Shown here: positions 1 through 64,000 of the stretch, piece by piece | How the letters are laid out: each line of letters opens with the position of its first letter | How positions within the stretch are numbered: position 1 is the stretch's first letter | Source of the DNA: Nitrososphaerota archaeon | GTDB taxonomy: Archaea > Thermoproteota > Nitrososphaeria_A > Caldarchaeales > JAVZCJ01 | Reading direction: 5' to 3' | DNA length: 64,000 nucleotides | Assembly (NCBI GenBank): GCA_038817485.1 | Contig: JAWAZL010000002.1 | Location: 2,918 to 66,917 of the forward strand | Position numbers and translations under genes: made by a program | The notes under the pieces: model-generated | The model's input: only the letters and a program-made list of their open reading frames with translations | What the model was told of the DNA's origin: nothing | Databases searched by the model: none

Positions 1-5
1 CTAAA

Positions 6-284
6 TTGCATGATCTTGCATTTATAGTACAAGAAAATGATCTTCTTGATACGTTCTTTAAACCTAGTGGATTATGGAATTTTAATTTTCTAAAATATTA
101 TATTAAAGAAGGGGCTTCTATAATTGAAGTGAATGATTTGCTTTATTGCCATAAAGATTATATTAAATCAAAAATAAATCAAGATAAGAAAAGTTTCTAT
201 AAAGCTTTCATAAAGGCTCTAATAGAAGCTGAAGTAGAAGATATAGCAACATATATGGAAGTTTTAGAAGAGGTTTTGAGATAA
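6..284 (+). CDS. Partial ORF (C-terminal 92 codons), unknown function. Open to the window edge, with an internal TTG at 6 called as start. It is the first gene of the herA-mre11-rad50 operon and could be the C-terminus of a NurA-like nuclease.
   Basis: The reading frame is open upstream to position 3, so the gene probably begins outside the window. Its stop overlaps the herA-like start at 284. I recognise no motif in it. Confidence 0.35.
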   Translation: MHDLAFIVQENDLLDTFFKPSGLWNFNFLKYYIKEGASIIEVNDLLYCHKDYIKSKINQDKKSFYKAFIKALIEAEVEDIATYMEVLEEVLR

Positions 285-2029
285 TGGAAAGTAATGTTAT
301 AGAATTAGGAAGAATTATTCGTGGAAGTATTGGTGGAGGAATTATAGCATATTTAAAAAATGAAGAATCTATTGAAAATTATCCTTTAGGTTCGCTTATA
401 GCGATTTATGGAGAATCCCACAAATATTTAGCTTTAATAACAGATGTTGGAATAGAATCTTCAAATCAAGCTAATAGCTTAATTAGACCTAAAGTTTCAG
501 AAGAATTTATAGAAGCTGCAATTGATGTTTATAAAGAAAGGATAAGGAATCAATGGTTAAAACTTGCTTTAGTAGCACAAATAGCAAGTGAACAACCAAA
601 AACAGCAGATACGATGCCGAGTTTTTTCTCAATATTAAGAAATGTCACAGAAGATGATGTGAAAAAATTTTTTGGTATTGAAAATTATAAAACACATTGG
701 AATATAGGAGTGCCAAAGGTGCCAAAAGGGTTAGAAATTGAAATACCAATAGATATTGAGAAATTAATCGAGCTTAGTTTTGCTATTTATGGTAAATCTG
801 GCACTGGTAAAACTTTTCTTGGCAATCTTTTAGCAGGATATATTTTAGCTTATGATATAACGAAGGAAAAGATCGAGCAAAGAATCAAACTCTTAATATT
901 TGATATGCACTCTGAATATGCTTTAGAACTTAGAGATAATATGGGTAATAAAATAGCAAATGGTATAGCGTATATTTTCAGAGACTTCTTTTTAAGATAT
1001 ACTCCTGATGAATATCTTGCAAAAGAGAGAGGATTAAAACAACTTAAAATAAATTATACGAAAATTACAGAAGCTGATCTTAGAATGCTTAGCCCAATTT
1101 TTGGTATTACTGAAACATTTCTTAATCATTTATCAAGAATTAAAACAATATTAGCAAAAGACCTTAAATTAAATGAGCTATGGATATGGGGACTTATTTT
1201 AGATATTGATGATGAAGATAGGCTTATCAAAACTAATGAGGGTTTTTATTTAATTGAAGAAATAAAGAAAAGAGCAAATGTAAAAGACTTAGGTGAACTT
1301 AGAGAAAAAGCTTGCGAAATTATAAATAAGAAAATTGGAGCACCTGTTGAATCTTCTTTTAGGTCTCAAACTACTAAACTTAAAAGATTATTAGATTATC
1401 CATATACTATAAAAAATGAACAAGATACGATAGAAGAAATAGTTAATAATGTTTTAGATAGTGAAGGGAAAAATATAACAATAAGCATGGGTAGATTTGA
1501 AAAGGAAACTCCATTATATATGATGATCGCAAATCTATTAGCAAGAAGGCTTAGAGAAAAAATTTTAGAAAAATCAAGTAAAGGGGAAACTTTAGAAACC
1601 AAGATTGTGATATTCCTTGAAGAAGCTCATAATTTCTTAGGAAAAGAAGTATATAGACAATCACCATTTGGAGAAATTGCTAGAGAAATGAGAAAAAAGG
1701 GTGTAATAACGGTTGTAATAGATCAAAGACCAAGCGAATTAGATCCAGATGTTATAGGCATGATATGGACAAATTTTGTTTTCACATTAACAGATATAGA
1801 AGATATTAAATCATCACTTATAGGTTCCCCTCATCCAGAACTTTTTCGAAATATTATTCCAAACTTGGCTAGTAGAGAGGTTCTCATATATGGAGAAGCT
1901 GTAAGATTTCCAGTAGTATTAAAAGTTAAGGATTACAATATTGTAGAAATTTTCTTTAACGATTTAGTTAAAAAAATAAATAAAGAAGTTTTAAGAAGGA
2001 GGGAAAATGTTGAAAAAGAATTCCTTTAA
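284..2029 (+). CDS. herA: HerA-like (FtsK/HerA superfamily) bipolar DNA helicase/ATPase
   Basis: 581 aa. Walker A is YGKSGTGKTF and a Walker-B/DEAH-like segment is VIFLEEAHNFL. It lies immediately upstream of, and overlapping, mre11 and rad50, the canonical archaeal position for herA. Confidence 0.7.
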   Translation: MESNVIELGRIIRGSIGGGIIAYLKNEESIENYPLGSLIAIYGESHKYLALITDVGIESSNQANSLIRPKVSEEFIEAAIDVYKERIRNQWLKLALVAQIASEQPKTADTMPSFFSILRNVTEDDVKKFFGIENYKTHWNIGVPKVPKGLEIEIPIDIEKLIELSFAIYGKSGTGKTFLGNLLAGYILAYDITKEKIEQRIKLLIFDMHSEYALELRDNMGNKIANGIAYIFRDFFLRYTPDEYLAKERGLKQLKINYTKITEADLRMLSPIFGITETFLNHLSRIKTILAKDLKLNELWIWGLILDIDDEDRLIKTNEGFYLIEEIKKRANVKDLGELREKACEIINKKIGAPVESSFRSQTTKLKRLLDYPYTIKNEQDTIEEIVNNVLDSEGKNITISMGRFEKETPLYMMIANLLARRLREKILEKSSKGETLETKIVIFLEEAHNFLGKEVYRQSPFGEIAREMRKKGVITVVIDQRPSELDPDVIGMIWTNFVFTLTDIEDIKSSLIGSPHPELFRNIIPNLASREVLIYGEAVRFPVVLKVKDYNIVEIFFNDLVKKINKEVLRRRENVEKEFL

Positions 2030-3215
2030 ATTTATTCATACAGCTGATTTGCATTTAGGGGCAACTACAACATTAAAAGTTCATGGACCAAATATAGATG
2101 AAATAAGGAGAAAAGATTTTCATAATAATTTTGCTAAAATTGTTGATGAAGCTTTAAAGGAAAATGTAGATTTATTTTTAATATCTGGAGATGTTTTTCA
2201 TAAAAGTGACCCATCTCCAAAAGATTTTGTAGAATTTTCTGAACAAATAGGAAGATTAACGGAAGCAGGAATTAAAATTGTTATAATAGCAGGAAACCAT
2301 GATAGGCCAAGAGTTAAAGGAGGGCAGAATCCAATTCGTGGCTTAGTTGAAGCTAAACATCCAAGTTTATATTACATTCAAAGTACTATTAATGAACCTA
2401 TTATTATAGAAGGAAAAAAAGCATCTGTTGGAATTGTCCCCATTCCATACATAGACCCAAGAGTTGTTAAATATATAAATGAAGATTATGAAAAAATATT
2501 AAAAGAAAAAATAAGTAATATTTTAGAAAATCCAAAAATGGACAATGTTGATTATAAAATTTTAATGGCTCATTTAATCGTTTTAGGTGCAGATTATAAA
2601 AAAATTTTTTATTGGTTAGAAGATGAACCTAAAATAAAATTGAGTGATTTAATGGAAGAAAAATTTGATTATATAGCTTTAGGGCACATTCATACACCTC
2701 AACGTATTTCAAAAAAGGTTTATTACTCTGGTTCAATAGAGAAAGTAAGTTTCCTAGAAGAAGACGAAAATAAGAGTTTCATACTTGCAAGTTTTAATAA
2801 TAAGGAAGTAGAAGTAAAAGTAAAAAATTTATCATGTAGACCAATGAAAACTCTTGAATTTACCATAAACTCTAATTTAAATCCTACAGAAACTCTTATT
2901 GAAGCGATTGAAAAATTTAATATTGAAAATGGTACGCTTCTAAGAATTATAGTCAAGCTAGATCAAGTAGCATGGCATAATATAAATATAAGTAAGATCG
3001 AGCAAATGTTAATACAGAAAACAAAAGTTGCAGGATACGAGTTTGATAAAAATTTAATAGAATATAATAAGGAATTAAGAAGTTTACGTATAGAAGGAAA
3101 ACCTTTAAGAGATCAAATTTTAGATTTTATTCAAACACTTAATATAGACGAAAAAATTAAAAATCGTGCAAAAAAACTAGCAGAAGATATAATTGATGAA
3201 GTAGGCTTGCCATGA
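2007..3215 (+). CDS. mre11: Mre11 DNA double-strand-break repair nuclease (calcineurin-like phosphoesterase)
   Basis: The N-terminus is FIHTADLHLGA (phosphoesterase motif I). It also carries GDVFH, GNHD and the GHIH motif. It is translationally coupled to rad50. Confidence 0.85.
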   Translation: MLKKNSFKFIHTADLHLGATTTLKVHGPNIDEIRRKDFHNNFAKIVDEALKENVDLFLISGDVFHKSDPSPKDFVEFSEQIGRLTEAGIKIVIIAGNHDRPRVKGGQNPIRGLVEAKHPSLYYIQSTINEPIIIEGKKASVGIVPIPYIDPRVVKYINEDYEKILKEKISNILENPKMDNVDYKILMAHLIVLGADYKKIFYWLEDEPKIKLSDLMEEKFDYIALGHIHTPQRISKKVYYSGSIEKVSFLEEDENKSFILASFNNKEVEVKVKNLSCRPMKTLEFTINSNLNPTETLIEAIEKFNIENGTLLRIIVKLDQVAWHNINISKIEQMLIQKTKVAGYEFDKNLIEYNKELRSLRIEGKPLRDQILDFIQTLNIDEKIKNRAKKLAEDIIDEVGLP

Positions 3216-5599
3216 TACTTATAAACTTAAAAGTTAACAATATAGCAACTTATAAGTACTACGAATTAAAATTTGATGAATTAAAATATCCATTATTTAT
3301 AACGGGTGAAACTGGAGCAGGTAAAACAACATTTTTTATAGATGCAATTACCGCCGCTCTTTGTAAAGGTGCTTACGGTCATACAACAAATTTTGCAGAT
3401 ATTATAATGAAAGGGGCATCTAGAGCAGAAATTCAACTTACATTCAAAATAGAAGATAAATTGTATAGAATAAAAAGGATTTTTGAAGTAAGAAAAGGTA
3501 CTTCACAAGCTTTTCTTGAGGAATATGATGGAAAAAATTGGACTTTAGTAACTGCTAGAGTAAGTGAGGTTGATAAAAAATTAAAAAATATTATGGGTTT
3601 AGATTATGATGGATTATTAAATTCAGTAATTATTAGACAAGGTGATGTTTATACTTTTATAAAAATGCAACCTTCTCAAAGAAGAGATTTTTTATTAAAT
3701 CTTTTCAAAATAGGATTGGATGAATTAAAAATAAAAACTGATGAAAAAAGAAATATTATTATTAAAGAAATTGAGAATATTGAAAGAGAAATTCAATTTT
3801 TGAAAGAAAATATCGATAAAGAAATAGAATTCTTAAATACAAAAGAAAAAATAGAAAATGAGAAAAAACAATTAGAATTAGAAATAGAAAAAAAAGAATT
3901 TTTTAAAAAGGAAATAGAAAATAGAATAGGTGAAATAAGAAAAAAGTTAAGTAATATTGAAAAAGAATTAAGTATTTTTGAAGAAAAGAACAAGATTTTA
4001 GAAGAAAAATATAAGGAATTAAACAAAATTCAAGAACAAATTAATGAAAAGGAAGCAAAAATAGGAATTTATCCAAGCTGGAAACTTGAAAAAATTAATG
4101 AAATACAAGAAAAAATTAATGAATACTATTTATTACAATCACAAATAATTACCAAAGAAGAAAAGGAGGTTAAACCATATAGAGAACTTCTTAATAAATT
4201 AGAGGAAGTAAACAAAATCGAAAGTTTACTAAATCAATTCGTTAATATAGATAAAAGGCTTAAAGAAATAGAAAATAAAATAGAAGAGATTAAAAATTAT
4301 AAATTTGAAATTCAAGGAAAGATGAATATTGTTTTAGAGGCAATCAAAACTTTAGATAATATTGAAGCAGAATGCCCAGTATGTGGCTCAAAGCTTACAT
4401 TTCAAGTAAAAGAAAATAGAAAAAAACATTTAGAAGAAGAAAATAAAAAATTAAATATAGAAATAGAAAAACTTGACAATCAACTTAAAAATTTAATCAA
4501 TGAAAAAAATGATTTAGAAAAAAAGAAAAATGAAAGAAATAATTTAATAATAAGATTAGAAGTATTAAAAGAAAGTATAGATGGAAGAAAAATAGATAAA
4601 GAAGAATTAAATAAAATTGAAAAACAAATTCAAGAAATGAAAATATATGCAAATATTATTAAGAAGGAAATAGAAGATTTTATTGAAGCACCTATTGAAA
4701 ATTCGCAAAAAATTTTAATAAGTATGATTGAAGCTAAAGATGCTTTATCACAAATAAAATTACTTAGACAAAACCTCATTAATATTCAAAATGATATTGA
4801 GAAAATCGAGGAAGAATTGAAGAGTAAACCAAATTTCTATAAAGAAATGAAAGAATTAAAAATAGAAGAAAATAATCTTAATAAAGAATATGAAAAAGTC
4901 ATAGAAGAAATAAAATTAGAAAGTCAGAAATTAGGGGAAGCAAATCAAAGTATAAAACAAATAGAAGAAGAAATTAAGAAAATTAATGAAGCTAAAGAAA
5001 AGTATAATGAGTTAAATAAGAAACTTAATGAGTTAAAAATTGATAAAGAAGCACTCACACTCCTTAGTGAAAGTGTCTTTGCACCAAGAGCATTACCTAC
5101 AAAATTGCTTGAGGATTATATTCAATTAATTAGCCAATATGCAAGCTATTATATTAAAAAATTTAATCCAGATATAGATATTAATATTGAACTTGTTAAA
5201 GGTTCAAAACCTGAAGAGCAAAAAGTTGAAGTTAAAATAATGTCAGGAGGATATGAAAGAAGATATGAAACATATAGTGGGGGAGAAAGCACACTTATAG
5301 GTTTTGCTATAAGATTAGCAATAGGTAAAGCAATAGCTGAACTTTATGCTGAAACAAAGAAGCCTAAATTTTTAATAATAGATGAAGGTTTTGGACCATT
5401 GGATGAAAAGAAAAGGAATGAAGTAGCTGAAGCAATTTCTGAGCTTTATGAAATAGGGGAGTATGAACAAATAATTGTTATATCACATCAAACAGAATTA
5501 AAATCAAATCCAGCATTTAGGACAGTATTTGAAGTATATAGGGATAGTGATGGTTATAGTAAAATAAGAGATGTGACAGAAACTGCTTATGAAACTTAA
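3212..5599 (+). CDS. rad50: Rad50 SMC-like ATPase
   Basis: Walker A is GETGAGKTT. A long K/E-rich coiled coil carries a central CPVCG zinc hook. The C-terminus has the SGGE signature and the LIIDEGFG Walker B. Confidence 0.9.
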   Translation: MILINLKVNNIATYKYYELKFDELKYPLFITGETGAGKTTFFIDAITAALCKGAYGHTTNFADIIMKGASRAEIQLTFKIEDKLYRIKRIFEVRKGTSQAFLEEYDGKNWTLVTARVSEVDKKLKNIMGLDYDGLLNSVIIRQGDVYTFIKMQPSQRRDFLLNLFKIGLDELKIKTDEKRNIIIKEIENIEREIQFLKENIDKEIEFLNTKEKIENEKKQLELEIEKKEFFKKEIENRIGEIRKKLSNIEKELSIFEEKNKILEEKYKELNKIQEQINEKEAKIGIYPSWKLEKINEIQEKINEYYLLQSQIITKEEKEVKPYRELLNKLEEVNKIESLLNQFVNIDKRLKEIENKIEEIKNYKFEIQGKMNIVLEAIKTLDNIEAECPVCGSKLTFQVKENRKKHLEEENKKLNIEIEKLDNQLKNLINEKNDLEKKKNERNNLIIRLEVLKESIDGRKIDKEELNKIEKQIQEMKIYANIIKKEIEDFIEAPIENSQKILISMIEAKDALSQIKLLRQNLINIQNDIEKIEEELKSKPNFYKEMKELKIEENNLNKEYEKVIEEIKLESQKLGEANQSIKQIEEEIKKINEAKEKYNELNKKLNELKIDKEALTLLSESVFAPRALPTKLLEDYIQLISQYASYYIKKFNPDIDINIELVKGSKPEEQKVEVKIMSGGYERRYETYSGGESTLIGFAIRLAIGKAIAELYAETKKPKFLIIDEGFGPLDEKKRNEVAEAISELYEIGEYEQIIVISHQTELKSNPAFRTVFEVYRDSDGYSKIRDVTETAYET

Positions 5600-5675
5600 T
5601 TTATTACAAATTTTAGAGTATAAGTAATAAAAAATTTAAATATATTTTTCATTATAATAAAAAGGGGCATCTACA

Positions 5676-6587
5676 ATGAAAAATTTTCATTTATATGATT
5701 TAATTATAATTGGAGGAGGCCCTGCAGGAATAACCGCAGCTATTTATGCTGCTCGTAATAAGATTAATTTTATGCTAGTTACAGTTAATATTGGTGGACA
5801 AGTAGTTCTTTCATCCCAAATAGAAAATTATACCGGCTTTCAATATATTACTGGTGAGGAATTAAAGAAAAAATTTCAAGAACATTTAGATAAATATAAA
5901 TTCGATTTAAAAATGGAAGAAGTTAAAAAAATTGAGAGAGAAAATAATTTATTTAAAGTAATAACTGATTCTGGTACTTACTTAAGTAAAACTGTTATAA
6001 TAGCAACAGGAAGGAGACCTAAAGAACTTAAAATTCCTGGTGAAGCAAAATTTAAGAATAGAGGAGTCACATATTGTGCGATATGTGATGCACCACTTTT
6101 TGAAGATTTAGATGTTGCTGTTATTGGTGGTGGAAACTCTGGATTAGAAGCAGTTCTTCAACTTATTAAAATTGCTAAAAGTATAAATCTTATAGAAATC
6201 AATCCAGAACTGAAAGCTGAAAAAATATTAATTGAGAAAGCATTAGCTTCAAATAAAGTAAAAATATGGACTAGTACCAAAATAAAAGAAATAATAGGTG
6301 ATAAAACTGTTAAATATATTAAAATAGAAAGAAACGGAAAAGAAATACTTTTGCCTGTTCAAGGTGTTTTTATAGAAATAGGATCTGTTCCAAATTCTGA
6401 AATAGTAGATTTTGTTGATAAAAATATTTTTGGTGAAATAATTGTAAATTGTAAATGTGAAACTAACATTCCAGGATTGTTTGCTGCAGGAGATGTTACT
6501 AATGTTCCTGAAAAACAAATAATAATTGCTGCAGGTGAAGGATGTAAAGCAGCTTTATCAGCTATAAAATATCTTCGAATGAAATGA
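5676..6587 (+). CDS. trxB: Thioredoxin-reductase-like FAD/NAD(P)-dependent disulfide oxidoreductase
   Basis: FAD fold is IIGGGPAGITAAIYAAR. The redox motif CAICDA (CxxC) and a second GGGNSG dinucleotide fold are present. Length is 303 aa. Confidence 0.75.
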   Translation: MKNFHLYDLIIIGGGPAGITAAIYAARNKINFMLVTVNIGGQVVLSSQIENYTGFQYITGEELKKKFQEHLDKYKFDLKMEEVKKIERENNLFKVITDSGTYLSKTVIIATGRRPKELKIPGEAKFKNRGVTYCAICDAPLFEDLDVAVIGGGNSGLEAVLQLIKIAKSINLIEINPELKAEKILIEKALASNKVKIWTSTKIKEIIGDKTVKYIKIERNGKEILLPVQGVFIEIGSVPNSEIVDFVDKNIFGEIIVNCKCETNIPGLFAAGDVTNVPEKQIIIAAGEGCKAALSAIKYLRMK

Positions 6588-6948
6588 AAATTCTAAATTT
6601 TTTAATTAAATACATTTTTTCTTAAATTTTCTTTGGATATAAAACAGGACGCATATAGTGTAAGATAGGTAATCCATTTAAATAGTCACTTCAGGAGTAT
6701 TATTATTTTTTAAATTCGCTCTTTATAAATAGTTATTTATTTTTATATTGCAATAAGCATAGTGATTAAGAACATAAGATATATATAGGAGTATATTTTA
6801 ATTTATAACTACGTTATGGAGGGGAGTATGACTAGGAAAAGACAGCTATATTAAAGCACTTAAATGTAGAGAGTGTGGTAAAGAGTTTTTACCAACCAAA
6901 ATTTATGCATGTGAACACTGTTTTGCCCCTCTAGAAGTAATTTATGAC

Positions 6949-8076
6949 ATGGATTCTATTAGGCTTTATAGAGGGTTTTTTAAAAATAGGCCACGTACTC
7001 TTTGGCGTTATCATGAACTCTTACCTATAAAAGATAAAACAAAGATTGTGGATCTGGGAGCCGGTTATACTCCACTACACAATTGTGATAGATTAGCTAG
7101 AAAACTTGGAATACGGAAACTTTACATAAAAGATGATACTATAAATCCAACAAATTCTTTTAAAGATAGGCCTGCTACAGTTGCAGTATCCAAAGCTCTT
7201 GAATTTGGCTTTAAGAATATAGGATGCGTTTCAACTGGAAATCTTGCTGCAGCTACAGCTGCTCATGCTGCAAAAGCTGGAATGCCATGCTATGTTTTCA
7301 TTCCATTTGATATTGAAATGAATAAAGTTTTACAAGCAGCAATCTATGGAGCTAAAATAATTGCTGTAAAAGGAACTTATGATGAAGCTAATAGACTTGC
7401 AGCTGAAGCTATAGATGAATATGGTTTAGCTATAGTAAATGTGAATATTCGCCCATATTATGTGGAAGGGTCAAAAACTTTAATTTTTGAAATATGTGAG
7501 CAATTGGGATGGAGAGCACCAGATAATATTATAGTTCCAATGGGTAGCGGAGCATTACTTTGTAGTATCTGGAGAGGCTTAAAACAATTTATGGAAATTG
7601 GTTTAATTAATGGATTGGAAACAAGAATTATAGGAGCTCAACCTGAAGGTTGTTCGCCTATTGTAAAAGCTTTTAAATCTAATTTAAATGATATTTTTCC
7701 TATAGAGAAACCAAGAACAATTGCTAAAAGTTTAGCTATTGGAGACCCTGGAGATGGAATTTATGCTTTAAAAATTATAAGAGAATCAAATGGTGTTGCT
7801 GAATCTGCTAGTGATGAAGAAATATTGGAAGGAATTAAACTTTTAGCTGAGAATGAAGGGATTTTTACTGAACCAGCTGGAGGAGTTACTATGGCAGTTT
7901 TAAAGAAGCTAATCGAGTCAGGTGAAATTTCAAGAGATGAAGAAGTAGTTTGCTGTATTACTGGAAGTGGTTTTAAATCATCTGAAACAATTTTAGAGGC
8001 GATTCCAAAACCAATTGAAATAAATCCATTACTAAAGGAATTGAAAAATTTGTTTGAGGTGAATGATCATGAGTAA
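6949..8076 (+). CDS. Threonine-synthase-family PLP enzyme with an archaeal-type N-terminal Zn-ribbon. The ribbon is encoded upstream of the called ATG, from about 6832 (see findings). It is probably a sulfur-carrier-dependent beta/gamma-replacement enzyme (homocysteine or cysteine formation).
   Basis: The PLP-lysine motif is INPTNSFKDRPA, matching the threonine synthase PTGSFKDR. Residues 6850-6948 in the same frame encode KCRECGKEF...CEHC. The gene overlaps the downstream MoaD-like gene by 14 nt. Confidence 0.7.
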   Translation: MDSIRLYRGFFKNRPRTLWRYHELLPIKDKTKIVDLGAGYTPLHNCDRLARKLGIRKLYIKDDTINPTNSFKDRPATVAVSKALEFGFKNIGCVSTGNLAAATAAHAAKAGMPCYVFIPFDIEMNKVLQAAIYGAKIIAVKGTYDEANRLAAEAIDEYGLAIVNVNIRPYYVEGSKTLIFEICEQLGWRAPDNIIVPMGSGALLCSIWRGLKQFMEIGLINGLETRIIGAQPEGCSPIVKAFKSNLNDIFPIEKPRTIAKSLAIGDPGDGIYALKIIRESNGVAESASDEEILEGIKLLAENEGIFTEPAGGVTMAVLKKLIESGEISRDEEVVCCITGSGFKSSETILEAIPKPIEINPLLKELKNLFEVNDHE

Positions 8077-8347
8077 TGTTAAAGTAAGTTTCTTTGGCAT
8101 TTTAGTTAAAATAACTGGAGAGAAAAACATAGATATTGAAGCTTTAACAATTAGAGATGTTATAAACCTATTAATTGCAAGATATGGAAAAGAGTTTGAA
8201 AAAGCGATTTACAATGAAAATGGAGAGCTAAAGAGATTCATTAATATTTATGTTAATGGGAGAGATATACGTTTTCTTAATTATTTTGATACAAAATTAA
8301 ATAATGGAGATGAAGTTTCAATTATTCCAGCAATAGGAGGAGGCTAA
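8063..8347 (+). CDS. MoaD/ThiS/CysO-like ubiquitin-fold sulfur-carrier protein
   Basis: 94 aa beta-grasp-sized protein ending ...GDEVSIIPAIGGG-stop. It is coupled to the PLP enzyme upstream and the E1-like gene downstream. Confidence 0.75.
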   Translation: MIMSNVKVSFFGILVKITGEKNIDIEALTIRDVINLLIARYGKEFEKAIYNENGELKRFINIYVNGRDIRFLNYFDTKLNNGDEVSIIPAIGGG

Positions 8348-8505
8348 ATGGTAAGAGCAATTTTAAATAAAATTGATTGGTTATCATATTTTATTAAAAT
8401 TAATTGATTTCATAAAAGGAAAATTATATTAAAAAGCTTGAAATAATCTTACAATATGTTTATATCTTAAAAAATTTATATAACAGTGTTATCAAAGGAG
8501 ATTAA

Positions 8506-9597
8506 ATGTTTAAAGAGAGGATAAAAGATCTTTCAAATGAAGAATTAGAATTTTATTCTCGACAGATAGTACTTTCAGAAATTGGTTATAATGGACAATT
8601 GAGATTAAAAAATGCTAAAGTTTGCATAGTTGGTTTGGGCGGGCTAGGTTCTCCCGCAGCATTACAATTAGCAGCCATGGGTATAGGTTATTTACGATTA
8701 GTTGATTTTGATACTGTCGAGATTTCAAATTTACAGAGACAGTATCTTTATGATATAGATTCTTTAGGATACCCAAAAGTTGAAGTAGCAGCAAAAAAAT
8801 TAAATAAGCTAAATCCGAATATAGAAATAGAACCTTTACCTTTATCTTTAAATGTAAATAATGCTGAGGAAATAATTAAAGGTATGGATGTAGTAATCGA
8901 TGGATTAGATGCTATGGCTCCTCGTTATGCTATAAATAGAGCTTGTTTAAAACTTAAAATACCTTATGTTTTTGGTGCTGCAATAATGACATATGGAAAT
9001 GTTTCTACGATAATACCAGGTAAAACTCCTTGCTTAGAATGCTTCCAAGGGAATATCGATGATAATGTATTGCCAACATGTGCTATAGTAGGTGTTCATT
9101 CATCAATATTAAATATTATAGCTAGTATTGAAGTAGCTGAAGCAATAAGGATAATTCTTGGAGAAGAACCTCATTTAGCAAACAAGTTACTTTATTGTGA
9201 TATTAAAGATATGAGATTTATAGAATTAAAAATTCTAAAATCAGAAAGCTGTCCAATATGTGGTTCAAAACCATCAAAACCCCCTATGTTTTTAAAACAT
9301 GAATTGATTAATGAAATTTGTGGTAGAAGAGGAAAAAGAGTTTTTGTTATCACACCAAAGAAAAATTTAGATTTAAATATTGATGAGTTATATCGCTTCT
9401 TAATAAATAATGGTTTTAATATTAATATTAAAGCTAATCTTGGTATAACATTCAAAGATGATTTAAAAATAGCAGCAAGTATTTTAAAAAGTGGGATAAT
9501 GATAGTTGAAGGAGCAGATAATGAAAAAGAAGCTTATGATTTTTATAGTAAAATAATAATTGAAAAATTAAAGATTCCTAGATCAAATATTGAATAA
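8506..9597 (+). CDS. E1-like (MoeB/ThiF/UbaA family) adenylyltransferase with a roughly 110-aa C-terminal extension of unknown function
   Basis: The Rossmann motif is VCIVGLGGLGSPAALQLAAMG. Zinc-motif cysteines are CLEC...CPICG. At 363 aa it is longer than the usual 270 aa. Confidence 0.8.
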   Translation: MFKERIKDLSNEELEFYSRQIVLSEIGYNGQLRLKNAKVCIVGLGGLGSPAALQLAAMGIGYLRLVDFDTVEISNLQRQYLYDIDSLGYPKVEVAAKKLNKLNPNIEIEPLPLSLNVNNAEEIIKGMDVVIDGLDAMAPRYAINRACLKLKIPYVFGAAIMTYGNVSTIIPGKTPCLECFQGNIDDNVLPTCAIVGVHSSILNIIASIEVAEAIRIILGEEPHLANKLLYCDIKDMRFIELKILKSESCPICGSKPSKPPMFLKHELINEICGRRGKRVFVITPKKNLDLNIDELYRFLINNGFNINIKANLGITFKDDLKIAASILKSGIMIVEGADNEKEAYDFYSKIIIEKLKIPRSNIE

Positions 9598-9659
9598 ATG
9601 AAGAGCAGCTTATTTATATATCTTAAGAACATTTTCCTATTTGGCATGCTTAGTTATTT

Positions 9660-9777
9660 CTAAATTACAACTTTTATATTTTCTACACCACTCTTCGCAT
9701 TTTTCAGCCCAAATCTTCTCTTTATATTTTAATTTACATTCTTCACAAATGTAAAATCCATTTATTTCTTTTACCAT
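9660..9777 (-). CDS. Small Cys-rich (Zn-ribbon-like) protein of 39 aa, MVKEINGFYICEECKLKYKEKIWAEKCEEWCRKYKSCNL
   Basis: ATG at 9777 (complement), stop at 9660. It has six Cys in a CxxC...C...C arrangement. It is below the ORF-track size cut-off. Confidence 0.35.
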
Positions 9778-9842
9778 TTTCCAAATTCCTCTTTTTCTAC
9801 AATTTCCTTCTTTTTAATTATATATCACATTCATAATAAATG

Positions 9843-10397
9843 CTAAGGAGTGTATTTTTCAATTTTATCTATGGTTGTTATGAAAAAATCTCCTCCAGCA
9901 TGTAAAAGTGGTTTAAAATTCTTAAAATTATAATGTTCATCAAAAAAATCTTTTGAAGCATATGCTGTTAAAACTTTTCCTATAAATAAATCATGATCTC
10001 CAACTTCAATTATTCTATCTAATTTACATTCTATATGAGCTATACAATCTTTTATTATTGGTGGAGAAACCATTTTAGCTTTTTCTGGAGTTAATCCTGT
10101 TTCTTTAAATTTATCAACATCTCTACCACTTCTTCTTCCACAGAAAATTACTTTTTTAGCTAAATCATAGGATGGAATATTTACAACAAATTCTTTACTT
10201 TCTGCAATTAATTTATAGCTATATCTATTTTTATGAATAGCCATTGCTAAATAAGGTGGATTTCTGCTTAATGGAATTATCCAAGCAATTACGATGATAT
10301 TTGGTTTACTATTTTTATCTATAGTTGTTACTAATGTAGAATTATATGGATGTAGAAGATAAGGGAAAAAATTATTTGGTACTTCAACTTTATTCAT
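9843..10397 (-). CDS. Flavin-reductase-like (FMN-binding split-barrel) protein
   Basis: 184 aa. The overall pattern (VTTIDKNSKPNIIVIAW...HIEC...GDHDLFIGKV) matches the flavoredoxin/flavin reductase domain. Confidence 0.55.
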   Translation of the reverse strand: MNKVEVPNNFFPYLLHPYNSTLVTTIDKNSKPNIIVIAWIIPLSRNPPYLAMAIHKNRYSYKLIAESKEFVVNIPSYDLAKKVIFCGRRSGRDVDKFKETGLTPEKAKMVSPPIIKDCIAHIECKLDRIIEVGDHDLFIGKVLTAYASKDFFDEHYNFKNFKPLLHAGGDFFITTIDKIEKYTP

Positions 10398-10504
10398 TAT
10401 AATCCACTCAATTATTTATTTAAATATTTTCCTAATTTAAATCTTTTTATTCTATTATAAATAAAGATTAAGATTTTTAAGTTTTTGGTAATATCTTGCA
10501 AAAT

Positions 10505-10565
10505 ATTTTCTCATTATAGTTAGCCTCTTTTTCTGGTAGTTACCATATCTAAGTTTAGATTCAAA
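10505..10565 (+). repeat. Degenerate copy of the same IS right-end terminal segment
   Basis: ttctcattatagttagcctctttttctgg matches the consensus shared by the copies at 16695, 32425 and 32600. Confidence 0.4.
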
Positions 10566-10752
10566 GATAAAATTGATACAAATGAAATGCTACATCAATA
10601 TTTTAAGCTATAATCAAACTAATATATTAAAAGCCACTTTTTAATTCTCTTTATTAAGATTTTTCTCTATAGACAGAGTTTATATTTAAGTTAAAAGATT
10701 ACGAGACTGGAAAATGATTTATGTATATAATCGTGAAGGATTTAATAAATTA

Positions 10753-11268
10753 TTAATAGTTTTCTTTAATTCTCTCAATTTTACGTGATAAAATCTCTAT
10801 AAGTTTCTCTTCCTCAAGAGCATGTTTCTCATCTTGTGTAAGTTCTTCTGGTAGCCAATTTGGTTTAGGCTTATCTTTAAAATATGCTCTTATGGCTCTT
10901 CTTAAAGCTCCTACAGCAAGTATTCCGCAATGATATTTTACAGCTGGAAGGCCTCCGAGCTCATCTGAAATTCTTTTCCAAGAAATTTGCCAAGCTTCTT
11001 CTAATGTTTTATCTTTAATAATCTCAGTTAATATACTTGAAGCTGCTATATTTGCTGCACATCCATAACTTTCAAATGATGCTTTAATTATTTTTTGAGA
11101 ATTTTTATCTATTTTTAAGTATATTGCAATCATATCCCCACAAGCTATACTCCCAGCTACAGCTAAAGCATCTGCATCTTCCATTTTACCTAAATTCTTT
11201 GGGTTTTTAAAAAGTTCTAAAACTTTAGGATTATATGGTAAAGGAATTCTACTAGACATTTTTTTCAC
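10753..11268 (-). CDS. iscU: IscU/NifU-like Fe-S cluster scaffold protein
   Basis: It has the GSIACGDMIAIYLK motif and further conserved Cys (YGCAANIA, YHCGILA). It overlaps the cysteine desulfurase gene by 17 nt. Confidence 0.7.
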   Translation of the reverse strand: MKKMSSRIPLPYNPKVLELFKNPKNLGKMEDADALAVAGSIACGDMIAIYLKIDKNSQKIIKASFESYGCAANIAASSILTEIIKDKTLEEAWQISWKRISDELGGLPAVKYHCGILAVGALRRAIRAYFKDKPKPNWLPEELTQDEKHALEEEKLIEILSRKIERIKENY

Positions 11269-12493
11269 CTCCAGGTTTAATTGGACTAATTGAACGTATC
11301 CTAGATATTATTCCAGGCATTTTTTCAATCACATATTCTATATCTTCTTCATTATGAAATGGAGTAACTTTCATTAATAAACTTCCATGAGCTTCTTCAT
11401 ATTTCCTTCCTATAGCTAAAAGTACATGACTAGGTTCTAAAACTCTACTTGTACAAGCACTTCCACTTGAAACATATATTCCATTCAAACTAAGTTCAAC
11501 AGTTAATGCTTCTCCTTCGCAATATAAAAAGCTTAAATTAGCATTATCAGGTGAACGCTTATTTCCTTCAGGTCCATTTAAAAGTACATATTCTATTTCT
11601 TCAATTATATTTTTTATAAGCATATCTCTAAGATTAATCATTTTTAAAGTATAATATTCAAAATTAGAATTTAAAATTTCAATTGCTTTAGAAAAACCAA
11701 TTATAGAAGGGATATTCTCTAAACTTGGCCAAAGCCTTTGAGTACTGAGTTGTCCATAAATTATAGGTTCTAATTTTATTCCTTCTTTTACATAAAGTGC
11801 TCCTGCACCTTTTGGTCCATAAACTTTATGACTACTAAAAGAGGCTAAATCTATATTCAATTTTCTTAAATCCATTTTAATTTTTCCAAGAGCATCACAA
11901 GCATCTGTATGAACAAATATTTCTGAATCCTTATCTTTAATTACATCAACTATTGTTTTTAAATCTTGTATCGTTCCTATTTCATGATTTACAGCTGCTA
12001 TACTTACCAAAAGAGTATTTTTATCAATATTTTCATTTATAAAATCTATATTTACAAACCCTTCTTTATCAACGGGAATTTTAATAACTTTATATCCATA
12101 TTTTTGAAGATAATCAGCTGGAAAAATTACGCTTAAATGCTCTATACTTGATACAAGTATTTTTTTTCTTTCTTTATAAGATTCGGCTAATCCCAAAATA
12201 GCTAAATTATTAGCTTCAGTACCATTATGAGTATATACTATTTCTTCAAGATTACAATTTAAAACATTAGCTAATATACTACTTGATTCGTAAAGTTTCT
12301 CATAGGATTCCCATCCAATTTTATGAGTTATAGACGGATGACCATAGCCAGTATTTTTATAAGCTTCAATTAGTGCTTCCAAAGCTTCAGGAAATATTAA
12401 TCCAGAATTTTCTGAATCGAGGTATACTTCCTTTTTAGGTTTACCGTGAAATTCTAAAAGGGAACGTACATCTTTAATTATATCACTAGACAT
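11252..12493 (-). CDS. iscS: Cysteine desulfurase (class V aminotransferase, IscS/NifS/SufS-like)
   Basis: 413 aa. The PLP-lysine motif is SFSSHKVYGPKGAGALYV. The active-site Cys is in the SSGSACTS loop. Confidence 0.8.
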   Translation of the reverse strand: MSSDIIKDVRSLLEFHGKPKKEVYLDSENSGLIFPEALEALIEAYKNTGYGHPSITHKIGWESYEKLYESSSILANVLNCNLEEIVYTHNGTEANNLAILGLAESYKERKKILVSSIEHLSVIFPADYLQKYGYKVIKIPVDKEGFVNIDFINENIDKNTLLVSIAAVNHEIGTIQDLKTIVDVIKDKDSEIFVHTDACDALGKIKMDLRKLNIDLASFSSHKVYGPKGAGALYVKEGIKLEPIIYGQLSTQRLWPSLENIPSIIGFSKAIEILNSNFEYYTLKMINLRDMLIKNIIEEIEYVLLNGPEGNKRSPDNANLSFLYCEGEALTVELSLNGIYVSSGSACTSRVLEPSHVLLAIGRKYEEAHGSLLMKVTPFHNEEDIEYVIEKMPGIISRIRSISPIKPGGEKNV

Positions 12494-12495
12494 TA

Positions 12496-12723
12496 CTATT
12501 TAACCTCCACGTATATTTCATATACATCTTCATTCTTCTCAATTTTTAAAATATTATGTCCTACATTGGAAGCCCACTCTTTTATATCAGAGGGAGCAGC
12601 TGGATCTGTAGCTAAAAGTTTAATTATTTGCCCTGGTTTTGCTTTGCTAATCGCTTCAACTAATGCTAATAAAGGTCCTGGACAAAACTTAAATCTTGCA
12701 TCAATTACTAAATCTACTTTCAT
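12496..12723 (-). CDS. tusA: TusA-like sulfurtransferase
   Basis: 75 aa with the CPGP motif near the N-terminus (FKFCPGPLLAL). Confidence 0.7.
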   Translation of the reverse strand: MKVDLVIDARFKFCPGPLLALVEAISKAKPGQIIKLLATDPAAPSDIKEWASNVGHNILKIEKNEDVYEIYVEVK

Positions 12724-12739
12724 AATTAATCTACTTTAT

Positions 12740-13150
12740 TTAAGAAATAAATAAGTTTATTTCAGAATCTTTAGCTTTAGATAAGAAAGTTGGAGCACCA
12801 ACTATATCATCTACAAAATCTTCAAGATTTTCTTTATTAATTCCAAATAAATCCATTGTTGTTGAGCAAGCATAGATTTTAAGTTTACCAATATTTTTAA
12901 AAGATTTAATCATATTTTTCCATTCTGGAATTTTACCTGATTCTATCATTTTTATTAAAGATTCCTTATATTCATTATAGTCTAAGCTTACATTTTTAGT
13001 TTCATATCCTTTCTTTAAAGCTAATAAAGCCCAAAAAGTGAAAAATATTTCAGCATCCCATCCTAAAGCAACAGAACTAGTTGCAAGTATTATTGCTGGA
13101 TAAATTTTATCTATTCTTTCGGAAGCTAATATGATAGATATTTTAGGCAT
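12740..13150 (-). CDS. DsrE/DsrF/TusD-like sulfur-relay protein
   Basis: 136 aa with a conserved Cys in IYACSTTMDLFG. It lies immediately downstream of tusA, as in archaeal dsrE3-tusA clusters. Confidence 0.55.
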   Translation of the reverse strand: MPKISIILASERIDKIYPAIILATSSVALGWDAEIFFTFWALLALKKGYETKNVSLDYNEYKESLIKMIESGKIPEWKNMIKSFKNIGKLKIYACSTTMDLFGINKENLEDFVDDIVGAPTFLSKAKDSEINLFIS

Positions 13151-13281
13151 ATTTTCTCAATAAAATAAATATAACGGTGTTATATAAAGTTTTAAAAATA
13201 ATGATGAATATTTTAAAAATATTTTTTATTTTCTTAAAAAAACTTTTATATAAAAATAATTAATTAAGTTCAAATATAAAA

Positions 13282-13617
13282 TTGGTGATGAAAATGAAAA
13301 TAAAAGATGAAAAACTCACTGGATATATTTTACTTGCTATAGGTTTGATACTTATATTTTTTTCGATATTCTCTGTTTTTAGTGTTTTTACTGGTTCTTC
13401 TTCTGCTCCATCATTAATTAAAATGAATGATGTTAAAATTTCTATTCCTGGTGCTGGAGAAACTACAATTTTTGATGGGGAGACTTTAAGTAGTATTACC
13501 AATATATTTCTATGGCTCATTTTAATGATTTTTATTGCTTCAGGAGGAAGTAGAATAGGAAACTTAGGAGTAAAATTATTAAGAGAAATAAAAGTAGAGA
13601 TAAAAAAAGAAGATTAA
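13282..13617 (+). CDS. Small membrane protein (two predicted TM helices)
   Basis: 111 aa with hydrophobic stretches LLAIGLILIFFSIFSVFSVF and IFLWLILMIFIA. It overlaps the antisense ORF 13260..13520, which I consider spurious. Confidence 0.4.
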   Translation: MVMKMKIKDEKLTGYILLAIGLILIFFSIFSVFSVFTGSSSAPSLIKMNDVKISIPGAGETTIFDGETLSSITNIFLWLILMIFIASGGSRIGNLGVKLLREIKVEIKKED

Positions 13618-13661
13618 TAAAAAAGAAAATAAAAAGTTAGATTTATAAGAGATGGTTTAAA

Positions 13662-14585
13662 ATGACTGAAATAATTGTTATAGGACATAAAAATCCAGAT
13701 ACAGACTCTATAATAGCTGCAATTGCTTATGCTTTTTTAAAAAATAAGATTGATAATAGAAATAATTATATTGCTGCAAAATGTGGAGAAATAAATAAAG
13801 AAACTAAAGCAGTACTTAAAAAAGCTTCATTAAATGAGCCAATATTGATTGAAAATATTTCTGGAAAAAAAGTTATACTCATTGATCATAATGAATTTAC
13901 TCAAGCTTGTGATGGTATAGAAGAAGCAGAAATTTTAGAAATAATAGATCATCATAAAATTAATTTCTCTTATCCTTTACCAATATATTATCATGCTGAA
14001 CCAATAGGTTCAACATCTACAATAATTACTAAAATGTTTTTTGAAAAAAATATTGTAATAGAAAAAAATATTGCTCTAGCTTTATTAGCAGCAATACTCA
14101 GTGATACAGTAGTTTTTAAATCAAGCACTACTACAAATGAAGATTACGAAATTGCTAAAAAACTTGCTGAAATTGCTAAAATTAAAGATATCGAAGCTTT
14201 TGGAATAGAAATAAAGAAGGAAAAAGCAAGTATAATTGGAAAATCAATAGAAGAGATAGTTCTTAGTGATTTTAAAGAATATAATTTTAAAAAAGGTAAA
14301 GTTGGTATTGGACAAATTGAAATTGTTGATTTTGAAGAAGTTGAAGAAAGGAAGAAAGAAATTATAAATGGAATGGAAAAAATTAAAAATAATGAAAAAT
14401 TTGATTTAGTATTATTAATGGCAACAAACATTATTTTAGGCGATACTCAGCTTTTATGTGTTGGAGATATAGAAAAAGTCGAAATGGCATTTAATGCAAA
14501 AGTGAAAGAAAATTGTGTTTATCTAAAAAATGTTATGTCAAGGAAAAAGGACATTGTACCTAAGATCGAAAAAGTATTTTCATAA
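13662..14585 (+). CDS. ppaC: Manganese-dependent inorganic pyrophosphatase (family II, DHH/DHHA2)
   Basis: The N-terminus is IVIGHKNPDTDSIIAAIAYA. DHH-type motifs are ILIDHNE and IIDHHK. Length is 307 aa. Confidence 0.8.
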   Translation: MTEIIVIGHKNPDTDSIIAAIAYAFLKNKIDNRNNYIAAKCGEINKETKAVLKKASLNEPILIENISGKKVILIDHNEFTQACDGIEEAEILEIIDHHKINFSYPLPIYYHAEPIGSTSTIITKMFFEKNIVIEKNIALALLAAILSDTVVFKSSTTTNEDYEIAKKLAEIAKIKDIEAFGIEIKKEKASIIGKSIEEIVLSDFKEYNFKKGKVGIGQIEIVDFEEVEERKKEIINGMEKIKNNEKFDLVLLMATNIILGDTQLLCVGDIEKVEMAFNAKVKENCVYLKNVMSRKKDIVPKIEKVFS

Positions 14586-14961
14586 AATATCAACATTACG
14601 GAAAGCAATATTATCTTCAGTAAAAGAAACAATATTTGGTATAATGGCCACTTATGCTATAAAATTTTCTCTATAGAAAACTTTAGCGTTCTCATGGATC
14701 TTATAATAGTTCTAGTAACTATCATAATATTTAGTTATGTTATGCACTTATAGAAACTATATATGGCACTCTCTTTAAACAACACATATTACTCACTTTG
14801 CTTATAGAGGGATTTTTTACGGGAATAATATAAGATAATGCTTTAAAATTAGGAAATTAAAAATAGTTGAAACTACTTAAATGAAAAATATTAATTTTTA
14901 AGTCAAAATTAAGAGCTTCAGTAGTTTTTACTATAATAAATCTCAATTAATATTTGATTAT

Positions 14962-15075
14962 TTACTTCTTTCTTTGTGTTAATGTAAGTAATAATTCTCT
15001 CCAAGTCCTCTTGCCTTTTACTTTTCTCAATTTATTATATTCTTTCTCACTTAGGATTATTCTTATTTGTTTCAT
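14962..15075 (-). CDS. Possible small ribbon-helix-helix-like protein (37 aa, MKQIRIILSEKEYNKLRKVKGKRTWRELLLTLTQRKK)
   Basis: A short ORF in an otherwise empty 700-bp AT-rich spacer. The sequence resembles small archaeal RHH/antitoxin-like proteins. The call is tentative. Confidence 0.25.
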   Translation of the reverse strand: MKQIRIILSEKEYNKLRKVKGKRTWRELLLTLTQRKK

Positions 15076-15297
15076 ATCACTCACACTAAAATATAGTAGG
15101 TAATACTTACTTATATATTTTTCGCTATTTCTTTAAGTTTATAGTGCTTAATATATTAGCATTTTTTTGACATAAATGTTAGCATTACCAATACTTATTA
15201 TTTTTTAAATATTCGTACAAAATTTTTGTTACAACATAGGAAGTACCTTTTTCAATTCTATATGGCTAAAGTAGAGTAGAGGAACTTAGTTACGAAC

Positions 15298-15666
15298 TTA
15301 TTTAAGTGATATTACAGATGCATTATCTATAATTTGCACTTCTATTAAGTTTTCTTCATCAAACCATGATATGTATGATAATAAAACTGATTTTATTAAA
15401 AAATATTGTCCAATATTATTTACTTTATTTAATGTTTTTTTAATTACGATTTTAATAAGCTCATCAAAACTTTTAGAATTAGTACTTAATTCATTAAGTA
15501 TAAGATTTCTTATTTTCATTATTGCCGATACATTGATTTCAATAAGTTCTTCAATATTTTTTGTAGGAAAACCATGAGAAGGTAAAAATATTAAATTTTT
15601 TAGTATTTTAAGATTTTCAATAGTTTCTAAGGCTTTTTTAACATTTAAATCTTTAAAATATTTCAA
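15298..15666 (-). CDS. Hypothetical protein
   Basis: 122-aa ORF with no recognisable motifs. Confidence 0.35.
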   Translation of the reverse strand: MKYFKDLNVKKALETIENLKILKNLIFLPSHGFPTKNIEELIEINVSAIMKIRNLILNELSTNSKSFDELIKIVIKKTLNKVNNIGQYFLIKSVLLSYISWFDEENLIEVQIIDNASVISLK

Positions 15667-15741
15667 AAGTAGCTTATAAAAGTTATGTTTAGACTTTTAT
15701 TAATATTTATGAATAAGTAATTTTTATTATAAAACAAAGGA

Positions 15742-16674
15742 ATGGCTTTCATGAATAATAAGGCTAACATTAAAGCACTTTCATACGCATTATTTTTAAC
15801 ATTGATAATAATGTTTTTTGAAATTATAGGAAGCATTATTTCTGGAAGTTTAGCTTTAATGAGTGATGCTGCGCATATGTTAATAGATAGTACTTCATTA
15901 ATAGTTGCTTTTATAGCATTAAAAATTTCTGAAAAAAAGCCTACTGAAAATAAAACTTATGGCTTTTATAGAGCAGAAATTTTATCAGCATTTATAAATG
16001 GAATATTGCTTGCTTTTGTAGCATTTTATATTTTTAGAGAAGCCTATTTAAGATTATTCAATCCTATAAATATTCTTGAAAAACCTATGCTTATAGTAGC
16101 AATAATAGGATTGAGCGTAAATATTTTTTCAGCCCTCATATTATTTAAGCCTTCAAATTTAAGCTTAAGTATTAAAGGGGCATTTTTACATGTTTTAAGT
16201 GATGCTGTTTCTTCTATTGGTGTGATAATAGGTGGAATAATAATATTTTTTACTAAACTTTATGTGGTAGATACTCTCATAGGGATAGGGATAAGTATAT
16301 TAATATTTAGGGGGTCTTATCAACTTTTGAAAGAGGCTATAAATGTGCTAATGGAAGGAGTGCCAAAAGGATTAAAATTGGAAAACATCATTAATGAAAT
16401 AATAAAAGTAAAAGGAGTAAAGAATATTCATGATATTCATGTTTGGAGTATTGCAACAAATGTAAATGCATTAAGTGCACATATTGTTTTAGATAACATT
16501 TCCCTTAAAGAGGCCGATAAAATTTTAAATGAGATAAATATTTTACTAAAAAATAAATTTAATATAACACACACAACTCTACAAATTGAATGTGATTTAT
16601 GTCCAAAAGGGACAATATGTATTTTCTCGCCTGAAAATGAAAATCAGAAAGATAAAACATTTTTGAGAGAATAA
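15742..16674 (+). CDS. Cation diffusion facilitator (CzcD/ZitB-type) metal efflux transporter
   Basis: Six TM helices with His/Asp metal-site motifs HMLIDSTS and HVLSDAVSS, plus a C-terminal cytoplasmic domain. Confidence 0.8.
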   Translation: MAFMNNKANIKALSYALFLTLIIMFFEIIGSIISGSLALMSDAAHMLIDSTSLIVAFIALKISEKKPTENKTYGFYRAEILSAFINGILLAFVAFYIFREAYLRLFNPINILEKPMLIVAIIGLSVNIFSALILFKPSNLSLSIKGAFLHVLSDAVSSIGVIIGGIIIFFTKLYVVDTLIGIGISILIFRGSYQLLKEAINVLMEGVPKGLKLENIINEIIKVKGVKNIHDIHVWSIATNVNALSAHIVLDNISLKEADKILNEINILLKNKFNITHTTLQIECDLCPKGTICIFSPENENQKDKTFLRE

Positions 16675-16694
16675 TGTATTGTCAGATAAGGAAA

Positions 16695-16775
16695 TCTTCT
16701 TACCATAGTTTAGCCTCTCTCTGGAGTTTGCCTATATTCTAAGCTTGGATTGGAATATAAGCTTCCTATTCCTCC
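16695..16775 (+). repeat. Degenerate solo copy of the IS right-end terminal segment (cttaccatagtttagcctctctctgga...)
   Basis: Collinear similarity to 32600-32680 over about 80 nt, drifted towards AT. Confidence 0.5.
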
Positions 16776-16912
16776 TAAAATGCTTATAAAATTGTGGTTA
16801 ATATTATTAATATTAAATAAAAGAAATAAAAGATAAATTAGTATTCCATTAATTGTTTTTCTATTATTTGGATATATTATCAGCATTATTTATGGAGATA
16901 TTTTAAAAATAT

Positions 16913-17449
16913 TTATTTCAATATAAGACTTGGTTTAGTATAATATATTAGAAACAATTCCAAAATAGCCGATATTAATAGAATAAAATAAATAATTATT
17001 AATTTATTAATAGAAAGATTCTTCTCTAAAGTAATTTTTATTGCTAAAAATATTGAATAAAATTCTAAAATACCATGGGGTAAAGAAAAAATTATAAATA
17101 AAAGAGCATTTATTAAGTTAACTTTTAAGATATTTGTAGTTCTTATAATACTAATAGAGAAAAAAATTATAGTAAAAAATAATGCAAAAATTTTTGGGTG
17201 TTCAAGAACCATATATTCAAATTCACGACGTGGTAAAAAATCCACAACTCTTACATAAAATGACATACCGATTATTATTATTGAAACAACTATAACATTA
17301 TGTAAGAATATTTCTAAAAGGCCTAATATTTTATCTGATAGAATTATTTTATACGCATATCTGAAAATAATGGTATTCTCGATATATCCTAATAAAAGGA
17401 AGAGGAGAAATACAAATCCTAAAAGAATAGTTTCAATTTTTTTACGCAT
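16913..17449 (-). CDS. Integral membrane protein (SpoIIM/DUF95-like)
   Basis: 178 aa with multiple hydrophobic helices. Confidence 0.4.
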   Translation of the reverse strand: MRKKIETILLGFVFLLFLLLGYIENTIIFRYAYKIILSDKILGLLEIFLHNVIVVSIIIIGMSFYVRVVDFLPRREFEYMVLEHPKIFALFFTIIFFSISIIRTTNILKVNLINALLFIIFSLPHGILEFYSIFLAIKITLEKNLSINKLIIIYFILLISAILELFLIYYTKPSLILK

Positions 17450-17464
17450 TTTAGATTCACTCTA

Positions 17465-18007
17465 TTAAATTTTTTCTAATAAGAGTTCTAAATAAGATTT
17501 TGTAGTTATAGAACTTTTTGGAATATTTATTTTTTCAAGTATTTTAATAAGTTTTTCTTCGATTGTTTTTATGAAGAGTTCATTTTCTATTTCTTCTTCT
17601 ATTTCTATGAAATATCCTAAGTCTTTCACCTCATCCATATAAATAGAAGTACTTCCTAAAGTATACACTTCTCTTTTTTTAGAAATGATTGCTACTGGTT
17701 TAAATCCTAATCTAAAGAATATTTCTTTAGTATTTTCAAAATTTTTAACTTCAGTTTGAACTTCTAATCTTGTTTTTGATATTTTACTTATCTTTGCTCC
17801 CTTATATGTTAAAAAATACTTTTCATTTGATTTGCGAAGTCTTAAAGCTTCATCAGTTTTAGAAAAATCTCTTAAGGGATGTTGGAAATAGATATCTTCT
17901 TCTAAAACTTTAGATATTAATTTACTTCCTAAGCTTAATATTTTATTTTTCACTTCTATAAATTTCTCATAATTTTCAATTTTTGCTTTAAATTCCACTT
18001 CAATCAT
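17465..18007 (-). CDS. CYTH-domain protein (class IV adenylate cyclase / triphosphatase-like)
   Basis: N-terminal IEVEFKAKI (ExExK motif), plus RLRK and TYKG segments typical of CYTH. Confidence 0.6.
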   Translation of the reverse strand: MIEVEFKAKIENYEKFIEVKNKILSLGSKLISKVLEEDIYFQHPLRDFSKTDEALRLRKSNEKYFLTYKGAKISKISKTRLEVQTEVKNFENTKEIFFRLGFKPVAIISKKREVYTLGSTSIYMDEVKDLGYFIEIEEEIENELFIKTIEEKLIKILEKINIPKSSITTKSYLELLLEKI

Positions 18008-18106
18008 ATTTTATTCATCTTTATGCTTTTTTTAATTTGTTATTATTTTTTATAAAAAAATATTTACAAAAGCAAGAATATTAATTTATTTAAAAATGAG
18101 TAAAAT

Positions 18107-18440
18107 AGAATTTGGATTAAGAATACCTACATTTCAATAATGATAGTAGAGGAAGAAAATTCATAGAAGAATGTTTTAATTCAGGTTTGGTTAATGATCA
18201 TTTTGTTCCATGGGCAACTTTTGCCCCTCCTAAAGTTGATCATTTAGAATGTTGGACAACAATATCTTATCTTTCAGGCATATTTAGTAAAATGAAGTTT
18301 GGAAGTATTGTATTGTGTAATTCCTATAGAAATCCTGCATTAGTTGCTAAAATGTCTTTTACTCTTAATGTTCTTACAAATGGCAGGTTCATTTTAGGAA
18401 TTGGTGCAGGTTGGAAAGAAGATGTTTCCAAAAACTAATG
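18107..18440 (+). pseudogene. Truncated remnant of a luciferase-like (LLM) flavin/F420-dependent oxidoreductase, paralogous to 57079..57981
   Basis: MSKIEFGLRIPTFQ then a stop at 18107-18151. A second piece in another frame reads ...RFILGIGAGW (the LLM signature GxGAGW). The rest of the gene is missing. Confidence 0.6.
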
Positions 18441-18494
18441 GAGCAGAAATATTCGCTGAAAAAGTAATAACAGAATTTAAATAATGATGAAGTA

Positions 18495-19328
18495 TCAAAT
18501 GGGTAAACTTATTACTTTGAAATATAATAAAAGAATTGCTATCACTGATCCAAAAATAATAGCAAAAAGATTTACTACATTATTATCTAACCATTTATAT
18601 CCACGCAAGTATAATGTTTCTTTATTACAATGAATTTTTTTCTCTGTTTCTTTTCCACAATACTGACATTTATACATTGCTTGAATAGTCGCGCCTAAAA
18701 AGCTATCAAATGATGAGCCTAAGAAGCCACTTATAATTGTTAATATAAGAATATTTATAAAAAAATCCAATCTAGGATAAAAAATTGTTGCTGTAATTGA
18801 AATAAAGAAAGCACTTATAATTTGTGCAACTTCACCAAGTATAGATACTCCTCCTGACGTACCTGCTGGGACTTTCTTTTTTAAATTTATTATTAACCTA
18901 GGCTCACCTTTATACAATAAGCCTATTTCAGTTGCAAGTGTATCTGCTAATGCTGTTACAACAGCTCCAAAAAAACCTGCAATATAAAATACTTTAAATG
19001 GATTATTGTCAAATATTGTAAGTAAAGCAAAAATGGCGGGTATAACTCCATTTGCTGATACATTTTTCCAACCTCTTGCACCTTTTTTCTCTTCAGCTAC
19101 GCCCTTCCTTCTTTTATATTCATATTTGTATTTTGTAAATATACCAGCAACTAAATGAAAAACCAATAATGGAATAAATAAAAATTCTCCTCCAGAAGCA
19201 TACACAGTAAATCCTATTATAAAACCAGCTATTAAACCAGTTAAATCTACTATTGCTATTTTATACGAAATAGCGCCAAATAAACCTACAACAATAGCTG
19301 CTTTTATAATTTGAAAAATAAAAGACAT
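18495..19328 (-). CDS. DUF92/TMEM19-family integral membrane protein with a C-terminal CxxC...C insertion
   Basis: 277 aa, polytopic. It has a GTSGGVSILG-type Gly-rich motif. Confidence 0.5.
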   Translation of the reverse strand: MSFIFQIIKAAIVVGLFGAISYKIAIVDLTGLIAGFIIGFTVYASGGEFLFIPLLVFHLVAGIFTKYKYEYKRRKGVAEEKKGARGWKNVSANGVIPAIFALLTIFDNNPFKVFYIAGFFGAVVTALADTLATEIGLLYKGEPRLIINLKKKVPAGTSGGVSILGEVAQIISAFFISITATIFYPRLDFFINILILTIISGFLGSSFDSFLGATIQAMYKCQYCGKETEKKIHCNKETLYLRGYKWLDNNVVNLFAIIFGSVIAILLLYFKVISLPI

Positions 19329-19363
19329 TATTGCATCTCCTTTGATTTATTTCAAAAAAATCT

Positions 19364-20683
19364 TTATTTAAATAGTTTTTCTTTAATATATTCTTCTAAA
19401 TTTTCTAATTTTATTCTTATTTGTTCTTTCTTTTCTAAATCTCTTAAAGAAATAGTTTTACTTTCCTTTTCTTCAGGACCAGCAATTATTAAATACTTAT
19501 AACCAAGTTTACTATAATGCTCTATTATTGAAGAAATTTTCTTTTTTGATATATCGATTTTTACTCCTATACCTAACTTTCTAATTACTTGTAATACTTT
19601 CAAAAGATAACCAACAGTATCATCACTTATGCTAAAAGCAATTATACTTCCTTTTTTATCATCTTTAGGATAAATTTTTTTACTAATAAAGTACTCTTGT
19701 AATCTAGTTATTCCTATAGCACATCCAACTGCAGGTGTATCTTTTCCACCAAATAAAGAAATAAGTTTGTCATATCTTCCTCCCCCATTTAATGCTAAAG
19801 GAGAATCTGGGACATATTGTTCAAATATCATTCCAGTATAATATTCTAACCCTCTTGCAAAAGCTAAATTTACATGAAATACATTACTCACTCCACTTTC
19901 TATAGCAATGTTAATTATTTCTTCAAGATTCTCCAATTTTTTCAATGCAATGGGCCATGAAGATAATAAATCATATCCTTTTTTGAATACTTCATTAGTT
20001 TCTCCTGAAATATTTAGTAAGAGCTCTATAATTTTTATTAAATCATCTATATTCTCATTTTTCTTCTCTTCTTTTATAAGAGAAAATGCTTGTTCATACT
20101 TTTTTTGATCCATAAGCGATAAAAATCTATCTTGAGTTTCTTCATTTATCTTATATTCTTCCATAATACTTCTTAATATTCCAACATGTCCAATTTTGAA
20201 ATAATGATTTTTAATATTAAGTCTATTAAAAACATCATTAGAAATAATTAAAATTTCTGCATCTGCAATTGGTTTATCACTTCCAATTAATTCAAAACCG
20301 CCATGCCAAAATCTTCTTTTTCTACCCCATTGCGGTTCATCATAACGATAACAATCTGCTATGTATCCTAAACGAATAGGAAGAGGAAAGTTTTTTAATT
20401 TTGTTGCAACTAATCTTGCTACTGGGGCTGTCATTTCAGGTCTTAAAACCATTTTTCTTTTATGTTTATCTTCAAAAACGAACATTCTTTCTCTAATTTC
20501 TTCTCCAGATTTTGCTTCAAACAATTCATAGAATTCAACGGTAGGTGTTTCGATTTCTTCATAACCATATAGGAAAAAACATTTTCTTATTTCTTCTTCT
20601 ATCCATCTTTTAATTTTCATTTCTTCAGGAAGTAAATCATCCATTCCTCTTGGAGTTCCTATATTAGGCATAAAATCCACCAA
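19364..20683 (-). CDS. hisS: Histidyl-tRNA synthetase
   Basis: Class II motifs VLRPEMTAPVAR and YRYDEPQWGRKRRFWHGGFELIG. Length is 439 aa. Confidence 0.85.
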   Translation of the reverse strand: MVDFMPNIGTPRGMDDLLPEEMKIKRWIEEEIRKCFFLYGYEEIETPTVEFYELFEAKSGEEIRERMFVFEDKHKRKMVLRPEMTAPVARLVATKLKNFPLPIRLGYIADCYRYDEPQWGRKRRFWHGGFELIGSDKPIADAEILIISNDVFNRLNIKNHYFKIGHVGILRSIMEEYKINEETQDRFLSLMDQKKYEQAFSLIKEEKKNENIDDLIKIIELLLNISGETNEVFKKGYDLLSSWPIALKKLENLEEIINIAIESGVSNVFHVNLAFARGLEYYTGMIFEQYVPDSPLALNGGGRYDKLISLFGGKDTPAVGCAIGITRLQEYFISKKIYPKDDKKGSIIAFSISDDTVGYLLKVLQVIRKLGIGVKIDISKKKISSIIEHYSKLGYKYLIIAGPEEKESKTISLRDLEKKEQIRIKLENLEEYIKEKLFK

Positions 20684-21521
20684 CTAGAAAAGCTAATAAT
20701 GCTGTAAGCATCCATATTAAAACAATTTTCTTAATCTTTAAAGTATTTTCTTTTGTTGGATTTTTTATAATTTTATAAGAAGAATAAATAAAACCTAAAT
20801 CAGTAATGACTATTAATGGTATATAAAAAAGAGGATAAACTAAATTATAAATTAAAGGAATAAAGCTTAATAATATTGCTATAATAAAGAATAAAACTCC
20901 AATTTTAGCTGCAATTTTATTTCCAAATAATCTAGCAATAGATTTAACATCTTTAATAGCATCTCCTTCAACATCTGCTATACCCTTAATAACTTCTCTA
21001 CCAGTATTTGCAATAAAAGCAGTTATTGAAAATAAAGCTATTCTAAGAGTTATTTCACCATCGCTTATTAATCCTCCATAAAGAAATGGAGCTGCTACAC
21101 ATAAACTAACTATCATATTTCCTATTAAACCAGTTTTCTTTAATTTCCAATTATATAAAAAAGAAGCAATATAAAAAAAACTAGCTATTATTAAACAACT
21201 ATATGATATTAATAATGATGAAAATAAACCAATCATAGTTAAAATAAAAGAAAATAAAATTGCCTCTTTCTCACTTATTATTTTTGATGGTAAAGGTTTA
21301 TTAGGAGCATTTATCGAATCGATTTCTCTATCAAAATAATCATTTAAAACCATTGAACTTGAATTTAATGAATAAGCTGTTAAGCCACCTAAAATAATAT
21401 TTTTTAAAAATAAATTTTTCTTTTGAGAAGCAAGAATTCCAACTATTACTGCAATAATCATTAATAAACCATTTATAGATCGAGTCATTTTAAATAATCC
21501 AATAATTTTTTTTCTTAACAT
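20664..21521 (-). CDS. UbiA-family prenyltransferase, likely digeranylgeranylglyceryl-phosphate synthase
   Basis: The NDYFDREIDSINAPNKPLPS Asp-rich motif is present. It is polytopic, 285 aa. Confidence 0.7.
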   Translation of the reverse strand: MLRKKIIGLFKMTRSINGLLMIIAVIVGILASQKKNLFLKNIILGGLTAYSLNSSSMVLNDYFDREIDSINAPNKPLPSKIISEKEAILFSFILTMIGLFSSLLISYSCLIIASFFYIASFLYNWKLKKTGLIGNMIVSLCVAAPFLYGGLISDGEITLRIALFSITAFIANTGREVIKGIADVEGDAIKDVKSIARLFGNKIAAKIGVLFFIIAILLSFIPLIYNLVYPLFYIPLIVITDLGFIYSSYKIIKNPTKENTLKIKKIVLIWMLTALLAFLVGGFYA

Positions 21522-21748
21522 TTTTCAGGGCCTTCTATATTCTAAATATATTCTAAAACACGTAAATATTTTAATTTAATTATTTAATTATTTATATATA
21601 AAAAAAATAAATATAAAATATTATAAATTAAAAATTAAATATTTTTGTTAAAAAAACAATTAGGGATTAGACTCTACTTTTACTTAAATATTTTTAAGGA
21701 TAATGTTTTTCTTTAAAGAGTTAAAATTTATTTTCATTCTCTATTTTC

Positions 21749-22327
21749 TTATTTATTTCTTAAATCAGCTAAACAAATTCCATAATAAATAACTTCATTT
21801 CTTCTATCAACGACAGATATTATCATTTCTTTCTTCAATCCGCGACAAATTGAAACAAGTTTTTTAAGAGTTGCTATGTCGACATTTTTACCTTCACTAA
21901 GGGGAACTATTAAATATTTTGCAACTCCTTTTTCGAAACTTCCCCTATCAAATACTCTAAATCTTAATTCAGGACTAAAACCTTCTTTTACTACATAACC
22001 TCTTTTCCTAAGATCTCTAAAAACAACATAGCTAATCCATATATCATTATATCTTTCTTTAAAAAATGAAAGAGCCTCTAAAAAATTAAGTTGTCTTCCT
22101 TTTGAATCATATAATAAGAGTTTTTCTTTTTCTAATAAATAAAGAACTTCGCAAGGATGATAAACTATTTTATTTTCTTCTTCTAATTTATATCCATAAC
22201 CTTTAGATAAATAAGCTAAGCTATTATCATTTATTTCACTATATATTTTACCATCTTCTCCAATACGAGCAACAATTACTTGTATAGGTAATTCCACTTC
22301 TTTTTCTTTATTTTTTTCTTCGGTCAT
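21749..22327 (-). CDS. endA: tRNA-intron (splicing) endonuclease
   Basis: C-terminal catalytic domain YVVFRDLRKRGYVVKEGFSPELRFRVFDRG...YLIVPL. Length is 192 aa. Confidence 0.75.
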   Translation of the reverse strand: MTEEKNKEKEVELPIQVIVARIGEDGKIYSEINDNSLAYLSKGYGYKLEEENKIVYHPCEVLYLLEKEKLLLYDSKGRQLNFLEALSFFKERYNDIWISYVVFRDLRKRGYVVKEGFSPELRFRVFDRGSFEKGVAKYLIVPLSEGKNVDIATLKKLVSICRGLKKEMIISVVDRRNEVIYYGICLADLRNK

Positions 22328-22689
22328 TTTTTACACTTTTTATAAAAAATAAGGTATTTTAAATAAATTATTTTGAAGTTTTTATCAATGAATTTATTAT
22401 AAGACTATTTAAGTCTTTCTTAATAATTATATCATTTTATTATTGATTTAAAAATTGATTGTATTATTTAGAACAAGAAGAATTTAATTTTCATAAAGAA
22501 TTTCATTAATTTTACTCAAATAAGGCTTTATATTAACTATAATATTTTGGTTTTTAGCTTTTAAGAAAGCTAAAAATTTTTAAATGATAAAACAAATTTC
22601 ATTAGTGATAAATTTAACAGCTATGTTTTTATAATTCAAATGATGGGCTATTCTATTATATAATTCGTTTTATCTTTTATTAAAGTTTT

Positions 22690-23903
22690 TCCTAAATAAT
22701 TGCTTTTGCCCATTTTCCATATTTTATCCATATTATAGCTATAATTCCTATTAAATTGCTTATTGCTGTAGATGCCCAAATTCCTATGGATCTCATTCCT
22801 AGAATGAATGCTAGAATATAGTTAGGGTTATTCTAAACCCCCAGAGTCTAAGTATTCCGAGTGTTGTTGGAAATAATGTATGCCCAGACCCTCTTCAATA
22901 GATAGGGATACTAAAAAGAGACTGAAGAATGGAAGTGTTGGTAGAAGCGTTTGAAGAAAAATATCGGTCCCCTCTAAAATGTTTTTGTCGTTTGCAAAAA
23001 CATCTACTATACTCCTTCTCATTGGATATGCAATAGCAGCTCCAATCGCAACAAGAATAAATATGAGGAACATTGCTTTTAAAGCAACTTCTCTTGCTCT
23101 TTTTGAATTCCCTGCTCCTAGACTTTACCCATCATTATGGCTGGAGCTGCACTCAACCCCAAAGTGCAGCATCTACAGCATCTATTATTATAAAACCTAT
23201 GGAGAAAGCTGTAGCTGCCACCCCTGAAACTCTATTATTAGCTCATGTATTATCAACTTTTAATAAACTATTGCTCCTTTTTTAACAAGTAATTTCTTCA
23301 TGTTTTCTCATAATATTCTCTTTTTCTTTTTTCAATTTTTTCTTTATTTCCAGGAGAAATAAATGTTAGATTATCTGATGTTATTATAATAAATAAAATT
23401 GAAAATGCAATACCAATCTTGCCCATAATACCCATATTTTTAGTAAATCCTATTTTTAGCTCTGAGTAATTTTCTCTAAGGATATAAGCTAAAGCAATTA
23501 TCGATATTATCTTTCCTATAACATCTGTGAGCATTATACTCAGAACTCCACCTGATAAAAAAGCTAATGTGAAGAAACGTGAAGCTGATAAACTAGCTTC
23601 TTTATAGGCTTTGCTTCCCACATATTGTGAAATAAGACTAAGAATGGCTATAGTTAAAGCATTTGCAATCGCCTGTAAAAGCATAAGAATTGACCACATT
23701 TGTCTTGGAACAGCTATCACTATTTCACTATAATTGCTTAACCAATATGAGTCCGTTACATTGTAGGCTACAATCACAAGCTGATTTACAAGTGGAGGAG
23801 TTCCAAGCCAAAAAAGTGTACGAATAATTGGTCCATTAATAATTTTCTCTCTATACTTACTTATTCCACTTGATTTTAGTGATGTTTTGGAATCTTCAGC
23901 CAT
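22690..23903 (-). pseudogene. MATE-family efflux transporter, disrupted by several frameshifts and stops
   Basis: The N-terminal half is intact (23298..23903, typical MATE TM1-6). The C-terminal half is recoverable only as pieces in all three frames, between 22700 and 23297. Confidence 0.6.
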
Positions 23904-24116
23904 AAAGTTCTTTTGGTCTTAAAAAAGGAAATTTAAAAAGTTTCTCTTTCTCTCAAAATACTTGCTTAAATATTTTTTATGTTTATAGGAAAATTTTTTA
24001 AATTTCTTATTTAAATCTATATAATGTAAGTTAAAATAAAATTGTAAAATCTTTGATAAAATATAAATAGAAAAAATTTAATTAATTTGATAGTCAAAAT
24101 TAAGTGAAAAATAAAA

Positions 24117-24569
24117 ATGGATTTGGAAAATTACTTAAAACAAAATAATGTTTGGTATAGATTTATTTCAAAACCAGAAACTATTCATACAGCTGATGCT
24201 GCTAGAGTTACTGGTATAGAGTTAAAAAGAGTTACAAAAAATTTGGTTTGTAAAACGAATGAAGGTGAATATGTACTTTTAATAATACCAGGTGATAAAA
24301 AAGTTGATTTGAAGAAAGCATCTGAGATATTAAAAGTTAAGAAAGTTTACCTTATGCCATTTGATAAAGCAGAAGAAATTAGCGGATATCCTCCTGGTGG
24401 TACTCCATCTGTTGGACATAAAATTAAAATGAAAGTAATTGTTGACAAATCTATTTTAAATTATGAAACTATTTATTGCGGTGGAGGAAGTAGAGACAAA
24501 CTTCTTGAATTAAGAACAAGCGATATAATAAGATTAAATAATGCTATTATTGCTGAAATCGCATACTAA
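24117..24569 (+). CDS. YbaK/ProX-type aminoacyl-tRNA deacylase domain protein
   Basis: 150 aa. Conserved segments include YPPGGTPSVGH and CGGGS. Confidence 0.6.
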   Translation: MDLENYLKQNNVWYRFISKPETIHTADAARVTGIELKRVTKNLVCKTNEGEYVLLIIPGDKKVDLKKASEILKVKKVYLMPFDKAEEISGYPPGGTPSVGHKIKMKVIVDKSILNYETIYCGGGSRDKLLELRTSDIIRLNNAIIAEIAY

Positions 24570-24577
24570 GTTGGATT

Positions 24578-25855
24578 TTATCTTGCTAAATTTCCTAGAA
24601 TGTCAAAAATCATATCTTTTGGTTCTCCAATAATTTTTATCTTCTTTTTTATTTCAGGATTTTTCTCAATATCTTCAATAAGCGCTTCCGAAATCCAAAA
24701 TTTAGAAAGTTCAAGAGTATTTTTAATTCGAACTATTTTCGCTTTTTTAGGATCTCTTACACCTGCTGCTCTTAAACCAATAGCTATAGCATCTCTATCA
24801 CATGGTAAAAAAATGGGTATTTTACCACTTTCAGGCCAATTACTTGTTAAACAATTAATAAATGTTTTTTCAAAATCAATTTTCTCAAACACTCTTCTAG
24901 TAGTGAGATCAGCCATACCTATCCCTATAGCATTCCCTTCAGTTTTAGAACTTAAGTCAAGTACTACTATTCTTTTAATCCTTGGAGCTTCAGGTTCATA
25001 TTCTCCTGGAACAAAAAATCTACCCGTAACATTCGGGTCCATTCCTACACCACTAATATCTTTTCCTATCTCATCAACTATCAAAAGATCGATATCTTTA
25101 AATGGTATTCTAGGAAGATACTCTTTAGCGATTTTTAAAAGTTTAATTTCCTCTTCTTCAATTTTATCAGGGGGAATGGCTTTAATTATTGCAGTTTCAT
25201 GATATCCATTTTCTACGATTGCTATTCCACATATTATCTTAGCTTTTTCTATTATTTTTCTAGCCATTTTTGGTAAAATCTTATGATAGCCATCAGAAAG
25301 AAAAGAATGAAGAACTTCAGCACCTTTTTGTTTTCCCAAACCAATAACTGCCATTTTCATCAATCCACTTTCAATTATATCCTTGAAATCTGTATGTGGT
25401 TTAATTCTATTTACAATTATTATTCCATCAGCATTATGAGCATATCTATCAATATATATCGGAGTACCATCCTCAAGATAATCAATTATATCAACTTCTA
25501 ATGAAGAAATTATGGGTGCTCCAACACTTTCAGGTGTTATTCCAAGAGTTCTTAAAACTTCAATTTGTCCTTCAGGAGTTGCTCCGCCATGACTGCCCAT
25601 AGCTGGAATAATGAATGGCTGTCCACCATACCTCTTAATTTCACTTACAATAGTAGCAATTATTTCCGCAATATTTGCTATTCCTCTACTGCCAGCTGTT
25701 ATAGCTATTTTACTTCCAGGTTTAATTCTTGAAGAAAAATCTATTTCTTTAAGTTGTTTAATAATTTCATCTTTTATATTTTGGATTTTAACAGAAACAA
25801 GTTCTTGCTCAACTTCAACCATTTTAGGAAAATTAAAATAGCTGAAATTCATCAA
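24578..25855 (-). CDS. LarA-like (DUF2088) lactate-racemase-family protein
   Basis: 425 aa. The N-terminal domain matches LarA with PAMGSHGG. The Gly-rich central part reads GLGKQKGAEVLH. Confidence 0.5.
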   Translation of the reverse strand: MMNFSYFNFPKMVEVEQELVSVKIQNIKDEIIKQLKEIDFSSRIKPGSKIAITAGSRGIANIAEIIATIVSEIKRYGGQPFIIPAMGSHGGATPEGQIEVLRTLGITPESVGAPIISSLEVDIIDYLEDGTPIYIDRYAHNADGIIIVNRIKPHTDFKDIIESGLMKMAVIGLGKQKGAEVLHSFLSDGYHKILPKMARKIIEKAKIICGIAIVENGYHETAIIKAIPPDKIEEEEIKLLKIAKEYLPRIPFKDIDLLIVDEIGKDISGVGMDPNVTGRFFVPGEYEPEAPRIKRIVVLDLSSKTEGNAIGIGMADLTTRRVFEKIDFEKTFINCLTSNWPESGKIPIFLPCDRDAIAIGLRAAGVRDPKKAKIVRIKNTLELSKFWISEALIEDIEKNPEIKKKIKIIGEPKDMIFDILGNLAR

Positions 25856-25898
25856 AATGAATATTCTATTACAAATATATAAAAATTAATAACTTTTA

Positions 25899-27227
25899 TT
25901 GAAAAATACTTATATTTTAAGATTAAGATTATATAAAAATGGTAGATTGTTTATGAAACATTGCAAATATAAATCCATAATAATAGCTGATGATTTTACA
26001 GGCGCGAATGATACTGCAGCCCAATTTTCAAAATTTGGTTTTTCTTCAATCACAATATTAAAATTTGAATCATTAAAAAGATTATTAAAAAAATATGACG
26101 TAATAGCAATAGATACAGAAAGTAGATCGCTTGATCCTGAAACATCTTACGAGATATTATTTAAAATAGGTAGAAGCATAAAAGAAATAAGTATTAGCAA
26201 TAATGTATTAATTTATAAAAAAATAGATTCAACTTTAAGAGGAAACATAATTGAAGAGATTAAAGGTTTGTATGATGCTTTGAATCCTGACGTTATAATA
26301 TTTGCCCCCGCATATCCTAAGCAAGGTCGGATAACAATAAATGGTATTCACATGGTGAATGGTATACCTATAAATCAAACAATTTTTGGAAAAGACTTAA
26401 GAACTCCAGTTAAGTCTTCTAATATTCCATCAATTTTTATGCAAATATTTGATAATAATTATAAGCATATACTCCTAGAAGAATTAAGATCTAATGAATT
26501 ATCTAAAATAATTAATAATTATAAAGTACTATCTTTTGATATAGAAAATGATAATGATATTAAGATTTTAGTTGAAAAATTATTCAAAATAAAAAATAAA
26601 AGAAAAATAATTTGGGTAGGATCTGCAGGATTAGCGGAATATATAGCTTACAATATTATTAAAAGGAAAATTAGACCATTTTTAATAGTTATAGGCTCTC
26701 CTAATGAAATAACTAAAAATCAAGTTAGAAAATTTTTAAATGAACTTGGTGGCTATCTTATTTTAATTAATATTAAAAACCTTATTGAAAATTTTAATAA
26801 TGAATTAAAGAGAGTAGTAAGTGAAATTTCAAAGGCTTTTAATTCTTTATTGGATATAATAATTACAACATCCTATGATGAAAAACAATTTAATGATAGT
26901 AAAGAAATAGCATCTAAAATGAATATTTCGATTAAAGATATTGGAAATGTGATAGCTGAAAAATTTGGAGAGTTAATTTCTTCAATTATTAATAAATTTG
27001 GATTGAAAAGTTTTAAAGGGATTTTTATATCAGGAGGTGATACTTCAATAGCAATAGTAAAACAATTAGGAATAAATAGTATTAGAGTAAAAGGAGAAGT
27101 AGAAGCTGGAATTCCAATTCTTAATTATAAAAAATTTATTATAGTTACGAAAGCAGGTGGGTTTGGTACAGAGGATACTCTTATTAGAGTAATATCAAAA
27201 TTAAAAAGTGAAGCATATGAAAAATAA
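25899..27227 (+). CDS. DUF1537 four-carbon acid-sugar kinase (OtnK/PdxA2-partner family). The true start is probably the internal Met at about 25953.
   Basis: The N-terminal signature is IIADDFTGANDTA. It is paired with the PdxA-like gene downstream. Confidence 0.6.
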   Translation: MKNTYILRLRLYKNGRLFMKHCKYKSIIIADDFTGANDTAAQFSKFGFSSITILKFESLKRLLKKYDVIAIDTESRSLDPETSYEILFKIGRSIKEISISNNVLIYKKIDSTLRGNIIEEIKGLYDALNPDVIIFAPAYPKQGRITINGIHMVNGIPINQTIFGKDLRTPVKSSNIPSIFMQIFDNNYKHILLEELRSNELSKIINNYKVLSFDIENDNDIKILVEKLFKIKNKRKIIWVGSAGLAEYIAYNIIKRKIRPFLIVIGSPNEITKNQVRKFLNELGGYLILINIKNLIENFNNELKRVVSEISKAFNSLLDIIITTSYDEKQFNDSKEIASKMNISIKDIGNVIAEKFGELISSIINKFGLKSFKGIFISGGDTSIAIVKQLGINSIRVKGEVEAGIPILNYKKFIIVTKAGGFGTEDTLIRVISKLKSEAYEK

Positions 27228-28236
27228 TAAACCTTTTATTGGTATAACAATGGGTGATCCTGCTGGTTCAGGTCCTGAATTAGCAATTAAAGCTATTAAA
27301 AGATTAAAAAAGGATATCGAATATAATGCTAAATTATTATTAATAGGGGATTTTAAAGTATTTAAAAAAGCATTGGAAATTGTCGGATCTAATAATTTAA
27401 AATTAATTAGAATAAATCATCCAAGAGATTTTATTGATGATATTAATACCATAAATATAATCGATTTAAATAATGTTGATATAGATAAGTTAGTATATGG
27501 TAAACCTTCTTCTATGGGAGGAAAAGCAGCATATGAAAGTATTATTAAAGCAGTTGAATATGCTATGGGAAAATTTATACACGCTATAGTTACTATGCCA
27601 ATCAGTAAAGAAAGTCTTAATATGGCTGGTTACAATTATCCTGGGCATACTGAAATTTTAGCCGATTTAACAAAAACAAAAGATGTTAGAATGATGCTTC
27701 TTGCTAAAAATTTAAGAGTAGTACATGTTACAACTCACGTTTCTTTAAAAAAAGCTATAGAATTAATAAAAAAAGATAGAATATTTAAAACTATAGAAAT
27801 AACGAATTTCTACCTTAAAAATTATTTTGATATAATAAAACCAAAAATTGCAATTGCTGGATTAAATCCTCATGCAAGTGAGAGTGGATTATTTGGAGAT
27901 GAGGAAGAAAAAGAGATTATTCCAGCAATTAAAGAAGCTAATAAGAAAGGAATAAATGCTCTAGGCCCTTTTCCATCAGATAGTGTATTTTATAGAGCAT
28001 ATAATAATGAATTTGATGCTGTTATAGCAATGTATCATGATCAAGGTCATATACCTATTAAAATGATTGGTTTTATGGAAGGTGTTAATATTACACTTGG
28101 ATTACCAATTATTAGAGTATCCCCAGATCATGGAACTGTATGGGGTAAAGCTGGAAAAGGTACAGCTGATGAGAGTGCAACATTAAATGCTATAAAAATT
28201 GCAATAAAAATAGCATTAAAAAATATAAATAAATAG
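27208..28236 (+). CDS. PdxA-family NAD-dependent 4-hydroxythreonine-4-phosphate dehydrogenase-like enzyme
   Basis: Motifs IGITMGDPAGSGPE, HTE and HDQG. Length is 342 aa. Confidence 0.7.
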   Translation: MKHMKNNKPFIGITMGDPAGSGPELAIKAIKRLKKDIEYNAKLLLIGDFKVFKKALEIVGSNNLKLIRINHPRDFIDDINTINIIDLNNVDIDKLVYGKPSSMGGKAAYESIIKAVEYAMGKFIHAIVTMPISKESLNMAGYNYPGHTEILADLTKTKDVRMMLLAKNLRVVHVTTHVSLKKAIELIKKDRIFKTIEITNFYLKNYFDIIKPKIAIAGLNPHASESGLFGDEEEKEIIPAIKEANKKGINALGPFPSDSVFYRAYNNEFDAVIAMYHDQGHIPIKMIGFMEGVNITLGLPIIRVSPDHGTVWGKAGKGTADESATLNAIKIAIKIALKNINK

Positions 28237-28257
28237 TATAAATAAATCTATCTAATA

Positions 28258-29328
28258 TTATTTCATCGTTAAAATTTTAATAGCTGAAGCTTTAAAAGAT
28301 GCATAAACTTTTTCTCCAGGAAAGAGTTTGAGATCTTCATACGAACCTTTAGTTATTAATGCCTCTATTATAAAACTATTATGTTCAAGTTTTATATTTA
28401 TTAATCCCCCTTTTTCATTAACTTCTTTAATAATACATTCAATAACATTCCTAGCGCTTGTTTTTAAAGATTCTTTAGATAATACTATATCTTCAGGTCT
28501 TAAAATTGCCATAACTTTTGAACCTAATATTGGCTCTTTTTCATAAATGGCTGCTATTTTTAAATCTTCAATTTTTATTATAGCTATTCCTTCTTTTATT
28601 TCAATTATTTCTCCAATAATTATATTTGGTTTTCCATGAAGCCAAGCTACTTCTAAATTTTTTGGATTGCTGAAGATTTCTATAGGTGTACCTGCTTGCA
28701 AAACTTTACCATTAATTATAATTGCTATTTTATTTCCAAGTTCTATTGCTTCCAAAGGATCATGAGTAACATGTATGGCTGTAAATCCCAATTTTTTATG
28801 TAGATAAATTATGAAATCTTTAATTTGATTTTTTGTTTTCGTATCTAAATTACTTAATGGTTCATCTAATAAAATGACTTCTGGATCTATTATTAAAGCT
28901 CTTGCAAGTGCTACTCTTTGTTTCTCTCCTCCACTAAGAGTTAAAGGGTATCTATTTAATAAATCTTTTATTTCCATTACTTCTGCAATTTCCAAAACTT
29001 TTCTATGTATTTCCTTTTTCTCAACTTTCTTTAATTTAAGCCCATACGCTATATTTTCATAAACATTCATATGAGGCCACAAAGCATAATCTTGTGGTAC
29101 ATAAGATATGTTTCTTTTATCTGGAGGAAGATTTGTTACATTTTTCCCATTTATCTTTATTTCTCCTTTAATAGGTGTTCTAAAACCAGCAATAGTTTCA
29201 AGAAGAATTGTTTTTCCAGTACCACTCGGACCCATTAATACTGCGTATTCTCCATTATTAACAACCATTTCCTTAACTTCAATTTTAAAATCTTCAACTT
29301 TCATCATTAGATTAAATATTTCTATCAT
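28258..29328 (-). CDS. ABC transporter ATPase with C-terminal TOBE domain (tungstate/molybdate type)
   Basis: Walker A GPSGTGKT, signature LSGGEKQRVALARAL, Walker B ILLDEPLSNLD, plus a roughly 120-aa C-terminal domain. Confidence 0.8.
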   Translation of the reverse strand: MIEIFNLMMKVEDFKIEVKEMVVNNGEYAVLMGPSGTGKTILLETIAGFRTPIKGEIKINGKNVTNLPPDKRNISYVPQDYALWPHMNVYENIAYGLKLKKVEKKEIHRKVLEIAEVMEIKDLLNRYPLTLSGGEKQRVALARALIIDPEVILLDEPLSNLDTKTKNQIKDFIIYLHKKLGFTAIHVTHDPLEAIELGNKIAIIINGKVLQAGTPIEIFSNPKNLEVAWLHGKPNIIIGEIIEIKEGIAIIKIEDLKIAAIYEKEPILGSKVMAILRPEDIVLSKESLKTSARNVIECIIKEVNEKGGLINIKLEHNSFIIEALITKGSYEDLKLFPGEKVYASFKASAIKILTMK

Positions 29329-29329
29329 T

Positions 29330-30163
29330 TTATCCTCTCCATTTTAATAATCTTAAAATAACTAAAATTATGAAGCTTACTATTAAAAGGAGTATGGATA
29401 AAGATACTGCTAATTTTAATCCTTTAATTGTAAGCCACTCATAAACTAAAACACTTCCAACAATTGGATGATACGAAACGATCATAATTGCTCCAACTTC
29501 ACTTATTGATCTAGCTAAACTCATAAGCCATCCAATAATTATACTTCGAGCTGCTAAAGGCAAAGAGATAGTTATGAATGTTTTAAATGGTCCTGCACCT
29601 AAACTTCTAGCAACTTTCTCTAATGATATATCTATATTTCTAAATCCTTGTTTAGAAAAATTTATAGAGAATGGTGCTGAAACATACATCATTGCTAAAA
29701 CTATTCCCCAAAAACTATCTTCTACTCTAAATCCTATAGATGATAAAAGTGCTCCAATTGGTGCTCTACTATTAAACGTAAGCAATATGGCAATTCCAGC
29801 TACTGTGTGAGGCATAACTAATGGAAGATCCAATAATCCTTCAATAAAACTTTTCCCTTTAAAATTGCTTCTACTAAAAATATATGCAAGAGGAATGCTA
29901 AAAAATGTTGAAATTGTTGCAGCTAACATGCCCGCCTCAATGGATAAAAATATAGAATTTAGCGCCTCTTTATTATTTATAGTTTGAGCTATTCCTTCTA
30001 TGTCTGATGTAGCTAATAAAGATATTATTGGAAGTAATAAAAAAAGTATTATTATACTAGATAATCCAGAAAATATTAATAAGAATTTTTTAGCTTTTTT
30101 AAATGGAGAAAATAATTCTCCTTCATTATTAATGAACATTTTACTCAACTTCTTTTTAACCAC
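29330..30163 (-). CDS. ABC transporter permease (ModB/WtpB-like)
   Basis: 277 aa with six TM helices. The EAA-like loop is ARSLGAGPFKTFITISLPLA. Confidence 0.75.
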   Translation of the reverse strand: MVKKKLSKMFINNEGELFSPFKKAKKFLLIFSGLSSIIILFLLLPIISLLATSDIEGIAQTINNKEALNSIFLSIEAGMLAATISTFFSIPLAYIFSRSNFKGKSFIEGLLDLPLVMPHTVAGIAILLTFNSRAPIGALLSSIGFRVEDSFWGIVLAMMYVSAPFSINFSKQGFRNIDISLEKVARSLGAGPFKTFITISLPLAARSIIIGWLMSLARSISEVGAIMIVSYHPIVGSVLVYEWLTIKGLKLAVSLSILLLIVSFIILVILRLLKWRG

Positions 30164-31167
30164 TCAGGGGCTTCTCCTATGACTATTAAAGTTTCTAAAG
30201 GTTTAAATCCATTTTCTAATAAAATTTTCCTTCCTTCATTACTTATTAATAATTCAATAAATTTTTTAGCATTATCTTTATGTAATGCATTTTTTGGAAT
30301 TGTCAAACCATAAGATATGAAAGACCCTTTTAAAACTTCTTTACTTCCCTTCTCTCCAATTATTGTAACAAAAACTTTTGAGTAAAAATCATCTAATGAT
30401 TGTTCTGCTAAATTAATTTCTTTTGGTAATTCTACATACTTAAACTTTTTTGAAATCGCTATATTCTTATATTCAAATGCATAATCTATTACTCCAGTTT
30501 CAATAAGAGCCAAAAGATCTACTTCTTTACTTCTTATAAATATTTTTAGGGAGTCTGGATTAACTCCTTCGCTAGCATCAAAAAATATCCCACTTTCATT
30601 TAAAATATATTTAATTTCAGCATGTTTTTTTAACATTTTTAAAAGGCCCTCATTATTATAATAAATTGAAGCTAATCCTAAAACCATTAAGCTTCTATAT
30701 CCGCATGGGTCTTTATTAGGATCAGAAAAACCAATTCTAACATCAGGTTTTAATAAAATTTTTAACCAATTTTCAGAATTTATTTCATTAGAATATTTAC
30801 TTTTCTCAGTAAAAACTATAACTATTTCATTGGTTGCAAAAATTAAACTCCAATCAGCTTTTGAAGACATCATATTTGGAATTAATTTATAGTCTGATAC
30901 CATAACTATATCTGCTATTTTATCCAAATCAGTTATTTTTCTTATCGCATCAATACTTCCACTTGGTTCATTTAAAATTTCTATGTTATAATTGTTCTTC
31001 ATTATTAATGACAAATCTTCTATAACACTTGTAAGACTTCCAGCATGAAAAATTGTTATACTATTTTTGTAGGATAAAAAAGAGTGCTGAAAAAGAAATA
31101 CTAGAATAAGCATAAATGATAATACAATTAATAAAAGGGATTTTCTATTTCTATATAAAAGCCCCAT
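30145..31167 (-). CDS. Periplasmic/extracellular substrate-binding protein (WtpA/ModA-like)
   Basis: 340 aa with an N-terminal signal/anchor. It is first in the operon with the permease and ATPase. Confidence 0.6.
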   Translation of the reverse strand: MGLLYRNRKSLLLIVLSFMLILVFLFQHSFLSYKNSITIFHAGSLTSVIEDLSLIMKNNYNIEILNEPSGSIDAIRKITDLDKIADIVMVSDYKLIPNMMSSKADWSLIFATNEIVIVFTEKSKYSNEINSENWLKILLKPDVRIGFSDPNKDPCGYRSLMVLGLASIYYNNEGLLKMLKKHAEIKYILNESGIFFDASEGVNPDSLKIFIRSKEVDLLALIETGVIDYAFEYKNIAISKKFKYVELPKEINLAEQSLDDFYSKVFVTIIGEKGSKEVLKGSFISYGLTIPKNALHKDNAKKFIELLISNEGRKILLENGFKPLETLIVIGEAPEWLKRS

Positions 31168-31357
31168 TTTATTATTCTAAAAAATTTAGAAAGAAAGTTT
31201 TAATTAAAGTTTTATAACCGTTTTCATTCTATTTAATGAAATCAAAAAATATTCGATTAAAAAAAGACTTTTAAATTTTCGTTATTTTTTAAATCTTACA
31301 TTATTCTGTATATTAAAATTTGTAAAAATTATAATATTTTTAAGAAAAATTTATATT

Positions 31358-32371
31358 ATGAAAAACTTTAAAATTAAGTTATTAAAAGCACTTCATTATA
31401 GAATGATAAATATGAAACAAATATATAAAGAAAAAACAATATTGAATGCTATAAATCATCTTAAGAGAAAAGAAATGCTTTCTATTCTTAAAATACAAAC
31501 TACAGTAATAAAAACGATAGAAAATTTTATGATTTCAAGAGGATTTTTGCAATTAATGCCAATTATTACTGCTAATATTACAGATCCATTAGGTCCAGAT
31601 CCAGGAAGTGCCATAGTAGCCATTCCTAAAATAAAATATTACAACAAAGAATTGGTTTTAACACAAAGTATGATATTACATAAACAATTAGCATTATTAA
31701 GTGGAGCAGACAAAATATTCATAATGTCTCCAAATATAAGATTAGAAAATAGTTCTAGAAAAGAAACTTGCAAACATTTAATTGAATTTACTCAAATGGA
31801 TTTTGAAATAAAAAATGGAACAATGAATGATGTTATGTCTTTAATTGAAGACCTTATAATAGAAGTTATATCTAAAGTATTAAAAGAAAGAGAAGAAGAT
31901 TTAAAAATATTAGGAAGAGAATTAAAAATTCCCCAAAAACCTTTTAAAGTATATACTACACATGAACTTGAAGAAATTTATGGGAAAAATTGGGAAATAG
32001 AGGCTTCATTAAAACATGAACATCCTTTTTGGGCAATATGTTTTAAAAGAGAATTCTATGATAGAGAAGATCCTGAAAATCCTGGGCATTATAGAAACTA
32101 TGACTTAATATATCCAGAAGGTTTTGGAGAAGCTTTATCTGGAGGAGAAAGGGAATGGAATTATGATAGAATATTAACAAGGATTAAAAAAGATGGTTTA
32201 AACCCTAAGAATTTTAAAGAATATTTAGAAGTTGCAAAAATGGGTTTATTATCTCCTAGTGCTGGAGCTGGAATAGGTATAGAAAGACTTGTTAGATTTT
32301 TAACAGGTGCAAAACACATAGGTGATATACAACCTTTTAGAAGAGTTCCGGGTGAAGAAATAGTTTTTTAA
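31358..32371 (+). CDS. asnA: Archaeal AsnRS-like asparagine synthetase A (class II aaRS catalytic core only)
   Basis: Class II motif 2 is HLIEFTQMDFE and motif 3 is GAGIGIERLV. There is no anticodon-binding domain. Length is 337 aa. Confidence 0.6.
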   Translation: MKNFKIKLLKALHYRMINMKQIYKEKTILNAINHLKRKEMLSILKIQTTVIKTIENFMISRGFLQLMPIITANITDPLGPDPGSAIVAIPKIKYYNKELVLTQSMILHKQLALLSGADKIFIMSPNIRLENSSRKETCKHLIEFTQMDFEIKNGTMNDVMSLIEDLIIEVISKVLKEREEDLKILGRELKIPQKPFKVYTTHELEEIYGKNWEIEASLKHEHPFWAICFKREFYDREDPENPGHYRNYDLIYPEGFGEALSGGEREWNYDRILTRIKKDGLNPKNFKEYLEVAKMGLLSPSAGAGIGIERLVRFLTGAKHIGDIQPFRRVPGEEIVF

Positions 32372-32424
32372 AAATATACTTTATTATTTTTAATTTTAGA
32401 ACGATATTTCTATTACCAGAAATA

Positions 32425-32470
32425 TCTTCTTACCATATTTTAGTCTTCCTTTCTAGAAGCATAATGAACC
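32425..32470 (+). repeat. Partial second copy of the IS right-end terminus, 130 bp outside the element
   Basis: ccagaaatatcttcttaccatattttagtcttcctttctagaag aligns with ccagaatagcttcctaccatagtctagcccctccttctggaa at 32596. Confidence 0.5.
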
Positions 32471-32589
32471 CTTTATTTTATTGAAAAATTAACTTAAGTA
32501 GAGCTTGGTTTATATCTGTCTAAGAATTTCGATAGTTCTTTCTATGTATTCTTAAAAGCATTTATATGAGAATTGTTTATTAATCATAA

Positions 32590-32905
32590 TTATTGCCAGA
32601 ATAGCTTCCTACCATAGTCTAGCCCCTCCTTCTGGAACCCGCCTATACTCAGGTTGAAAGAGTATGGGTGGCACTCCTCCCATCAGGAGGCGACCGCAGG
32701 ATAACTAAGCTATCCAACCCTTTTCATTGCTAATTTGTTGAATTAGCTCGGGCTTCTGCTTCAGGTATTCTTCCTTAGCAGAATGCTGGTTTCCTATGGG
32801 TAGGAAGCTTGGTTCTGGCTACCTTTCCCTTAAGCCCTTAGGCATTGGGAAAAGCAACCTTTCTAAGATATTCAATTGTTCTTTTTGCAATATTGTTTGA
32901 AGCAT
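32590..32905 (-). ncRNA. GC-rich right-end / ωRNA-like scaffold of the IS200/IS605-family element, immediately 3' of the tnpB remnant
   Basis: About 300 nt at markedly higher GC than the surroundings. It contains multiple stems (for example gcgaccgcaggataactaagc). Its terminal 60 nt are repeated in degenerate form at about 10505, 16695 and 32425. Confidence 0.45.
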
Positions 32906-33992
32906 TTAAATGTTTATCAAATTTATATCCACATTGCATTCAAACATTCTCCCATTTATTTTTCCATAGCTTTCGCATTTGCTACATATATTTGAAGTAT
33001 TCTTTGCTTTTACTAATGTTTGTTTTAGATTTCTTTGATTTTTACTAAAAGTCGGTATATATGTTAATACTTTCATAGAATAATTCCACAGACTCTTTTC
33101 AAATGTTCTTTTTATTATTTTTCTAAGCCATTCTGCACTCTTTTTATTTGTTTTCTTGCTATCGTTTCCAGCTTCATAGTCTTTAAGATTTTCAAATGAA
33201 ATTATTGCAATTTCACAATTATATTGTTTTATACTCTCTAATGCAATATCAATAAGCTTTTTAGAAGTCTTCTCTATCCAATCTTTATTTTGTCTTTGTA
33301 TTCTTTTGTTTATTCTTTGGAATAATTCATTGTATTTTACTGAAACTCCATGATTTTCTTGTAATCTCCATTTTACAATTTCTTGGAATTGATGGCTTTT
33401 AATTTTTGGTTTAATAAAAGCAAATTTCATTGGTTTTATTGAATTATCTTTAGTATTCCATATCCATAAAGAATAAGCTACGCCATGTTTTGAATTTAAA
33501 TCAACACCTATTACTGCAATTCTTTGTAGTTCCTTAAATTCTTCTTTAGTTAATAGTTTAATGTTTTTCTTTAAAATTACATGCAATTCCCAAATGTCCT
33601 TTTTTGATTATTTCTCTTCTTTTATGATGCCCTTTCTTATAACTTGGTGGTAGAACTCTTATCATCGTAGCTTTTGCTCCATTTTCAATTTCTTTTTTAA
33701 GATAATCCATTTGTTTTCAGCAATTTTTATTGGAGTCCTTTTATATTTTCTCTAAAGATGTTAACCATATTATATTATTTTCAAAGTCTATATTGAAACC
33801 AGTTTCGCAAAATGTTAAATGAGATACATTGAATTTATTGAATAGTTTCATTGAAGCTTTTAATGTTGATAGTAAATCAAATTCTATATTTCTTCTATAT
33901 CTATACTTTGCAATATTCCAAGCATTTAATATATTATAAAGATATTCATTATTATCAATAGTTTTTAATTTTACAATTTTCCTTATTTGCAT
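32906..33992 (-). pseudogene. tnpB: IS200/IS605-family TnpB (OrfB) gene, split by two frameshifts into three pieces
   Basis: N-terminal 83-aa ORF 33741..33992. A middle piece MDYLKKEIENGAKATMIRVLPPSYKKGHHKRR is in another frame. The C-terminal 226-aa ORF 32906..33586 carries RuvC-I IGVDLN, RuvC-II ISFENL, the Zn finger CSKC...C and RuvC-III NVDINLINI. Confidence 0.7.
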
Positions 33993-34339
33993 AATATCAC
34001 CTCCTAGAGCTAGAGCAAGCTATGTAAGAATAGAAAATTCCCTAGAATTCTAAGAAAAATTAAAAAATGGATTTTAGAAAATAGCTATCGCTAAGAAAAA
34101 GCTACTCTATAGCTTACTCCAAAAGCTCCAATATATAATATTAATTACTTCTTTATAGACATTCTGATGGAATTCAGAGAGCACTTAGATGGAACTTAGA
34201 AGAATTTAGATATTTTTCTATATTTAAAATAGAATAAAAATCTTGTTTTTATTTCTTTAAATATTTTAGAAATTATTCATAAGTATGAAAAATATGGGAA
34301 AATAAATAAAACATTTATAAAACCTAAGAAAAAGGCGGA

Positions 34340-34540
34340 CAATATTTCAGAACAGCAATTAAATATAGTAGCTTCTATTCCTTATATTGGAGAAAAATAT
34401 GCAGAAAGATTATTAAAAAATTTAAAAACTATAAAGAATAATTAATAAATGTAACCCTCAAACATTAAGTTTAGTAGCTAATATTCCTCCAAAAAATGCT
34501 TATAAAATTTGGTTAATTTTAAATAAAGAAAATAAAGAAT
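34340..34540 (+). pseudogene. Possible remnant of an HhH2-domain (XPF/Hef-like C-terminal) gene
   Basis: Two short frame-broken segments read ...ASIPYIGEKYAERLLKNL... and ...LSLVANIPPKNAYKIWLIL..., resembling tandem helix-hairpin-helix motifs. There is no intact ORF. Confidence 0.25.
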
Positions 34541-34715
34541 TATGATAAAAATAATGCTTTCAATATGTTCTTATAAAGATATAAAAACAAGAGAAATAAA
34601 TGATAAAATTTGGATAATATTTTCTCCAATTAGAATAATAATAACATTAAAAGGAAATTCTTTTTTTAACATTTATATAAAATTCTCAAAGTTTATATGT
34701 ATTTATTTTTTTCTT

Positions 34716-35078
34716 TTATGTTATAAGTGGTTTTTCTACTCCCTTCACAGCTTTTAATGCTACTATTTTTGATAGGTAATTGTTTATTGTGACTATTGTC
34801 CCCCAAGTAACGAATGTGACAATTGACATAGCTGTACCCACGGTAGACATTTCGTGAAGCATTATTGGTATATCTGCAGGATTAGCCATAGCTGTTAGGA
34901 ATGGTGGCCATGGTACTACTTCTCCATGCCAAACATGCTCAAGCGCTAATAGTATTACGCCTCCCCATAATAGTGAGTTTAGCAAGCCTAACTTTAATTT
35001 TTCAGCTAATTTTCTTGCAGCTTTCTGCATGATAGTTGTTATGATTGCTAAACCCATGGGAACTAGAAAACAAGCCAT
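34716..35078 (-). CDS. Small membrane protein (3 TM), paralogous to 35169..35462. The coding DNA is GC-richer than average.
   Basis: 120 aa. The shared pattern with its neighbour is LLWGGVILLALEHV...F...ML...W. Confidence 0.5.
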   Translation of the reverse strand: MACFLVPMGLAIITTIMQKAARKLAEKLKLGLLNSLLWGGVILLALEHVWHGEVVPWPPFLTAMANPADIPIMLHEMSTVGTAMSIVTFVTWGTIVTINNYLSKIVALKAVKGVEKPLIT

Positions 35079-35089
35079 ACCCTTACCCC

Positions 35090-35119
35090 AGTATTACTAA
35101 ATTTAAATTTAGTAATACT
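35090..35119. promoter_or_regulatory. Perfect 30-bp palindrome AGTATTACTAAATTTAAATTTAGTAATACT centred in the divergent intergenic region
   Basis: Read directly: 15-bp arms, no spacer, midway between two divergently transcribed paralogous genes. Confidence 0.6.
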
Positions 35120-35168
35120 AATATATAAGTTTTTAATAATCATTATAGTATAAAGCGGGGGAAGTGTT

Positions 35169-35462
35169 ATGTGGCTCGTGATCCTTGCATTCTCTTCAGT
35201 AATTTCTACTGCTATATGGTATTCGCAAGCTGAAGAAGATAAGTACATGCTTAAATTTCTTAGTTTAATACTTTGGGGAGCAACAATAATGGTTTTTGTT
35301 GATCATATTGCGAGATATTTAACAGAAGGTGGAGAATTCTTCGAGTTAACTAGTGATGCTATGCTTTTAGGCTTTATTTTATTAATTGTAGCACTTTTAA
35401 TTTGGGAAATAGCTTTATTACTTAAAGATCCTAAAGGTGTACTTTATAAAAGAAGTAGATAA
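35169..35462 (+). CDS. Small membrane protein (3 TM), paralogous to 34716..35078
   Basis: 97 aa. It has the LILWGATIMVFVDHI and LLGFILLIVALLIWEI segments. Confidence 0.5.
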   Translation: MWLVILAFSSVISTAIWYSQAEEDKYMLKFLSLILWGATIMVFVDHIARYLTEGGEFFELTSDAMLLGFILLIVALLIWEIALLLKDPKGVLYKRSR

Positions 35463-35789
35463 AAACTCTTACTATATCCTTTTTTTCTTTAGGTTTAACA
35501 AATAATGTTTTATCATTATTAGATAACATTTTACATATAATCATATTTAAAAATTTCAATAGTATTAACAACTGAATAATCCATACATTTTATTGCATAT
35601 TCTGTTATATATATTATGTGAAGCGTTATTAAAAACATTATCAAATTTAAGAATGGGTAATCTTCATTTATTTTTTCATTTTTAATAACATTTTTTAATT
35701 TCTCAATAAGTGCGTTGCACTCACTTTATTTTTCATGTATAGAAATAAATATTTAATAAGGAGATTATAGAAAAAAATTTATAGTTTCA

Positions 35790-36608
35790 ATGAAAGATTC
35801 AAGTATTATTTTAAAAGAAATTAAATGTAAATCCTTATTAAATAAAAGTTTTCTAGCTGACTATTGTATTAACCCCTATATTGGTTGTCAACATGGGTGC
35901 GTATACTGTTATGCTGATTATTACACAAAAAAATACACATCCCATAAAGAAAAATGGGGCACGTTTATTGATATAAAAATTAATGCGTTGGAAATTTTAA
36001 AAAAAGAAATTAGGAAGAAAAGAAAAGGCACAGTTTTTATAAGTAGTTTGACCGATGCTTATCAACCAATTGAAAGAAAATATGAAATAACTAGAAAAAT
36101 ACTTGAAGAGCTCTTAAAATATCAATTCCCAATTACTATTCAAACAAAATCTTCATTAATTTTAAGAGATATAGATTTACTTTCTAAATTTAAAAATTGT
36201 GAAATAGGATTTACAATAACCACTCTAAATGAAGATAGTAAAAGAATATTTGAGCCATATTCTTCTTCAATAGAAGAGAAAATTAATGCATTGGAAATTT
36301 TAAGTGAAAAGAAAATAAAAACATACATATTCTTTGGACCAATATTACCTTATGTATCAGATATCGATCTTGAAAATTATTTTAAAACTATTTCAAAATT
36401 TAGAATAAAATATGTCTACATAGATAAGCTTAATTTAAAGCCAGGAGTATGGGATAGATTAGAAAAAACACTTGATATTAATTATCCTGAACTTATTGAT
36501 AAATGGGAGAGTATATTTTTTCAAAGGGATAATTATTATAAAGAATTAAAAAAAGAAATAATAAAACTCTGCGAGAAAAACGGTATAAAATATATTTTCT
36601 GCTATTAA
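35790..36608 (+). CDS. Radical-SAM protein of the SplB/DNA-repair-photolyase-like family (COG1533-like)
   Basis: The CxxxCxxC cluster is NPYIGCQHGCVYCYADYY. Length is 272 aa. Confidence 0.65.
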   Translation: MKDSSIILKEIKCKSLLNKSFLADYCINPYIGCQHGCVYCYADYYTKKYTSHKEKWGTFIDIKINALEILKKEIRKKRKGTVFISSLTDAYQPIERKYEITRKILEELLKYQFPITIQTKSSLILRDIDLLSKFKNCEIGFTITTLNEDSKRIFEPYSSSIEEKINALEILSEKKIKTYIFFGPILPYVSDIDLENYFKTISKFRIKYVYIDKLNLKPGVWDRLEKTLDINYPELIDKWESIFFQRDNYYKELKKEIIKLCEKNGIKYIFCY

Positions 36609-36722
36609 ATCTAAAATCGATATTTATTAAAATCAAATTATAAGAAAGTTGAATTATAGGTTCTTTGAGAATTAAAAATTATTGAAGTAGTTTAAGAATT
36701 TATTTTTTTATTACGCTAAAAA

Positions 36723-37559
36723 TTAAGTTTCACTTGATTCGAGCATTTTCTTAACTATTATTTCTGATTTATTAGTTGCTGCCTCAACTGCTTTCATTAT
36801 AGCAGTTCTAATACTGCTATTTTCAACTTCATATATTGCTTCAATAGTTACACCTGCAGGTGTAACAACCATATCTTTAAGCTCAGCAGGATGTTTCCCA
36901 GTTTCAAGAACTAATTTTCCTAATCCTATAAATGCTTGAGCAGAAGAAAGTAAAGAAAGATCTCTTGGTAAACCAACTTTTAAACCTGCGTAACTTAAAG
37001 CTTCTAATACGACAGCTAAATAAGCAGGCGCACTTCCACTCAAAGCGGTTATTGCATTCATGAATTTTTCTTCTACTCTAGCATATTTTCCCATTGCTTT
37101 AAATATCGTTTCAGCTTTTTTAATATCTTCTTCACTTACATCTTCTTCTAAACAATATGCAGTGAAAGACTCTTGCACTAAAATAGCTATATTAGGCATT
37201 GCTCTTATAAATCTAGCTTTAGGGATTGTTTTTTTAAGAAGAGAAAGGGGAATAGCTGCTGCTACTGAAATAACAAGTTTATTTTCTATTTCTTTTTCTA
37301 TTTCTTTTAATACATTTATAATATCATGTGGTTTAACAGATAATATTATAATATCTGCTTTTGAAGCAGCAAGTTTATTATTGGAAGTAATTTCAACTCC
37401 CATTTTTTCAAGATCTTTTAATTTTTCTATATTCCTTCTAGTTGCTATAAGCTTTTTAAAACCTTCCTTTAATAAACTTTTTACAATAGCAGTACCTATA
37501 GTACCAGCTCCTATAATAGCAATAGTATTTTCTTTATAGGATTTCTCTAATCCAGACAT
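36723..37559 (-). CDS. proC: Pyrroline-5-carboxylate reductase
   Basis: NAD fold IAIIGAGTIGTAI. The C-terminal P5CR dimerisation signature is ALSGSAPAYLAVVLEAL...GVTIEAI. Confidence 0.8.
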   Translation of the reverse strand: MSGLEKSYKENTIAIIGAGTIGTAIVKSLLKEGFKKLIATRRNIEKLKDLEKMGVEITSNNKLAASKADIIILSVKPHDIINVLKEIEKEIENKLVISVAAAIPLSLLKKTIPKARFIRAMPNIAILVQESFTAYCLEEDVSEEDIKKAETIFKAMGKYARVEEKFMNAITALSGSAPAYLAVVLEALSYAGLKVGLPRDLSLLSSAQAFIGLGKLVLETGKHPAELKDMVVTPAGVTIEAIYEVENSSIRTAIMKAVEAATNKSEIIVKKMLESSET

Positions 37560-37646
37560 TAAAATTCTTAAGCTATTTTCAAGTATTAAAGTTTTTGCAT
37601 TTTTGTTTAATATATTTTTTACCGTCTTATTTTATATTAGCCTTTT

Positions 37647-38705
37647 TTATATATAAAAATTAAATAATAAACAATTTAACTTTCTGACAGAGAAAATGGA
37701 ACACGCTTTTCTTTTTTTCTTAAGAAATGGAAATACTAGTATACCCACCCCTATTATTGCAAATATTGCAGCTATATAAGCTGGAGGTAAAAGACTTGTA
37801 CGTGTTTTTTCAAATTCTTTTGGAATCGTAATTTTTACTTCTCCTAAATCAGTTTGTAGGAGCATGACATCCCCTTCCATTCTTATTATTTTACCACGAA
37901 TTGTGCCAACATCAGTTTTAATTATTGCGCTATCTTCTTCGATATGAGTTACTTTAGCATTTATATTATTCAATGTAACATTTACCACCCCAATATCCGT
38001 CTGAATTTCAGCTATTTCTTCAATAATCCTTTTTATTTTTGCATTTATGCTAATTAAATCAGTTTCTATCATACCAAGGTCAGTATTTATTGCTACTAAA
38101 GTCTTATTAATAGAAACGATTTTTCCATTAATTGTTTCAATATCTGCTTTAATTAAACCAATACTTGTTTGTATAGTAGCTATTCTACCAGATATTGAAG
38201 TTAAGTTTGCATTTATGGAAGATATATTCACTTTTATTATACCAATATCTGTTTGTATAGTAGCTATTTTATTTTCAATCGATATTAATTTAGAATCCCA
38301 TGATGTAAGTTTATCACTTATGAGAAAACTTTTTAGGGATATGCCCCTAGAAATATTTCCACCACCTAAATCATATACTGCACTAACAACTAATGCGTAG
38401 AGACCAGTTAAAGCATTTAATGGAATTTGACATTTTGCTTTATAAAGTCCTGTTGCTATATGAGTTAAAGATATTGAAATAGAAGTAGGTCCATACAAAT
38501 TTAAAGTAATGGTAGAAGGATTTACAGCTGTTCCATTATAACTTATTAATATATAAAATTCTGCAATTTCTCCTCTAAAATATATCGCTCCTGTATCTAT
38601 TTCAATATCCAATGGTAAAATAGCATACGTAATTTTTGTGTACGATTGGAAAGATAAAAATAAGACTAGAATAAAAATTAAAAATTTTCTTAAAGAGCTT
38701 AACAT
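37647..38705 (-). CDS. Secreted, C-terminally anchored surface protein with about five tandem 28-aa repeats (IQTDIGxIKxxIxxINxxL...)
   Basis: N-terminal signal peptide, repeat block from 37850 to 38330, C-terminal TM helix followed by KKKRK. Confidence 0.55.
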   Translation of the reverse strand: MLSSLRKFLIFILVLFLSFQSYTKITYAILPLDIEIDTGAIYFRGEIAEFYILISYNGTAVNPSTITLNLYGPTSISISLTHIATGLYKAKCQIPLNALTGLYALVVSAVYDLGGGNISRGISLKSFLISDKLTSWDSKLISIENKIATIQTDIGIIKVNISSINANLTSISGRIATIQTSIGLIKADIETINGKIVSINKTLVAINTDLGMIETDLISINAKIKRIIEEIAEIQTDIGVVNVTLNNINAKVTHIEEDSAIIKTDVGTIRGKIIRMEGDVMLLQTDLGEVKITIPKEFEKTRTSLLPPAYIAAIFAIIGVGILVFPFLKKKRKACSIFSVRKLNCLLFNFYI

Positions 38706-38791
38706 ATCGTTTATATCTATAATAATGGTGGCTTAAAAATTTTCTTTTCTTCACAAAAAGGTTTAAATAATTTAATAATTAATGTATACTC

Positions 38792-38938
38792 ATGAAAAAA
38801 TTAACAAAAGATCAAGTATTAACCTCAATTTCTATCATTATACTACTTTTTACAGCAATGATTAATTGGAATGTTTATTCATGGTTAATTCTAATTGCTA
38901 TAATTATAATATTAATTGCATGGTATTTCAAAAAATAA
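38792..38938 (+). CDS. Possible small membrane protein (48 aa)
   Basis: MKKLTKDQVLTSISIIILLFTAMINWNVYSWLILIAIIIILIAWYFKK. It is below the ORF-track cut-off. The call is tentative. Confidence 0.25.
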   Translation: MKKLTKDQVLTSISIIILLFTAMINWNVYSWLILIAIIIILIAWYFKK

Positions 38939-39515
38939 ATTAATTTATCATAAATTTTTACATATTTAGAATCAGAATCCTAATGTTCTTTATTTATATA
39001 GAAAACTTAAATATTGTTACATATTCTTTATAAAATGTGATTTTTATTCCTTTTTAAAAGATAAATTTAACTTTAATTCTAAATTCTTCTTCCATATATT
39101 TTCACTTTACAATATTTTATTAAATTTTATTATAGTTAAATTATTAAATTTAAAAACATATACTTAATATTTAGTTTCAAATTTATGACAACCATTTAAA
39201 ATTATTATTTTTTTTATTTCTTAATAAATAATATTTCTTTTCCAGAATTTGTTAATATTATATTTTTCTCTAATTATTTTTATTAACCCTAATTCTTCAA
39301 TTTCTTGTTTCCTAATTGTTACTACTTCAAATTGTTTTAAAGTAGGCTCATAATATTATTTTGTGATAGAGTTTAAATGAATTTAGAATTTATGACTTAT
39401 CTTTATTTTCCCTTTTTTTTTAAAAAATAGCAACTTAAGTTTTAATTGAAATTTATTGTATAAAAATCTTCTAATATTCATTTAGTAGCATAAGTAATGT
39501 AAAATAGTAAATTTA

Positions 39516-39623
39516 TGCCGGGGGTGGGATTTGAACCCACGACAACCGGAATTCATCTTTCTTGATTATGAATCCAGCCAGTCTTGGGGTCCGGCACTCT
39601 AAGCCAGTCTGAGTTACCCCGGC
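39516..39623 (-). tRNA. Intron-containing tRNA (108 nt). It best fits elongator tRNA-Met (anticodon CAU) with two short introns. The alternative is a single 32-nt canonical intron with anticodon CCA.
   Basis: Acceptor GCCGGGG/CCCCGGC with discriminator A, D-arm ACTC...GAGT, T-arm GTGGG-TTCAAAT-CCCAC. The internal hairpin CTGGA-TTCATAA-TCCGG gives a canonical anticodon loop (U33, CAU, A37). A TATA box lies at about 39650 on the minus strand. Confidence 0.8.
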
Positions 39624-39860
39624 TTTATCCCCATGTAAAAAATTATTATATACTTACAACTTTATTAATTTTTACAACATTCATTCAAAAATATGAGTAA
39701 TACTTTCCCAAAAAATAGACTTACATAAAGACTTTCTAAAAAGAGGAATTTTTAGTTTTTAAATTTTTTATAATCCAGTATCATCCAATTTTTCATTATT
39801 TAAGATTTTAGTATAATATTATTTGGAAAAATAATAGAAAATTTATGAACTATATATTTT

Positions 39861-40418
39861 TTATCCCCACCACATCTTCTTTAATGGCATAGCTATTATC
39901 TCTCTTACTTCAAGTCTTTTATTTTTATCTTTACTGAAAATTTCTTTTGTAGTTGTAGATCTTGCTACTATTGCTGTATCAGCTCCTCTATCCGTACCTC
40001 CGACTCCTATAACATCTTCATATAAATTTATGACTCCTTCATCTGCAGCTATTAAAATTACTTCTATTGCAACTTTAAATCCTTGACCTAATGTATAAAA
40101 CGCATTCCTTATATCATCCATTCCTTTTCCATGAAGTGGTAAACGAGTTTCATCAATAGCAATTCCTCCAAGTTTTATTACTTCCTCTTTAAACTTAGGA
40201 TTCATTTTTTCATAAGATACTGCTACTACTTTAGCTATATCTTTAAGTGCTTTTGCAAATTTTAAACCTGTTTCACCGGATGTGCTAGCAACAATTACAG
40301 TATTAACATCTTTTTCTTTAATTCTTTCATAAACAGCTTTTATTACCTCATCAGTATTTTCAGGACCATAATTTTTAAAATATATTATTGATTTTTTTAT
40401 TTCAGTCATATCTATCAT
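39861..40418 (-). CDS. Conserved hypothetical protein with pyruvate-kinase C-terminal-domain-like fold
   Basis: 185 aa. NTVIVASTSGETGLKFAKAL...VVAV resembles the PK C-terminal alpha/beta domain. Confidence 0.35.
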   Translation of the reverse strand: MIDMTEIKKSIIYFKNYGPENTDEVIKAVYERIKEKDVNTVIVASTSGETGLKFAKALKDIAKVVAVSYEKMNPKFKEEVIKLGGIAIDETRLPLHGKGMDDIRNAFYTLGQGFKVAIEVILIAADEGVINLYEDVIGVGGTDRGADTAIVARSTTTKEIFSKDKNKRLEVREIIAMPLKKMWWG

Positions 40419-40665
40419 TAGTTCTTATCATTTTAAAATATAAAAACTTTACTAAGTTATAAAAATTTATTAAATCAAAGAAAGGGTAAATGATATTTAC
40501 TAACAAATATTTTCAAATATTAGATTTTTAGAAATTTAAGACTTTTTATTAAGAGCTTTTTAAGATTGAATTAAGTTTTTCCTTTTAAGCTGATATTTTT
40601 TTGAAAATAAAGATTATTATAGAGTTTATAAAACTATTTATTAAAAATTATATTTCGAATGAATA

Positions 40666-40790
40666 ACGCGGTGGGGGGGAATTTCTTGTGGCAGGCACAT
40701 ATGCCTACCACATTTTGAACCCCCGAGATCCAAAACGGATCACAGGCTTAGCAGGCCTGCCCCCTACCTGGCTAGGGCACCACCGCAATT
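40666..40790 (+). ncRNA. GC-rich structured small RNA of about 125 nt (identity unresolved: a 5S-rRNA-like loop-C motif is present but the fold is atypical)
   Basis: A TATA box (AAAATTATATTT) lies about 25 nt upstream. The 5' GCGGTGG pairs with the 3' CCACCGC. Internal hairpins are GTGGCAGGCA/TGCCTACCAC, GATCC-AAAAC-GGATC, CAGGC...GCCTG and CCCTA...TAGGG. It contains CATTTTGAACCC. Confidence 0.5.
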
Positions 40791-40892
40791 ATCCTTATTC
40801 AAGATATAATATTAAAAGTACATATATAAATACTTTAATACTTACAAATTCCTTTTTATAACATCTCTTTAAAAATTTTTTATAAAAAAGGG

Positions 40893-41230
40893 TGACGAGG
40901 GCTCCTCGAGGTGGGCACGTCGTTTCTTAAGTTTATCTTTCAATTCCTTTCTCCAGTGCGTTTGCCTTGAAGCGAAGATGCCTCGCCTTATGGCTGCTCT
41001 CTCCCGAGCCTGACCAGGTTCGGCGAGTTAGGATAATCCTTAACCTTCCCTACGGAAGGAGGATTACCCTACATCCCCCCTCAAGGGCGCACCTTCCTTG
41101 AAAGGAATTGAAAGTAAACTTAAGGCGTACATGCCGCCCTCAAGGTTACTGGCCCCTGCATATAGCCGGTTTCAGGTTAATAGGAGACGGCTAGCCTCCC
41201 AGCCCTTCCCCCCGTCACCCATTAAATATA
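40893..41230 (+). ncRNA. GC-rich structured RNA of about 338 nt (candidate SRP 7S RNA or RNase P RNA; type not resolved)
   Basis: A TATA box (TTTTTATAAAAAA) lies about 25 nt upstream. The 5' GGGTGACG pairs with the 3' CGTCACCC. A roughly 25-bp long-range helix pairs CTTAAGTTTATCTTTCAATTCCTTTC with GAAAGGAATTGAAAGTAAACTTAAG. There is a 13-bp hairpin TAATCCT/CCTTCC-CTAC-GGAAGG/AGGATTA. GC content far exceeds the flanks. Confidence 0.6.
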
Positions 41231-41389
41231 TTACAAAGGAAAATTTAACGATTTATTTTTATTTAAATAAAGAGAAAATTTATTTTTATATGGATTTTCA
41301 TTATTCTTTCAAAAATAATGGTGCTTATATTTATGGTTTTAAGAAATAATGGAAGCTATCATCATGTTATTTATAGCACTTCTCATTGG

Positions 41390-42040
41390 ATGTGTTTAAA
41401 AAAATTAAGGAAAAAAGCTTTGGATATAATGAGTTTGTTAAAAAAGAATGGTATAAATTCTATAGTTTATGGAAGTGTTGCAAGAGGAGATATAAAAAAA
41501 GGGAGCGATGTTGATGTTTTTATACCAAGAGTTATTCCGTCTTTCATTATAGAATCAACTCTTTCTGAATTATTCCCATCCTTTTATAAAAGAGAATTAG
41601 TTCAAGCTACTCCCTCCTATATTGTTAAAGCATATATTTTCGTAGATGAAATCACTTCTATTTCTTTTCCTTTATTAAAAATGAGAAAAGAAGAAATAGA
41701 TTTTTATAAACTTGCAGGTCAATTATCATATGAAGAATTACTTCAAGATAAAAGAGTTCCAGGTATAAGAAAAGATTTAATATTTATTAATCCTGTTGAA
41801 GATGGTCATATAGAATTTTCTATTAAAGAATTTCCAGAAATGGGTGCAAAAATTCTTGGTATGGATGTTTCTTCTTTACGTAAAAGAATTAATGTTTTAC
41901 TTAGACGTAAACTTTTTGGAAAAACAGGAGTTTTTAAATCGATAATTTTATCTGAAAATGAAAGTTTTGAATCTATTCTTAATAAACTCATTAATGAAGT
42001 TCCTGCTTTAAGATCTAGATTAAGATTTAGGAATAGATAA
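41390..42040 (+). CDS. Nucleotidyltransferase-domain protein (Pol-beta superfamily minimal NTase with a C-terminal extension)
   Basis: The GS...D.D motif is YGSVARGDIKKGSDVDVFI. The start is probably an internal Met (41390 or 41429), because the called 41318 start overlaps the ncRNA. Confidence 0.55.
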   Translation: MCLKKLRKKALDIMSLLKKNGINSIVYGSVARGDIKKGSDVDVFIPRVIPSFIIESTLSELFPSFYKRELVQATPSYIVKAYIFVDEITSISFPLLKMRKEEIDFYKLAGQLSYEELLQDKRVPGIRKDLIFINPVEDGHIEFSIKEFPEMGAKILGMDVSSLRKRINVLLRRKLFGKTGVFKSIILSENESFESILNKLINEVPALRSRLRFRNR

Positions 42041-42878
42041 TATTTTTCTTAGATAGTTAAACATAATCATTTTTTATAGGATTTTTTGAGGAATGTTTAC
42101 TTAATAAACTTAAAAATTTGAGGAGTAGCATTTACTATATTATTTTTTATCTCCTTAAATATAAAAAAATGGATTGCGGTTATCTTAACCTACAATTAGT
42201 GGTTAGATTAATAAAAAATAACCCTCTTTAAAAATATTAACAAATTTGATAATAATCCCTCATCTGAATTTAAATATGTTATTAGAACAATACTTAGTGA
42301 TAGTTATAAAAAATCCATTAATAGTAAGGGTTGCTTTCTTTTATGATTATCTGTTTTAAAGATAAAGAATTTGGAAAAATTTAGCTAAAATAATACTAAA
42401 AGATAATAAACCGTAAGAGACCATTTTATGTATTTCTGAAGGCATTATTCAATGAAAAGGATTCCATGCATAAATCTCTATAATAACTCATGCTTTATAA
42501 TTCTAATATAGAACTATTAACTCATACTTAATATTATCTTTTAAAGATACTTTGATATTGATATTACTGGGTCATACTTAGAAGTAAATGAGGGGACAGT
42601 CATACACATTTAATATTCTGCATATGGTAAAACTTATTAAATATAATAAAAGATCATTATTATCCTTATATTCGTGCAAATAGTCTATTAAATTTTTCTA
42701 TAAATAAATTAGATTTACAATAAAAAGAAAACGAGAAAGACTAATTTAAGGCTTAAGCAGTAAATTTTTCTCCTTCTTTTAATTTTAAATAAATGGATTT
42801 TTCGAAAATTTAATTTACCATGTTTTCCAGAAGAAGAATTCAAAATAGAAAAATTATTTTTTATTATAATCAATAAAA

Positions 42879-43304
42879 TTATTTAATAACATCTTTAAAA
42901 CTTAAAACTTCTATATTATACTTACTTTTTATAATCTCCATATTAGCTAATATTAATGAATCTTCTGTAATTAGATCTTCTTTTAATACAATAGCTGTTG
43001 CTAATATCACGCAATCTATGTAATCTGGGATTGTTCTTCTTAATTTACAACTAACTTCAATTATTTCAGGTTTATAAAAAGGTTCAACTCTAAAAGTAGT
43101 AAATATAGCTTTAATAGCCTCGATTATAAATTTTGCTGGTATCATAAGTTTTGCAGCTTTTGCTTGAAGCTCAAATAAAGAAATTAAACTTATGCTTATC
43201 TCACTAAGTTTAAGATTAGTTTTTCCTTTAACTATTGCTTCTAATAAATCAGTATCTATAGCAATTCTTGCAAGAGGTAGAAGATACGTAGTATCTAAAA
43301 TCAT
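42879..43304 (-). CDS. vapC: PIN-domain ribonuclease (VapC-like toxin)
   Basis: 141 aa. N-terminal MILDTTYLL with a conserved Asp, overlapping the upstream small gene by 4 nt. Confidence 0.6.
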   Translation of the reverse strand: MILDTTYLLPLARIAIDTDLLEAIVKGKTNLKLSEISISLISLFELQAKAAKLMIPAKFIIEAIKAIFTTFRVEPFYKPEIIEVSCKLRRTIPDYIDCVILATAIVLKEDLITEDSLILANMEIIKSKYNIEVLSFKDVIK

Positions 43305-43540
43305 GATTCTAACCTTGCAGATAATTCTCTACGAAATTTTTCAAATTCTTTAGCACTTATTTTTATAAATTTTTTAGAAGATATAAGATTCAGAATATTT
43401 GTTTTATTTTTCAATTCCTTTTTAAGTATTTCATTTATAATTTTAGATAATGCTTTAGTAGTATTATACTTTTTTAAGCTTTCTTCAACAAGCATTTTAT
43501 AAACCTCATCATCAAGTAATATTGTTGTACGTCTAGGCAT
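43301..43540 (-). CDS. vapB: VapB/RHH-like antitoxin
   Basis: 79 aa, N-terminal MPRRTTILLDDEVYKMLVE, translationally coupled to the PIN gene. Confidence 0.55.
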   Translation of the reverse strand: MPRRTTILLDDEVYKMLVEESLKKYNTTKALSKIINEILKKELKNKTNILNLISSKKFIKISAKEFEKFRRELSARLES

Positions 43541-43694
43541 ATAATCACCTAAACATAAAAATACTTAATTGTATATAAACTTTCTACTCATTTAAATTTA
43601 TCAAGATTATCGATGATTTTTAGATAAAGAATATGGGAAAAAGAGTAAAATATTAATATTTTCATTAATAAGAATTTAACTTAATAATACGATT

Positions 43695-44771
43695 ATGATG
43701 ATAAAGATGGGAACTTCCAAATTTGTTAACTTCTACATTTCTAATCCATTAGATTTAATAATATTATATAAACTTCTAAATGAAGGAGATAAAATTTGTG
43801 GAGAAACGACACGTGAAGTAAAAAAATATAGGAAGAATGGAAAAATTGAAAGTAGAAGAATAAGGCTTAAAATTTGTATAGAAATTGAAAAGAAAAATGT
43901 AGATCCTTTAATGAAAAATATATCTTTTTTAGGAAGAATAGTTTGGTCTAATAAAGATATTGATATAATTCATAAGTATCATTCTATAAAAGTTGGTATT
44001 AATTCTATTGTTAAAATAGAGAAAGAAAAATTTAATGAAAATTTAAACCTTCTTTCTCTCAAAAAATTTAAACCATCAATAAAAACTAATATAATCTGTA
44101 TTTTATTAGAAGAGCACTCATACTTAATTAGCGAAATTAACGAAAATGGTGTGCATATTCTAGATAAATTTGAAGAAACTTTAGTTGGTAAGGAAGATCC
44201 TTTATTACATTCGAAAAAAACCATGGAAGTTTTTCATAAAGCAGCAACTTCATTAATAAAAATTTTTAATGAGAAAAGGAAGAAATATGATATAGCTATT
44301 TTTGGTCCAAGTATATTCATTCAAGATTTTTTAAAAATTTTAAGAAAAGAAAATCCTAAATTAAGCAATTTTATTAAAAAAACAGCATATGTTTCTTCTT
44401 CTGATACTTCAGGTATTGAGGAAATTCTTAGGAATAGATTATTAATAGAGTATGGTGAAGATATTCCTTTACTAAAAGGAGTAGATATAATGGAAAAGAT
44501 ATTAGAAAAAATGGCAAAAGGAGAAAGTATTTTTTCAATAGGTTTAAATGAGGTTATTCTCTCTTTAAGACAAGGTGCAGCAGAAAAAATCTTAATAAGT
44601 GAAAACTTCCTTTGGAATAATCTTGAGAAAAATGAATTAGATGAAATACTAGATTTATCATTTAAAACAAAAGCAGAATTACTAATTATACCAAATAACA
44701 TTGAAGCTGGAGAAAAACTTGAATCTTTTGGAGGGATAATTAGTTTAAATCGTTGGCCTCTTTCTTTGTAA
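43695..44771 (+). CDS. pelA: Pelota/Dom34 (aRF1-related mRNA surveillance factor)
   Basis: 358 aa. The C-terminal eRF1-like domain 3 is GAAEKILISENFL...AELLIIPNNIEAGEKLESFGGIISLNRW. Confidence 0.7.
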   Translation: MMIKMGTSKFVNFYISNPLDLIILYKLLNEGDKICGETTREVKKYRKNGKIESRRIRLKICIEIEKKNVDPLMKNISFLGRIVWSNKDIDIIHKYHSIKVGINSIVKIEKEKFNENLNLLSLKKFKPSIKTNIICILLEEHSYLISEINENGVHILDKFEETLVGKEDPLLHSKKTMEVFHKAATSLIKIFNEKRKKYDIAIFGPSIFIQDFLKILRKENPKLSNFIKKTAYVSSSDTSGIEEILRNRLLIEYGEDIPLLKGVDIMEKILEKMAKGESIFSIGLNEVILSLRQGAAEKILISENFLWNNLEKNELDEILDLSFKTKAELLIIPNNIEAGEKLESFGGIISLNRWPLSL

Positions 44772-45124
44772 AAGTTTTACTATATTTCAAAATAAGCTCG
44801 GTACTATAAGTTTTTTATCTTATATTTAAATTTTGAAATGTATCAATTTTTGATAAATAAAAATATAGTTTAACATCCTTATGTAAAATTGAATGGTATT
44901 TTAAGTAAAAAGATTAAAAAAGAAACTAATTAGTTAATCTCTTTTTTATTTTAAATTGTATTAAAGATAATTAAATTCTTCTATCAGGGATTAAAATTAA
45001 GATTAAATTAATCGAATTAAAACTTCTAAGGTTACCTAATACTTTGTTGATTCTGAAAGTTAAAATAATATTATTATATAAAAAAATTTCTTCTAATAAT
45101 TTTATGAATTTTAAGAAAATAAAA

Positions 45125-46192
45125 TTAATAAACTAAAATTCTTTCAATTCTTTCAGCAGGTATTTTTCTTTCTTTTCCAATTATTATTGCTCTTAAATTT
45201 TTTATTTCTATCCATTTAAGATTTACATAACTTATTACAATTCCTATATTAAATGGTGAAGGATGTTTTTGTAATATTCTTTTATTTAATTGCATTAATA
45301 ATTTTTCAAATTCTACCTCCATTGGGAGCAATTCTCCTTCTTTCTTAAATCTATTGAATGCGTTAATAAGAATTTCTCTATAAGGATAAACAGCAAGAAT
45401 GTTAATCATCTCGTCCAATGTATGTAACGCATACACTCTTTCTAAATCTTCTCTTCTAAAAATGTATCCATAAGGTAAAAAATATTTTTTAGCATCTTCC
45501 AACTCTATTTTACTTAATTTGCAACGAATTGCAGTTTTTATATTTATTATATCTATTTCTGTACCAAGTATTTCATTAATAATTTTTCTATCAATCCCAC
45601 TGAAAATGCTTGCATCTTCTAAAAGCAATTGATATATATATTTATCAAGAGCAACTTCTAGAGGTAAAAGTATTTTACTTTCTCTATATTCTTCAAGTGG
45701 CTCTTCTAATATTTCTTTATATTCAGCAATTCCATACAACTCAAGTAAATCAATCAATTCTTCAACATTAATTGCTTCTTCCATTAATCTTTTACATAAT
45801 TCTTCATTAAATTGTCTAAAAGGCAAAAGATATTCTTTAATATCGGAAAATGACATATTTGTTTCTTTTGCATTAAGAATAACTTTAAGATTATGTATTT
45901 CAAATTTCTTAAGCAAATCTGTTAAAAGATTTTTTACATCTTTTGGTGAATAATTCAAAATATCTTCTATTTCTTTAATAAAGTTTTTAACAATCGCTTT
46001 TTCTAAATTAATAGCATTTATATCTTCATTTTTTAAATCAATTTCATAAGCAGTTTTCCCTAAAATTTGGGCAATTTCTTGAACATCTTTACTTCCAAGT
46101 AAAGCATATATATTATCTTTTGTAAGTAAATGTGCCCTCATACTTCTAACTTTTGCGTTAAGATAAGCATATTTTAATACACCTAACTTCAT
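45125..46192 (-). CDS. atpC: A-type ATPase subunit C (d-subunit homologue)
   Basis: 355 aa. The N-terminus is LKYAYLNAKVRSMRAHLL. Confidence 0.7.
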   Translation of the reverse strand: MKLGVLKYAYLNAKVRSMRAHLLTKDNIYALLGSKDVQEIAQILGKTAYEIDLKNEDINAINLEKAIVKNFIKEIEDILNYSPKDVKNLLTDLLKKFEIHNLKVILNAKETNMSFSDIKEYLLPFRQFNEELCKRLMEEAINVEELIDLLELYGIAEYKEILEEPLEEYRESKILLPLEVALDKYIYQLLLEDASIFSGIDRKIINEILGTEIDIINIKTAIRCKLSKIELEDAKKYFLPYGYIFRREDLERVYALHTLDEMINILAVYPYREILINAFNRFKKEGELLPMEVEFEKLLMQLNKRILQKHPSPFNIGIVISYVNLKWIEIKNLRAIIIGKERKIPAERIERILVY

Positions 46193-46227
46193 ATTAAAGC
46201 GCCCATTTTATATAAAACTATAAATAT

Positions 46228-46812
46228 TTAAATTCTCCATTTTGCTATTGGACGTTTTAAAAACTTCCTTTTTAATATTAACTTATTGGGCTTTTTAATA
46301 ATAGGCTTTTTAATACTTTTCTCGGAATGATTATAAGCCCATGCAGTTATTTCTTTTGAAGAAATAATAGTATTTGAATATTGAATAGAAGGTGGAAGTA
46401 ATTTTTGTATATTCTCCCTTATTTTCCAATTAACTTTTTTTATGAAATTTTTTATAAAATTATTTGTATTTACTAATTTTCCATACGAATCTTTAAATTT
46501 CCAATTTGTACTTCTTATCATATAATCCCATTCACTTTTCTCATGTAATTTTTCTAAAGCAATCATCATTTCAATTTTATCAATTTCTCTATATATATGC
46601 TCTTCTTCTTTTATTGATTTCACATTTTTTAATTGTGATTTTAATTTTCTTATTTTTGCTTTTAATAATAATTCTTTTGAAAGATGTGGAGAAATTTTAG
46701 ATATTTTTTTAAAACTAATAAGTTTTTCAATATCTTTATTTTTATTCATTTCTTCTTTTAATTTTTTATACCATTCATATCCTTCCATACTTTCCAATTT
46801 AAGCAACCTCAA
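46228..46812 (-). CDS. Hypothetical protein occupying the atpE position in the minus-strand I-K-?-C block
   Basis: 194 aa, K-rich, with no recognisable ATPase motif. Confidence 0.35.
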   Translation of the reverse strand: MRLLKLESMEGYEWYKKLKEEMNKNKDIEKLISFKKISKISPHLSKELLLKAKIRKLKSQLKNVKSIKEEEHIYREIDKIEMMIALEKLHEKSEWDYMIRSTNWKFKDSYGKLVNTNNFIKNFIKKVNWKIRENIQKLLPPSIQYSNTIISSKEITAWAYNHSEKSIKKPIIKKPNKLILKRKFLKRPIAKWRI

Positions 46813-46934
46813 ATCCTAATATTTTTATTTATTATGGATTTAAATATTTTTATTTATTTTTCAAAATTAAAAAAGAAAATAACAAAATTAAAATTTAATA
46901 TTTAAAATGCTATAATGAATTATAAAAAGTAGAA

Positions 46935-47387
46935 TTATATGCTTCCAATAAGCATAAATGATATTAGCAATCCATAAATGCCTATTGCTTCTGATAATAC
47001 TACTGAAATAACATTCATTGAGAAAGTTTCAGGTTTTTCAGCTATTGCTCCTGTCATTGCGCTACCACAATAAGCTATTCCAAGTCCTGCACCAAGAGTT
47101 GATATGAAAATAGTTAATCCTGCTGCTAATGCTTTAAAAGATGCTTCTTCTGTTGTAATTTTTGGTAAAGCTCCAACAAGCATGAATCCAGCTAATAATC
47201 CATAAATAGCTAATGCTTCCCCTAAAACAACAGCAATCATAGCTCTTGTAAGTATTTCTGGCCTTTCAGTTCCAGCTCCAGCCATCGCAGTTCCAACAGT
47301 TATAATTGCAAATATTGCTGCAATCGAGGATCCTCCTGTAGCTAAAACTATACCTAATAAACCAAAGAAACTTGGATCCATTTTCAT
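46935..47387 (-). CDS. atpK: A-type ATPase proteolipid subunit K (c), tandem-duplicated 4-TM form with two conserved carboxylates
   Basis: 150 aa made of two hairpins: GAGTERPEIL...VLGEALAIYGLL and GAIAEKPETF...VLSEAIGIYGLL. Confidence 0.85.
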   Translation of the reverse strand: MKMDPSFFGLLGIVLATGGSSIAAIFAIITVGTAMAGAGTERPEILTRAMIAVVLGEALAIYGLLAGFMLVGALPKITTEEASFKALAAGLTIFISTLGAGLGIAYCGSAMTGAIAEKPETFSMNVISVVLSEAIGIYGLLISFMLIGSI

Positions 47388-47481
47388 CCTACCCCTAATT
47401 TTTCTTAATTTAATCCTTTTTTCTTTTTATTTATACTTTTCACTTTTATTTTAATTATAAAAACTAGATTTATGAAAATAT

Positions 47482-49149
47482 TTATATGCTTACTATACGT
47501 ACGTTTTTCATTTCAAAAGGCGTATATTTCATTCCTCCCCCAGTATAGAATTTTGAAAACCATTCTACCCAATGCAATCTTAAAGTATGTACGAAAATTA
47601 TAGTACCCTCTAAAATAAGAGCTAAAAGAGTTCCGATTAAAATTCCTAGTATTTGCATTGGCCCTTCTCCCATCATTTGAATAAACATTTTTCCCATACT
47701 TGCATGAATTAAATTTAAAGCAAGTAATCGTCCAAATGATACTGTATGACTTAAAGATTCTATAAGAGCCATGAATGCATGTGAAGCACCTTCAATTTTT
47801 CTAGTAAATCCTTCATATATAACCATAAGAACAAAAGGAATGAGTAAAAATTGTGGATTAACAATCCAAAAATCTATTCTCAAAATTTGTGTTGAACCAT
47901 AATTGAAGAATGCATATGCTGCACCATTATAAAACCACATCCACAAAATTACTGATACTACTTCTTTATATTCTTTATTAACTATTTTATTTGCTAAATT
48001 TAATATTAATCCAAGTGTTATTTGACATACTCCTACAAAAATTGCAAAATGGAACATAGCCATAATATCTTCAGATGGTACAAACCCTCCAATCAAAGTT
48101 TCTTTTCCTATCTTTCCTATTTCGATTGGATGAAGATGAAATCCTAAAAATTCATGCATACCAAATATCTCTCCAAATATAAATCCCCAAAATACTCCAA
48201 ATGCGCCACATAATGCAAGCAACTCTCCTGCTGAAATAACCATGCCTAATATTCCATCCATTCTTACTCCTTTTCTCATCATTTGCCTTCTTGCAATTGC
48301 AAGCAATATTCCTCCGATGGCCATTATTGATGCATGTCCTATATCTGCAAACATTATGCCATAAACGAATGGGAAGGTTATAAACATTAACATAACTGGA
48401 TTTATTTCATGTGATAAAGGCACTCCATAAGCATATAATAATTTCACAAATGGTTCTAAAAAGCTTGGAGTTTTGAAAAATACTGGTGCTTCGTGTTCTT
48501 CCTCAATTTCTTCAATAGTTACAAAACCATTCGCAGCTTTTTCTACTGCTTCAATTACTTCTTTACTTCTTTCTTTAGGTACCCACCCCTCTATTATAAA
48601 AGTTTTACGAGTTTTACCGAAAAATTGCTTTATTTCTTCAAATTTTTTGCCTATTTCTACTTTTCTTTTCATTTCTATTAAATGTTCTTTATTTTTCTCA
48701 ATAAATTCTATGTACTCCATTTCTTTTGCTTTTTCAGCTAATTCTATTAATGCTTTTTCCTTTTCAGGAAGGTCTGGTTGTGCTTTCTTTTGTGATAATG
48801 ATTGAATCTCATCTTTTATTCCTTTATATTTTTCTTCTATCCTTGTTACATTTTTATCAATTTCTTCAACTAAACTTGATAAATCATCTATTGAAATAGT
48901 TTCACTAGGAATTTCTTTAAGAGAAATTCCAAAATCTTCTATTAATTTATCAATTCTAGAAAGGAGATTTGTATATTTAAATAAAAGTTCACTCGGTCTT
49001 ACATTTTCTATTCCTTCTATCTCTTCCTTTTTTTCTCTAAAGTCTGAAAAATGCATTATTCCTAATTTTCCAAGAGTATATATTACATTATCGATGTATT
49101 TTTCATAAACAATTGCTCTTAATTTTTTCATTGGAGCAGCTCTAAGCAA
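47482..49149 (-). CDS. atpI: A-type ATPase subunit I (a-subunit homologue)
   Basis: 555 aa. An N-terminal soluble coiled-coil domain is followed by a C-terminal polytopic domain with the conserved Arg region (LHTLRLHWVEWFSKF). Confidence 0.85.
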   Translation of the reverse strand: MLRAAPMKKLRAIVYEKYIDNVIYTLGKLGIMHFSDFREKKEEIEGIENVRPSELLFKYTNLLSRIDKLIEDFGISLKEIPSETISIDDLSSLVEEIDKNVTRIEEKYKGIKDEIQSLSQKKAQPDLPEKEKALIELAEKAKEMEYIEFIEKNKEHLIEMKRKVEIGKKFEEIKQFFGKTRKTFIIEGWVPKERSKEVIEAVEKAANGFVTIEEIEEEHEAPVFFKTPSFLEPFVKLLYAYGVPLSHEINPVMLMFITFPFVYGIMFADIGHASIMAIGGILLAIARRQMMRKGVRMDGILGMVISAGELLALCGAFGVFWGFIFGEIFGMHEFLGFHLHPIEIGKIGKETLIGGFVPSEDIMAMFHFAIFVGVCQITLGLILNLANKIVNKEYKEVVSVILWMWFYNGAAYAFFNYGSTQILRIDFWIVNPQFLLIPFVLMVIYEGFTRKIEGASHAFMALIESLSHTVSFGRLLALNLIHASMGKMFIQMMGEGPMQILGILIGTLLALILEGTIIFVHTLRLHWVEWFSKFYTGGGMKYTPFEMKNVRIVSI

Positions 49150-49260
49150 AGTTTTTCCCCCAATTTATTCTAATTTTCCTAAAATTAAAATATTTATAAT
49201 CTTTTATTTTAATTAACAAAAAATTTAAATTTCTTAAAATAATCTAAAAATGATGCTAAA

Positions 49261-49458
49261 ATGCCTATCTTAATAAATCCTAAATACTTACTTATAGGTT
49301 TGGATATAGTTATTTTTGCTATAATTGGTTATGTTTTAGGTCAATATTTTAATAAGGAATTAATTGGATTAATGATTGGTACAATTTTAGGTACGATTAT
49401 TATGTGGTTTCACCTGTTTTATATTATTTATAGAACATCTAAAAAGCCTAAACCTTAA
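49261..49458 (+). CDS. Small membrane protein leading the H-E-F-D block
   Basis: 65 aa with two TM helices. Confidence 0.35.
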   Translation: MPILINPKYLLIGLDIVIFAIIGYVLGQYFNKELIGLMIGTILGTIIMWFHLFYIIYRTSKKPKP

Positions 49459-49521
49459 TATTTTTAGAGAAAAATTAATTATTTAATAATACTATTTTTT
49501 ATTTTAAAAAAGTGGCTTAAT

Positions 49522-49890
49522 ATGTCTCAAGGAATAAAACCATTAAAAAAAGGTGAAAAAATAACTAAACCTTTAGAATTAATAATAGAGATCGAAAAAG
49601 AAGCGATGAGAATTATAGAAGATGCAAAAGCTAAAGCTAAAAAAATTATAGAAGATGCAAAAATAAAAGCTCAAGATGAATATAATATATCATTCCAAGA
49701 GGCTATTTCAAAAATTAATGAAAAAGCTTCATTATTAATAGAAGAAGAAAAAAGAAAAGCTGATGCTGAAGCTAAAAAAATCATTAAAGATACAGAAAAT
49801 AAAATAAAAGAATTAAGAGAAAAAGCTAATAAAAAAATTGATGAAGCTATAAAGAAAATGTTAAGTATAATTCTACCTATGGAGGAATAA
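49522..49890 (+). CDS. atpH: A-type ATPase subunit H
   Basis: 122 aa of K/E/A-rich coiled coil, immediately upstream of atpE. Confidence 0.6.
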   Translation: MSQGIKPLKKGEKITKPLELIIEIEKEAMRIIEDAKAKAKKIIEDAKIKAQDEYNISFQEAISKINEKASLLIEEEKRKADAEAKKIIKDTENKIKELREKANKKIDEAIKKMLSIILPMEE

Positions 49891-49893
49891 AAA

Positions 49894-50523
49894 ATGACTT
49901 TAGAAAACTTAATGAGTATAATAATTGAAGATGCTAAAAAAGAAGCTGAAAATATTATTAAAGAAGCTAATAAAAATGCTGAACAAATAATAGAAAATAG
50001 TAGAAAGAGTGCCTTATCTAAAGCACTAGAAGAAGAAAAAACTTTAATAAGAAAAGCTAAGGAAGAAGCTGAAAATATTAGAAATACAATTTTATCTGAA
50101 GCAAGAATAAAATCTAGTTGGATGATTGTTGATGAAAAAACAAAAATTATTGATGAAGCTATTGAGAAAGCAAAAGTGAAATTAAAAGAATTTACAAAAT
50201 CAAAAGAAAAATATATAGAAATACTTTCAAAATTAATAGTTAATGCAAGTACCACATTGGGTGGTGGAGAATTAGAAGTATTATTAAATAAACAAGATTT
50301 AAAATTACCATTAGATATTAAAAAATTAGAAAAAATAATTGAGGAAAAAACTGGTAAAAAAACTATTTTAAAAATAATCGATGAAGATTTACAAACAATT
50401 GGAGGAGCGATGGTAAGAACTAAGGATAAAAAAATAATTATAAATTATACTTTTGAAGGAATAATCGAAACTCATAAAAGATACTTGCAAAAAGAAGCAT
50501 CAAAAATTTTATTTAGTGAGTGA
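49894..50523 (+). CDS. atpE: A-type ATPase subunit E
   Basis: 209 aa. An N-terminal charged helix is followed by a C-terminal globular domain (TIGGAMVRTKDKKIIINYTFEGIIE). Confidence 0.75.
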   Translation: MTLENLMSIIIEDAKKEAENIIKEANKNAEQIIENSRKSALSKALEEEKTLIRKAKEEAENIRNTILSEARIKSSWMIVDEKTKIIDEAIEKAKVKLKEFTKSKEKYIEILSKLIVNASTTLGGGELEVLLNKQDLKLPLDIKKLEKIIEEKTGKKTILKIIDEDLQTIGGAMVRTKDKKIIINYTFEGIIETHKRYLQKEASKILFSE

Positions 50524-50855
50524 GTCACATGGGAAAAATAGCTGCTATTACAGATGAAGATACCGCGTTAGTTTTTAAATGGATAGGAATTAGGAATAGT
50601 TTTATTGCAAAAGATATAGATGAAGCTAAAAATATTTTAATGGATTTATCTAATAAAAAAGAATACTCATTAATTTTAATTACTGCAAGCATCGCTGAAA
50701 AAATAGAATCTATAATTAATACTATTATTGCTGAGAGAGAATACCCATTAATAGTTATTATTCCAGAAATTGGTCAGCCTACTTATAAAAAAATAGATCC
50801 ACTTAGAGAATTATTAAAAAGAACGATTGGAATAGAGATTAAAACATCAAAATAA
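50520..50855 (+). CDS. atpF: A-type ATPase subunit F
   Basis: 111 aa. The N-terminus is MGKIAAITDEDTALVFKWIGI. Confidence 0.75.
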   Translation: MSHMGKIAAITDEDTALVFKWIGIRNSFIAKDIDEAKNILMDLSNKKEYSLILITASIAEKIESIINTIIAEREYPLIVIIPEIGQPTYKKIDPLRELLKRTIGIEIKTSK

Positions 50856-50868
50856 AGGAGAATAGAAA

Positions 50869-51513
50869 ATGTCTAGAGAAGCTGTTAGAGTTACTCGAAT
50901 GGAGCTTCTTAAGCTTAAGAAAAGTTTAGAAGTTGCGATTAGAGCAAGGAATTTGTTAGAAGAGAAAAGAAATGTTCTTGCAATGGAGTTACTTGATTAT
51001 ATTAAAAAAATGAATTTAGCACAAGAAAAAATTGATGAGAAAATGAAGAACGCTCATAATGCATTTATAGACGCTCAAATGGCTTTAGGTAAAATAGGTA
51101 TTAAAAGCGCAATTGTTTCAATTTCTCCTGAGCGTTTTTCACTTGAAGAAAAATATAGAAGCATTATGGGAATAAGAATACCAATAATAAATTTGATCGA
51201 AAATAAAATACAAATTCCTTATAATTTTTTATCACCCTCATCAAAACTAGATGAATTGGCTCTTCATGTTAATGAAGCAATTAAAGCAATTATAGAAGCA
51301 GCTGAAGCACAAGCTACAATTAAGAAACTTGCAGAAGAATTAAAGAAAATAAAAAGGAGAGTTAATGCTTTAGATCGTATAATTATACCTAGAATAAAAA
51401 ATAGAATCAAGTATATAGAAGAAAGACTTAGTGAAATGGAACGTGAAACGATTTTTAGAATAAAAAGAATAAAATATCTTTTAGAAAAAAGGAAAATTAC
51501 AGAAATTGTTTAA
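50869..51513 (+). CDS. atpD: A-type ATPase subunit D (central stalk)
   Basis: 214 aa. The N-terminus is VRVTRMELLKLKKSLEVAIRARNLLEEKR. Confidence 0.8.
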   Translation: MSREAVRVTRMELLKLKKSLEVAIRARNLLEEKRNVLAMELLDYIKKMNLAQEKIDEKMKNAHNAFIDAQMALGKIGIKSAIVSISPERFSLEEKYRSIMGIRIPIINLIENKIQIPYNFLSPSSKLDELALHVNEAIKAIIEAAEAQATIKKLAEELKKIKRRVNALDRIIIPRIKNRIKYIEERLSEMERETIFRIKRIKYLLEKRKITEIV

Positions 51514-51631
51514 TATTTAAAAATTCATGGAAACGAAAAAGTAGGAAGTAAATTTTTTAATAGATTATTCAATTAAGCTTTCTATAATAAAGGTAAAATT
51601 TTATTTTATTTATTGCAAGTAGATAATCAAT

Positions 51632-51913
51632 TTACGTATTGAATGAAATAAGATCATTCTTAGCTAAATCTTCTAAAATCTTAGTAACTATCTTTTCTAC
51701 ATATCCATTACTTATTTTTAAACCGAGTTTTTCATTAATTTCTAAACTCAATTTTTCAATAATTTGATTAATACTTTTCTTACCATCACATTCTTCCCAT
51801 ATTAGATAATATAGAGATGGTATAATGTATGTTTTATTTTCACTGGATATAGGAATACCTTTTCCATTATTCTCTATAAGTTTTTTATTAACATATTTAT
51901 TAATATTTGTCAT
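51632..51913 (-). CDS. PqqD-like protein (RiPP-recognition-element fold)
   Basis: 93 aa. YIIPSLYYLIWEECDGKKSINQIIEKLSLEINEKLGLKISNGYVEKIVTKILEDLAKNDLISF fits the PqqD family pattern. Confidence 0.5.
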   Translation of the reverse strand: MTNINKYVNKKLIENNGKGIPISSENKTYIIPSLYYLIWEECDGKKSINQIIEKLSLEINEKLGLKISNGYVEKIVTKILEDLAKNDLISFNT

Positions 51914-52100
51914 AATAATTTCGTTATTAATTATATTAAAACTTATATAAATACTTTTAATAAGATTTTTCTTAATATTAATGTTTTGAATTTTACTTTG
52001 ATAAATTTACTTAATTTCCTAAAATACTTAAAATTTATAAATGAAAATATTAAAAAATAAAAATTTATAAATTAATTTTGAGAATATTTGTTAGAAAAAT

Positions 52101-52310
52101 ATGAAGGATAATAGTAAGACTATTAGTACTGATAATGTTTTAGAATATATTAAAGAAAATGAGCCTCTCTGTTTAAGCGACATTTCTAAGAAATTTAATA
52201 TTAGTTGGGCTACTGCAAAAACATTGCTTCTTGAACTTGTTTTACATGGAAAAATAAATATGAAAAAATGCGGTAAAACATGGATTGTATGGATGAAAGA
52301 ATCAAAATAG
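52101..52310 (+). CDS. Small winged-helix DNA-binding protein (copy 1 of a paralogous pair)
   Basis: 69 aa. The 3' 111 nt (52191..52301) are 100 % identical to the reverse complement of 58078..58188. Confidence 0.6.
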   Translation: MKDNSKTISTDNVLEYIKENEPLCLSDISKKFNISWATAKTLLLELVLHGKINMKKCGKTWIVWMKESK

Positions 52311-52398
52311 TATTGAATAACTATAAAGTATTAAAAGGAAAAACTATTTTTATTACATAATTGATTTAAAAGAAACTAAAGAAAAGGTGAGTAAATAA

Positions 52399-52782
52399 TT
52401 GTTGGTAAAAGAAGTAATGAAGAAAAATGTAATTACAATAGATGCTGAAAAAACTATTGAAGAAGCTTGTAAAATAATGGGTGAAAAACATATAGGAAGC
52501 TTGATTGTTACTATTAATGATGAACCTCGTGGAATATTTACAGAAAGAGATTTAGTATCAAAAGTAATTTCTAAGAATATTGATATAAAAAAAGCAAAAG
52601 TTAAAGAATATATGTCATCTCCATTAATTTTTGTAAAGCCCGATATTCATATTAAAGAAGCTGCTAAAATAATGGTTGAAATGCATATACGTAGACTTCC
52701 TGTAATTGAAAATGATAAATTAGTTGGAATTTTTACCTCCTCAGATTTTGTTGAAGCAATTTGTAAATATCCATTTGAATAA
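52399..52782 (+). CDS. Tandem CBS-domain protein
   Basis: 127 aa. Two CBS motifs: ...GSLIVTINDEPRGIFTERDL... and ...RRLPVIENDKLVGIFTSSDF. Confidence 0.7.
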   Translation: MLVKEVMKKNVITIDAEKTIEEACKIMGEKHIGSLIVTINDEPRGIFTERDLVSKVISKNIDIKKAKVKEYMSSPLIFVKPDIHIKEAAKIMVEMHIRRLPVIENDKLVGIFTSSDFVEAICKYPFE

Positions 52783-52798
52783 AAAAAGTGTTAATAAA

Positions 52799-53029
52799 AT
52801 GCGTACAGAAAAAACAAATAAAGAGAATAAGGAATTAGTATGTACAGATTGTGGAAAAGAACTTAGCCCTGATGATTATCTTAAAAAATGGGGCTATTGT
52901 AGATATTGTAATCAACCAGTATGCTTTGATTGTGCACGTTATGTAGGGGTACGTGTAAGAGGTCTTTATCATGACTATATTGAAGCTGTTAGAGTATGCA
53001 GAAAATGTTATCCAAAAAAACCTAGATGA
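52799..53029 (+). CDS. Zn-ribbon protein with four CxxC pairs
   Basis: 76 aa from the internal Met (MRTEKTNK...). CTDCG...CRYCNQPVCFDCARY...CRKC. The called 52724 start overlaps the CBS gene. Confidence 0.5.
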   Translation: MRTEKTNKENKELVCTDCGKELSPDDYLKKWGYCRYCNQPVCFDCARYVGVRVRGLYHDYIEAVRVCRKCYPKKPR

Positions 53030-53145
53030 AGCAAATACTTCATTTAAAATTGTTTTATTCTTTTAAAGCTTTTTATTCATATAAAACTTAATAAATTAGA
53101 AAAAAATAGAACTTTTAAAAATATAGAATAAACAGGTTTATAAAA

Positions 53146-54930
53146 ATGTTAGCTAAAGGTATAATATCAAGAGTTTCTGGTCCAGTAGTTATTGCAAAAA
53201 ATATGTCTAAAGCTCAAATGTATGAACTTGTAAAAGTTGGTGAACTTGAGCTTATAGGAGAAATTATTAGACTTGAGGGAGACAAAGCTACTATACAAGT
53301 ATATGAAGAAACAAGCGGTATAAAACCTGGAGAAAAAGTGGAAGGAACCGGCAAGCCATTATCTGTTGAATTAGGACCTGGATTAATAGGTCAAATATAT
53401 GATGGTGTACAAAGACCATTACCAAGTGTAGCTTCATTGGTGGGGCCATTCATAAAAAGAGGAGTATATGCTCCAGCTTTAAATAGGGATAGAAAATGGC
53501 ATTTTAAACCTCTTATAAAGAAAGGAGAGAAAATTATTGGTGGTGATATTTTAGGAATAGTTCAAGAAACCCCTTTAGTAACACATAAAGTTTTACTTCA
53601 TCCAGAGAAAAATGGTAAAGTAGTTGAAGTTGTACCCGAAGGAGATTATACAGTATTAGATACTATAGCAGTAATCGAAACATTTTCTGGAAAAGAAGAA
53701 ATTAAAATGTTTCATACATGGCCTGTTAGAAAACCTAGACCATTTAAAGAAAGAATGCCAAGTGATGTCCCTCTTATTACTGGACAGAGAATAATAGATA
53801 CGTTTTTCCCTATATGTAAAGGGGGAACTGCAGCTATACCAGGTGGTTTTGGAACTGGAAAAACAGTTATGCAACACCAATTAGCCCAATGGGCAGATGC
53901 TGATATAGTATTATTTATTGGGTGTGGAGAAAGAGGAAATGAAATGGCTGAGGTACTTGAAAGATTTCCAAGTTTAAAAGATCCTAGAAGTGGACAACCA
54001 TTAATGAATAGAACAATACTTGTTGCGAATGTTTCAAATATGCCAATTGCTGCTAGAGAAGCATCTGTATATACTGGAATAACGATGGCTGAATATTATA
54101 GAGATATGGGATATGATATAGCAATGCAAGCAGACTCAACAAGTAGATGGGCTGAAGCATTAAGAGAGGTATCTGGAAGATTAGAAGAAATGCCTGGAGA
54201 AGAAGGTTATCCAGCTTATTTAGCATCTAGGATAGCTGAATTTTATGAAAGAGCTGGAAGAGTAGTTTGTTTAGGAAGTGATTATAGAGTAGGGTCCATT
54301 AGTATAGTTGGAGCAGTTTCTCCTCCAGGAGGAGATTTTTCAGAACCTGTTACACAATGTACATTAAGAATGGTTAAAGTATTTTGGGCTTTAGATACAG
54401 AATTAGCATATAGAAGACATTTTCCAGCAATACATTGGTTAACAAGCTATTCATTATACACTACTTCACTTCAAAAATGGTTTGAAGAAAAAATATCAAA
54501 GGAATGGAATGAATTAAGAGAAAAAGCAATGTATATATTGCAACAAGATGCTGAACTTGAAGAAATAGTTAGATTAGTTGGTCCAGACGCTTTATCTGAT
54601 CCACAAAGAGCAATATTGGAAGCAGCTAAAATGATTAAAGAAGATTATTTAATGCAACATGCATATCATCCAATAGATACTTATTGTCCATTAAATAAAA
54701 GTTATCAAATGTTAAAAACAATAATATACTTTTATGAGAAAATTTCAAATGCTGTTGAAAAAGGAGTCCCTCTTCAAAAAATTTTAGGATTACCCATTAG
54801 AGAAGAAATTGCAAGAATGAAAATACAACCATATGATAAAATAGAAGAAATAGCAAAAAATATTAGACAAAAAATCGATGAAGAAATAAATAATTTACTA
54901 AAAATAAGTATAGAAGCTGAAACTAAATAA
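53146..54930 (+). CDS. atpA: A-type ATPase catalytic subunit A
   Basis: 594 aa. P-loop [10 protein letters not shown], with the A-subunit-specific non-homologous insert. Confidence 0.9.
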
Positions 54931-54940
54931 CTTTATTTTT

Positions 54941-55573
54941 ATGAAGCATAAAATTATAAAAATAAGAAATACTATAGATAACGATACTATAGAGAAAGTT
55001 AAAAATGTATTAGAAAATGATGGTCTTGTAATTTATCCAACGGATACTTTATATGCTTTAGGTGCAAATGCTTTAAGTAAAGAAGCTATAAAGAAAGTTT
55101 TTGAAATTAAAGGTAGAGATTATAATAAACCAATATCAATAGCTTTGAAAAATTTAGAAGAAGCAAAAAAATATTTTATATTTAATGAAATTGCTGAAAA
55201 AATTGCAAAAAAGTTTCTACCAGGACCTTTAACAATAATTCTACCATCTTATGCTTTACCTAAAGAACTTTCACCTACACAAAAATTTAGTTTTAGAATA
55301 CCTGATAATGAGATCGCTTTAAAAATTTTGAATAGCATAAACTTTCCACTTACTGCAACTTCAGCTAATATTTCAGGAGGTGAAAATCCCATTAATGCTG
55401 AAATTTCAATAAAACAAATTGGAAAATATGTAGACTTGATTTTAGATTGTGGAAAATGTAAATATAGCAAACCTTCAACAGTTATAGATTTGAGTAATGG
55501 TAAAATAGCTCTTGTAAGAGAAGGCGTTATTTCTGTAGAATGCCTTTATTCAGCTTTAAGAACTAATTGTTAA
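54941..55573 (+). CDS. YrdC/Sua5-family threonylcarbamoyl-AMP synthase domain protein (tRNA t6A)
   Basis: 210 aa. YPTDTLYALGANALSKEAIKKVFEIKGRDYNKPISIAL. It lies between atpA and atpB. Confidence 0.65.
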   Translation: MKHKIIKIRNTIDNDTIEKVKNVLENDGLVIYPTDTLYALGANALSKEAIKKVFEIKGRDYNKPISIALKNLEEAKKYFIFNEIAEKIAKKFLPGPLTIILPSYALPKELSPTQKFSFRIPDNEIALKILNSINFPLTATSANISGGENPINAEISIKQIGKYVDLILDCGKCKYSKPSTVIDLSNGKIALVREGVISVECLYSALRTNC

Positions 55574-55665
55574 AAATTGAAAATAAAAAATTTGAAAAAT
55601 AAAATTTTTATGGAAAGATATTTATAAAACAAAATAAGAACAAAATATAGAAAGAGTGAATTAAA

Positions 55666-57090
55666 ATGGTGCTAAAACCAGAAAGAAAGTATCAAACATT
55701 AACAACGATATCTGGTCCATTATTATTTATAGAAGCAACAAAAGATGTGGCTTTTGGAGAACTTGTAGAAATAGAATTACCAAATGGAGAAATAAGGAGA
55801 GGGCAAGTATTAGAAGTAAGTGAAAATAGAGCAATAATACAAGTATTTGAAGGAACAAGCGGACTTGATATAGATAAAACAATAGTGAGATTTACTGGAG
55901 AAACTATAAAAATACCAGTAGCACAAGAAATGATTGGAAGAATATTTGACGGATCTGCAAGACCAATAGATGGAGGCCCACCAATAGTACCAGAAGATGA
56001 AATAGACATACATGGGTCTCCATTAAATCCATATACAAGGGAATATCCAAAAGAACCAATACAAACAGGAATATCAGCAATAGATGGAATGAATACGCTT
56101 GTAAGAGGACAAAAATTACCAATATTTACTGGAACAGGATTGCCACATAATCAATTAGTAGCACAAATAATAAGACAAGCAAAAGTACCTGGTAAAGAAG
56201 AGGAATTTTTAGTAATATTTGCAGCATTAGGAATAACAGCAGATGAAGCAAGATTCTTTAAAGAAGAAACTGAAAAAAGGGGAGCATTGGCAAAAACAAT
56301 AATGATTTTAAATCTTGCAGATGACCCTGCTATTGAAAGAATAATAACGCCAAGAATAGCATTAACAATAGCAGAATATTTAGCATATACTTATGATATG
56401 CACATACTAGTAATATTAAGTGATATGACAAACTATTGTGAAGCATTAAGAGAGATATCAGCAGCAAGAGAAGAAGTGCCTGGAAGAAGAGGATACCCAG
56501 GATACATGTATACAGATTTAGCAACAATATATGAAAGAGCAGGCAGAATACATGGAAGAAAAGGAACGATTACACAAATGCCAGTTGTAACAATGCCTCA
56601 TGATGATATTACACATCCAATTCCCGATCTTACTGGTTATATAACGGAAGGGCAAATATTTTTAGACCGTGGTTTACATCGTAAAGGTATATACCCACCT
56701 ATTGATGTTTTTCCTTCTTTAAGTCGTTTAATGAAGGAAGGTATAGGTAAGGGTTTAACTCGTGAAGATCATCGTGAAGTTAGTGATTGTTTATATTATG
56801 CTTATGCTGAAGGAAGACGTGTGCGTGAATTGATAGCTGTAATAGGAGAAGAAGCTTTAAGTGAAATTGATCGTCTATATTTACGTTTTGCTGATGAATT
56901 TGAACGTCGTTTCATAAATCAAGGTTATTATGAAGATCGTAGTTTTGAAAAAACTTTAGATTTAGGTTGGGAATTACTTAGTATGCTTCCTGAGAGTGAA
57001 TTAAAACGTGCCGATCCTGCTACTATTCGTAAATATTTGCCTAAATATCGTAAAAAAGAAGCTATTACTGAGCCTAGTTTAACCGCTTAA
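55666..57090 (+). CDS. atpB: A-type ATPase subunit B
   Basis: 474 aa regulatory-subunit homologue. Confidence 0.9.
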
Positions 57091-57981
57091 TTTTCTATAT
57101 TTAGGAAATATCACTTTAGAGAATTTTTTTAAAACAGTTATAGCCTTATCTGGAGAAACGTTTGTTTGTGAAAAATCAATTATAATAGCGCTTGCATTTA
57201 ATTTAATATATGAATCTATATTTGATATCCATTCTGATGTTTTTTCGCCTACTCCATCTGGATAAGAAAGTGATGGAACTAAAAGAATTTTTCTTCTTCT
57301 TTTATAGCATTTCATTATTTTAATAATCTCATTAGTCATTTCTTTAAATTTTTCCAATGGTGTATCTGTTAAAAAGAGAAAACCACTTCCATATTTTACA
57401 GCAGCTTCAAGTATAATTTTTGAGGATCCGCCAAACCAAATTGGTGGATGGGGTTTTTGTATAGGTTTTGGCCAAAAAGGTGCATTATAAACTTTATAAT
57501 ATTTTCCATCATAAGTTACTTTATCTTCTTTCCAAAGTTTTAATATTATTTCTAATCCCTCTAACATTTTTGAAATTCTTTCTTTATGAGCTTCCCAATT
57601 AAAACCATAAGAAATAGCCTCATCTTTAAACCACCCTGCTCCTACGCCAAAATTAACTCGACCATTAGAAATTATATCCGCTGTTGTTATAATCTTTGCA
57701 AGTTTAGCTGGCATATAAAATGGTATTGGAGAAACGCGAGTTCCTACTCTAATTTTTTTCGTTTGTACCGCTATAGCAGTTAACAAAGTCCAAGCGTCAA
57801 GTTTATTTGGTTTTTTAGGATTTCCTCCTGTTTTTATGTATATTTTTTCTGGAAGATAAAAATGGTCGCCAACCCATAAAGAATTATAGCCTAATTTATC
57901 CGCAATGATAGAAATTTTTACAATATCAGAATAACTATATTTACTATGGGTTGGTAAATGGATGCCAAAACTTAGAAACAA
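57079..57981 (-). CDS. Luciferase-like (LLM) flavin/F420-dependent oxidoreductase
   Basis: 300 aa with GVGAGW. The N-terminus [11 protein letters not shown] matches the LLM start. Confidence 0.65.
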
Positions 57982-58056
57982 AATATATTCCCCTCTATAT
58001 TTTCATTAATATAATGATTTAATATTTTTGTTTAATAGTTTTTTCATTTAAGATAT

Positions 58057-58278
58057 TTATCCTTTTACTTTAGAACCTTCTTTCATCCATACAATCCATG
58101 TTTTACCGCATTTTTTCATATTTATTTTTCCATGTAAAACAAGTTCAAGAAGCAATGTTTTTGCAGTAGCCCAACTAATATTAAATTTTTCAGAAATGCC
58201 ACTTACACACACAGGTTCATTTTCTTCAATAAATTTTAAAACTTCATTAATATTAACAGATTTCTCATCACTCTTCAT
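58057..58278 (-). CDS. Small winged-helix DNA-binding protein (copy 2)
   Basis: 73 aa. The C-terminal 36 residues are identical to copy 1. The N-terminal part is about 60 % identical. Confidence 0.6.
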   Translation of the reverse strand: MKSDEKSVNINEVLKFIEENEPVCVSGISEKFNISWATAKTLLLELVLHGKINMKKCGKTWIVWMKEGSKVKG

Positions 58279-58462
58279 ATTATTCTTCTAATAAATATTT
58301 CTCATCGTATTTATAAATTTTTCTAATTATTCTAACTATATTTCTATAGATATTTACAATTATGAAAATAATCTCATAAAGCTTAATGTAAAAAATAAAG
58401 TTAGTGTAGTTATCGAGAAAAATATTTAAAGAAGTATTTGTTAATGTATTAACAGAAATATT

Positions 58463-59110
58463 ATGTCAAATATTTATAAAAAGCTCATAGAAGGCTTAGC
58501 AGAATCCGAAAATAATAAGGAGAAATACTATTATTATCTTAAAAGAATTGTTGAAGAAAATGCTAAAATTGTAGGAGATAAAATTATTGCAGATATATAT
58601 TTTAAAGAATTGGCTGCTAAATACCCTCATGATGCTAATGCAATTCTTTTAAAAGAAAAACTTAGAACCTTAAGAAATGAATATGAACGCTTAAAAAAAT
58701 ATAATGGAGGACCTAATTTTAAAAAGGCTTTTTTAATTAAAAGAGAAATTGATAAATTAAAAATATTATTAAAAAAAGAAGAAACTCAAAGTTTTATAAA
58801 ATCTTCTTCTAAATTAGAAAGTATATCTTCTTTCTTAAAAGAAAAAAGTATTAATGAAATTAAAGAAAATGTAGATTCTTTTAAAGATAAATTTTCAAAT
58901 TTTTTAAATAAATTTAATAAAAATTTACCTCCAAGTATTAGTAATAAAGGACAATTAATAGATTCTCTTAATATTCGAAGATGGAGTAATGAAAATGTCT
59001 CACGTTATCTAATGAAAGGTCTTAAGAATGCTTCTATTCATCATAGAAGTTATAAGAAAGTTATGGAAAGATTAGAGAAAGCTAAGAAGGAACGCATATG
59101 GTGGATTTAA
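58463..59110 (+). CDS. Hypothetical K-rich protein
   Basis: 215-aa ORF, no motifs recognised. Confidence 0.35.
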   Translation: MSNIYKKLIEGLAESENNKEKYYYYLKRIVEENAKIVGDKIIADIYFKELAAKYPHDANAILLKEKLRTLRNEYERLKKYNGGPNFKKAFLIKREIDKLKILLKKEETQSFIKSSSKLESISSFLKEKSINEIKENVDSFKDKFSNFLNKFNKNLPPSISNKGQLIDSLNIRRWSNENVSRYLMKGLKNASIHHRSYKKVMERLEKAKKERIWWI

Positions 59111-59156
59111 AAAAATTTCATTATTTCTAAAATTTAAATCAATAAAAGGAAATATT

Positions 59157-60092
59157 TTATTTTCTTAGTAAATCTTGAAAAACAAGTATTCGAACATTCA
59201 TAGGTTTTTTTGTTATTTCTCCAACTCTACTTCCTACTAAATATACTTCTTCATCCATGTTTGAAGCTATATCAACAAGTCTTTGCGTAACAACTCCATC
59301 AAAAACAATATATTTAATATTTTTATAATTCTCGAGTTTTTTAGCTAATTCGCTTACAGGAACTTTTTCAATTATATTTGCTTCATTATCCATTAAATAT
59401 GCGATTAAACTTCCCTCAACTTCTTTAGCAACTTCTAATACGCTACTTGGTAAATCATATTGCTTTCTTTCAATGATTAGACTTTTATATTTTTCCTCTT
59501 TTAGCAATTTTGCCTCCTCAAATGCATCTGCTATTTCTTTTCCAGTAAGCTCTTCTACCTCTTTTCCATACGGCGCTCTTACAATAATGTCTATTTTTAC
59601 CCCCTCATTTAATAATTGCTTTAGTATTAGATCCCCTCCTCTATCACCATCAAGAAAAGCTATAACTCTCTTTTTAGTCTTAGCAATTTCTTTAACAGTT
59701 TCAGGTATTTTTACTCCTTCAACTGCTATAACATTTTTATATCCATGTCTTAAAAGATTTATAACATCTGCTCTACCTTCCACGATTATTAATTCTTCAC
59801 ACTCTTCAATTTCTGGACCTGCAGGAAGTTTTTCTGGCCCATATTCAACAATCTTAGCTTTTACAAGCGCCTCTTCAATCTCTTTTAAAACTTCATCTTC
59901 AATAGGTATTTTCTTCATTTCCCACTCATATAAAATTGCTTTCGCTCTTTCAACAATTTTCTTTCTTTTTTCAGCTCTTACATCATTTATCTTATCTATC
60001 TTAACTTTTGCTGAATACGGTCCAACTCTATCAACAATTTCAAGCATAGCTGCTATTAATGCTGTTGTGCTTCTTTCAAGACTAACTGGCAC
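59157..60092 (-). CDS. dnaG: Archaeal DnaG (Toprim primase/exosome-associated protein), main body. The conserved N-terminal 36 residues plus linker are encoded at 60093..60334 in a different frame (see findings).
   Basis: Toprim motifs IIVEGRADVINLL and IAFLDGDRGGDLI. The upstream segment encodes MSQISTVKYIIEASIEVDGNVDKPDIVGALFGQ and TEGIFSSEFDLRELQRTGRIGRIEV in two frames. Confidence 0.75.
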   Translation of the reverse strand: MPVSLERSTTALIAAMLEIVDRVGPYSAKVKIDKINDVRAEKRKKIVERAKAILYEWEMKKIPIEDEVLKEIEEALVKAKIVEYGPEKLPAGPEIEECEELIIVEGRADVINLLRHGYKNVIAVEGVKIPETVKEIAKTKKRVIAFLDGDRGGDLILKQLLNEGVKIDIIVRAPYGKEVEELTGKEIADAFEEAKLLKEEKYKSLIIERKQYDLPSSVLEVAKEVEGSLIAYLMDNEANIIEKVPVSELAKKLENYKNIKYIVFDGVVTQRLVDIASNMDEEVYLVGSRVGEITKKPMNVRILVFQDLLRK

Positions 60093-60311
60093 GTATATTT
60101 TCCCATGTGTTTTATTTCCTACCTTTTCTACTTCTACCTCTATCCTTCCTATTCTTCCTGTTCTTTGTAATTCCCTTAAATCGAATTCGGAACTAAATAT
60201 GCCCTCTGTTTTCGGCGCATTACTTAGAGTAATGCTTGACCGAAGAGAGCTCCTACAATATCAGGCTTATCAACATTACCATCTACTTCTATACTCGCCT
60301 CTATAATATAT

Positions 60312-60734
60312 TTAACTGTTGAAATTTGACTCATTTAACCACCTCCACTCATTTTTTAAATATGAATAAATATCTTCTATTTCATTTAAACCATACTTTT
60401 TAAATTCACTTATTTTTTTCCAATAATATAAATCAACTTTATACCCTTTTATTGAAAGTAAGTTATAAAGTTTTTTGCATATATTTCTTCCTTCTTGATC
60501 AAAATCTACTAATAAAATGAATTTTTTAGTAGTCCTTTCTTTATGTATAAATTCTAAGAGTTGTCTATATTCTAATATTTTCCCCTTAAAACCAAAACTT
60601 TTTAATGCTTCTCTATCTCTTTTTCCCTCTACTATTAAAATTGTTCCCTCTTCTTTATTCAAATCATCGATTATTTTCATTAAAGATTCTATTAATGCAA
60701 AATTATTCTTTTTAACTATATTTCTTAATTTCAT
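60312..60734 (-). CDS. Small Toprim-domain protein (COG1658-like)
   Basis: 140 aa with ILIVEGKRDREAL and LLVDFDQEGRNI. Confidence 0.6.
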   Translation of the reverse strand: MKLRNIVKKNNFALIESLMKIIDDLNKEEGTILIVEGKRDREALKSFGFKGKILEYRQLLEFIHKERTTKKFILLVDFDQEGRNICKKLYNLLSIKGYKVDLYYWKKISEFKKYGLNEIEDIYSYLKNEWRWLNESNFNS

Positions 60735-60794
60735 TTTTTATACATCAATTTATTAAGTTCCTTTTTTTCAAAAATATATGTATATTTAAGTCTT

Positions 60795-61820
60795 TTAAAT
60801 GTTTTCATCCTTTTTTTCTTTAATAATATTTAGTATTTCATTCTTATTCTTAAAATATTTCCTTACAGGCTCCAAAATTTTTATTAAACTTTCTGATACA
60901 GCCTTTTTAAGATCTAAAGGATGTAATTTCCCCCCCTCATATTCTTCTTTTAATTCTTTAAATGAATAAAATGTAATTCTTCCACCATACTTACTAGGCC
61001 TTTCAACTTCTAATTTTTGATAATAAGGAAAAATTATATAATTACAAATTTCTATTATTGGATTATTAATTACTTCTTTTGCTGGACAATATGCTTTCAT
61101 AATTTTTTCCTCAATCACTTCTGGAGGATCATGAACTGCTATAAATGTTTCAGGTTTACTTGAAGACATTTTTTCTCCAGGTCCTGTTAAAGAAGTTAAT
61201 ATAGCTGTATGGAGACATACCGGTTTTTTATAACCTATTTCTGGTAAAAATTCTCTAGCAAGCATATGTATTTTTCTTTGATCCATTCCTCCATGAGCAA
61301 TATCTACGTTTAAATAAGCAATATCAAGACATTGAAAAACTGGATAAACTATTTGTGAAACACGAGCATCTTCCATTTTTCTACCAACAATTGTCATACT
61401 TCTTTTTGCTCTAGCGATAGTTATACGTAAACTAAGCCTCATAAAATCTTCGATATATTTCCTATCTAATTCAAAATCTGATCCTTGAATAAATATTGTT
61501 TTTTGAGGATCTAAGCCGCACGCAATAAAACAATGCTGCGAGTATTCTTGCATTTTATGAATCCATTCTAAGGAACCTTTTCTATTCATAAAAGTATGTA
61601 AGTCAGGCCATAAAACTTTTACAATTAAACCAATTTTTTGCAAATCTATTTGTTTTTTAATAGCTATTAAATGACCTAAATGAATTGGTCCACTTGTTTC
61701 ATACCCACAATATGTTATTGGATGCTCTTTTTCTTCTAAAATTTTTCGTAATTCTTCTTCATTTATAATCTCCACTGTAGGCGGGCTTTTTATAATCTTT
61801 ATTTTTTCTTCTATATCCAT
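60795..61820 (-). CDS. tyrS: Tyrosyl-tRNA synthetase (class I)
   Basis: HIGH is HLGH (GPIHLGHLIAI) and KMSKS is KMSSS. At 341 aa it has the archaeal TyrRS size. Confidence 0.7.
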   Translation of the reverse strand: MDIEEKIKIIKSPPTVEIINEEELRKILEEKEHPITYCGYETSGPIHLGHLIAIKKQIDLQKIGLIVKVLWPDLHTFMNRKGSLEWIHKMQEYSQHCFIACGLDPQKTIFIQGSDFELDRKYIEDFMRLSLRITIARAKRSMTIVGRKMEDARVSQIVYPVFQCLDIAYLNVDIAHGGMDQRKIHMLAREFLPEIGYKKPVCLHTAILTSLTGPGEKMSSSKPETFIAVHDPPEVIEEKIMKAYCPAKEVINNPIIEICNYIIFPYYQKLEVERPSKYGGRITFYSFKELKEEYEGGKLHPLDLKKAVSESLIKILEPVRKYFKNKNEILNIIKEKKDENI

Positions 61821-61857
61821 AACTCTATTAAATGCAATAAAAATAGTAATTTAAAAA

Positions 61858-61965
61858 GCTTTGGGGGTACTTTTGTCGCTCGCCACGAACATTGTTTATC
61901 ATTGAAAGAGTTTAAACTCTTTCTCTAAACAACTCTTGGATGGCGAGCAATTGTACCCCTTTTTT
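61858..61965 (+). ncRNA. Candidate small structured RNA: a roughly 105-nt extended hairpin followed by an oligo-T tract
   Basis: GGGGTAC...TCGCTCGCCA pairs with TGGCGAGC...GTACCCC. An internal perfect palindrome AAAGAGTTTAAACTCTTT is present. An A/T-rich TATA-like box lies about 25 nt upstream and the T7 run follows immediately. Confidence 0.4.
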
Positions 61966-62033
61966 TATTTTAAATACGTTTAAAATAAAAATTTTTATTA
62001 ATATTTTTCATAAAAAAAGAAATGAGTTAGAAA

Positions 62034-62906
62034 ATGATTTATATAGATGATTTTTTTGAAGCTGGAAAAATAGCTAAAAAAATTAAAGAAGAGATTGGAA
62101 AAATAGTTAAAGAAGGTGAAAAATTAATTGAAATAGCCGAATATCTCGAGAATAGAATAAAAGATGAAGGTGGAATTCCAGCTTTTCCATGCAATATAGG
62201 TATAAATGAAGTCGCGGCCCATTATTCTCCTATTCCAAACGATTCTTCAGTTATACCCCCAAACTCGATTGTAAAAATAGATATTGGTGTACATGTAAAT
62301 GGATGTATTGCCGATACTGCTTTAACAATTAGCTTAAATCCAGAATACGATCCTTTAGTTTCGACTGTTAATATTGCTTTAGAAGAGGCGTTAAAAATTA
62401 TTAAAGCAGGAGTTTTTACATCATATATAGGTGAAGTTATTAGTTCAACTATTAAAAAATATGGTTTTAAGCCTATTTCAAATTTAACGGGTCACGAAAT
62501 AGATAGATATAAACTTCATGCAGGAACATCGATCCCTAATGTACCCACAAGAGAAAAAAATATTTTTAAAGAAAATCATATATATGCTATAGAACCTTTT
62601 GCAACATTTTCTAAAGCTATTGGCGAAGTATTTTCTGGAAAAGAAATAACAATATATAAACTTAAAGAAAATTTTATTATTAAAGAAGAAAATTTTATTA
62701 AAAAAATTAAGGAAAAAGTAAATTCTTTACCTTATTCTCTTAGATGGTTTGAGTTATCAGATATTGAAATGAAAATTCATCAAAAACTTTTTAAAAAAGG
62801 TATGATATTAGGTTATCCTATTCTAATAGAAAAATCTGGCTATCCTGTAGCTCAAGCTGAGCATACAATTCTCGTTTTGAAAGATGGTTGTAAAATCCTT
62901 ACTTAA
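62034..62906 (+). CDS. map: Methionine aminopeptidase, type 2 (archaeal)
   Basis: 290 aa. Metal-ligand segments are DIGVHVNGCIADTA and GHEIDRY, with HAG and EHT motifs. Confidence 0.8.
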   Translation: MIYIDDFFEAGKIAKKIKEEIGKIVKEGEKLIEIAEYLENRIKDEGGIPAFPCNIGINEVAAHYSPIPNDSSVIPPNSIVKIDIGVHVNGCIADTALTISLNPEYDPLVSTVNIALEEALKIIKAGVFTSYIGEVISSTIKKYGFKPISNLTGHEIDRYKLHAGTSIPNVPTREKNIFKENHIYAIEPFATFSKAIGEVFSGKEITIYKLKENFIIKEENFIKKIKEKVNSLPYSLRWFELSDIEMKIHQKLFKKGMILGYPILIEKSGYPVAQAEHTILVLKDGCKILT

Positions 62907-62949
62907 AGCTTCCTAAAACAATAATTTTAATAATTTAAAACTAAGAAAG

Positions 62950-63177
62950 TTAAACTTTTTCTTCAATTTTCTTTTCTTCTACATATATACCAACGATGAT
63001 CATAGTTCCGCCACATTTAGGGCATTTATCTGTTTCTTTAAAAATAAAATCATTTTCTTTAAAAATTCTAGTATTTCTTGAATTACATGAAGGACATTTT
63101 AAAACTGTTATTGGGAATGTTTCTTGTTTTTTCAAATTTTCTTTCCTTAAAAAGAATAATGGAAAAATTTTTAGCAT
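62950..63177 (-). CDS. Small Zn-ribbon protein
   Basis: 75 aa with CPSC...(17 aa)...CPKCGG. Confidence 0.45.
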   Translation of the reverse strand: MLKIFPLFFLRKENLKKQETFPITVLKCPSCNSRNTRIFKENDFIFKETDKCPKCGGTMIIVGIYVEEKKIEEKV

Positions 63178-63250
63178 TCTATTTTCACCATATTTTAATT
63201 TCTTTTTGTAAGTTTAAAACTGTTTATATTTCTTTTTTATAAAAAATAAA

Positions 63251-63967
63251 TTAGGAAGGTATTCCTATTCCAACACTATTTCCTATTCCTGCTAATATAG
63301 CTATAAATCCAGGAGGTACTTCCTCCGTTATTAATTTCTTAATTCTTTCAATAACAACATCAACTGCTTTGTATATTTTTTCTCTCAATGGTGTAATAGC
63401 ATCAGTTATAGATTCTGTAATTACTAATGCATGTAAGGGAATTCCATATGTCTTAGCAATTTCTTCTATCTTATATTTATCTATTCCTGGTCCACCTATT
63501 GCTACACCTATTCCTTCCATCATTTTCCCTGTCTCTTCCCCTTCTAATTTAATTGCTGCATCTACTGTTAATATTAATTTTATTTTATCTTTTTCTTTTT
63601 CAACTATTCTTTTTACAGCTTCTCCTGGCCTTCCAACCGTTGCACCTGGACCTAAAGCTCTTACAACTAAAACTTTTCTTCCTTCGAAATCCACCTCTGA
63701 AACTATAGTATCTTTAGCAACTTCCATTCTATTTCTCTCATTTCCATTTCTATAAGCAAATTCTGCAGCAACAAGAACTCCTATTCCATCACCTATTGGT
63801 TGTCCATATTCAAATGCTTGAGCTGCTTTTCTATAAGCTTCAGCTATTTCCATAATTTGTGGTAAAATCATTTGTATTTGAAGAGCAATAGCATAATTTG
63901 CTGTCTTTTTACCAAGTAAATAATAGTGTCTAACTAAACGATAAATAGTATTTAAACCTCTAGCCAC
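63251..63967 (-). CDS. Conserved hypothetical protein (may extend beyond the called start)
   Basis: 238-aa ORF rich in Gly (GPGATVGRPGEAV, GIGVAIGGPGIDK). I can assign no specific family. Confidence 0.4.
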   Translation of the reverse strand: MARGLNTIYRLVRHYYLLGKKTANYAIALQIQMILPQIMEIAEAYRKAAQAFEYGQPIGDGIGVLVAAEFAYRNGNERNRMEVAKDTIVSEVDFEGRKVLVVRALGPGATVGRPGEAVKRIVEKEKDKIKLILTVDAAIKLEGEETGKMMEGIGVAIGGPGIDKYKIEEIAKTYGIPLHALVITESITDAITPLREKIYKAVDVVIERIKKLITEEVPPGFIAILAGIGNSVGIGIPS

Positions 63968-64000
63968 TTCAACTAAATTTGATAATGTTTTTACTTGATA

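Follow-up and report, generated by a model that had tools for sequence, protein, structure and literature searches.

Our analysis covered a window of 64,000 nt from a Nitrososphaerota archaeon (contig JAWAZL010000002.1), in which genes for a threonine synthase (ThrC)-family PLP enzyme, a ThiS/MoaD-like carrier and an E1 adenylyltransferase lie on one strand and genes for IscU, a cysteine desulfurase, TusA and a DsrE-like protein on the other (Table 1). Using Pfam and NCBIfam profiles, all eight genes listed in the first-pass annotation were found in place with the expected domains. The three plus-strand genes had also been described as translationally coupled, which holds for the enzyme and carrier genes, overlapping by 14 nt, but not for the carrier and E1 genes, which are separated by a 158-nt spacer with a 27-nt indel between strains. 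On the minus strand, the translations contained three Cys and the CGD Asp in IscU as well as the SSGSACTS loop and SHK PLP-lysine motif in the cysteine desulfurase, and the DsrE-like protein scored 60 against a cutoff of 210 with the NCBIfam DsrE2 model. We also observed a flavin-reductase-like gene between the E1 and IscU genes, previously missed. Directly upstream of the enzyme gene, a thioredoxin-reductase-like flavoprotein may, by a weak link, be a source of reductant; this neighbor was present at L007 (88% identity), the locus of the nearest relative from another species, and absent from more distant loci.

Table 1. Features of the sulfur locus, with positions in the window and profile scores.
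Feature	Position	Strand	Evidence and remarks
Thioredoxin-reductase-like flavoprotein	5676-6587	+	PF07992; TIGR01292, 308 bits (below cutoff of 343)
Conserved 5' element of enzyme gene	6805-6831	+	Palindrome, Shine-Dalgarno-like motif, out-of-frame ATGs, TGA
MetM-like ThrC-family PLP enzyme, N-terminal Zn ribbon	6832-8076	+	PF00291, 268 bits
MetO-like ThiS/MoaD beta-grasp sulfur carrier, 94 aa	8063-8347	+	PF02597, 62.8 bits; TIGR01687, 74 bits (cutoff 49.5)
ThiF/MoeB-type E1 adenylyltransferase	8506-9597	+	PF00899, 252 bits
Flavin-reductase-like protein	9843-10397	-	PF01613, 122 bits; relevance uncertain
IscU/NifU_N Fe-S scaffold	10753-11268	-	PF01592, 134 bits
IscS/NifS-type class-V cysteine desulfurase	11252-12493	-	PF00266, 206 bits; TIGR03402, 372 bits (below cutoff of 530)
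TusA with CPGP motif	12496-12723	-	PF01206, 69 bits
DsrE/DsrF/DsrH-like sulfur-carrier-like protein	12740-13150	-	PF13686, 87 bits

Start of the enzyme gene, carrier and E1

The enzyme start previously placed at ATG 6816 had to be abandoned, as this codon is out of frame and reading from it ends at TAA 6852. The frame encoding the enzyme and its ribbon opens at 6832, directly after a TGA (6829-6831), and holds no in-frame ATG, GTG or TTG before position 6949, already 3' of the ribbon codons. The preceding element comprises a palindrome (ATAAC-TAC-GTTAT, 6805-6817) and a Shine-Dalgarno-like GGAGGGG (6818-6824); its ATGs, at 6816 and 6828, are out of frame. The palindrome and GGAGG stand at a constant 41-42 nt 5' of the first Cys codon in most of the related archaeal loci. 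For this element, an Rfam search gave no family match and RNA fold prediction nothing significant. The enzyme region was identical in six independent assemblies, its 414-codon frame was free of further stops or frameshifts, and the ribbon codons were under strong purifying selection (pN/pS 0.08-0.20). A comparable 5' anomaly occurred in lineages down to 57-88% protein identity. The enzyme start is non-canonical, and the pattern is common to many related lineages.

The carrier has a free C-terminal Gly-Gly (its translation ends GGG-stop), and its best solved homologue was Mycobacterium tuberculosis CysO (3dwg_C). It passed the archaeal MoaD subfamily model TIGR01687, while the SAMP1 and UbaA models stayed below their cutoffs. 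The best PDB matches of the E1, which contains a GxGxxG motif and two CxxC pairs, were MoeB (1jw9) and ThiF (1zfn). A Pfam scan detected no rhodanese domain in this protein and no family match for its last 110 aa, which include a C-terminal domain of about 100 aa. Related loci contain a second ThiS-ThiF-JAB module, and the window E1 may serve other carriers as well.

Family membership of the PLP enzyme

The PLP enzyme carries a PTNSFKDR lysine motif (Schiff-base Lys codon at 7162-7164) and a CxxC...CxxC ribbon, and relatives with 65-77% identity were found in several archaeal phyla. In the phylogenetic tree, it formed one clade with 82 carrier-linked proteins (bootstrap 86/100), apart from five solved threonine synthases (2zsj, 6cgq, 1uim, 2d1f and 1e5x, all assumed to be biochemically validated) and from a ThrC-type Nostoc paralogue; one Nostoc locus holds both this paralogue and a member of the carrier-linked clade. 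Rather than clustering with bona fide threonine synthases, an outcome named in the first-pass annotation as counting against its reading, the window enzyme grouped with proteins that are carrier-linked and controlled by SAM riboswitches. It does pass the thrC model TIGR00260 (307 bits, cutoff 167) as well as NF006050. However, TIGR00260 cannot discriminate here, because a riboswitch-controlled protein from Nonomuraea passes it too.

Active-site comparison pointed the same way. Across 159 clade members, the residues T88, S155, N157, R160 and N188 of Thermus ThrC are replaced by L, N, R, Y and S at 95-100%, a set that never occurred in the compared threonine synthases and that corresponds to L138, N205, R207, Y210 and S239 in the window enzyme. 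The PLP lysine and N154 (Thermus ThrC numbering) are retained. T88, S155, R160 and N188 are reportedly ligands of the substrate phosphate (Omi et al., 2003; Murakawa et al., 2011), and N157 is a neighboring residue. With these ligand roles, the substitutions indicate a clade-wide remodelling of the phosphate pocket relative to threonine synthase. Judged by its sequence, the enzyme is not an ordinary threonine synthase.

The Nonomuraea protein was the closest plasmid-database match to the window enzyme (45.5% identity). Its gene has a SAM riboswitch (RF00162, 68.7 bits) directly 5' and, directly 3', a gene for a 91-aa ThiS-like protein ending in GG, to which the window carrier is 37% identical. 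The same Rfam match was obtained at ten further actinobacterial loci and, using an nhmmer profile, a SAM riboswitch was found 5' of 89 of the 159 family loci, these being bacterial. For S. albulus (Streptomyces), papers citing Hasebe et al. (2024, Appl Environ Microbiol 90:e01247-24) report a SAM riboswitch upstream of metM/metO, the formation of homocysteine by MetM from O-phosphohomoserine and MetO-thiocarboxylate, and the frequent misannotation of MetM as threonine synthase. The clade of the window enzyme matches this published description, the assignment being made through regulation and gene neighborhood as a proxy. Of note, a Microcystis (cyanobacterial) member of the clade, assayed without thiocarboxylated carrier, reportedly had threonine synthase and threonine deaminase activities in vitro (PMC12172450).

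Gene linkage, proposed pathway and alternatives

The gene linkage, whose conservation had been proposed as a check on the first-pass annotation, extends well beyond the window. A ThiS-like carrier lies directly 3' of the clade enzyme gene in 134 of 152 loci from two domains of life, the E1 adjoins the pair in most archaeal loci, and of 20 archaeal loci outside the thaumarchaea, about 16 have IscS, IscU, TusA and DsrE2 no more than 8 kb away. Because it recurs across archaea, this co-localization is not due to chance. The sulfur genes occur in convergent, divergent and co-directional layouts: L103/L104 has a divergent pair, and at L177, PALP, ThiS, TusA, DsrE, IscS, IscU, a flavoprotein and ThiF make up one cluster on a single strand. 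The L177 flavoprotein belongs to the OYE family and stands in place of the flavin-reductase-like protein of the window. In Geoglobus, DsrE2 and TusA directly flank the enzyme-carrier-E1 genes, and at L176 a homoserine dehydrogenase gene comes right after the pair. The IscS block is not adjacent at L007, and the IscS/IscU/TusA/DsrE2 block is entirely absent from the thaumarchaeal loci.

The clade, the riboswitch link, the pocket residues and the gene linkage support the protein-thiocarboxylate sulfur amino acid pathway put forward in the first-pass annotation, and specifically one of MetM/MetO type. We regard it as probable that the locus encodes an archaeal homocysteine route of this type, with a carrier charged by the E1 and sulfur from IscS, TusA and DsrE. 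By family membership, the E1 would adenylate the carrier (94 aa) at its C-terminal Gly-Gly, and the acyl-adenylate would be converted into a thiocarboxylate. The ThrC-like enzyme would take O-phosphohomoserine and eliminate phosphate, and the carrier thiocarboxylate, instead of the water used by threonine synthase, would attack the gamma carbon to give homocysteine. Gene neighborhood suggests that the sulfur would come from cysteine through the IscS-type desulfurase and that the persulfide would reach the activated carrier via TusA and/or the DsrE-like protein, which could stand in for the rhodanese domain present in bacterial MoeZ and absent from the window E1. The net result would be that proteins carry sulfur from cysteine over to homocysteine. 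IscU probably doubles in ordinary Fe-S cluster assembly. Among scanned window ORFs of at least 130 aa, none encoded a homoserine kinase, methionine synthase or JAMM peptidase.

The part of this scheme most exposed to another explanation is the sulfur supply. Free sulfide serves several anaerobic archaea in thiolation reactions, and the thiocarboxylate chemistry could be right while the IscS-IscU-TusA-DsrE2 block is a minimal Fe-S or sulfur-trafficking unit and the carrier is fed by hot-spring sulfide or another donor. IscS-IscU pairs are general Fe-S machinery, and the gaps at L007 and in thaumarchaea fit such a unit. We nevertheless consider it somewhat unlikely, since the linkage survives rearrangement in many lineages (co-directional at L177, divergent at L103/L104), the Geoglobus genes are directly flanking, and MoeZ has a persulfide-supplying rhodanese domain that is missing from the window E1. 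It is quite improbable that the enzyme is an ordinary threonine synthase beside a SAMP/Urm1-type carrier and E1 for tRNA thiolation or molybdopterin synthesis. The TIGR00260 and NF006050 matches, the MoaD subfamily match, the Microcystis activity and a published survey in which the ThiS-ThiF fusion of thaumarchaea was interpreted as a MoaD-MoeB protein of molybdopterin synthesis would agree with it, but it has to contend with the shared TIGR00260 match, the separate clade, the swapped pocket residues, the overlapping and widely paired genes, the two Nostoc types and the SAMP1 and UbaA scores.

Production of cysteine from O-phosphoserine, as by M. tuberculosis CysM/CysO, appears less probable again. 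CysO is the closest solved homologue of the carrier, related loci lie amid sulfite reductase, PAPS reductase and SepCysS/SepSecS-like genes, and a cysH-thrC fusion has been reported from Thermoplasmata. However, the enzyme belongs to the ThrC and not the CysK/CysM family, and homocysteine is favored because of the SAM riboswitches on bacterial clade members, which point to methionine, the homoserine dehydrogenase at L176 and the futility of making cysteine with cysteine-derived sulfur. Lastly, the enzyme gene could be a pseudogene with a disrupted 5' end in this lineage: the ribbon codons have no canonical start in frame ahead of them, ATG 6816 runs into a stop, and the exact protein is missing from the NCBI source while its neighbors are present, which suggests that it was flagged as a pseudogene. 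The otherwise open frame, the six identical assemblies, the like anomaly in other lineages and the purifying selection on the ribbon make this scarcely credible.

Comparison with known systems

With the solved ThrC enzymes, the window enzyme shares the fold, the PLP lysine motif and presumably the O-phosphohomoserine substrate (39-43% identity in the catalytic body), and differs in having a Zn ribbon at its N terminus and, near residue 285, an insertion of 8 residues. In E. coli, an adenylated beta-grasp protein receives the desulfurase persulfide by way of small sulfur carriers. These relays function in the synthesis of cofactors and tRNA and are encoded at scattered sites, whereas the relay genes of the window are clustered with a predicted amino-acid-forming enzyme. 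The ThiS/ThiF/IscS/ThiI and MoaD/MoeB/IscS/TusA relays are treated in a review (PMC5372717). CysO/CysM/MoeZ/Mec+ of M. tuberculosis shares the logic of E1, thiocarboxylate and PLP-dependent replacement on a phosphorylated hydroxy-amino acid, but CysM, of the CysK family, converts O-phosphoserine to cysteine. In the HcyS/HcyF/HcyD/MetY system of Wolinella succinogenes (Krishnamoorthy and Begley), an E1-activated carrier thiocarboxylate is reportedly the sulfur donor for homocysteine, the same logic as proposed here. That cluster is said to include a JAMM peptidase, and its MetY to be a fold type I O-acetylhomoserine sulfhydrylase acting on O-acetylhomoserine, in contrast to the ThrC-family enzyme of the window.

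The actinobacterial riboswitch-controlled pairs belong to the same clade as the window enzyme and carry the same substitutions relative to threonine synthase. MetM/MetO of S. albulus, as described, likewise consists of a ThrC-homologous PLP enzyme followed by a ThiS-like carrier ending in Gly-Gly. The bacterial system is served by MoeZ and accompanied by Mec, whereas the window has an adjoining, possibly dedicated ThiF-type E1 without rhodanese domain and a carrier already ending in Gly-Gly, with no JAMM/Mec gene found in the window. Instead of a riboswitch, the archaeal locus has the conserved upstream palindrome and the non-canonical start, and it is linked to IscS-IscU-TusA-DsrE2. The pathway itself is already known and the novelty is its probable archaeal occurrence: this hot-spring archaeon has an apparent archaeal version of the methionine-precursor pathway published for Streptomyces in 2024.

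Gene content of the locus and affiliation of the ThrC-like enzyme

The window is AT-rich (G+C content of approximately 26%) and carries several archaeal markers, including an SRP RNA, a tRNA-intron endonuclease gene, an A-type ATPase operon and NurA-HerA-Mre11-Rad50 genes. Proteins identical to those of the window were found in NCBI metagenome-assembled genomes labelled "Nitrososphaerota archaeon" and in hot-spring metagenomes, and the best match to the PLP enzyme in the representative-genome collection was 72% identical. The labelled genomes that contain this contig encode the NCBI proteins MEM1574499 to MEM1574557. In the interval from 5.6 to 13.2 kb, the ORFs with their matches in Pfam and NCBIfam confirmed the gene inventory of the first-pass annotation (see table). 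The three plus-strand genes had also been described there as translationally coupled. This holds for the enzyme and carrier genes, which overlap by 14 nt, but the E1 gene starts only after 158 nt. The carrier-E1 spacer (window 8348-8505) varies by 27 nt between two loci, being 131 nt in L001 (5044-5174) and 158 nt in L002 (11141-11298), in strains that are otherwise identical and come from different samples. The desulfurase and scaffold passed their Pfam domain models, and their scores for the NCBIfam NifS, IscS and IscU equivalogs were all below the cut-offs. Elsewhere in the window, an acid sugar kinase cluster resembles bacterial threonate/erythronate catabolic genes, which is unusual for an archaeon, and a tRNA match is long enough to hold an intron.

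Features of the window and of related loci (L-numbers denote relatives' loci gathered around homologues of the enzyme)
Feature	Position	Strand	Basis
Thioredoxin-reductase-like	5676-6587	+	Pfam/NCBIfam
ThrC-family PLP enzyme, N-terminal CxxC...CxxC ribbon	6832-8076	+	PF00291, 268 bits; PTNSFKDR motif
ThiS/MoaD carrier, 94 aa, GGG-stop end	8063-8347	+	PF02597
ThiF/MoeB E1	8506-9597	+	Pfam/NCBIfam
Flavin-reductase-like	9843-10397	-	Pfam/NCBIfam
NifU_N/IscU	10753-11268	-	Pfam; three Cys read from translation
Class-V cysteine desulfurase	11252-12493	-	Pfam; SSGSACTS and SHK read from translation
TusA	12496-12723	-	Pfam/NCBIfam
DsrE-like	12740-13150	-	PF13686; Pfam/NCBIfam
tRNA-intron endonuclease	21749-22327		
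Lar_N-domain protein, four-carbon acid sugar kinase, PdxA-family dehydrogenase	24578-28236	- (Lar_N-domain protein)	SBD_N/NBD_C (kinase)
tRNA match, 108 nt	39516-39623	-	
Archaeal SRP RNA	40895-41215	-	180 bits
Cro/HTH_3-like genes of related loci	L009 9252-9521, L174 8210-8572, L175 8250-8519, L176 5739-6071, L177 6026-6349	-	

Papers citing Hasebe et al. (2024) describe MetM of Streptomyces albulus as a ThrC homologue that makes homocysteine from O-phosphohomoserine and the thiocarboxylate of its sulfur carrier MetO; they place the metM gene behind a SAM riboswitch and call the protein "often misannotated" as threonine synthase. Curated models also give the window enzyme that name: it scored 307 bits with the thrC equivalog TIGR00260 (cutoff 167) and 344 bits with NF006050 (cutoff 303), and its nearest solved structures were bacterial threonine synthases. 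A tblastn search of a plasmid collection returned a 45.5% identity match located on a Nonomuraea chromosome mis-filed there. This homologue has the Zn ribbon, a SAM riboswitch (RF00162, 68.7 bits) ends about 14 nt before its start, and a 91-aa ThiS-like gene with a GG end starts 25 nt after it. Since this riboswitch-controlled protein passes TIGR00260 as well (270 bits), the model cannot tell the two functions apart and, judged from these scores, the threonine synthase name is uninformative for the window enzyme. NF006050 is centred on another, carrier-less group of Zn-ribbon ThrC-like proteins (Aliarcobacter, 646 bits), and the names of both models are probably over-extended. NCBIfam contains no dedicated MetM model, and none of its current models splits MetM-like from ThrC function. 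The genes of this carrier-less group sit amid sulfonate and cysteine transporter genes.

To place the enzyme, we collected loci through a representative-genome scan (80) and a metagenome scan (80). Relatives at 65-77% identity belonged to Bathyarchaeia, Asgard archaea, Nitrososphaerota and other Thermoproteota. RF00162 lay directly upstream of the gene in all 11 actinobacterial loci tested with Rfam (Nonomuraea and ten more), and an nhmmer profile built from these matches detected the riboswitch upstream in 89 of 159 loci. The carrier gene directly followed the enzyme gene in 134 of the 152 loci with enough sequence. These carrier counts come from single-sequence phmmer matches; a ThiS profile made from ORFs delimited by stop codons was dropped because overlapping ORFs of high-GC genomes had contaminated it, and the IscS and TusA matches of that run serve as secondary support only.

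A neighbour-joining tree of the catalytic body grouped the window enzyme and 82 proteins from the loci in one clade (bootstrap 86/100). The sequences outside it were the five threonine synthases of known structure (from Aquifex, Bacillus, Thermus, Mycobacterium and Arabidopsis), a second Nostoc paralogue that grouped with the one from Mycobacterium, and three Zn-ribbon ThrC-like proteins without a carrier. In this tree, the window enzyme did not cluster with experimentally characterized threonine synthases. Because similarity to the query decided which proteins entered the ingroup, its monophyly carries little weight by itself; the informative point is that the split leaves the window enzyme together with the riboswitch-controlled proteins. 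Affiliation with the characterized MetM of S. albulus was judged by proxy, from the clade shared with SAM-riboswitch-controlled actinobacterial enzymes. The Nostoc sp. locus (L029) carries a MetM-like gene (10001-11218) with its carrier and, about 7.7 kb downstream, a second ThrC homologue, indicating that the two types coexist as paralogues in one genome. Cysteate synthase, a ThrC paralogue of methanogens, was another candidate identity, for which the enzyme scored only 82 bits with TIGR03844 (cutoff 325).

The active site also separates the two types. The PLP lysine of the window enzyme aligns with K61 of Thermus ThrC, and both K61 and N154 are retained in the clade. At the positions of Thermus T88, S155, N157, R160 and N188, the 159 clade members have L, N, R, Y and S at 95-100% (L138, N205, R207, Y210 and S239 in the window enzyme). 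In the six sequences of the ThrC type (five of solved structure plus the Nostoc paralogue), these positions are invariably T, S, N, R and N, and no clade residue occurs there. We take T88, S155, R160 and N188 to be the substrate-phosphate ligands of the Thermus enzyme in the work of Omi et al. in 2003 and Murakawa et al. in 2011; N157, a neighbouring residue, is not known to be a phosphate ligand. In the same two studies, the retained phosphate ion reportedly acts as the base that steers water to the beta carbon. None of these phosphate-pocket residues is kept in the window enzyme. Such a remodelled pocket is what we would expect of an enzyme that admits a protein-borne thiocarboxylate to the gamma carbon. 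The L, N, R, Y, S signature also offers a simple discriminator between MetM-like proteins and ThrC.

Sulfur-transfer genes around the enzyme

The window carrier is 37% identical to that of the riboswitch-controlled Nonomuraea pair and ends in a free Gly-Gly. Among solved structures, M. tuberculosis CysO in its complex with CysM came closest to it, and SAMP1 and MoaD ranked lower. It scored 57.5 with the SAMP1 model NF041918 (cutoff 60) and 74 with the archaeal MoaD subfamily TIGR01687 (cutoff 49.5), and the E1 scored 199 with UbaA NF047750 (cutoff 450) and 180 with the MoeZ model (cutoff 647). The pair therefore missed both equivalog cut-offs for a SAMP/UbaA assignment. The translated E1 shows a nucleotide-binding glycine motif and two CxxC pairs, and Pfam detected no rhodanese domain in it. 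Its C-terminal 110 aa (window 9265-9594; a domain of about 100 residues) had no Pfam match at all, and a full-length alignment to NCBIfam PRK12475 (MoeB/ThiF family, about 338 aa) spans this part. The C-terminal domain might stand in for a rhodanese as the docking site of the sulfur donor.

The first-pass annotation had proposed a sulfur amino acid pathway based on a protein thiocarboxylate, which should leave a trace in gene order across archaea. Both the enzyme-carrier pairing and the linkage to sulfur genes indeed recur. In archaeal loci (n = 43), the carrier gene follows the enzyme gene wherever the sequence extends far enough, and the E1 gene is usually at most 2.5 kb away. At least one of IscS, IscU, TusA and DsrE2 is encoded within 8 kb in about 16 of the 20 non-thaumarchaeal loci with usable flanks. 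The arrangement varies: the enzyme genes and the IscS block are convergent in the window, DsrE2-TusA-IscS-IscU lie back to back with the enzyme gene in the divergent L103 and L104, and in Geoglobus (L049) DsrE2 is directly 5' of the enzyme gene and TusA directly after the E1 gene. Locus L177 has a tight co-directional cluster, PALP-ThiS-TusA-DsrE-Aminotran_5-NifU_N-flavoprotein-ThiF. Linkage maintained through so much rearrangement argues for a functional connection. The coupling is not universal, however, as L007, 88% identical and the closest relative outside the species, has enzyme, carrier and E1 together but its IscS block elsewhere. The place that this block has in the window is taken in L007 by genes for a second PALP-family protein that is not ThrC-like, a sulfite-reductase-like protein and TusA (16124-17239 and 18668-20396), which lie 5-9 kb 3' of the enzyme-carrier-E1 genes of L007.

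A homoserine dehydrogenase gene directly follows the enzyme-carrier pair in L176, linking the module with the homoserine branch. Neighbours in other relatives include sulfite reductase, PAPS reductase, ThiI and a second ThiS-ThiF-JAB module. In L009, L174, L175 and L176 (e.g., L176 13526-15517), this second module encodes a ThiF E1, a Prok-JAB peptidase and a ThiS/Urm1-like protein of greater length, and TusA-NifU-IscS are frequent neighbours. No separate E1 accompanies the MetM-side carrier in these four loci, and a single E1 may thus serve both carriers. JAB genes thus occur in related loci. Among the window ORFs scanned, Pfam found no JAMM domain, and the L009 JAB protein used as phmmer query had no match in window positions 1-20000.

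Thaumarchaeal loci, from ammonia-oxidising-type Nitrososphaerota (L013, L016-L022, L027 and L061), have no IscS block, and their carrier is fused to the E1 N-terminus, directly 3' of the MetM-like gene. A previous survey (PMC11237513) interpreted the fused protein as a MoaD-MoeB of molybdopterin synthesis. The constant position of the fusion behind the MetM-like gene points to methionine synthesis instead, in which case the fusion, with its internal Gly-Gly, would have to be cleaved.

The 5' end of the enzyme gene

The ATG at 6816, where the region given in the first-pass annotation begins, is out of frame with the enzyme and meets TAA at 6852. The frame that encodes the ribbon and the ThrC body opens only at 6832, right behind a TGA, and its first ATG, GTG or TTG comes at 6949, past the ribbon. 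With no canonical start ahead of it, gene callers predict a 375-aa product without the ribbon. In lineages with such a non-canonical 5' end, ribbon codons have a pN/pS of 0.08-0.20 with synonymous sites near saturation, a strong purifying selection which indicates that the ribbon is translated. We compared the start regions of the window (6805-6852), L007 (9860-9900), L009 (9870-9930), L096, L105, L109 and L174 to L177. The distance from the end of GGAGG to the first ribbon Cys codon is fixed at 41-42 nt (35-36 nt in one subclade). An ATG at the GTTAT/GGAGGG junction is usable as a start in only about four of 13 lineages: it is out of frame by one nucleotide in the window, L175 and L101, replaced by ATA or ATC in L007/L109, L009 and L096, and in frame in L174, L176 and L177 but followed two or three codons on by an in-frame TGA (M-E-G-stop). 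Seven of the eight non-canonical lineages have a second ATG just after GGAGG, then exactly one nucleotide, then the open frame. A CUC/CUA Leu codon is also conserved 7-9 nt past the Shine-Dalgarno-like element.

Several explanations were considered. A sequencing or assembly error was rejected, as the sequence is identical in six independent assemblies and related lineages show an anomaly of the same kind. Genome-wide reading of TGA as a sense codon was rejected because the neighbouring TrxR-like gene ends at TGA with a normal length. Several lineages have GTT or GTC in place of the conserved Ile codon of the YIK motif, which makes a start at this codon an unlikely general solution. The reading we retain, with considerable reserve, is that expression of the enzyme, in the window and in orthologues of many thermophilic archaeal lineages, requires an unconventional step of translation that is conserved at the 5' end of the gene; we regard it as possible but doubtful. 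The event could be a Shine-Dalgarno-stimulated programmed +1 shift or a stop-codon bypass, either of them at or just after initiation, or it could be initiation on the conserved CUC/CUA Leu codon. In the window, the shift would follow AUG 6828 and the Leu codon would be the CUA at 6832; an internal start at 6949 is a further candidate. If true, an unconventional start on a sulfur amino acid gene could serve as a regulatory device, and the anomaly provides a separate lead to non-canonical translation in archaea.

Further upstream, an alignment of L009, L094, L096 to L103 and L107 to L114 revealed a conserved order of elements, namely a palindrome TATTCC-N4-6-GGAATA, an A-rich stretch with TATAAATA, a second palindrome ATAAC-N3-GTTAT and GGAGG(G). 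The window counterpart lies at 6805-6824, and the first palindrome is degenerate in the window. No riboswitch or structured RNA was found 5' of the archaeal genes, with no Rfam match even at E = 1 and no significant fold. A regulator that responds to methionine or sulfur might use the palindromes as operators. Five related loci have a small divergent Cro/HTH_3-like gene (89-120 aa) upstream of the MetM-like gene, and its product is a candidate regulator of the palindromes. The gene is missing from the window, where the TrxR-like gene holds that place.

Proposed pathway and comparison with known systems

By these proxy tests, the locus appears to belong to the MetM/MetO enzyme-carrier family as an archaeal member. 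The clade, the gene linkage and the active-site differences from ThrC lend support to the protein-thiocarboxylate pathway proposed in the first-pass annotation. In this pathway, the E1 would adenylate the carrier, IscS would form a persulfide with sulfur taken from cysteine, and this sulfur would reach the activated carrier through TusA and/or the DsrE-like protein. After reduction, the carrier thiocarboxylate would replace the phosphate of O-phosphohomoserine on the MetM-like enzyme, for which we propose the reaction O-phosphohomoserine + carrier-COSH to homocysteine. Because the sulfur would come from cysteine, homocysteine and not cysteine is the sensible product. The carrier-homocysteine adducts of related systems require a JAMM peptidase. 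Genes for homoserine kinase and methionine synthase were not found among the scanned window ORFs of at least 130 aa.

To our knowledge, homocysteine synthesis is unexplained in many archaea outside methanogens. The window locus and its many relatives offer a concrete and testable candidate route, and the clustered genes form a ready-made set for reconstitution. The locus also exposes a systematic annotation error, in which MetM-like proteins are called threonine synthase. As TIGR00260 is used in NCBI annotation and passes both types, metabolic reconstructions of uncultured archaea would overlook this route.

The MetM/MetO pathway was already published in 2024, and the abstract of that work reportedly notes a distribution in archaea. 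Both systems have a ThrC-homologous fold-type II PLP enzyme with a Schiff-base lysine and, encoded directly 3', a ThiS/MoaD-type carrier with a C-terminal Gly-Gly. They differ in charging, since MetO depends on MoeZ, an E1 fused to rhodanese, whereas the window E1 has no rhodanese, and the clustering of IscS, TusA and DsrE2 in the window locus suggests how sulfur is supplied to such an activating enzyme. MetO is matured by the JAMM peptidase Mec, whereas the window carrier already ends in Gly-Gly and no JAMM protein was found in the ORFs scanned. In place of the SAM riboswitch, the archaeal gene has palindromes and an odd start. The window locus resembles the HcyS and CysO systems in its logic, and the IscS-TusA relays of E. 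coli in the manner of its sulfur supply.

Follow-up and report, generated by a model that had tools for sequence, protein, structure and literature searches.

Inverted paralogous genes for predicted winged-helix proteins around atpA and atpB of an uncultivated archaeon, with 3' halves probably homogenised by gene conversion

Introduction

The tufA and tufB genes of Salmonella enterica are inverted duplicates that evolve in concert by gene conversion and occasionally give rise to inversions (Paulsson et al., 2017, PMC5485169; on this pair in Salmonella see also Hughes, 2000, J Mol Biol 297:355, as cited in PMC6735719). The two genes considered here, p1 and p2, resemble them in being inverted paralogues on one chromosome, apparently kept alike by non-reciprocal recombination whose tracts end at variable points, and placed in such a way that a crossover between the copies would invert the intervening DNA. 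In archaea, partial gene conversion among the chaperonin (thermosome) subunits was reportedly described by Archibald and Roger; as in p1 and p2, the conversion tracts of these paralogues are limited to a part of the gene and the events are lineage-specific. Among inversion systems, the phase-variable type I restriction-modification hsdS loci and the shufflons resemble p1/p2 in that their inverted repeats are located within the coding sequence of paralogues, where recombination would exchange gene halves.

Here we describe p1 and p2 in a 64,000-nt stretch of contig JAWAZL010000002.1 of a Nitrososphaerota archaeon, hereafter called the window, whose first letter is position 1.

Loci and searches

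Most of the related loci were obtained by exact-protein look-ups, while scans with protein-alignment patterns yielded at least one locus in genome contigs (L019) and at least two in metagenome contigs (L020 and L021). The 19 examined contigs that span both copies come from independent NCBI, JGI and ENA assemblies of various samples. The window itself is 100% identical to the NCBI contig JAWBXQ010000001.1 of assembly GCA_038867775.1.

Structure of the repeat and of its genes

As the sequence-only reading of the window had pointed out, p1 and p2 contain the arms of a perfect inverted repeat, one arm matching the reverse complement of the other at 111/111 nucleotides (Table 1). The repeat continues with lower identity: without gaps it covers 52093-52301 and 58078-58286 (209 nt, 88%), and with gaps 52059-52301 and 58078-58322 (86.3% over 248 columns, blastn E-value 2e-70), so that the shared promoter region of both genes is included. 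Chance can be excluded, since the 64-kb window has no other repeat exceeding about 60 nt, and no third copy. The arms are 5776 nt apart and enclose the CBS, Zn-ribbon, atpA, yrdC-like and atpB genes and that of a luciferase-like monooxygenase (LLM). The paralogues stand at the head of two gene runs that converge, p1-CBS-Zn-atpA-yrdC-atpB and p2-LLM, and both have kept the AAAAATTTATAAAT box and a GAGAATATTT-TTAGAA stretch in all lineages. The proteins are 75% identical. Their 5' coding portions have diverged, as had been noticed earlier, but somewhat further than the 'about 80 %' identity given at that time: over their first 90 nt, the coding sequences have 25 mismatches (72% nucleotide identity), and 14 of the 30 residues specified there are identical. 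An antisense ORF of 31 aa in the core (52210-52305) is probably spurious.

Table 1. Features of the p1/p2 locus (positions in the window) and perfectly identical p1=p2 runs by strain or lineage (nt of the coding sequence, CDS)
Feature	Position	Strand	Remarks
p1 promoter region, within the extended repeat	52059..52100	+	AAAAATTTATAAAT box at 52059-52072
p1, gene of a 69-aa stand-alone predicted winged-helix protein	52101..52310	+	first of the co-directional run; Pfam FeoC 21.7 bits (cut-off 21), HTH_24 20.2 bits (cut-off 21.9)
Arm A of the 111-nt repeat	52191..52301	+	p1 codons 31-67: end of helix 2, recognition helix H3, beta-hairpin wing; from 111/111 identity and secondary structure
CBS-pair protein gene, inside the bracketed segment	52399..52782	+	PF00571, E 1.6e-32
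Small Zn-ribbon (FYVE-like) protein gene	52799..53029	+	76 aa per public annotation
atpA, A-type ATPase catalytic subunit A	53146..54930	+	ATP-synt_ab_N, Xtn, ATP-synt_ab, VA_C
Sua5/YciO/YrdC-family gene between atpA and atpB	54941..55573	+	PF01300, E 2.3e-52
atpB, A-type ATPase subunit B	55666..57090	+	ORF and family assignment
LLM gene downstream of p2	57079..57981	-	PF00296, E 2.9e-46; 3' end overlaps atpB by 12 nt
p2, gene of the 73-aa paralogue of p1	58057..58278	-	first of its run; Pfam FeoC 18.9
Arm B of the 111-nt repeat	58078..58188	-	p2 codons 31-67; from 111/111 identity
p2 promoter region, counterpart of 52059-52100	58279..58322	-	AAAAATTTATAAAT at 58322-58309
Identical run, strain of the window	CDS nt 91-201		111 nt
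Identical run, L008-10	CDS nt 112-206		95 nt
Identical run, L020/L029/L031	CDS nt 105-198		94 nt
Identical run, L021	CDS nt 97-192		96 nt
Identical run, L024-26	CDS nt 105-210		106 nt

The initial guess of a wHTH-like protein agrees with structure prediction. An AlphaFold (AF2) model with a pLDDT of 84.6 shows the order H1-b-H2-H3-wing (helices 10-20, 25-32 and 36-48, strands 52-57 and 60-65), and the best Foldseek matches to it are the winged helices of MarR, MexR, CadC and ArsR (TM-score 0.7-0.8, probability 1.00, E-value about 1e-3). The assignment of p1 and p2 to predicted winged helix-turn-helix proteins of the fold H1-S1-H2-H3-S2-W1-S3 is supported by these comparisons; in the model, the converted core encodes H3 and the wing. 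By sequence, the family is very narrow, with only four profile matches below 1e-10 among 1.84 billion representatives, and the Pfam scores no more than reach the cut-offs or stay under them (Table 1). In the 5' halves, dN is 0.01-0.16 and dS 0.07-0.65 between orthologues, dN being well under dS in most comparisons, and the respective values between paralogues are 0.22-0.34 and 0.30-0.55, all of them noisy because these halves span just 30 codons. Both genes look functional.

Probable gene conversion between p1 and p2

We consider it very probable that p1 and p2 descend from an old inverted duplication, which would have included the promoter, and that recurrent gene conversion without crossover keeps their 3' halves identical. 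The two-copy layout occupies the same positions in five lineages, that is, in the species of the window and in four others. Within a genome the first 90 nt of the paralogues differ at 16-25 positions, and those of orthologues at 7-16; the 5' halves group p1 with p1 and p2 with p2 across the lineages, which makes the duplication older than the lineage splits.

The recent conversion suspected in the sequence-only reading is borne out by the ends of the tracts, by non-reciprocal transfers and by a single-nucleotide difference within a species. The identical runs have five distinct extents of 94-111 nt, so that the tract ends are lineage-specific (Table 1). At the margins of the tracts transfers in both directions can be seen: p2 of L008 bears the p1-type tail TTAAAAAATTCTAA, p1 of L024 and L007 bears the p2-type tail GAAGGTTCTAAA, each of the tails particular to L008 and to L024 occurs in both copies, and in the strain of the window ATT at nt 100 of p2 is of the p1 type and AGT at nt 104 of p1 is of the p2 type. 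In L021, p1 is of the p2 type from about nt 60 with p2 unchanged, which indicates a non-reciprocal transfer. As for the single-nucleotide difference, nt 126 of the coding sequence is A in every other lineage and a derived G only in the species of the window, where both copies of L001, L003 and L005 have G; in L002, which is 99.98% identical and comes from a different sample, G is found in p1 and A in p2. Judging by these alleles, a single mutation is caught here, within one species, in two states: confined to one copy and already passed on to the other. Because the central 82 nt are nearly invariant in all lineages, the evidence for conversion consists of the tract margins and this one position, i.e., of few sites.

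The locus L023 is a mosaic; inter-lineage recombination of this kind could mimic some of the margin patterns.

We suppose that strand invasion of the RadA type, resolved without crossover, would move sequence between the copies. The tracts would be limited on the 3' side by the loss of homology at the stop codons, and on the 5' side by selection for differing N-terminal halves. The N-terminal halves (helices 1-2) are diverged and specific to each copy. As H3 and the wing are identical in p1 and p2, both proteins should read the same DNA sites, which are probably located in the shared promoter regions.

Orientation of the enclosed segment

None of the 19 examined contigs spanning both copies (25 with the unseen duplicates), which represent five lineages, carries the segment in inverted orientation. 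The sequence-only reading had proposed that recombination between the arms would invert the segment; as an evolutionary outcome, inversion is not supported, and at the population level the proposal comes down to two ambiguous chimeric contig ends. The common orientation that the same reading had envisaged as a counter-argument is indeed observed, but not the diverged 3' ends with which it had been coupled. The suggestion that an inversion accounts for the strand arrangement of the ATPase genes finds no support: atpA and atpB are on the strand of atpE-F-D, the sole ATPase genes of the opposite strand (atpI, that of the c subunit, and atpC) are situated beyond the arms of the repeat, and all lineages share this arrangement.

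It is nevertheless possible, though in our opinion doubtful, that a crossover in the core flips the 5.8-kb CBS-atpA-yrdC-atpB-LLM cassette, that both isomers coexist and that conversion is a by-product, as with tuf of Salmonella. A perfect repeat of 111 nt is an adequate substrate for homologous recombination, and exact look-ups in public assemblies did find the chimeric genes predicted for such a case: P0090 (L022, species of the window) joins the p1 5' half to the p2 tail, P0099 (L023, lineage of L008) joins it to a tail of the p2 type, and P0105 (L039, lineage of L031) is of the reciprocal type. The final 127 nt of L022 are, moreover, those of the p2 path of L006 from the same assembly, the preceding base being different (A vs. 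G). This pattern is typical of a de Bruijn vertex with k=127, and since k exceeds the 111-nt core, the chimeric k-mers should derive from reads. However, all three chimeras are located at contig ends, just 30-84 nt past the core, and no contig spans an inverted cassette. L039, with Nextera adapters at both ends and a p1 tail of only 30 nt, was rejected as proof of inversion; it is an assembly artefact, which means that assemblers do mis-join here. The assembly with L022 also contains the standard RF-p2-LLM-atpB contig (L006) and is a strain mixture with A and G alleles, in which graph simplification can make chimeric paths. A long conversion tract is an unlikely source of L022: since homology stops at the tails, no tract could be resolved at a point 52 nt inside p2-specific sequence. 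Among all the neighbouring genes, none was assigned by Pfam to a recombinase, integrase or invertase, in the segment or beside it. Finally, the predicted chimeras would differ from their parents solely in the last 2-6 residues, both copies having similar promoters and the identical core, so an inversion would hardly alter the products. We regard the L022 and L023 chimeras as ambiguous and see no solid evidence for flipping of the segment between p1 and p2.

The different left flank of L005 was considered as a sign of repeat-mediated rearrangement and rejected: the break precedes the TATA box of p1 by about 25 nt and does not fall within the identical core, and despite this flank the segment stands in its usual relation to p2.

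Possible constraint on the identical core

Only one of the 29 codon columns of the core is variable, vs. 8.4 expected, among lineages whose divergence at synonymous codons is 9-18% (Poisson-binomial P about 4e-4), and none of the 1852 comparable stretches in 13 neighbouring genes has fewer than three variable columns. In the slightly more distant L018 the divergence of the core is ordinary (10/82). An RNA element in the core was ruled out, as the predicted fold is no stabler than those of shuffled sequences (z +1.16) and no Rfam family matched in the region. An A/T-rich, TATA-like stretch is present in the core at 52250-52262, with 58117-58129 as its counterpart in arm B; in p1 it would precede the CBS operon and in p2 the LLM gene.

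One rather unlikely idea, which we put forward tentatively, is that the core is a selected cis element, being either a recombination site that flips the ATPase A/B cassette in part of the population or an embedded promoter or operator read by p1 and p2. Either version, if true, would explain the synonymous freeze across such diverged lineages. The chimeric ends of L022 and L023 hint at the version with a recombination site.

It seems improbable that the core is identical purely by extreme constraint at the nucleotide level (for instance from a promoter, an operator or some different cis element embedded in it) and has stayed unchanged since the duplication, with no conversion at all. The scarcity of variable columns, unmatched in the neighbouring genes, would agree with this, and so would the TATA-like stretch if it is a promoter; but constraint leaves unexplained the lineage-specific states shared by both copies at the tract margins, as well as the G at nt 126 in both copies of one strain and in one copy of another. 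The ordinary divergence of the core in L018 and the negative RNA and Rfam results also speak against it. Conservation alone, if extreme, could hold the centre identical. Constraint may well act alongside conversion, not replacing it.

Mobile cassette and assembly error as alternatives

It is very improbable that a mobile cassette containing atpA and atpB has p1 and p2 as its terminal inverted repeats: the repeats do bracket a block displaced from the canonical atpF-atpD position, in a region where insertions accumulate (an intein, LAGLIDADG, TnpB-like and DJ-1 genes), but the block has no transposase or integrase, its location and flanks are the same in all lineages, the repeats look like functional, selected genes with their own promoters, and the core found no match in IMG/VR. 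The search for a third copy or a mobile donor thus yielded nothing, either further in the window or in IMG/VR. We give practically no credence to an assembly artefact (a repeat that was collapsed or duplicated, or a consensus of strains), an objection foreseen for a collapsed repeat in the sequence-only reading: although there are several contigs with breaks in the repeat or close to it (L019 ends within the core, L003 ends 69 nt beyond it, and the Logan contigs L043 and L044 start 30 nt inside it, which equals k-1 for k=31, the value we take to apply to Logan), the arms lie in different, unique contexts, the repeat (111 nt) is shorter than a read, and the layout recurs at 100% identity in several assemblies made independently for the species as well as in four further lineages handled by different assemblers, by which an artefact is effectively ruled out.

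Comparison with known systems

As an example of gene conversion the p1/p2 pair is clean but not unusual, and as it stands, it leaves the understanding of any system unchanged. It offers a compact natural example of domain-limited concerted evolution in uncultivated archaea, in which the DNA-reading half of paralogous regulators would be kept identical and the other half left free to diverge. Its tracts can help to calibrate the minimum length homogenised by archaeal recombination. There is a practical caution, too: in public metagenome assemblies, short exact repeats such as its core give rise to chimeric gene models where contigs end.

By their predicted fold, p1 and p2 are close to the stand-alone winged-helix regulators of the MarR/ArsR/FeoC kind, AF1382 being another Foldseek match in the same range of TM-scores, but with 69-73 aa they are devoid of a dimerisation or sensor extension. 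The hsdS loci and shufflons have a dedicated recombinase, readily show both orientations and generate new specificities, in contrast to the p1/p2 locus, which lacks a recombinase, for which a second orientation is not confirmed, and where a swap of halves would leave both proteins essentially unchanged. The thermosome paralogues belong to a different protein family and do not form an inverted pair bracketing an operon. As to tufA and tufB, they encode an essential translation factor and are hundreds of kb apart, whereas p1 and p2 are tiny regulators at a spacing of 5.8 kb, belong to an archaeon and are known from sequence alone; their homogenisation is confined to the 3' half (about 95-111 nt), next to a 5' half that is 72% identical.

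An inverted pair of winged-helix genes

The window (G+C 26.8%) contains an archaeal SRP RNA and an A-type ATPase gene set, and the NCBI MAG contig JAWBXQ010000001.1 is identical to it at 100%. Two small paralogous genes, p1 and p2, head two converging gene runs, facing each other across atpA-yrdC-atpB, and their identical 3' parts (the core) do form the perfect 111-nt inverted repeat described in the sequence-only reading. Upstream of the core, 25 of 90 nucleotides and 16 of 30 residues differ between the two coding sequences. The gapped repeat extends beyond the genes, and approximately 40 nt upstream of each, with a AAAAATTTATAAAT box common to both, also lie within it; no further repeats longer than about 60 nt were found in the whole window.

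Coordinates of the repeat, the genes around it and related features (window positions unless a locus, L-number, is named)
Feature	Position	Strand	Remarks
p1	52101-52310	+	69 aa; carries arm 52191-52301
p2	58057-58278	-	73 aa; carries arm 58078-58188
Core	52191-52301 / 58078-58188		reverse complements, 111/111 bases identical
Ungapped inverted repeat	52093-52301 / 58078-58286		209 nt, 88%
Gapped inverted repeat	52059-52301 / 58078-58322		86.3%, E 2e-70
First gene block		-	atpI, c subunit, an unassigned gene, atpC
Second block		+	two small genes, atpE, atpF, atpD
Third block		-	PqqD-like 93-aa gene
Fourth block		+	p1, CBS pair, Zn ribbon, atpA, YrdC/Sua5-family gene, atpB
Fifth block		-	luciferase-like monooxygenase (LLM), p2
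End			215-aa gene, then Toprim-domain genes
CBS-pair and Zn-ribbon genes	52399-53029		directly upstream of atpA
YrdC/Sua5-family gene	54941-55573		between atpA and atpB
LAGLIDADG endonuclease gene (288 aa)	L002:15091-15957; L022:7816-8682		between atpF and atpD; window site about 50895-50897
atpA intein	L007:3273-6062; L029:10066-13467; L020 about 11780-13410		window-equivalent site about 53860
TnpB-like gene (Cas12f1-like_TNB)	L007:6952-7896		77% identical to window 32976-33992
Replaced flank	L005:12449-15287		junction at window about 52037
Split LLM gene	L008:15521-16131; L026:15146-15956		two ORFs
Frameshifted p1	L021:2894-3109		5-nt deletion after codon 3
Adapter and index sequence	L039:1-76 and 833-908		Nextera

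The winged-helix matches of Pfam are only borderline (FeoC for p1, 21.7 bits, barely above the cut-off of 21; HTH_24, 20.2 bits, below the cut-off of 21.9). The wHTH fold suspected earlier is supported by an AlphaFold model built from a five-sequence alignment (pLDDT 84.6), which comprises H10-20, a short strand, H25-32, H36-48 and a hairpin 52-57/60-65, and for which Foldseek retrieves from the PDB MarR, MexR, CadC, ArsR/SmtB and archaeal AF1382-type winged helices (TM 0.7-0.8, E about 1e-3). Codons 31-67 make up the identical 111 nt and encode the last part of H2, the recognition helix and the wing; thus, the predicted DNA-contacting parts of p1 and p2 are the same, and their N-terminal halves differ. 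The sequence family is narrow: a word-indexed search gave four 90% clusters, and, among 1.84 billion representatives, a full HMMER profile search found 86 matches below 1e-3, only 4 of them below 1e-10, nearly all being proteins of 55-90 aa. The 90% identity cluster of protein P0106, which includes several p2-type proteins (P0110, P0113, P0118), is represented by a 128-aa HEPN-domain protein with no evident overall similarity to them, which looks like a clustering oddity of the collection.

Gene conversion of the core

Exact-protein look-ups and two collection scans yielded at least 44 related loci. Both copies are present in the window's species (L001-L006, L022) and in four other lineages (L008-10; L021; L024-26; L020/L029-36). 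Among the lineages with both copies, 9-18% of the amino-acid-identical codons differ across 13 neighbouring genes. Three more lineages or contigs (L007, L018, L019) show a single copy. Over the first 90 nt of coding sequence, 7-16 positions differ between orthologues and 16-25 between paralogues, so the duplication predates the lineages. The perfectly identical run, in turn, is specific to each lineage (CDS nt 91-201 in the window, 112-206 in L008, 105-198 in L020/L029/L031, 97-192 in L021 and 105-210 in L024), and at its margins the state common to both copies is p1-type in some cases and p2-type in others. In L021, p1 is p2-like from about nt 60 and p2 is unchanged, hence this transfer was non-reciprocal. 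The same p1, with the longest p2-type tract, is frameshifted; the copy may be decaying, or its single contig may contain a sequencing error.

The most telling evidence comes from CDS nt 126: every lineage outside the window's species has A here, and L001, L003 and L005 have G in both copies; L002, from a different sample and 99.98% identical, carries the G in p1 only, with A in p2. These states reflect a single mutation that has spread from one gene to the other within the time span of a species. Taken together, the sequence comparisons make recent gene conversion, proposed earlier from the repeat itself, well supported. The dN/dS values of the 5' halves (short sequences, noisy) point to purifying selection inside each orthologue group and a surplus of amino-acid divergence between paralogues, which indicates that both genes are retained, and retained different, upstream of the tract. 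Conversions extending further 5' would usually be selected against, and the 3' limit would simply be set by the stop codons, where homology ends.

Synonymous conservation of the core between lineages

Gene conversion inside one genome does not slow divergence between genomes. The core is, however, almost invariant between the window and L008, L020, L021, L024 and L029: among the 29 codons W36-W64 only one has a synonymous variant, versus 8.4 expected (Poisson-binomial P about 4e-4), and in neighbouring genes each of the 1852 windows of 29 amino-acid-invariant codons has at least 3 variable codons. In the more distant L018 divergence of the core is normal (10/82). Searches of the core revealed no RNA structure, Rfam match or viral copy, and the sole ORF overlapping it, 31 aa long and antisense, is doubtful. 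The conservation may come from a promoter or operator embedded in the core, from biased conversion, or from gene flow between lineages.

Inversion of the bracketed segment

The repeat had also suggested that the segment between the arms could be inverted. We consider real inversion isomers in some populations possible but rather doubtful. Proteins expected from a crossover in the core, with the 5' half of one paralogue and the tail of the other, were built and looked up exactly; three are present, and all three lie at contig ends, which argues against such isomers, as does the absence of inverted contigs among the 19 examined that span both copies (25 counting near-duplicates), all of which have the layout and orientation of the window. 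An observation in favour comes from L022, a contig of the window's species carrying P0090 (p1 5' half, p2 tail) and stopping 52 nt beyond the core. Its final 127 nt equal the p2 path of L006 from the same assembly, and the base just before differs (A versus G), which is the pattern expected of a de Bruijn vertex with k=127; for a k longer than the 111-nt core, chimeric k-mers should have existed in the reads. However, strains are mixed in this sample, where both the A and the G allele occur, the assembly also contains a standard p2-LLM-atpB contig, and graph simplification in strain-mixture tangles can produce false paths. P0099 (p1 5' half, p2 tail; lineage of L008) is on L023, a MEGAHIT k141 contig that stops 84 nt beyond the core and is itself a mosaic of two lineages.

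A fixed inversion is excluded in all lineages sampled. No recombinase gene was found near the segment, its inversion would, judging from the sequences, leave both proteins nearly unchanged, and the locus is not a phase-variation switch of known kinds.

The third protein, P0105 (p2 5' half, p1 tail), was rejected as an artefact: its 926-bp public JGI contig L039 (Ga0311297_1192820) carries Nextera adapter and index sequence at either end, with just 30 nt of p1 tail ahead of the adapter. It shows that assemblers are able to attach the wrong tail via the core, and exemplifies adapter-terminated mis-assemblies reaching protein databases.

The ATPase genes and their neighbourhood

Inversion between the arms cannot account for the strand arrangement of the ATPase genes, as had been proposed, since atpA and atpB are on the same strand as atpE-F-D, and the opposite-strand ATPase genes are all outside the bracketed segment. 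The gene order (E-F-D, then A-B) is unlike the usual archaeal one; the CBS-pair, Zn-ribbon and YrdC/Sua5-family genes are kept in every lineage.

Several insertions were observed. The free-standing LAGLIDADG endonuclease gene, found in L002 and L022 as well as L010, L029 and L035, is missing from the window and is thus a presence/absence polymorphism inside one species. The atpA intein, with a LAGLIDADG domain, is present in L007, L020, L029-31, L035 and L037 and absent from the window, L008, L024, L032, L033 and L036, varying among contigs with identical p1/p2 pairs. L007 has the TnpB-like gene between atpA and yrdC, and L007 and L008-10 have a DJ-1/PfpI gene between yrdC and atpB. In L005 (GCA_038866455.1, same species) YjeF_N/carbohydrate-kinase and BacA genes replace the PqqD-like/atpD flank. 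The p1 TATA box lies approximately 25 nt downstream of the junction, which is not at the core; either the strain is rearranged here or the contig is mis-joined. The LLM gene downstream of p2, split in L008, L009, L010 and L026, is probably a pseudogene there.

Comparison with known systems

The significance of the locus is modest; it would be higher if read-level data revealed inversion isomers, or if the synonymous conservation marked a functional DNA element. Among known cases, the inverted tufA/tufB pair of Salmonella comes closest; its copies are homogenised by gene conversion, with a mechanistic tie to rare inversions (PMC5485169; Hughes 2000, cited in PMC6735719). The p1/p2 locus departs from it in that the tract covers only one structural half of a very small regulator, the two genes enclose atpA and atpB at a distance of 5.8 kb, and the organism is an archaeon.

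Follow-up and report, generated by a model that had tools for sequence, protein, structure and literature searches.

A dnaG gene lies on the minus strand of the 64-kb window, by which we mean the whole stretch of DNA that was analysed (64,000 nucleotides). Reading from the ATG at position 60334, the frame is broken after codon 33 by 26 extra nucleotides, gcattactctaagtaatgcgccgaaa (60235..60210), and this length is not a multiple of three. The minus-strand ORF 60334..60224 is translated as MSQISTVKYIIEASIEVDGNVDKPDIVGALFGQALL and terminates at a frame-0 UAA (60226-60224). The stop codon is located within a hairpin formed by a perfect inverted repeat, GCATTACT-N3-AGTAATGC (60217..60235), which has an 8-bp stem and no mismatches. 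A preliminary description of this DNA had reported the ORF, the non-triplet insert and the stop codon in the perfect hairpin, and these statements were all confirmed. The downstream continuation, TEGIFSSEFDLRELQRTGRIGRIEVEV..., sits in the -1/+2 frame.

When the 26 nucleotides were deleted in silico, an ORF of 1152 nt was obtained. It encodes a 383-aa archaeal DnaG in which the sequence GALFGQ/TEGIF is rebuilt, and this insert-free product scored 438.8 bits against the NCBIfam model NF003108 'DNA primase DnaG' (cutoff 300). In uninterrupted relatives, the exact insertion site reads TTCGGnCAR-ACnGARGG (FGQTEG). Thus, the earlier statement that removal of the insert restores GQ/TEG is correct. 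We take DnaG to be an exosome-associated Toprim protein and its gene to be of the essential type. Unspliced dnaG mRNA would give only a 36-residue peptide, since translation would end at the UAA of the hairpin. The first ATG, GTG or TTG in the frame of exon 2 is the GTG at 60092, 39 codons past the junction. The features are collected in Table 1.

Table 1. Positions of the dnaG exons, the predicted intron and its structural elements, and the EndA-family gene
Feature	Position	Strand	Remark
dnaG exon 1	60237..60334	-	ATG through codon 33 bases 1-2 (C60238, A60237), given canonical BHB cleavage
Predicted 26-nt BHB intron	60211..60236	-	A + GCAUUACU-CUA-AGUAAUGC + GCCG + AA; equivalent to 60235..60210
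dnaG exon 2	59157..60210	-	Codon 33 last base, TEGIF..., Toprim domain, to stop
Central helix H, 5' strand CGGU (exon 1)	60239..60242	-	Pairs with GCCG 60216-60213; invariant across variants
Central helix H, 3' strand GCCG (intron 3' end)	60213..60216	-	From the folds
5' bulge CAA, 3 nt	60236..60238	-	Unpaired in every fold; predicted cut A60237/A60236
Inner helix h' and loop, GCAUUACU / CUA / AGUAAUGC	60217..60235	-	From the inverted repeat and the folds
3' splice-site region AAA-ACA	60207..60212	-	Predicted cut A60211/A60210
Outer helix h, 5' strand GCUCUC (exon 1)	60245..60250	-	Pairs with GAGGGC 60206-60201
Outer helix h, 3' strand GAGGGC (exon 2)	60201..60206	-	From the folds
EndA-family protein, 192 aa	21749..22327	-	PF01974 at 66 bits, cutoff 27

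Related dnaG loci, which the preliminary description had proposed as a check, were found to be interrupted at this position too: an insert is present in at least seven independent assemblies, with protein identities of 80-100%. Insert-bearing orthologues are L001, L007-L010, L015 and L018-L020. The insert occurs in one GTDB representative genome, in the JGI datasets Ga0209225, Ga0078972 (two strains) and Ga0105159, and in four Logan runs. Three insert lengths, 26, 22 and 19 nt, were observed at the shared site, and none is a multiple of three. In separate datasets, the insert is accompanied by synonymous differences in the flanking sequence. A sequencing or assembly artefact, which had also been put forward, would draw on nothing beyond the general possibility in metagenome-derived sequence. 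It is effectively refuted by the recurrence of the insert in independent datasets with different flanks and in three lengths, and we assign almost no probability to it.

All DnaG relatives with at least 80% identity have been called as truncated ORFs (296-323 aa), and all those with 67% identity or less are intact. The nearest uninterrupted DnaGs belong to Aigarchaeota and Wolframiiraptor-like MAGs. Among 5.8 billion database sequences, no junction-spanning protein with more than 75% identity was found; such a protein would have pointed to spliced transcripts or to close alleles that lack the intron.

The insert lengths vary solely through stem-symmetric shortening of the inner hairpin: its helix h' is 8 bp long in the present sequence and is reduced to 6 bp in L015 and to 4 bp in both L018 and L020. 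The preliminary description was right in that the hairpin matters. A core, CUCUUCGGU-CAA-GCAU...AUGC-GCCG-AAA-ACAGAGGG, is invariant in all of them. In L015, L018 and L020, a G.U pair of the outer helix is replaced by G-C through the synonymous change GCU>GCC. Covariation analysis of the variants detected no compensatory double substitutions in the pairs of the motif. Therefore, we do not claim covariation support; the support consists of the invariance, the indels and the one G.U>G-C change.

Across exon 1, the start-less codons that follow the junction and the remainder of the gene, dN/dS was 0.02-0.13, with pS between 0.2 and 0.6. For the 33 codons of exon 1, dN/dS was 0.00-0.09 (five genomes), and the pooled pN/pS of the 39 start-less codons was 0.106. 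As judged from these substitution patterns, both dnaG exons are under strong purifying selection. The six exon codons inside the motif were all synonymously invariant, against 41.5% variable codons elsewhere in the gene (P = 0.04). The 15 nucleotides of the intron core were also invariant (P about 4e-5 if they evolve like 4-fold sites).

These values bear on the possibility that dnaG has been inactivated or split by a fixed disruptive insertion, perhaps a palindromic footprint, leaving either no DnaG or an N-truncated protein from an internal start, with or without a separate 36-aa peptide. The gene callers indeed give only truncated ORFs, and genuinely decayed genes are present in the window: MatE is spread over at least three frames, and a luciferase-like monooxygenase is a decayed fragment. 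The window also has a weak, sub-threshold TnpB-like remnant, 27 kb from the dnaG insert. However, a dN/dS of about 0.1 applies to exon 1 and to 39 codons beyond the reach of any internal start, at pS of up to 0.6, and the position of the restart codon is not conserved (codon 40, 55 or 30). Unlike MatE with its multi-frame decay, dnaG shows one clean interruption. The palindrome has its sole exact copy at this site in the 64-kb window, where the single other match in a search allowing up to 3 mismatches has 3 of them and is at chance level. In addition, the N-terminal domain of archaeal DnaG has been described as a conserved RNA-binding domain (PMC4227792). Loss of the gene is, in our estimation, very improbable, and the doubt cast earlier on a plain pseudogene is borne out by the selection on both exons. 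An IS200/IS605 footprint, another of the origins suggested, finds no support in the single palindrome copy in the window and the weak, distant TnpB-like match.

The local RNA fold at the insert had an energy of -27 kcal/mol (z = -5.4), and none of 200 shuffled sequences was equally stable. The elements follow in the order of outer helix, 3' bulge, 4-bp helix CGGU/GCCG, 3-nt bulge CAA and inner hairpin. As modelled, this fold is an archaeal bulge-helix-bulge (BHB) splice motif that is relaxed on the 3' side. The H-B-h' half, comprising CGGU/GCCG (with one U.G pair), the CAA bulge and the inner helix, recurred in all variants and all folds. In the fold of minimum energy, AAA-ACA pairs through its first two A with UU (60244-60243), so that the central helix has 6 bp and is followed by a 4-nt bulge, AACA. 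At 37 C, the strict 4-bp register carries a penalty of 3-4.6 kcal/mol, and the 3' region is then a bulge or an internal loop. In this register, only 1 bp (U:A) stands between the AAA bulge and the 5-6-bp outer helix, which falls short of a strict hBHBh' motif, where a 3-nt bulge is directly followed by at least 2 bp of outer helix. Since the 3' side departs from the textbook form, the dnaG motif qualifies only as a relaxed (HBh'-type) BHB.

BHB motifs are cleaved between the second and third residues of each bulge (PMC2738675). When this rule was applied to the bulges CAA and AAA (CA/A and AA/A), exactly 26 nt were taken out and GGU CAA ACA GAG (GQTE) was rebuilt. The same cuts in the variants take out 22 or 19 nt. 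Because of the A-runs, the splice junction can slide by one nucleotide in either direction with the product unchanged. The predicted spliced cDNA reads ...GGTCAAACAGAGGG..., and the predicted junction-spanning peptide is ...GALFGQTEGIFSSEFDLR.

We consider it highly probable that the dnaG insert is a BHB pre-mRNA intron that the tRNA-splicing endonuclease cuts out. Of the explanations weighed, this one fits best the fold, the conservation, the agreement of the cleavage rule with the frame, the selection acting on exon 1 and exon 2, and the occurrence of an EndA-family subunit in the window. The preliminary description had hinted at splicing in suggesting RNA-seq as a check; an archaeal BHB intron was not among its candidates. 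From the sequence we infer cleavage and ligation of the dnaG mRNA as well as the enzymes responsible. In the transcript, the 4-bp central helix would arise by pairing of CGGU in exon 1 with GCCG, the sequence at the intron's 3' end. The two splice sites would be exposed in the CAA bulge and in the A-rich bulge of the facing strand, and the motif would be kept in position by the inner hairpin, with its 8, 6 or 4 bp, and by the 5-6-bp outer helix between exon 1 and exon 2. EndA, presumably of the (alpha-beta)2 heteromeric broad-specificity type, would cut after the second nucleotide of each bulge. The cuts would free the 26-nt intron, and an RtcB-type ligase would join ...GGUCA to AACAGAG.... 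Ligation would recreate GGU CAA ACA GAG (G-Q-T-E) and hence the full-length 383-aa DnaG.

The window encodes an EndA-family protein (Table 1). Compared with M. jannaschii EndA (1a79), Tyr115 is replaced by Phe and His125 by Val/Ala, and Lys156 is retained. None of its scores reaches an NCBIfam endA equivalog cutoff, and its matches to the beta subunit are weak; NCBIfam therefore assigns it to neither the alpha nor the beta equivalog. Because the catalytic Tyr and His are missing, we label it a putative structural, beta-type subunit. A non-catalytic subunit of this family implies a heteromeric, broad-specificity splicing endonuclease. Neither a catalytic EndA alpha subunit nor RtcB was found within the 64-kb window. 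Relaxed motifs are cleaved only by (alpha-beta)2 and epsilon2 EndAs (PMC6379350; PMC5829648), and cleavage of the cbf5 pre-mRNA has been shown for a hetero-oligomeric EndA (PMC2738675).

Removal of the insert from RNA by an enzyme other than EndA and RtcB, for example another structure-specific RNase with a ligase, has a very small probability in our view. In its favour, the minimum-energy fold has a non-canonical 3' site, and no catalytic EndA subunit was observed in the window, but the canonical BHB geometry that matches the frame-restoring junction would then be a coincidence. We know of no other archaeal exon-joining system described for short inserts.

Alternatively, the insert might stay in the mRNA and be crossed by the ribosome through programmed frameshifting or hopping, yielding full-length DnaG. 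A stable hairpin with an in-frame stop just past the break would suit such recoding, and the frame of exon 2 is open across the whole 26-nt insert, so that a -1 shift is formally possible. However, the 26-nt variants require a -1/+2 shift and the 22- and 19-nt variants a +1 shift. Since the variants need opposite shifts, a fixed frameshift, which the preliminary description had raised, is excluded. The variants also have no slippery heptamer in common, and the window for a permissible shift in L015 is only about 2 codons. A frameshift product would gain 6-9 insert-encoded residues (e.g. ...SSITLSNAPKTEG...) within the motif that is best conserved in the N-terminal domain. Hopping would require the take-off codon CAA (or GGU) to be matched with AAA before ACA, and no variant has GGU or CAA on the landing side. 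The stop codon is not adjacent to the take-off site: it follows CAA by 3 codons in the 26- and 22-nt variants and by 2 codons in the 19-nt variants.

Programmed translational bypassing, as in T4 gene 60 and the mitochondrial byp elements, had been the comparison favoured at first. Like these systems, dnaG has an otherwise conserved ORF that is broken by a gap of non-triplet length, together with a hairpin and a stop codon. It differs from them in that its take-off and landing codons do not match, the stop stands apart from the take-off codon and close relatives have gaps of different length, so that bypassing is not supported. The indels are stem-symmetric and not codon-wise, which indicates a constraint on RNA structure rather than on coding. 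We are aware of no description from Archaea of bypassing, or of frameshifting of this type, at comparable sites. Recoding as a whole is thus regarded as improbable, though slightly less so than loss of the gene. More improbable still is the particular claim that, in place of splicing, the ribosomes of these Archaea hop over a structured gap of 19-26 nt or change frame in a direction that depends on the lineage. If true, this would be a programmed translational bypass without precedent in Archaea.

Both strands of the window were scanned with a strict search for BHB motifs whose excision fuses two ORFs. The dnaG site, predicted above to be a spliced BHB intron, was the clear top match, and one weak false positive was also returned; the reversed-sequence control gave no hits. 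A first, permissive BHB/ORF-fusion scan was discarded, as it returned hundreds of hits in this DNA of 27% GC, mostly bridging adjacent genes. MatE (22650-23903) was rejected as a second intron-bearing gene, since its three or more frames represent ordinary decay.

With its default settings, ARAGORN reported no tRNA in the window. A single intron-containing tRNA, at 39516-39623, was identified with Rfam. Simple folding of the anticodon arm gave no useful information (z = -0.6); when spliced models were examined with ARAGORN and a rule-based search for BHB motifs was added, a tRNA-Met with two introns was the preferred model. Two short, non-canonical introns, both following the BHB cleavage rule applied to dnaG, account best for this tRNA, which counts in favour of the intron reading of dnaG.

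One of the closest known counterparts is the cbf5 pre-mRNA intron, which was reportedly studied by Watanabe in 2002 and Yoshinari in 2006, and by Yokobori in 2009 (PMC2738675). The cbf5 introns of Desulfurococcales and Sulfolobales and the dnaG intron are both very short and lie in coding sequence, with 16-44 bp in the former and 19-26 nt in the latter (PMC2738675). Both are BHB-like and relaxed (in cbf5, often), with predicted cuts between the second and third bulge residues. Both are clade-restricted, absent from relatives and without coding capacity. A hetero-oligomeric EndA is present in the cbf5 host and is implied here by the EndA-family subunit. The host gene here is DnaG and not a TruB-family pseudouridine synthase, which would represent an independent insertion of the same kind of intron. 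The lineage is AT-rich (27% GC) and labelled Nitrososphaeria, not Thermoprotei. Splicing has been shown experimentally for cbf5, whereas the dnaG intron is a prediction.

In Haloferax volcanii, the 5' UTR of the HVO_1309 mRNA contains a BHB intron, which is likewise an mRNA substrate outside tRNA and rRNA, as is predicted for dnaG. This intron differs in that it lies in an untranslated leader, interrupts no ORF and has been demonstrated in vivo and in vitro (PMC7714728). The archaeal tRNA and rRNA BHB introns (hBHBh', relaxed hBH / HBh') have in common with dnaG the 4-bp helix, the 3-nt bulge(s) and the flanking helices (PMC6379350), along with the same presumed enzymes and an intron interior that is free to vary in length. 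The dnaG intron differs from them in lying in an mRNA that has no tRNA body, in its relaxed 3' bulge and in an outer helix formed by two coding exons.

In eukaryotes, the unconventional cytoplasmic splicing of HAC1/XBP1 depends on IRE1 and tRNA ligase/RtcB. As in dnaG, a short intron (26 nt in XBP1) defined by stem-loops is to be removed from mRNA by a spliceosome-free, frame-changing reaction with RtcB-type ligation, which we regard as an analogy only. The endonuclease there is IRE1 and not EndA, and the reaction is stress-regulated, with no sign of regulation for dnaG. An XBP1/HAC1-like situation, in which splicing of the dnaG intron is rate-limiting or regulated and ties DnaG/exosome levels to EndA/RtcB activity, is rather unlikely.

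To our knowledge, since 2002 no archaeal protein-coding gene other than cbf5 has been known to depend on splicing, and cbf5 does so in Crenarchaeota only. A 2020 survey gave cbf5 as the sole archaeal case in a coding region (PMC7714728). In the literature, we found no later report of a coding-region intron and no mention of a dnaG intron. Most likely, dnaG would therefore be the second archaeal protein-coding gene, after cbf5, with an EndA-type intron. If so, a second independent case in a lineage related to Nitrososphaeria/Aigarchaeota would mean that EndA-dependent mRNA splicing arises repeatedly, and mRNA splicing would again be tied to a heteromeric, broad-specificity EndA. The natural allelic series of 26, 22 and 19 nt would delimit the minimal mRNA substrate. 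Since every public DnaG gene call of the clade is truncated, annotation pipelines would be mislabelling a functional gene as a fragment, and comparable hidden introns may go unnoticed elsewhere.

The minus-strand dnaG frame reads MSQISTVKYIIEASIEVDGNVDKPDIVGALFGQALL before it meets a stop codon. Directly after ...GGT CAA, it is broken by a 26-nt insert, gcattactctaagtaatgcgccgaaa, downstream of which ACA GAG GGC ATA... follows in the -1/+2 frame. The insert region holds the exact palindrome GCATTACT-N3-AGTAATGC. When the 26 nt were removed in silico, a 383-aa protein with Toprim domains was obtained, which scored 438.8 bits against NCBIfam NF003108 'DNA primase DnaG' (cutoff, 300 bits). Distant DnaG genes run uninterrupted through the same point as TTCGGnCAR-ACnGARGG (FGQTEG). 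The preliminary description of the break was correct in all details (ORF, stop, 26 nt, palindrome and restored frame). The coordinates of the features are listed below.

Features in the window
Feature	Position	Strand	Remark
dnaG start (ATG)	60334	minus	
Stop of the interrupted frame	60226-60224	minus	
26-nt insert	60235-60210	minus	
Palindrome	60217-60235		Sole exact copy in the window
First possible start in exon 2 (GTG)	60092	minus	
Small stand-alone Toprim protein, 140 aa	60312-60734	minus	PRK04017-like, RNase M5-like; 23-nt overlap with dnaG start
ORF antisense to dnaG, 277 aa	59473-60306	plus	Low-complexity, rich in S, F and I; almost certainly a shadow ORF, no gene
EndA-family protein, 192 aa	21749-22327	minus	PF01974, 66 bits (cutoff 27)
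tRNA, only one in the window	39516-39623	minus	Rfam, 50.9 bits
Archaeal SRP RNA	40895-41215	minus	Rfam RF01857, 179.9 bits
MatE-family transporter gene	22650-23903	minus	At least three frames; pieces of 201, 81 and 34 aa
Luciferase-like monooxygenase, isolated 83-aa fragment	18187-18438	plus	Profile positions 51-112 of 314; probably a gene remnant
Luciferase-like monooxygenase, full-length paralogue	57079-57981	minus	
Two adjoining ORFs, 226 and 83 aa	32906-33992	minus	TnpB / Cas12f-like transposon nuclease look by eye

The 76-nt region has a minimum-energy fold (-27 kcal/mol, z = -5.4) that consists of an outer helix GCUCUC/GAGGGC between the two exons, a bulge in the 3' strand, a helix (UU)CGGU/GCCG(AA), a 3-nt bulge CAA in the 5' strand, and an inner hairpin. 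The same fold was obtained for all length variants at 37, 70 and 85 °C and as the RNAalifold consensus. Each strand runs 5'-helix, central helix, bulge, helix-3', as in the archaeal bulge-helix-bulge (BHB) splice motif. The BHB is defined as a 4-bp helix between two 3-nt bulges (PMC6379350), and the tRNA-splicing endonuclease EndA cuts between the second and third residue of each bulge (PMC2738675). With CGGU/GCCG taken as the 4-bp helix, this rule predicts cuts at CA|A and AA|A; the predicted excised piece, A-GCAUUACUCUAAGUAAUGC-GCCG-AA, is exactly 26 nt, and the predicted ligation product GGUCA+AACAGAG reads GGU CAA ACA GAG (G-Q-T-E). Therefore, the structure prediction and the protein requirement agree to the nucleotide. 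Applied to the length variants, the rule removes 22 and 19 nt. Both strands of the 64-kb window were scanned under strict settings for a BHB-type motif with a short intron and fusion of an ORF to a start-less downstream part. The dnaG site was the clear top match (score 29), and the one other match was weak (score 20), just bridging a pair of neighbouring genes. In the reversed-sequence control, no site matched.

The H-B-h' half of the motif (central helix, 5' bulge and inner helix) is perfect, unlike the opposite half, which is relaxed. There, the strict register leaves a single base pair between the AAA bulge and an internal loop, beyond which lies the 5-6-bp outer helix; with the two additional A-U pairs of the minimum-energy fold, the helix has 6 bp and the bulge 4 nt. 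The penalty for the strict register is 3-4.6 kcal/mol at 37 °C and smaller at high temperature. Relaxed motifs (hBH, HBh') are well known, and efficient cleavage of them is limited to (alpha-beta)2 and epsilon2 EndAs (PMC6379350, PMC5829648); introns of cbf5 'frequently' have them (PMC2738675). No compensatory double substitutions occur among the aligned insert variants. The six exon codons within the motif (L30-E35) show zero synonymous change, whereas 41.5% of comparable codons of the gene are variable (P = 0.04). The codons just outside (G28, A29, G36) vary, and one of these changes converts an outer-helix G.U pair to G-C. No change is seen in the 15 core nucleotides of the intron (P ~4e-5 if they evolved like 4-fold sites). 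In the aligned sequences, the structure is supported by conservation rather than covariation.

Orthologs were sought in one-genome-per-species contigs, JGI metagenomes and a protein collection, and the same dnaG locus was retrieved from independent data. The synteny is constant: tyrS, the small Toprim protein, a 35-36-aa ORF, and then a 'truncated' dnaG.

Insert alleles at orthologous dnaG loci
Locus	Source	Insert	Loop or sequence
Window, L019	L019, Logan run	26 nt	CUA
L001/L009	One MAG and its own metagenome	26 nt	AUA
L007	JGI metagenome	26 nt	AUA
L008, L010	Two strains, one metagenome	26 nt	AUA
L015	Logan run, 80% protein identity	22 nt	GCAUUA-AAA-UAAUGC + GCCGAAA
L018, L020	Logan runs	19 nt	GCAU-UAUA-AUGC + GCCGAAA

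The preliminary description had proposed such a comparison, and the insert is present at the same site in independent assemblies. Thus, an artefact of sequencing, which it had allowed for, or of assembly is excluded. None of the lengths is divisible by three, and the variants differ by stem-symmetric deletions in the inner hairpin. Around the hairpin, CUCUUCGGU-CAA-GCAU...AUGC-GCCG-AAA-ACAGAGGG is the same in every insert-bearing locus. In L015 (2700-2775), exon 2 reads GGG CUC UUU (G-L-F) versus GGC AUA UUU (G-I-F), which lengthens the exon 1:exon 2 outer helix to about 9 bp; this may make up for the shortened inner hairpin or be due to chance. The order tyrS, Toprim, dnaG is kept in L015, L018 and L019.

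In the 5.8-billion-protein collection, DnaGs of at least 80% identity are all truncated calls (296-323 aa). Full-length calls begin at 67% identity with a protein (P0007) whose locus is uninterrupted. Thus, judged from these records, the insertion is fixed in one clade and missing outside. The record of one clade member is labelled 'uncultured Nitrososphaeria archaeon', and the closest intact homologues carry the names Aigarchaeota, Ca. Wolframiiraptor or Nitrososphaerota in their source records. No junction-spanning protein of >75% identity was found in the collection; therefore, the records contain no spliced transcript and no closely related allele that lacks the intron.

Among five distinct genomes (pS 0.2-0.6), dN/dS was 0.00-0.09 in exon 1 (33 codons), 0.02-0.13 in the 47 codons that open exon 2, and 0.05-0.18 in the 153 after them. 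For the 39 codons from the junction to the first possible start, the pooled pN/pS was 0.106, and the first in-frame exon-2 start varies by genome (codon 40, 55 or 30). Translation of these 39 codons therefore appears to follow the exon-2 frame, and that requires them to be joined to exon 1. The N-terminal region of archaeal DnaG is described as a conserved RNA-binding domain (PMC4227792). The reading of dnaG as a pseudogene or split gene is not borne out, since dN/dS is low in all parts compared and pN/pS is low across the 39 start-less codons. The truly decaying genes of the window are unlike dnaG: the MatE gene, an ordinary decaying pseudogene, is spread over at least three frames, and only the 83-aa piece at 18187-18438 is left of a luciferase-like monooxygenase gene.

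Two translational readings had also been proposed. Frameshifting across the insert is not supported: the 26-nt alleles would need a -1 shift and the 22- and 19-nt alleles a +1 shift, and 6-9 residues would be added within the most conserved motif. Translational bypassing of the insert is likewise not supported, as there are no matched take-off and landing codons, no stop adjoins the take-off codon, and the gap differs in length between alleles. The footprint of a mobile element may account for how the insert arose, but it leaves the selection pattern unexplained, and no second copy of the palindrome occurs in the window. The two adjoining TnpB-like ORFs, whose sole database support is a sub-threshold TNB zinc-finger domain match (E = 0.007), may be an IS200/IS605-family relic; they are unrelated to the dnaG insert. 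We consider it likely that the insert is a pre-mRNA intron with a relaxed BHB, spliced out by EndA together with an RNA ligase. EndA would cut the dnaG pre-mRNA at the two predicted sites and free the 26-nt intron, and the ligase would join the exon ends, restoring the G-Q-T-E codons.

The catalytic EndA subunit and the RNA ligase RtcB are absent from the 64-kb window. An alignment of the 192-aa EndA-family protein with M. jannaschii EndA (PDB 1a79) shows Phe in place of the catalytic Tyr115 and Val/Ala in place of His125, with Lys156 kept. The protein scores under every NCBIfam endA equivalog cutoff; it resembles most closely the first, non-catalytic repeat of tandem EndAs, and beta-subunit models match weakly. 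It is a putative structural beta-type subunit, and no catalytic subunit gene adjoins its gene. From this non-catalytic paralogue, we infer that the host EndA is heteromeric, i.e. of the broad-specificity architecture. The tRNA points the same way. It carries 32 extra nt in the anticodon arm, and ARAGORN at default settings did not detect it. A single canonical intron fits less well: it would leave an abnormal C33 loop, Trp(CCA), and has no BHB. A model with two introns (17 + 15 nt) at non-canonical positions obeys the EndA rule and leaves a normal UUCAUAA loop. The preferred model of the gene is tRNA-Met(CAU) with these two introns. In this genome of 27% GC, the SRP RNA and the GC-rich tRNA fit a thermophilic archaeon.

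The closest counterpart known lies in the cbf5 pre-mRNA of Desulfurococcales and Sulfolobales, where hetero-oligomeric EndA cuts out an intron of 16-44 bp with a BHB-like and frequently relaxed motif (PMC2738675). The dnaG element would work in the same way, but it was inserted independently, in a different gene and a different major lineage. According to a 2020 study, cbf5 was, besides the study's own Haloferax 5'-UTR case, the only additional BHB intron reported in archaeal mRNA (PMC7714728). The later literature searched cites the cbf5 work only, and a search for dnaG and intron gave no paper linking them. The likely dnaG intron is of interest because its kind had one member, cbf5, for two decades, and its three natural length variants are a ready-made substrate deletion series.
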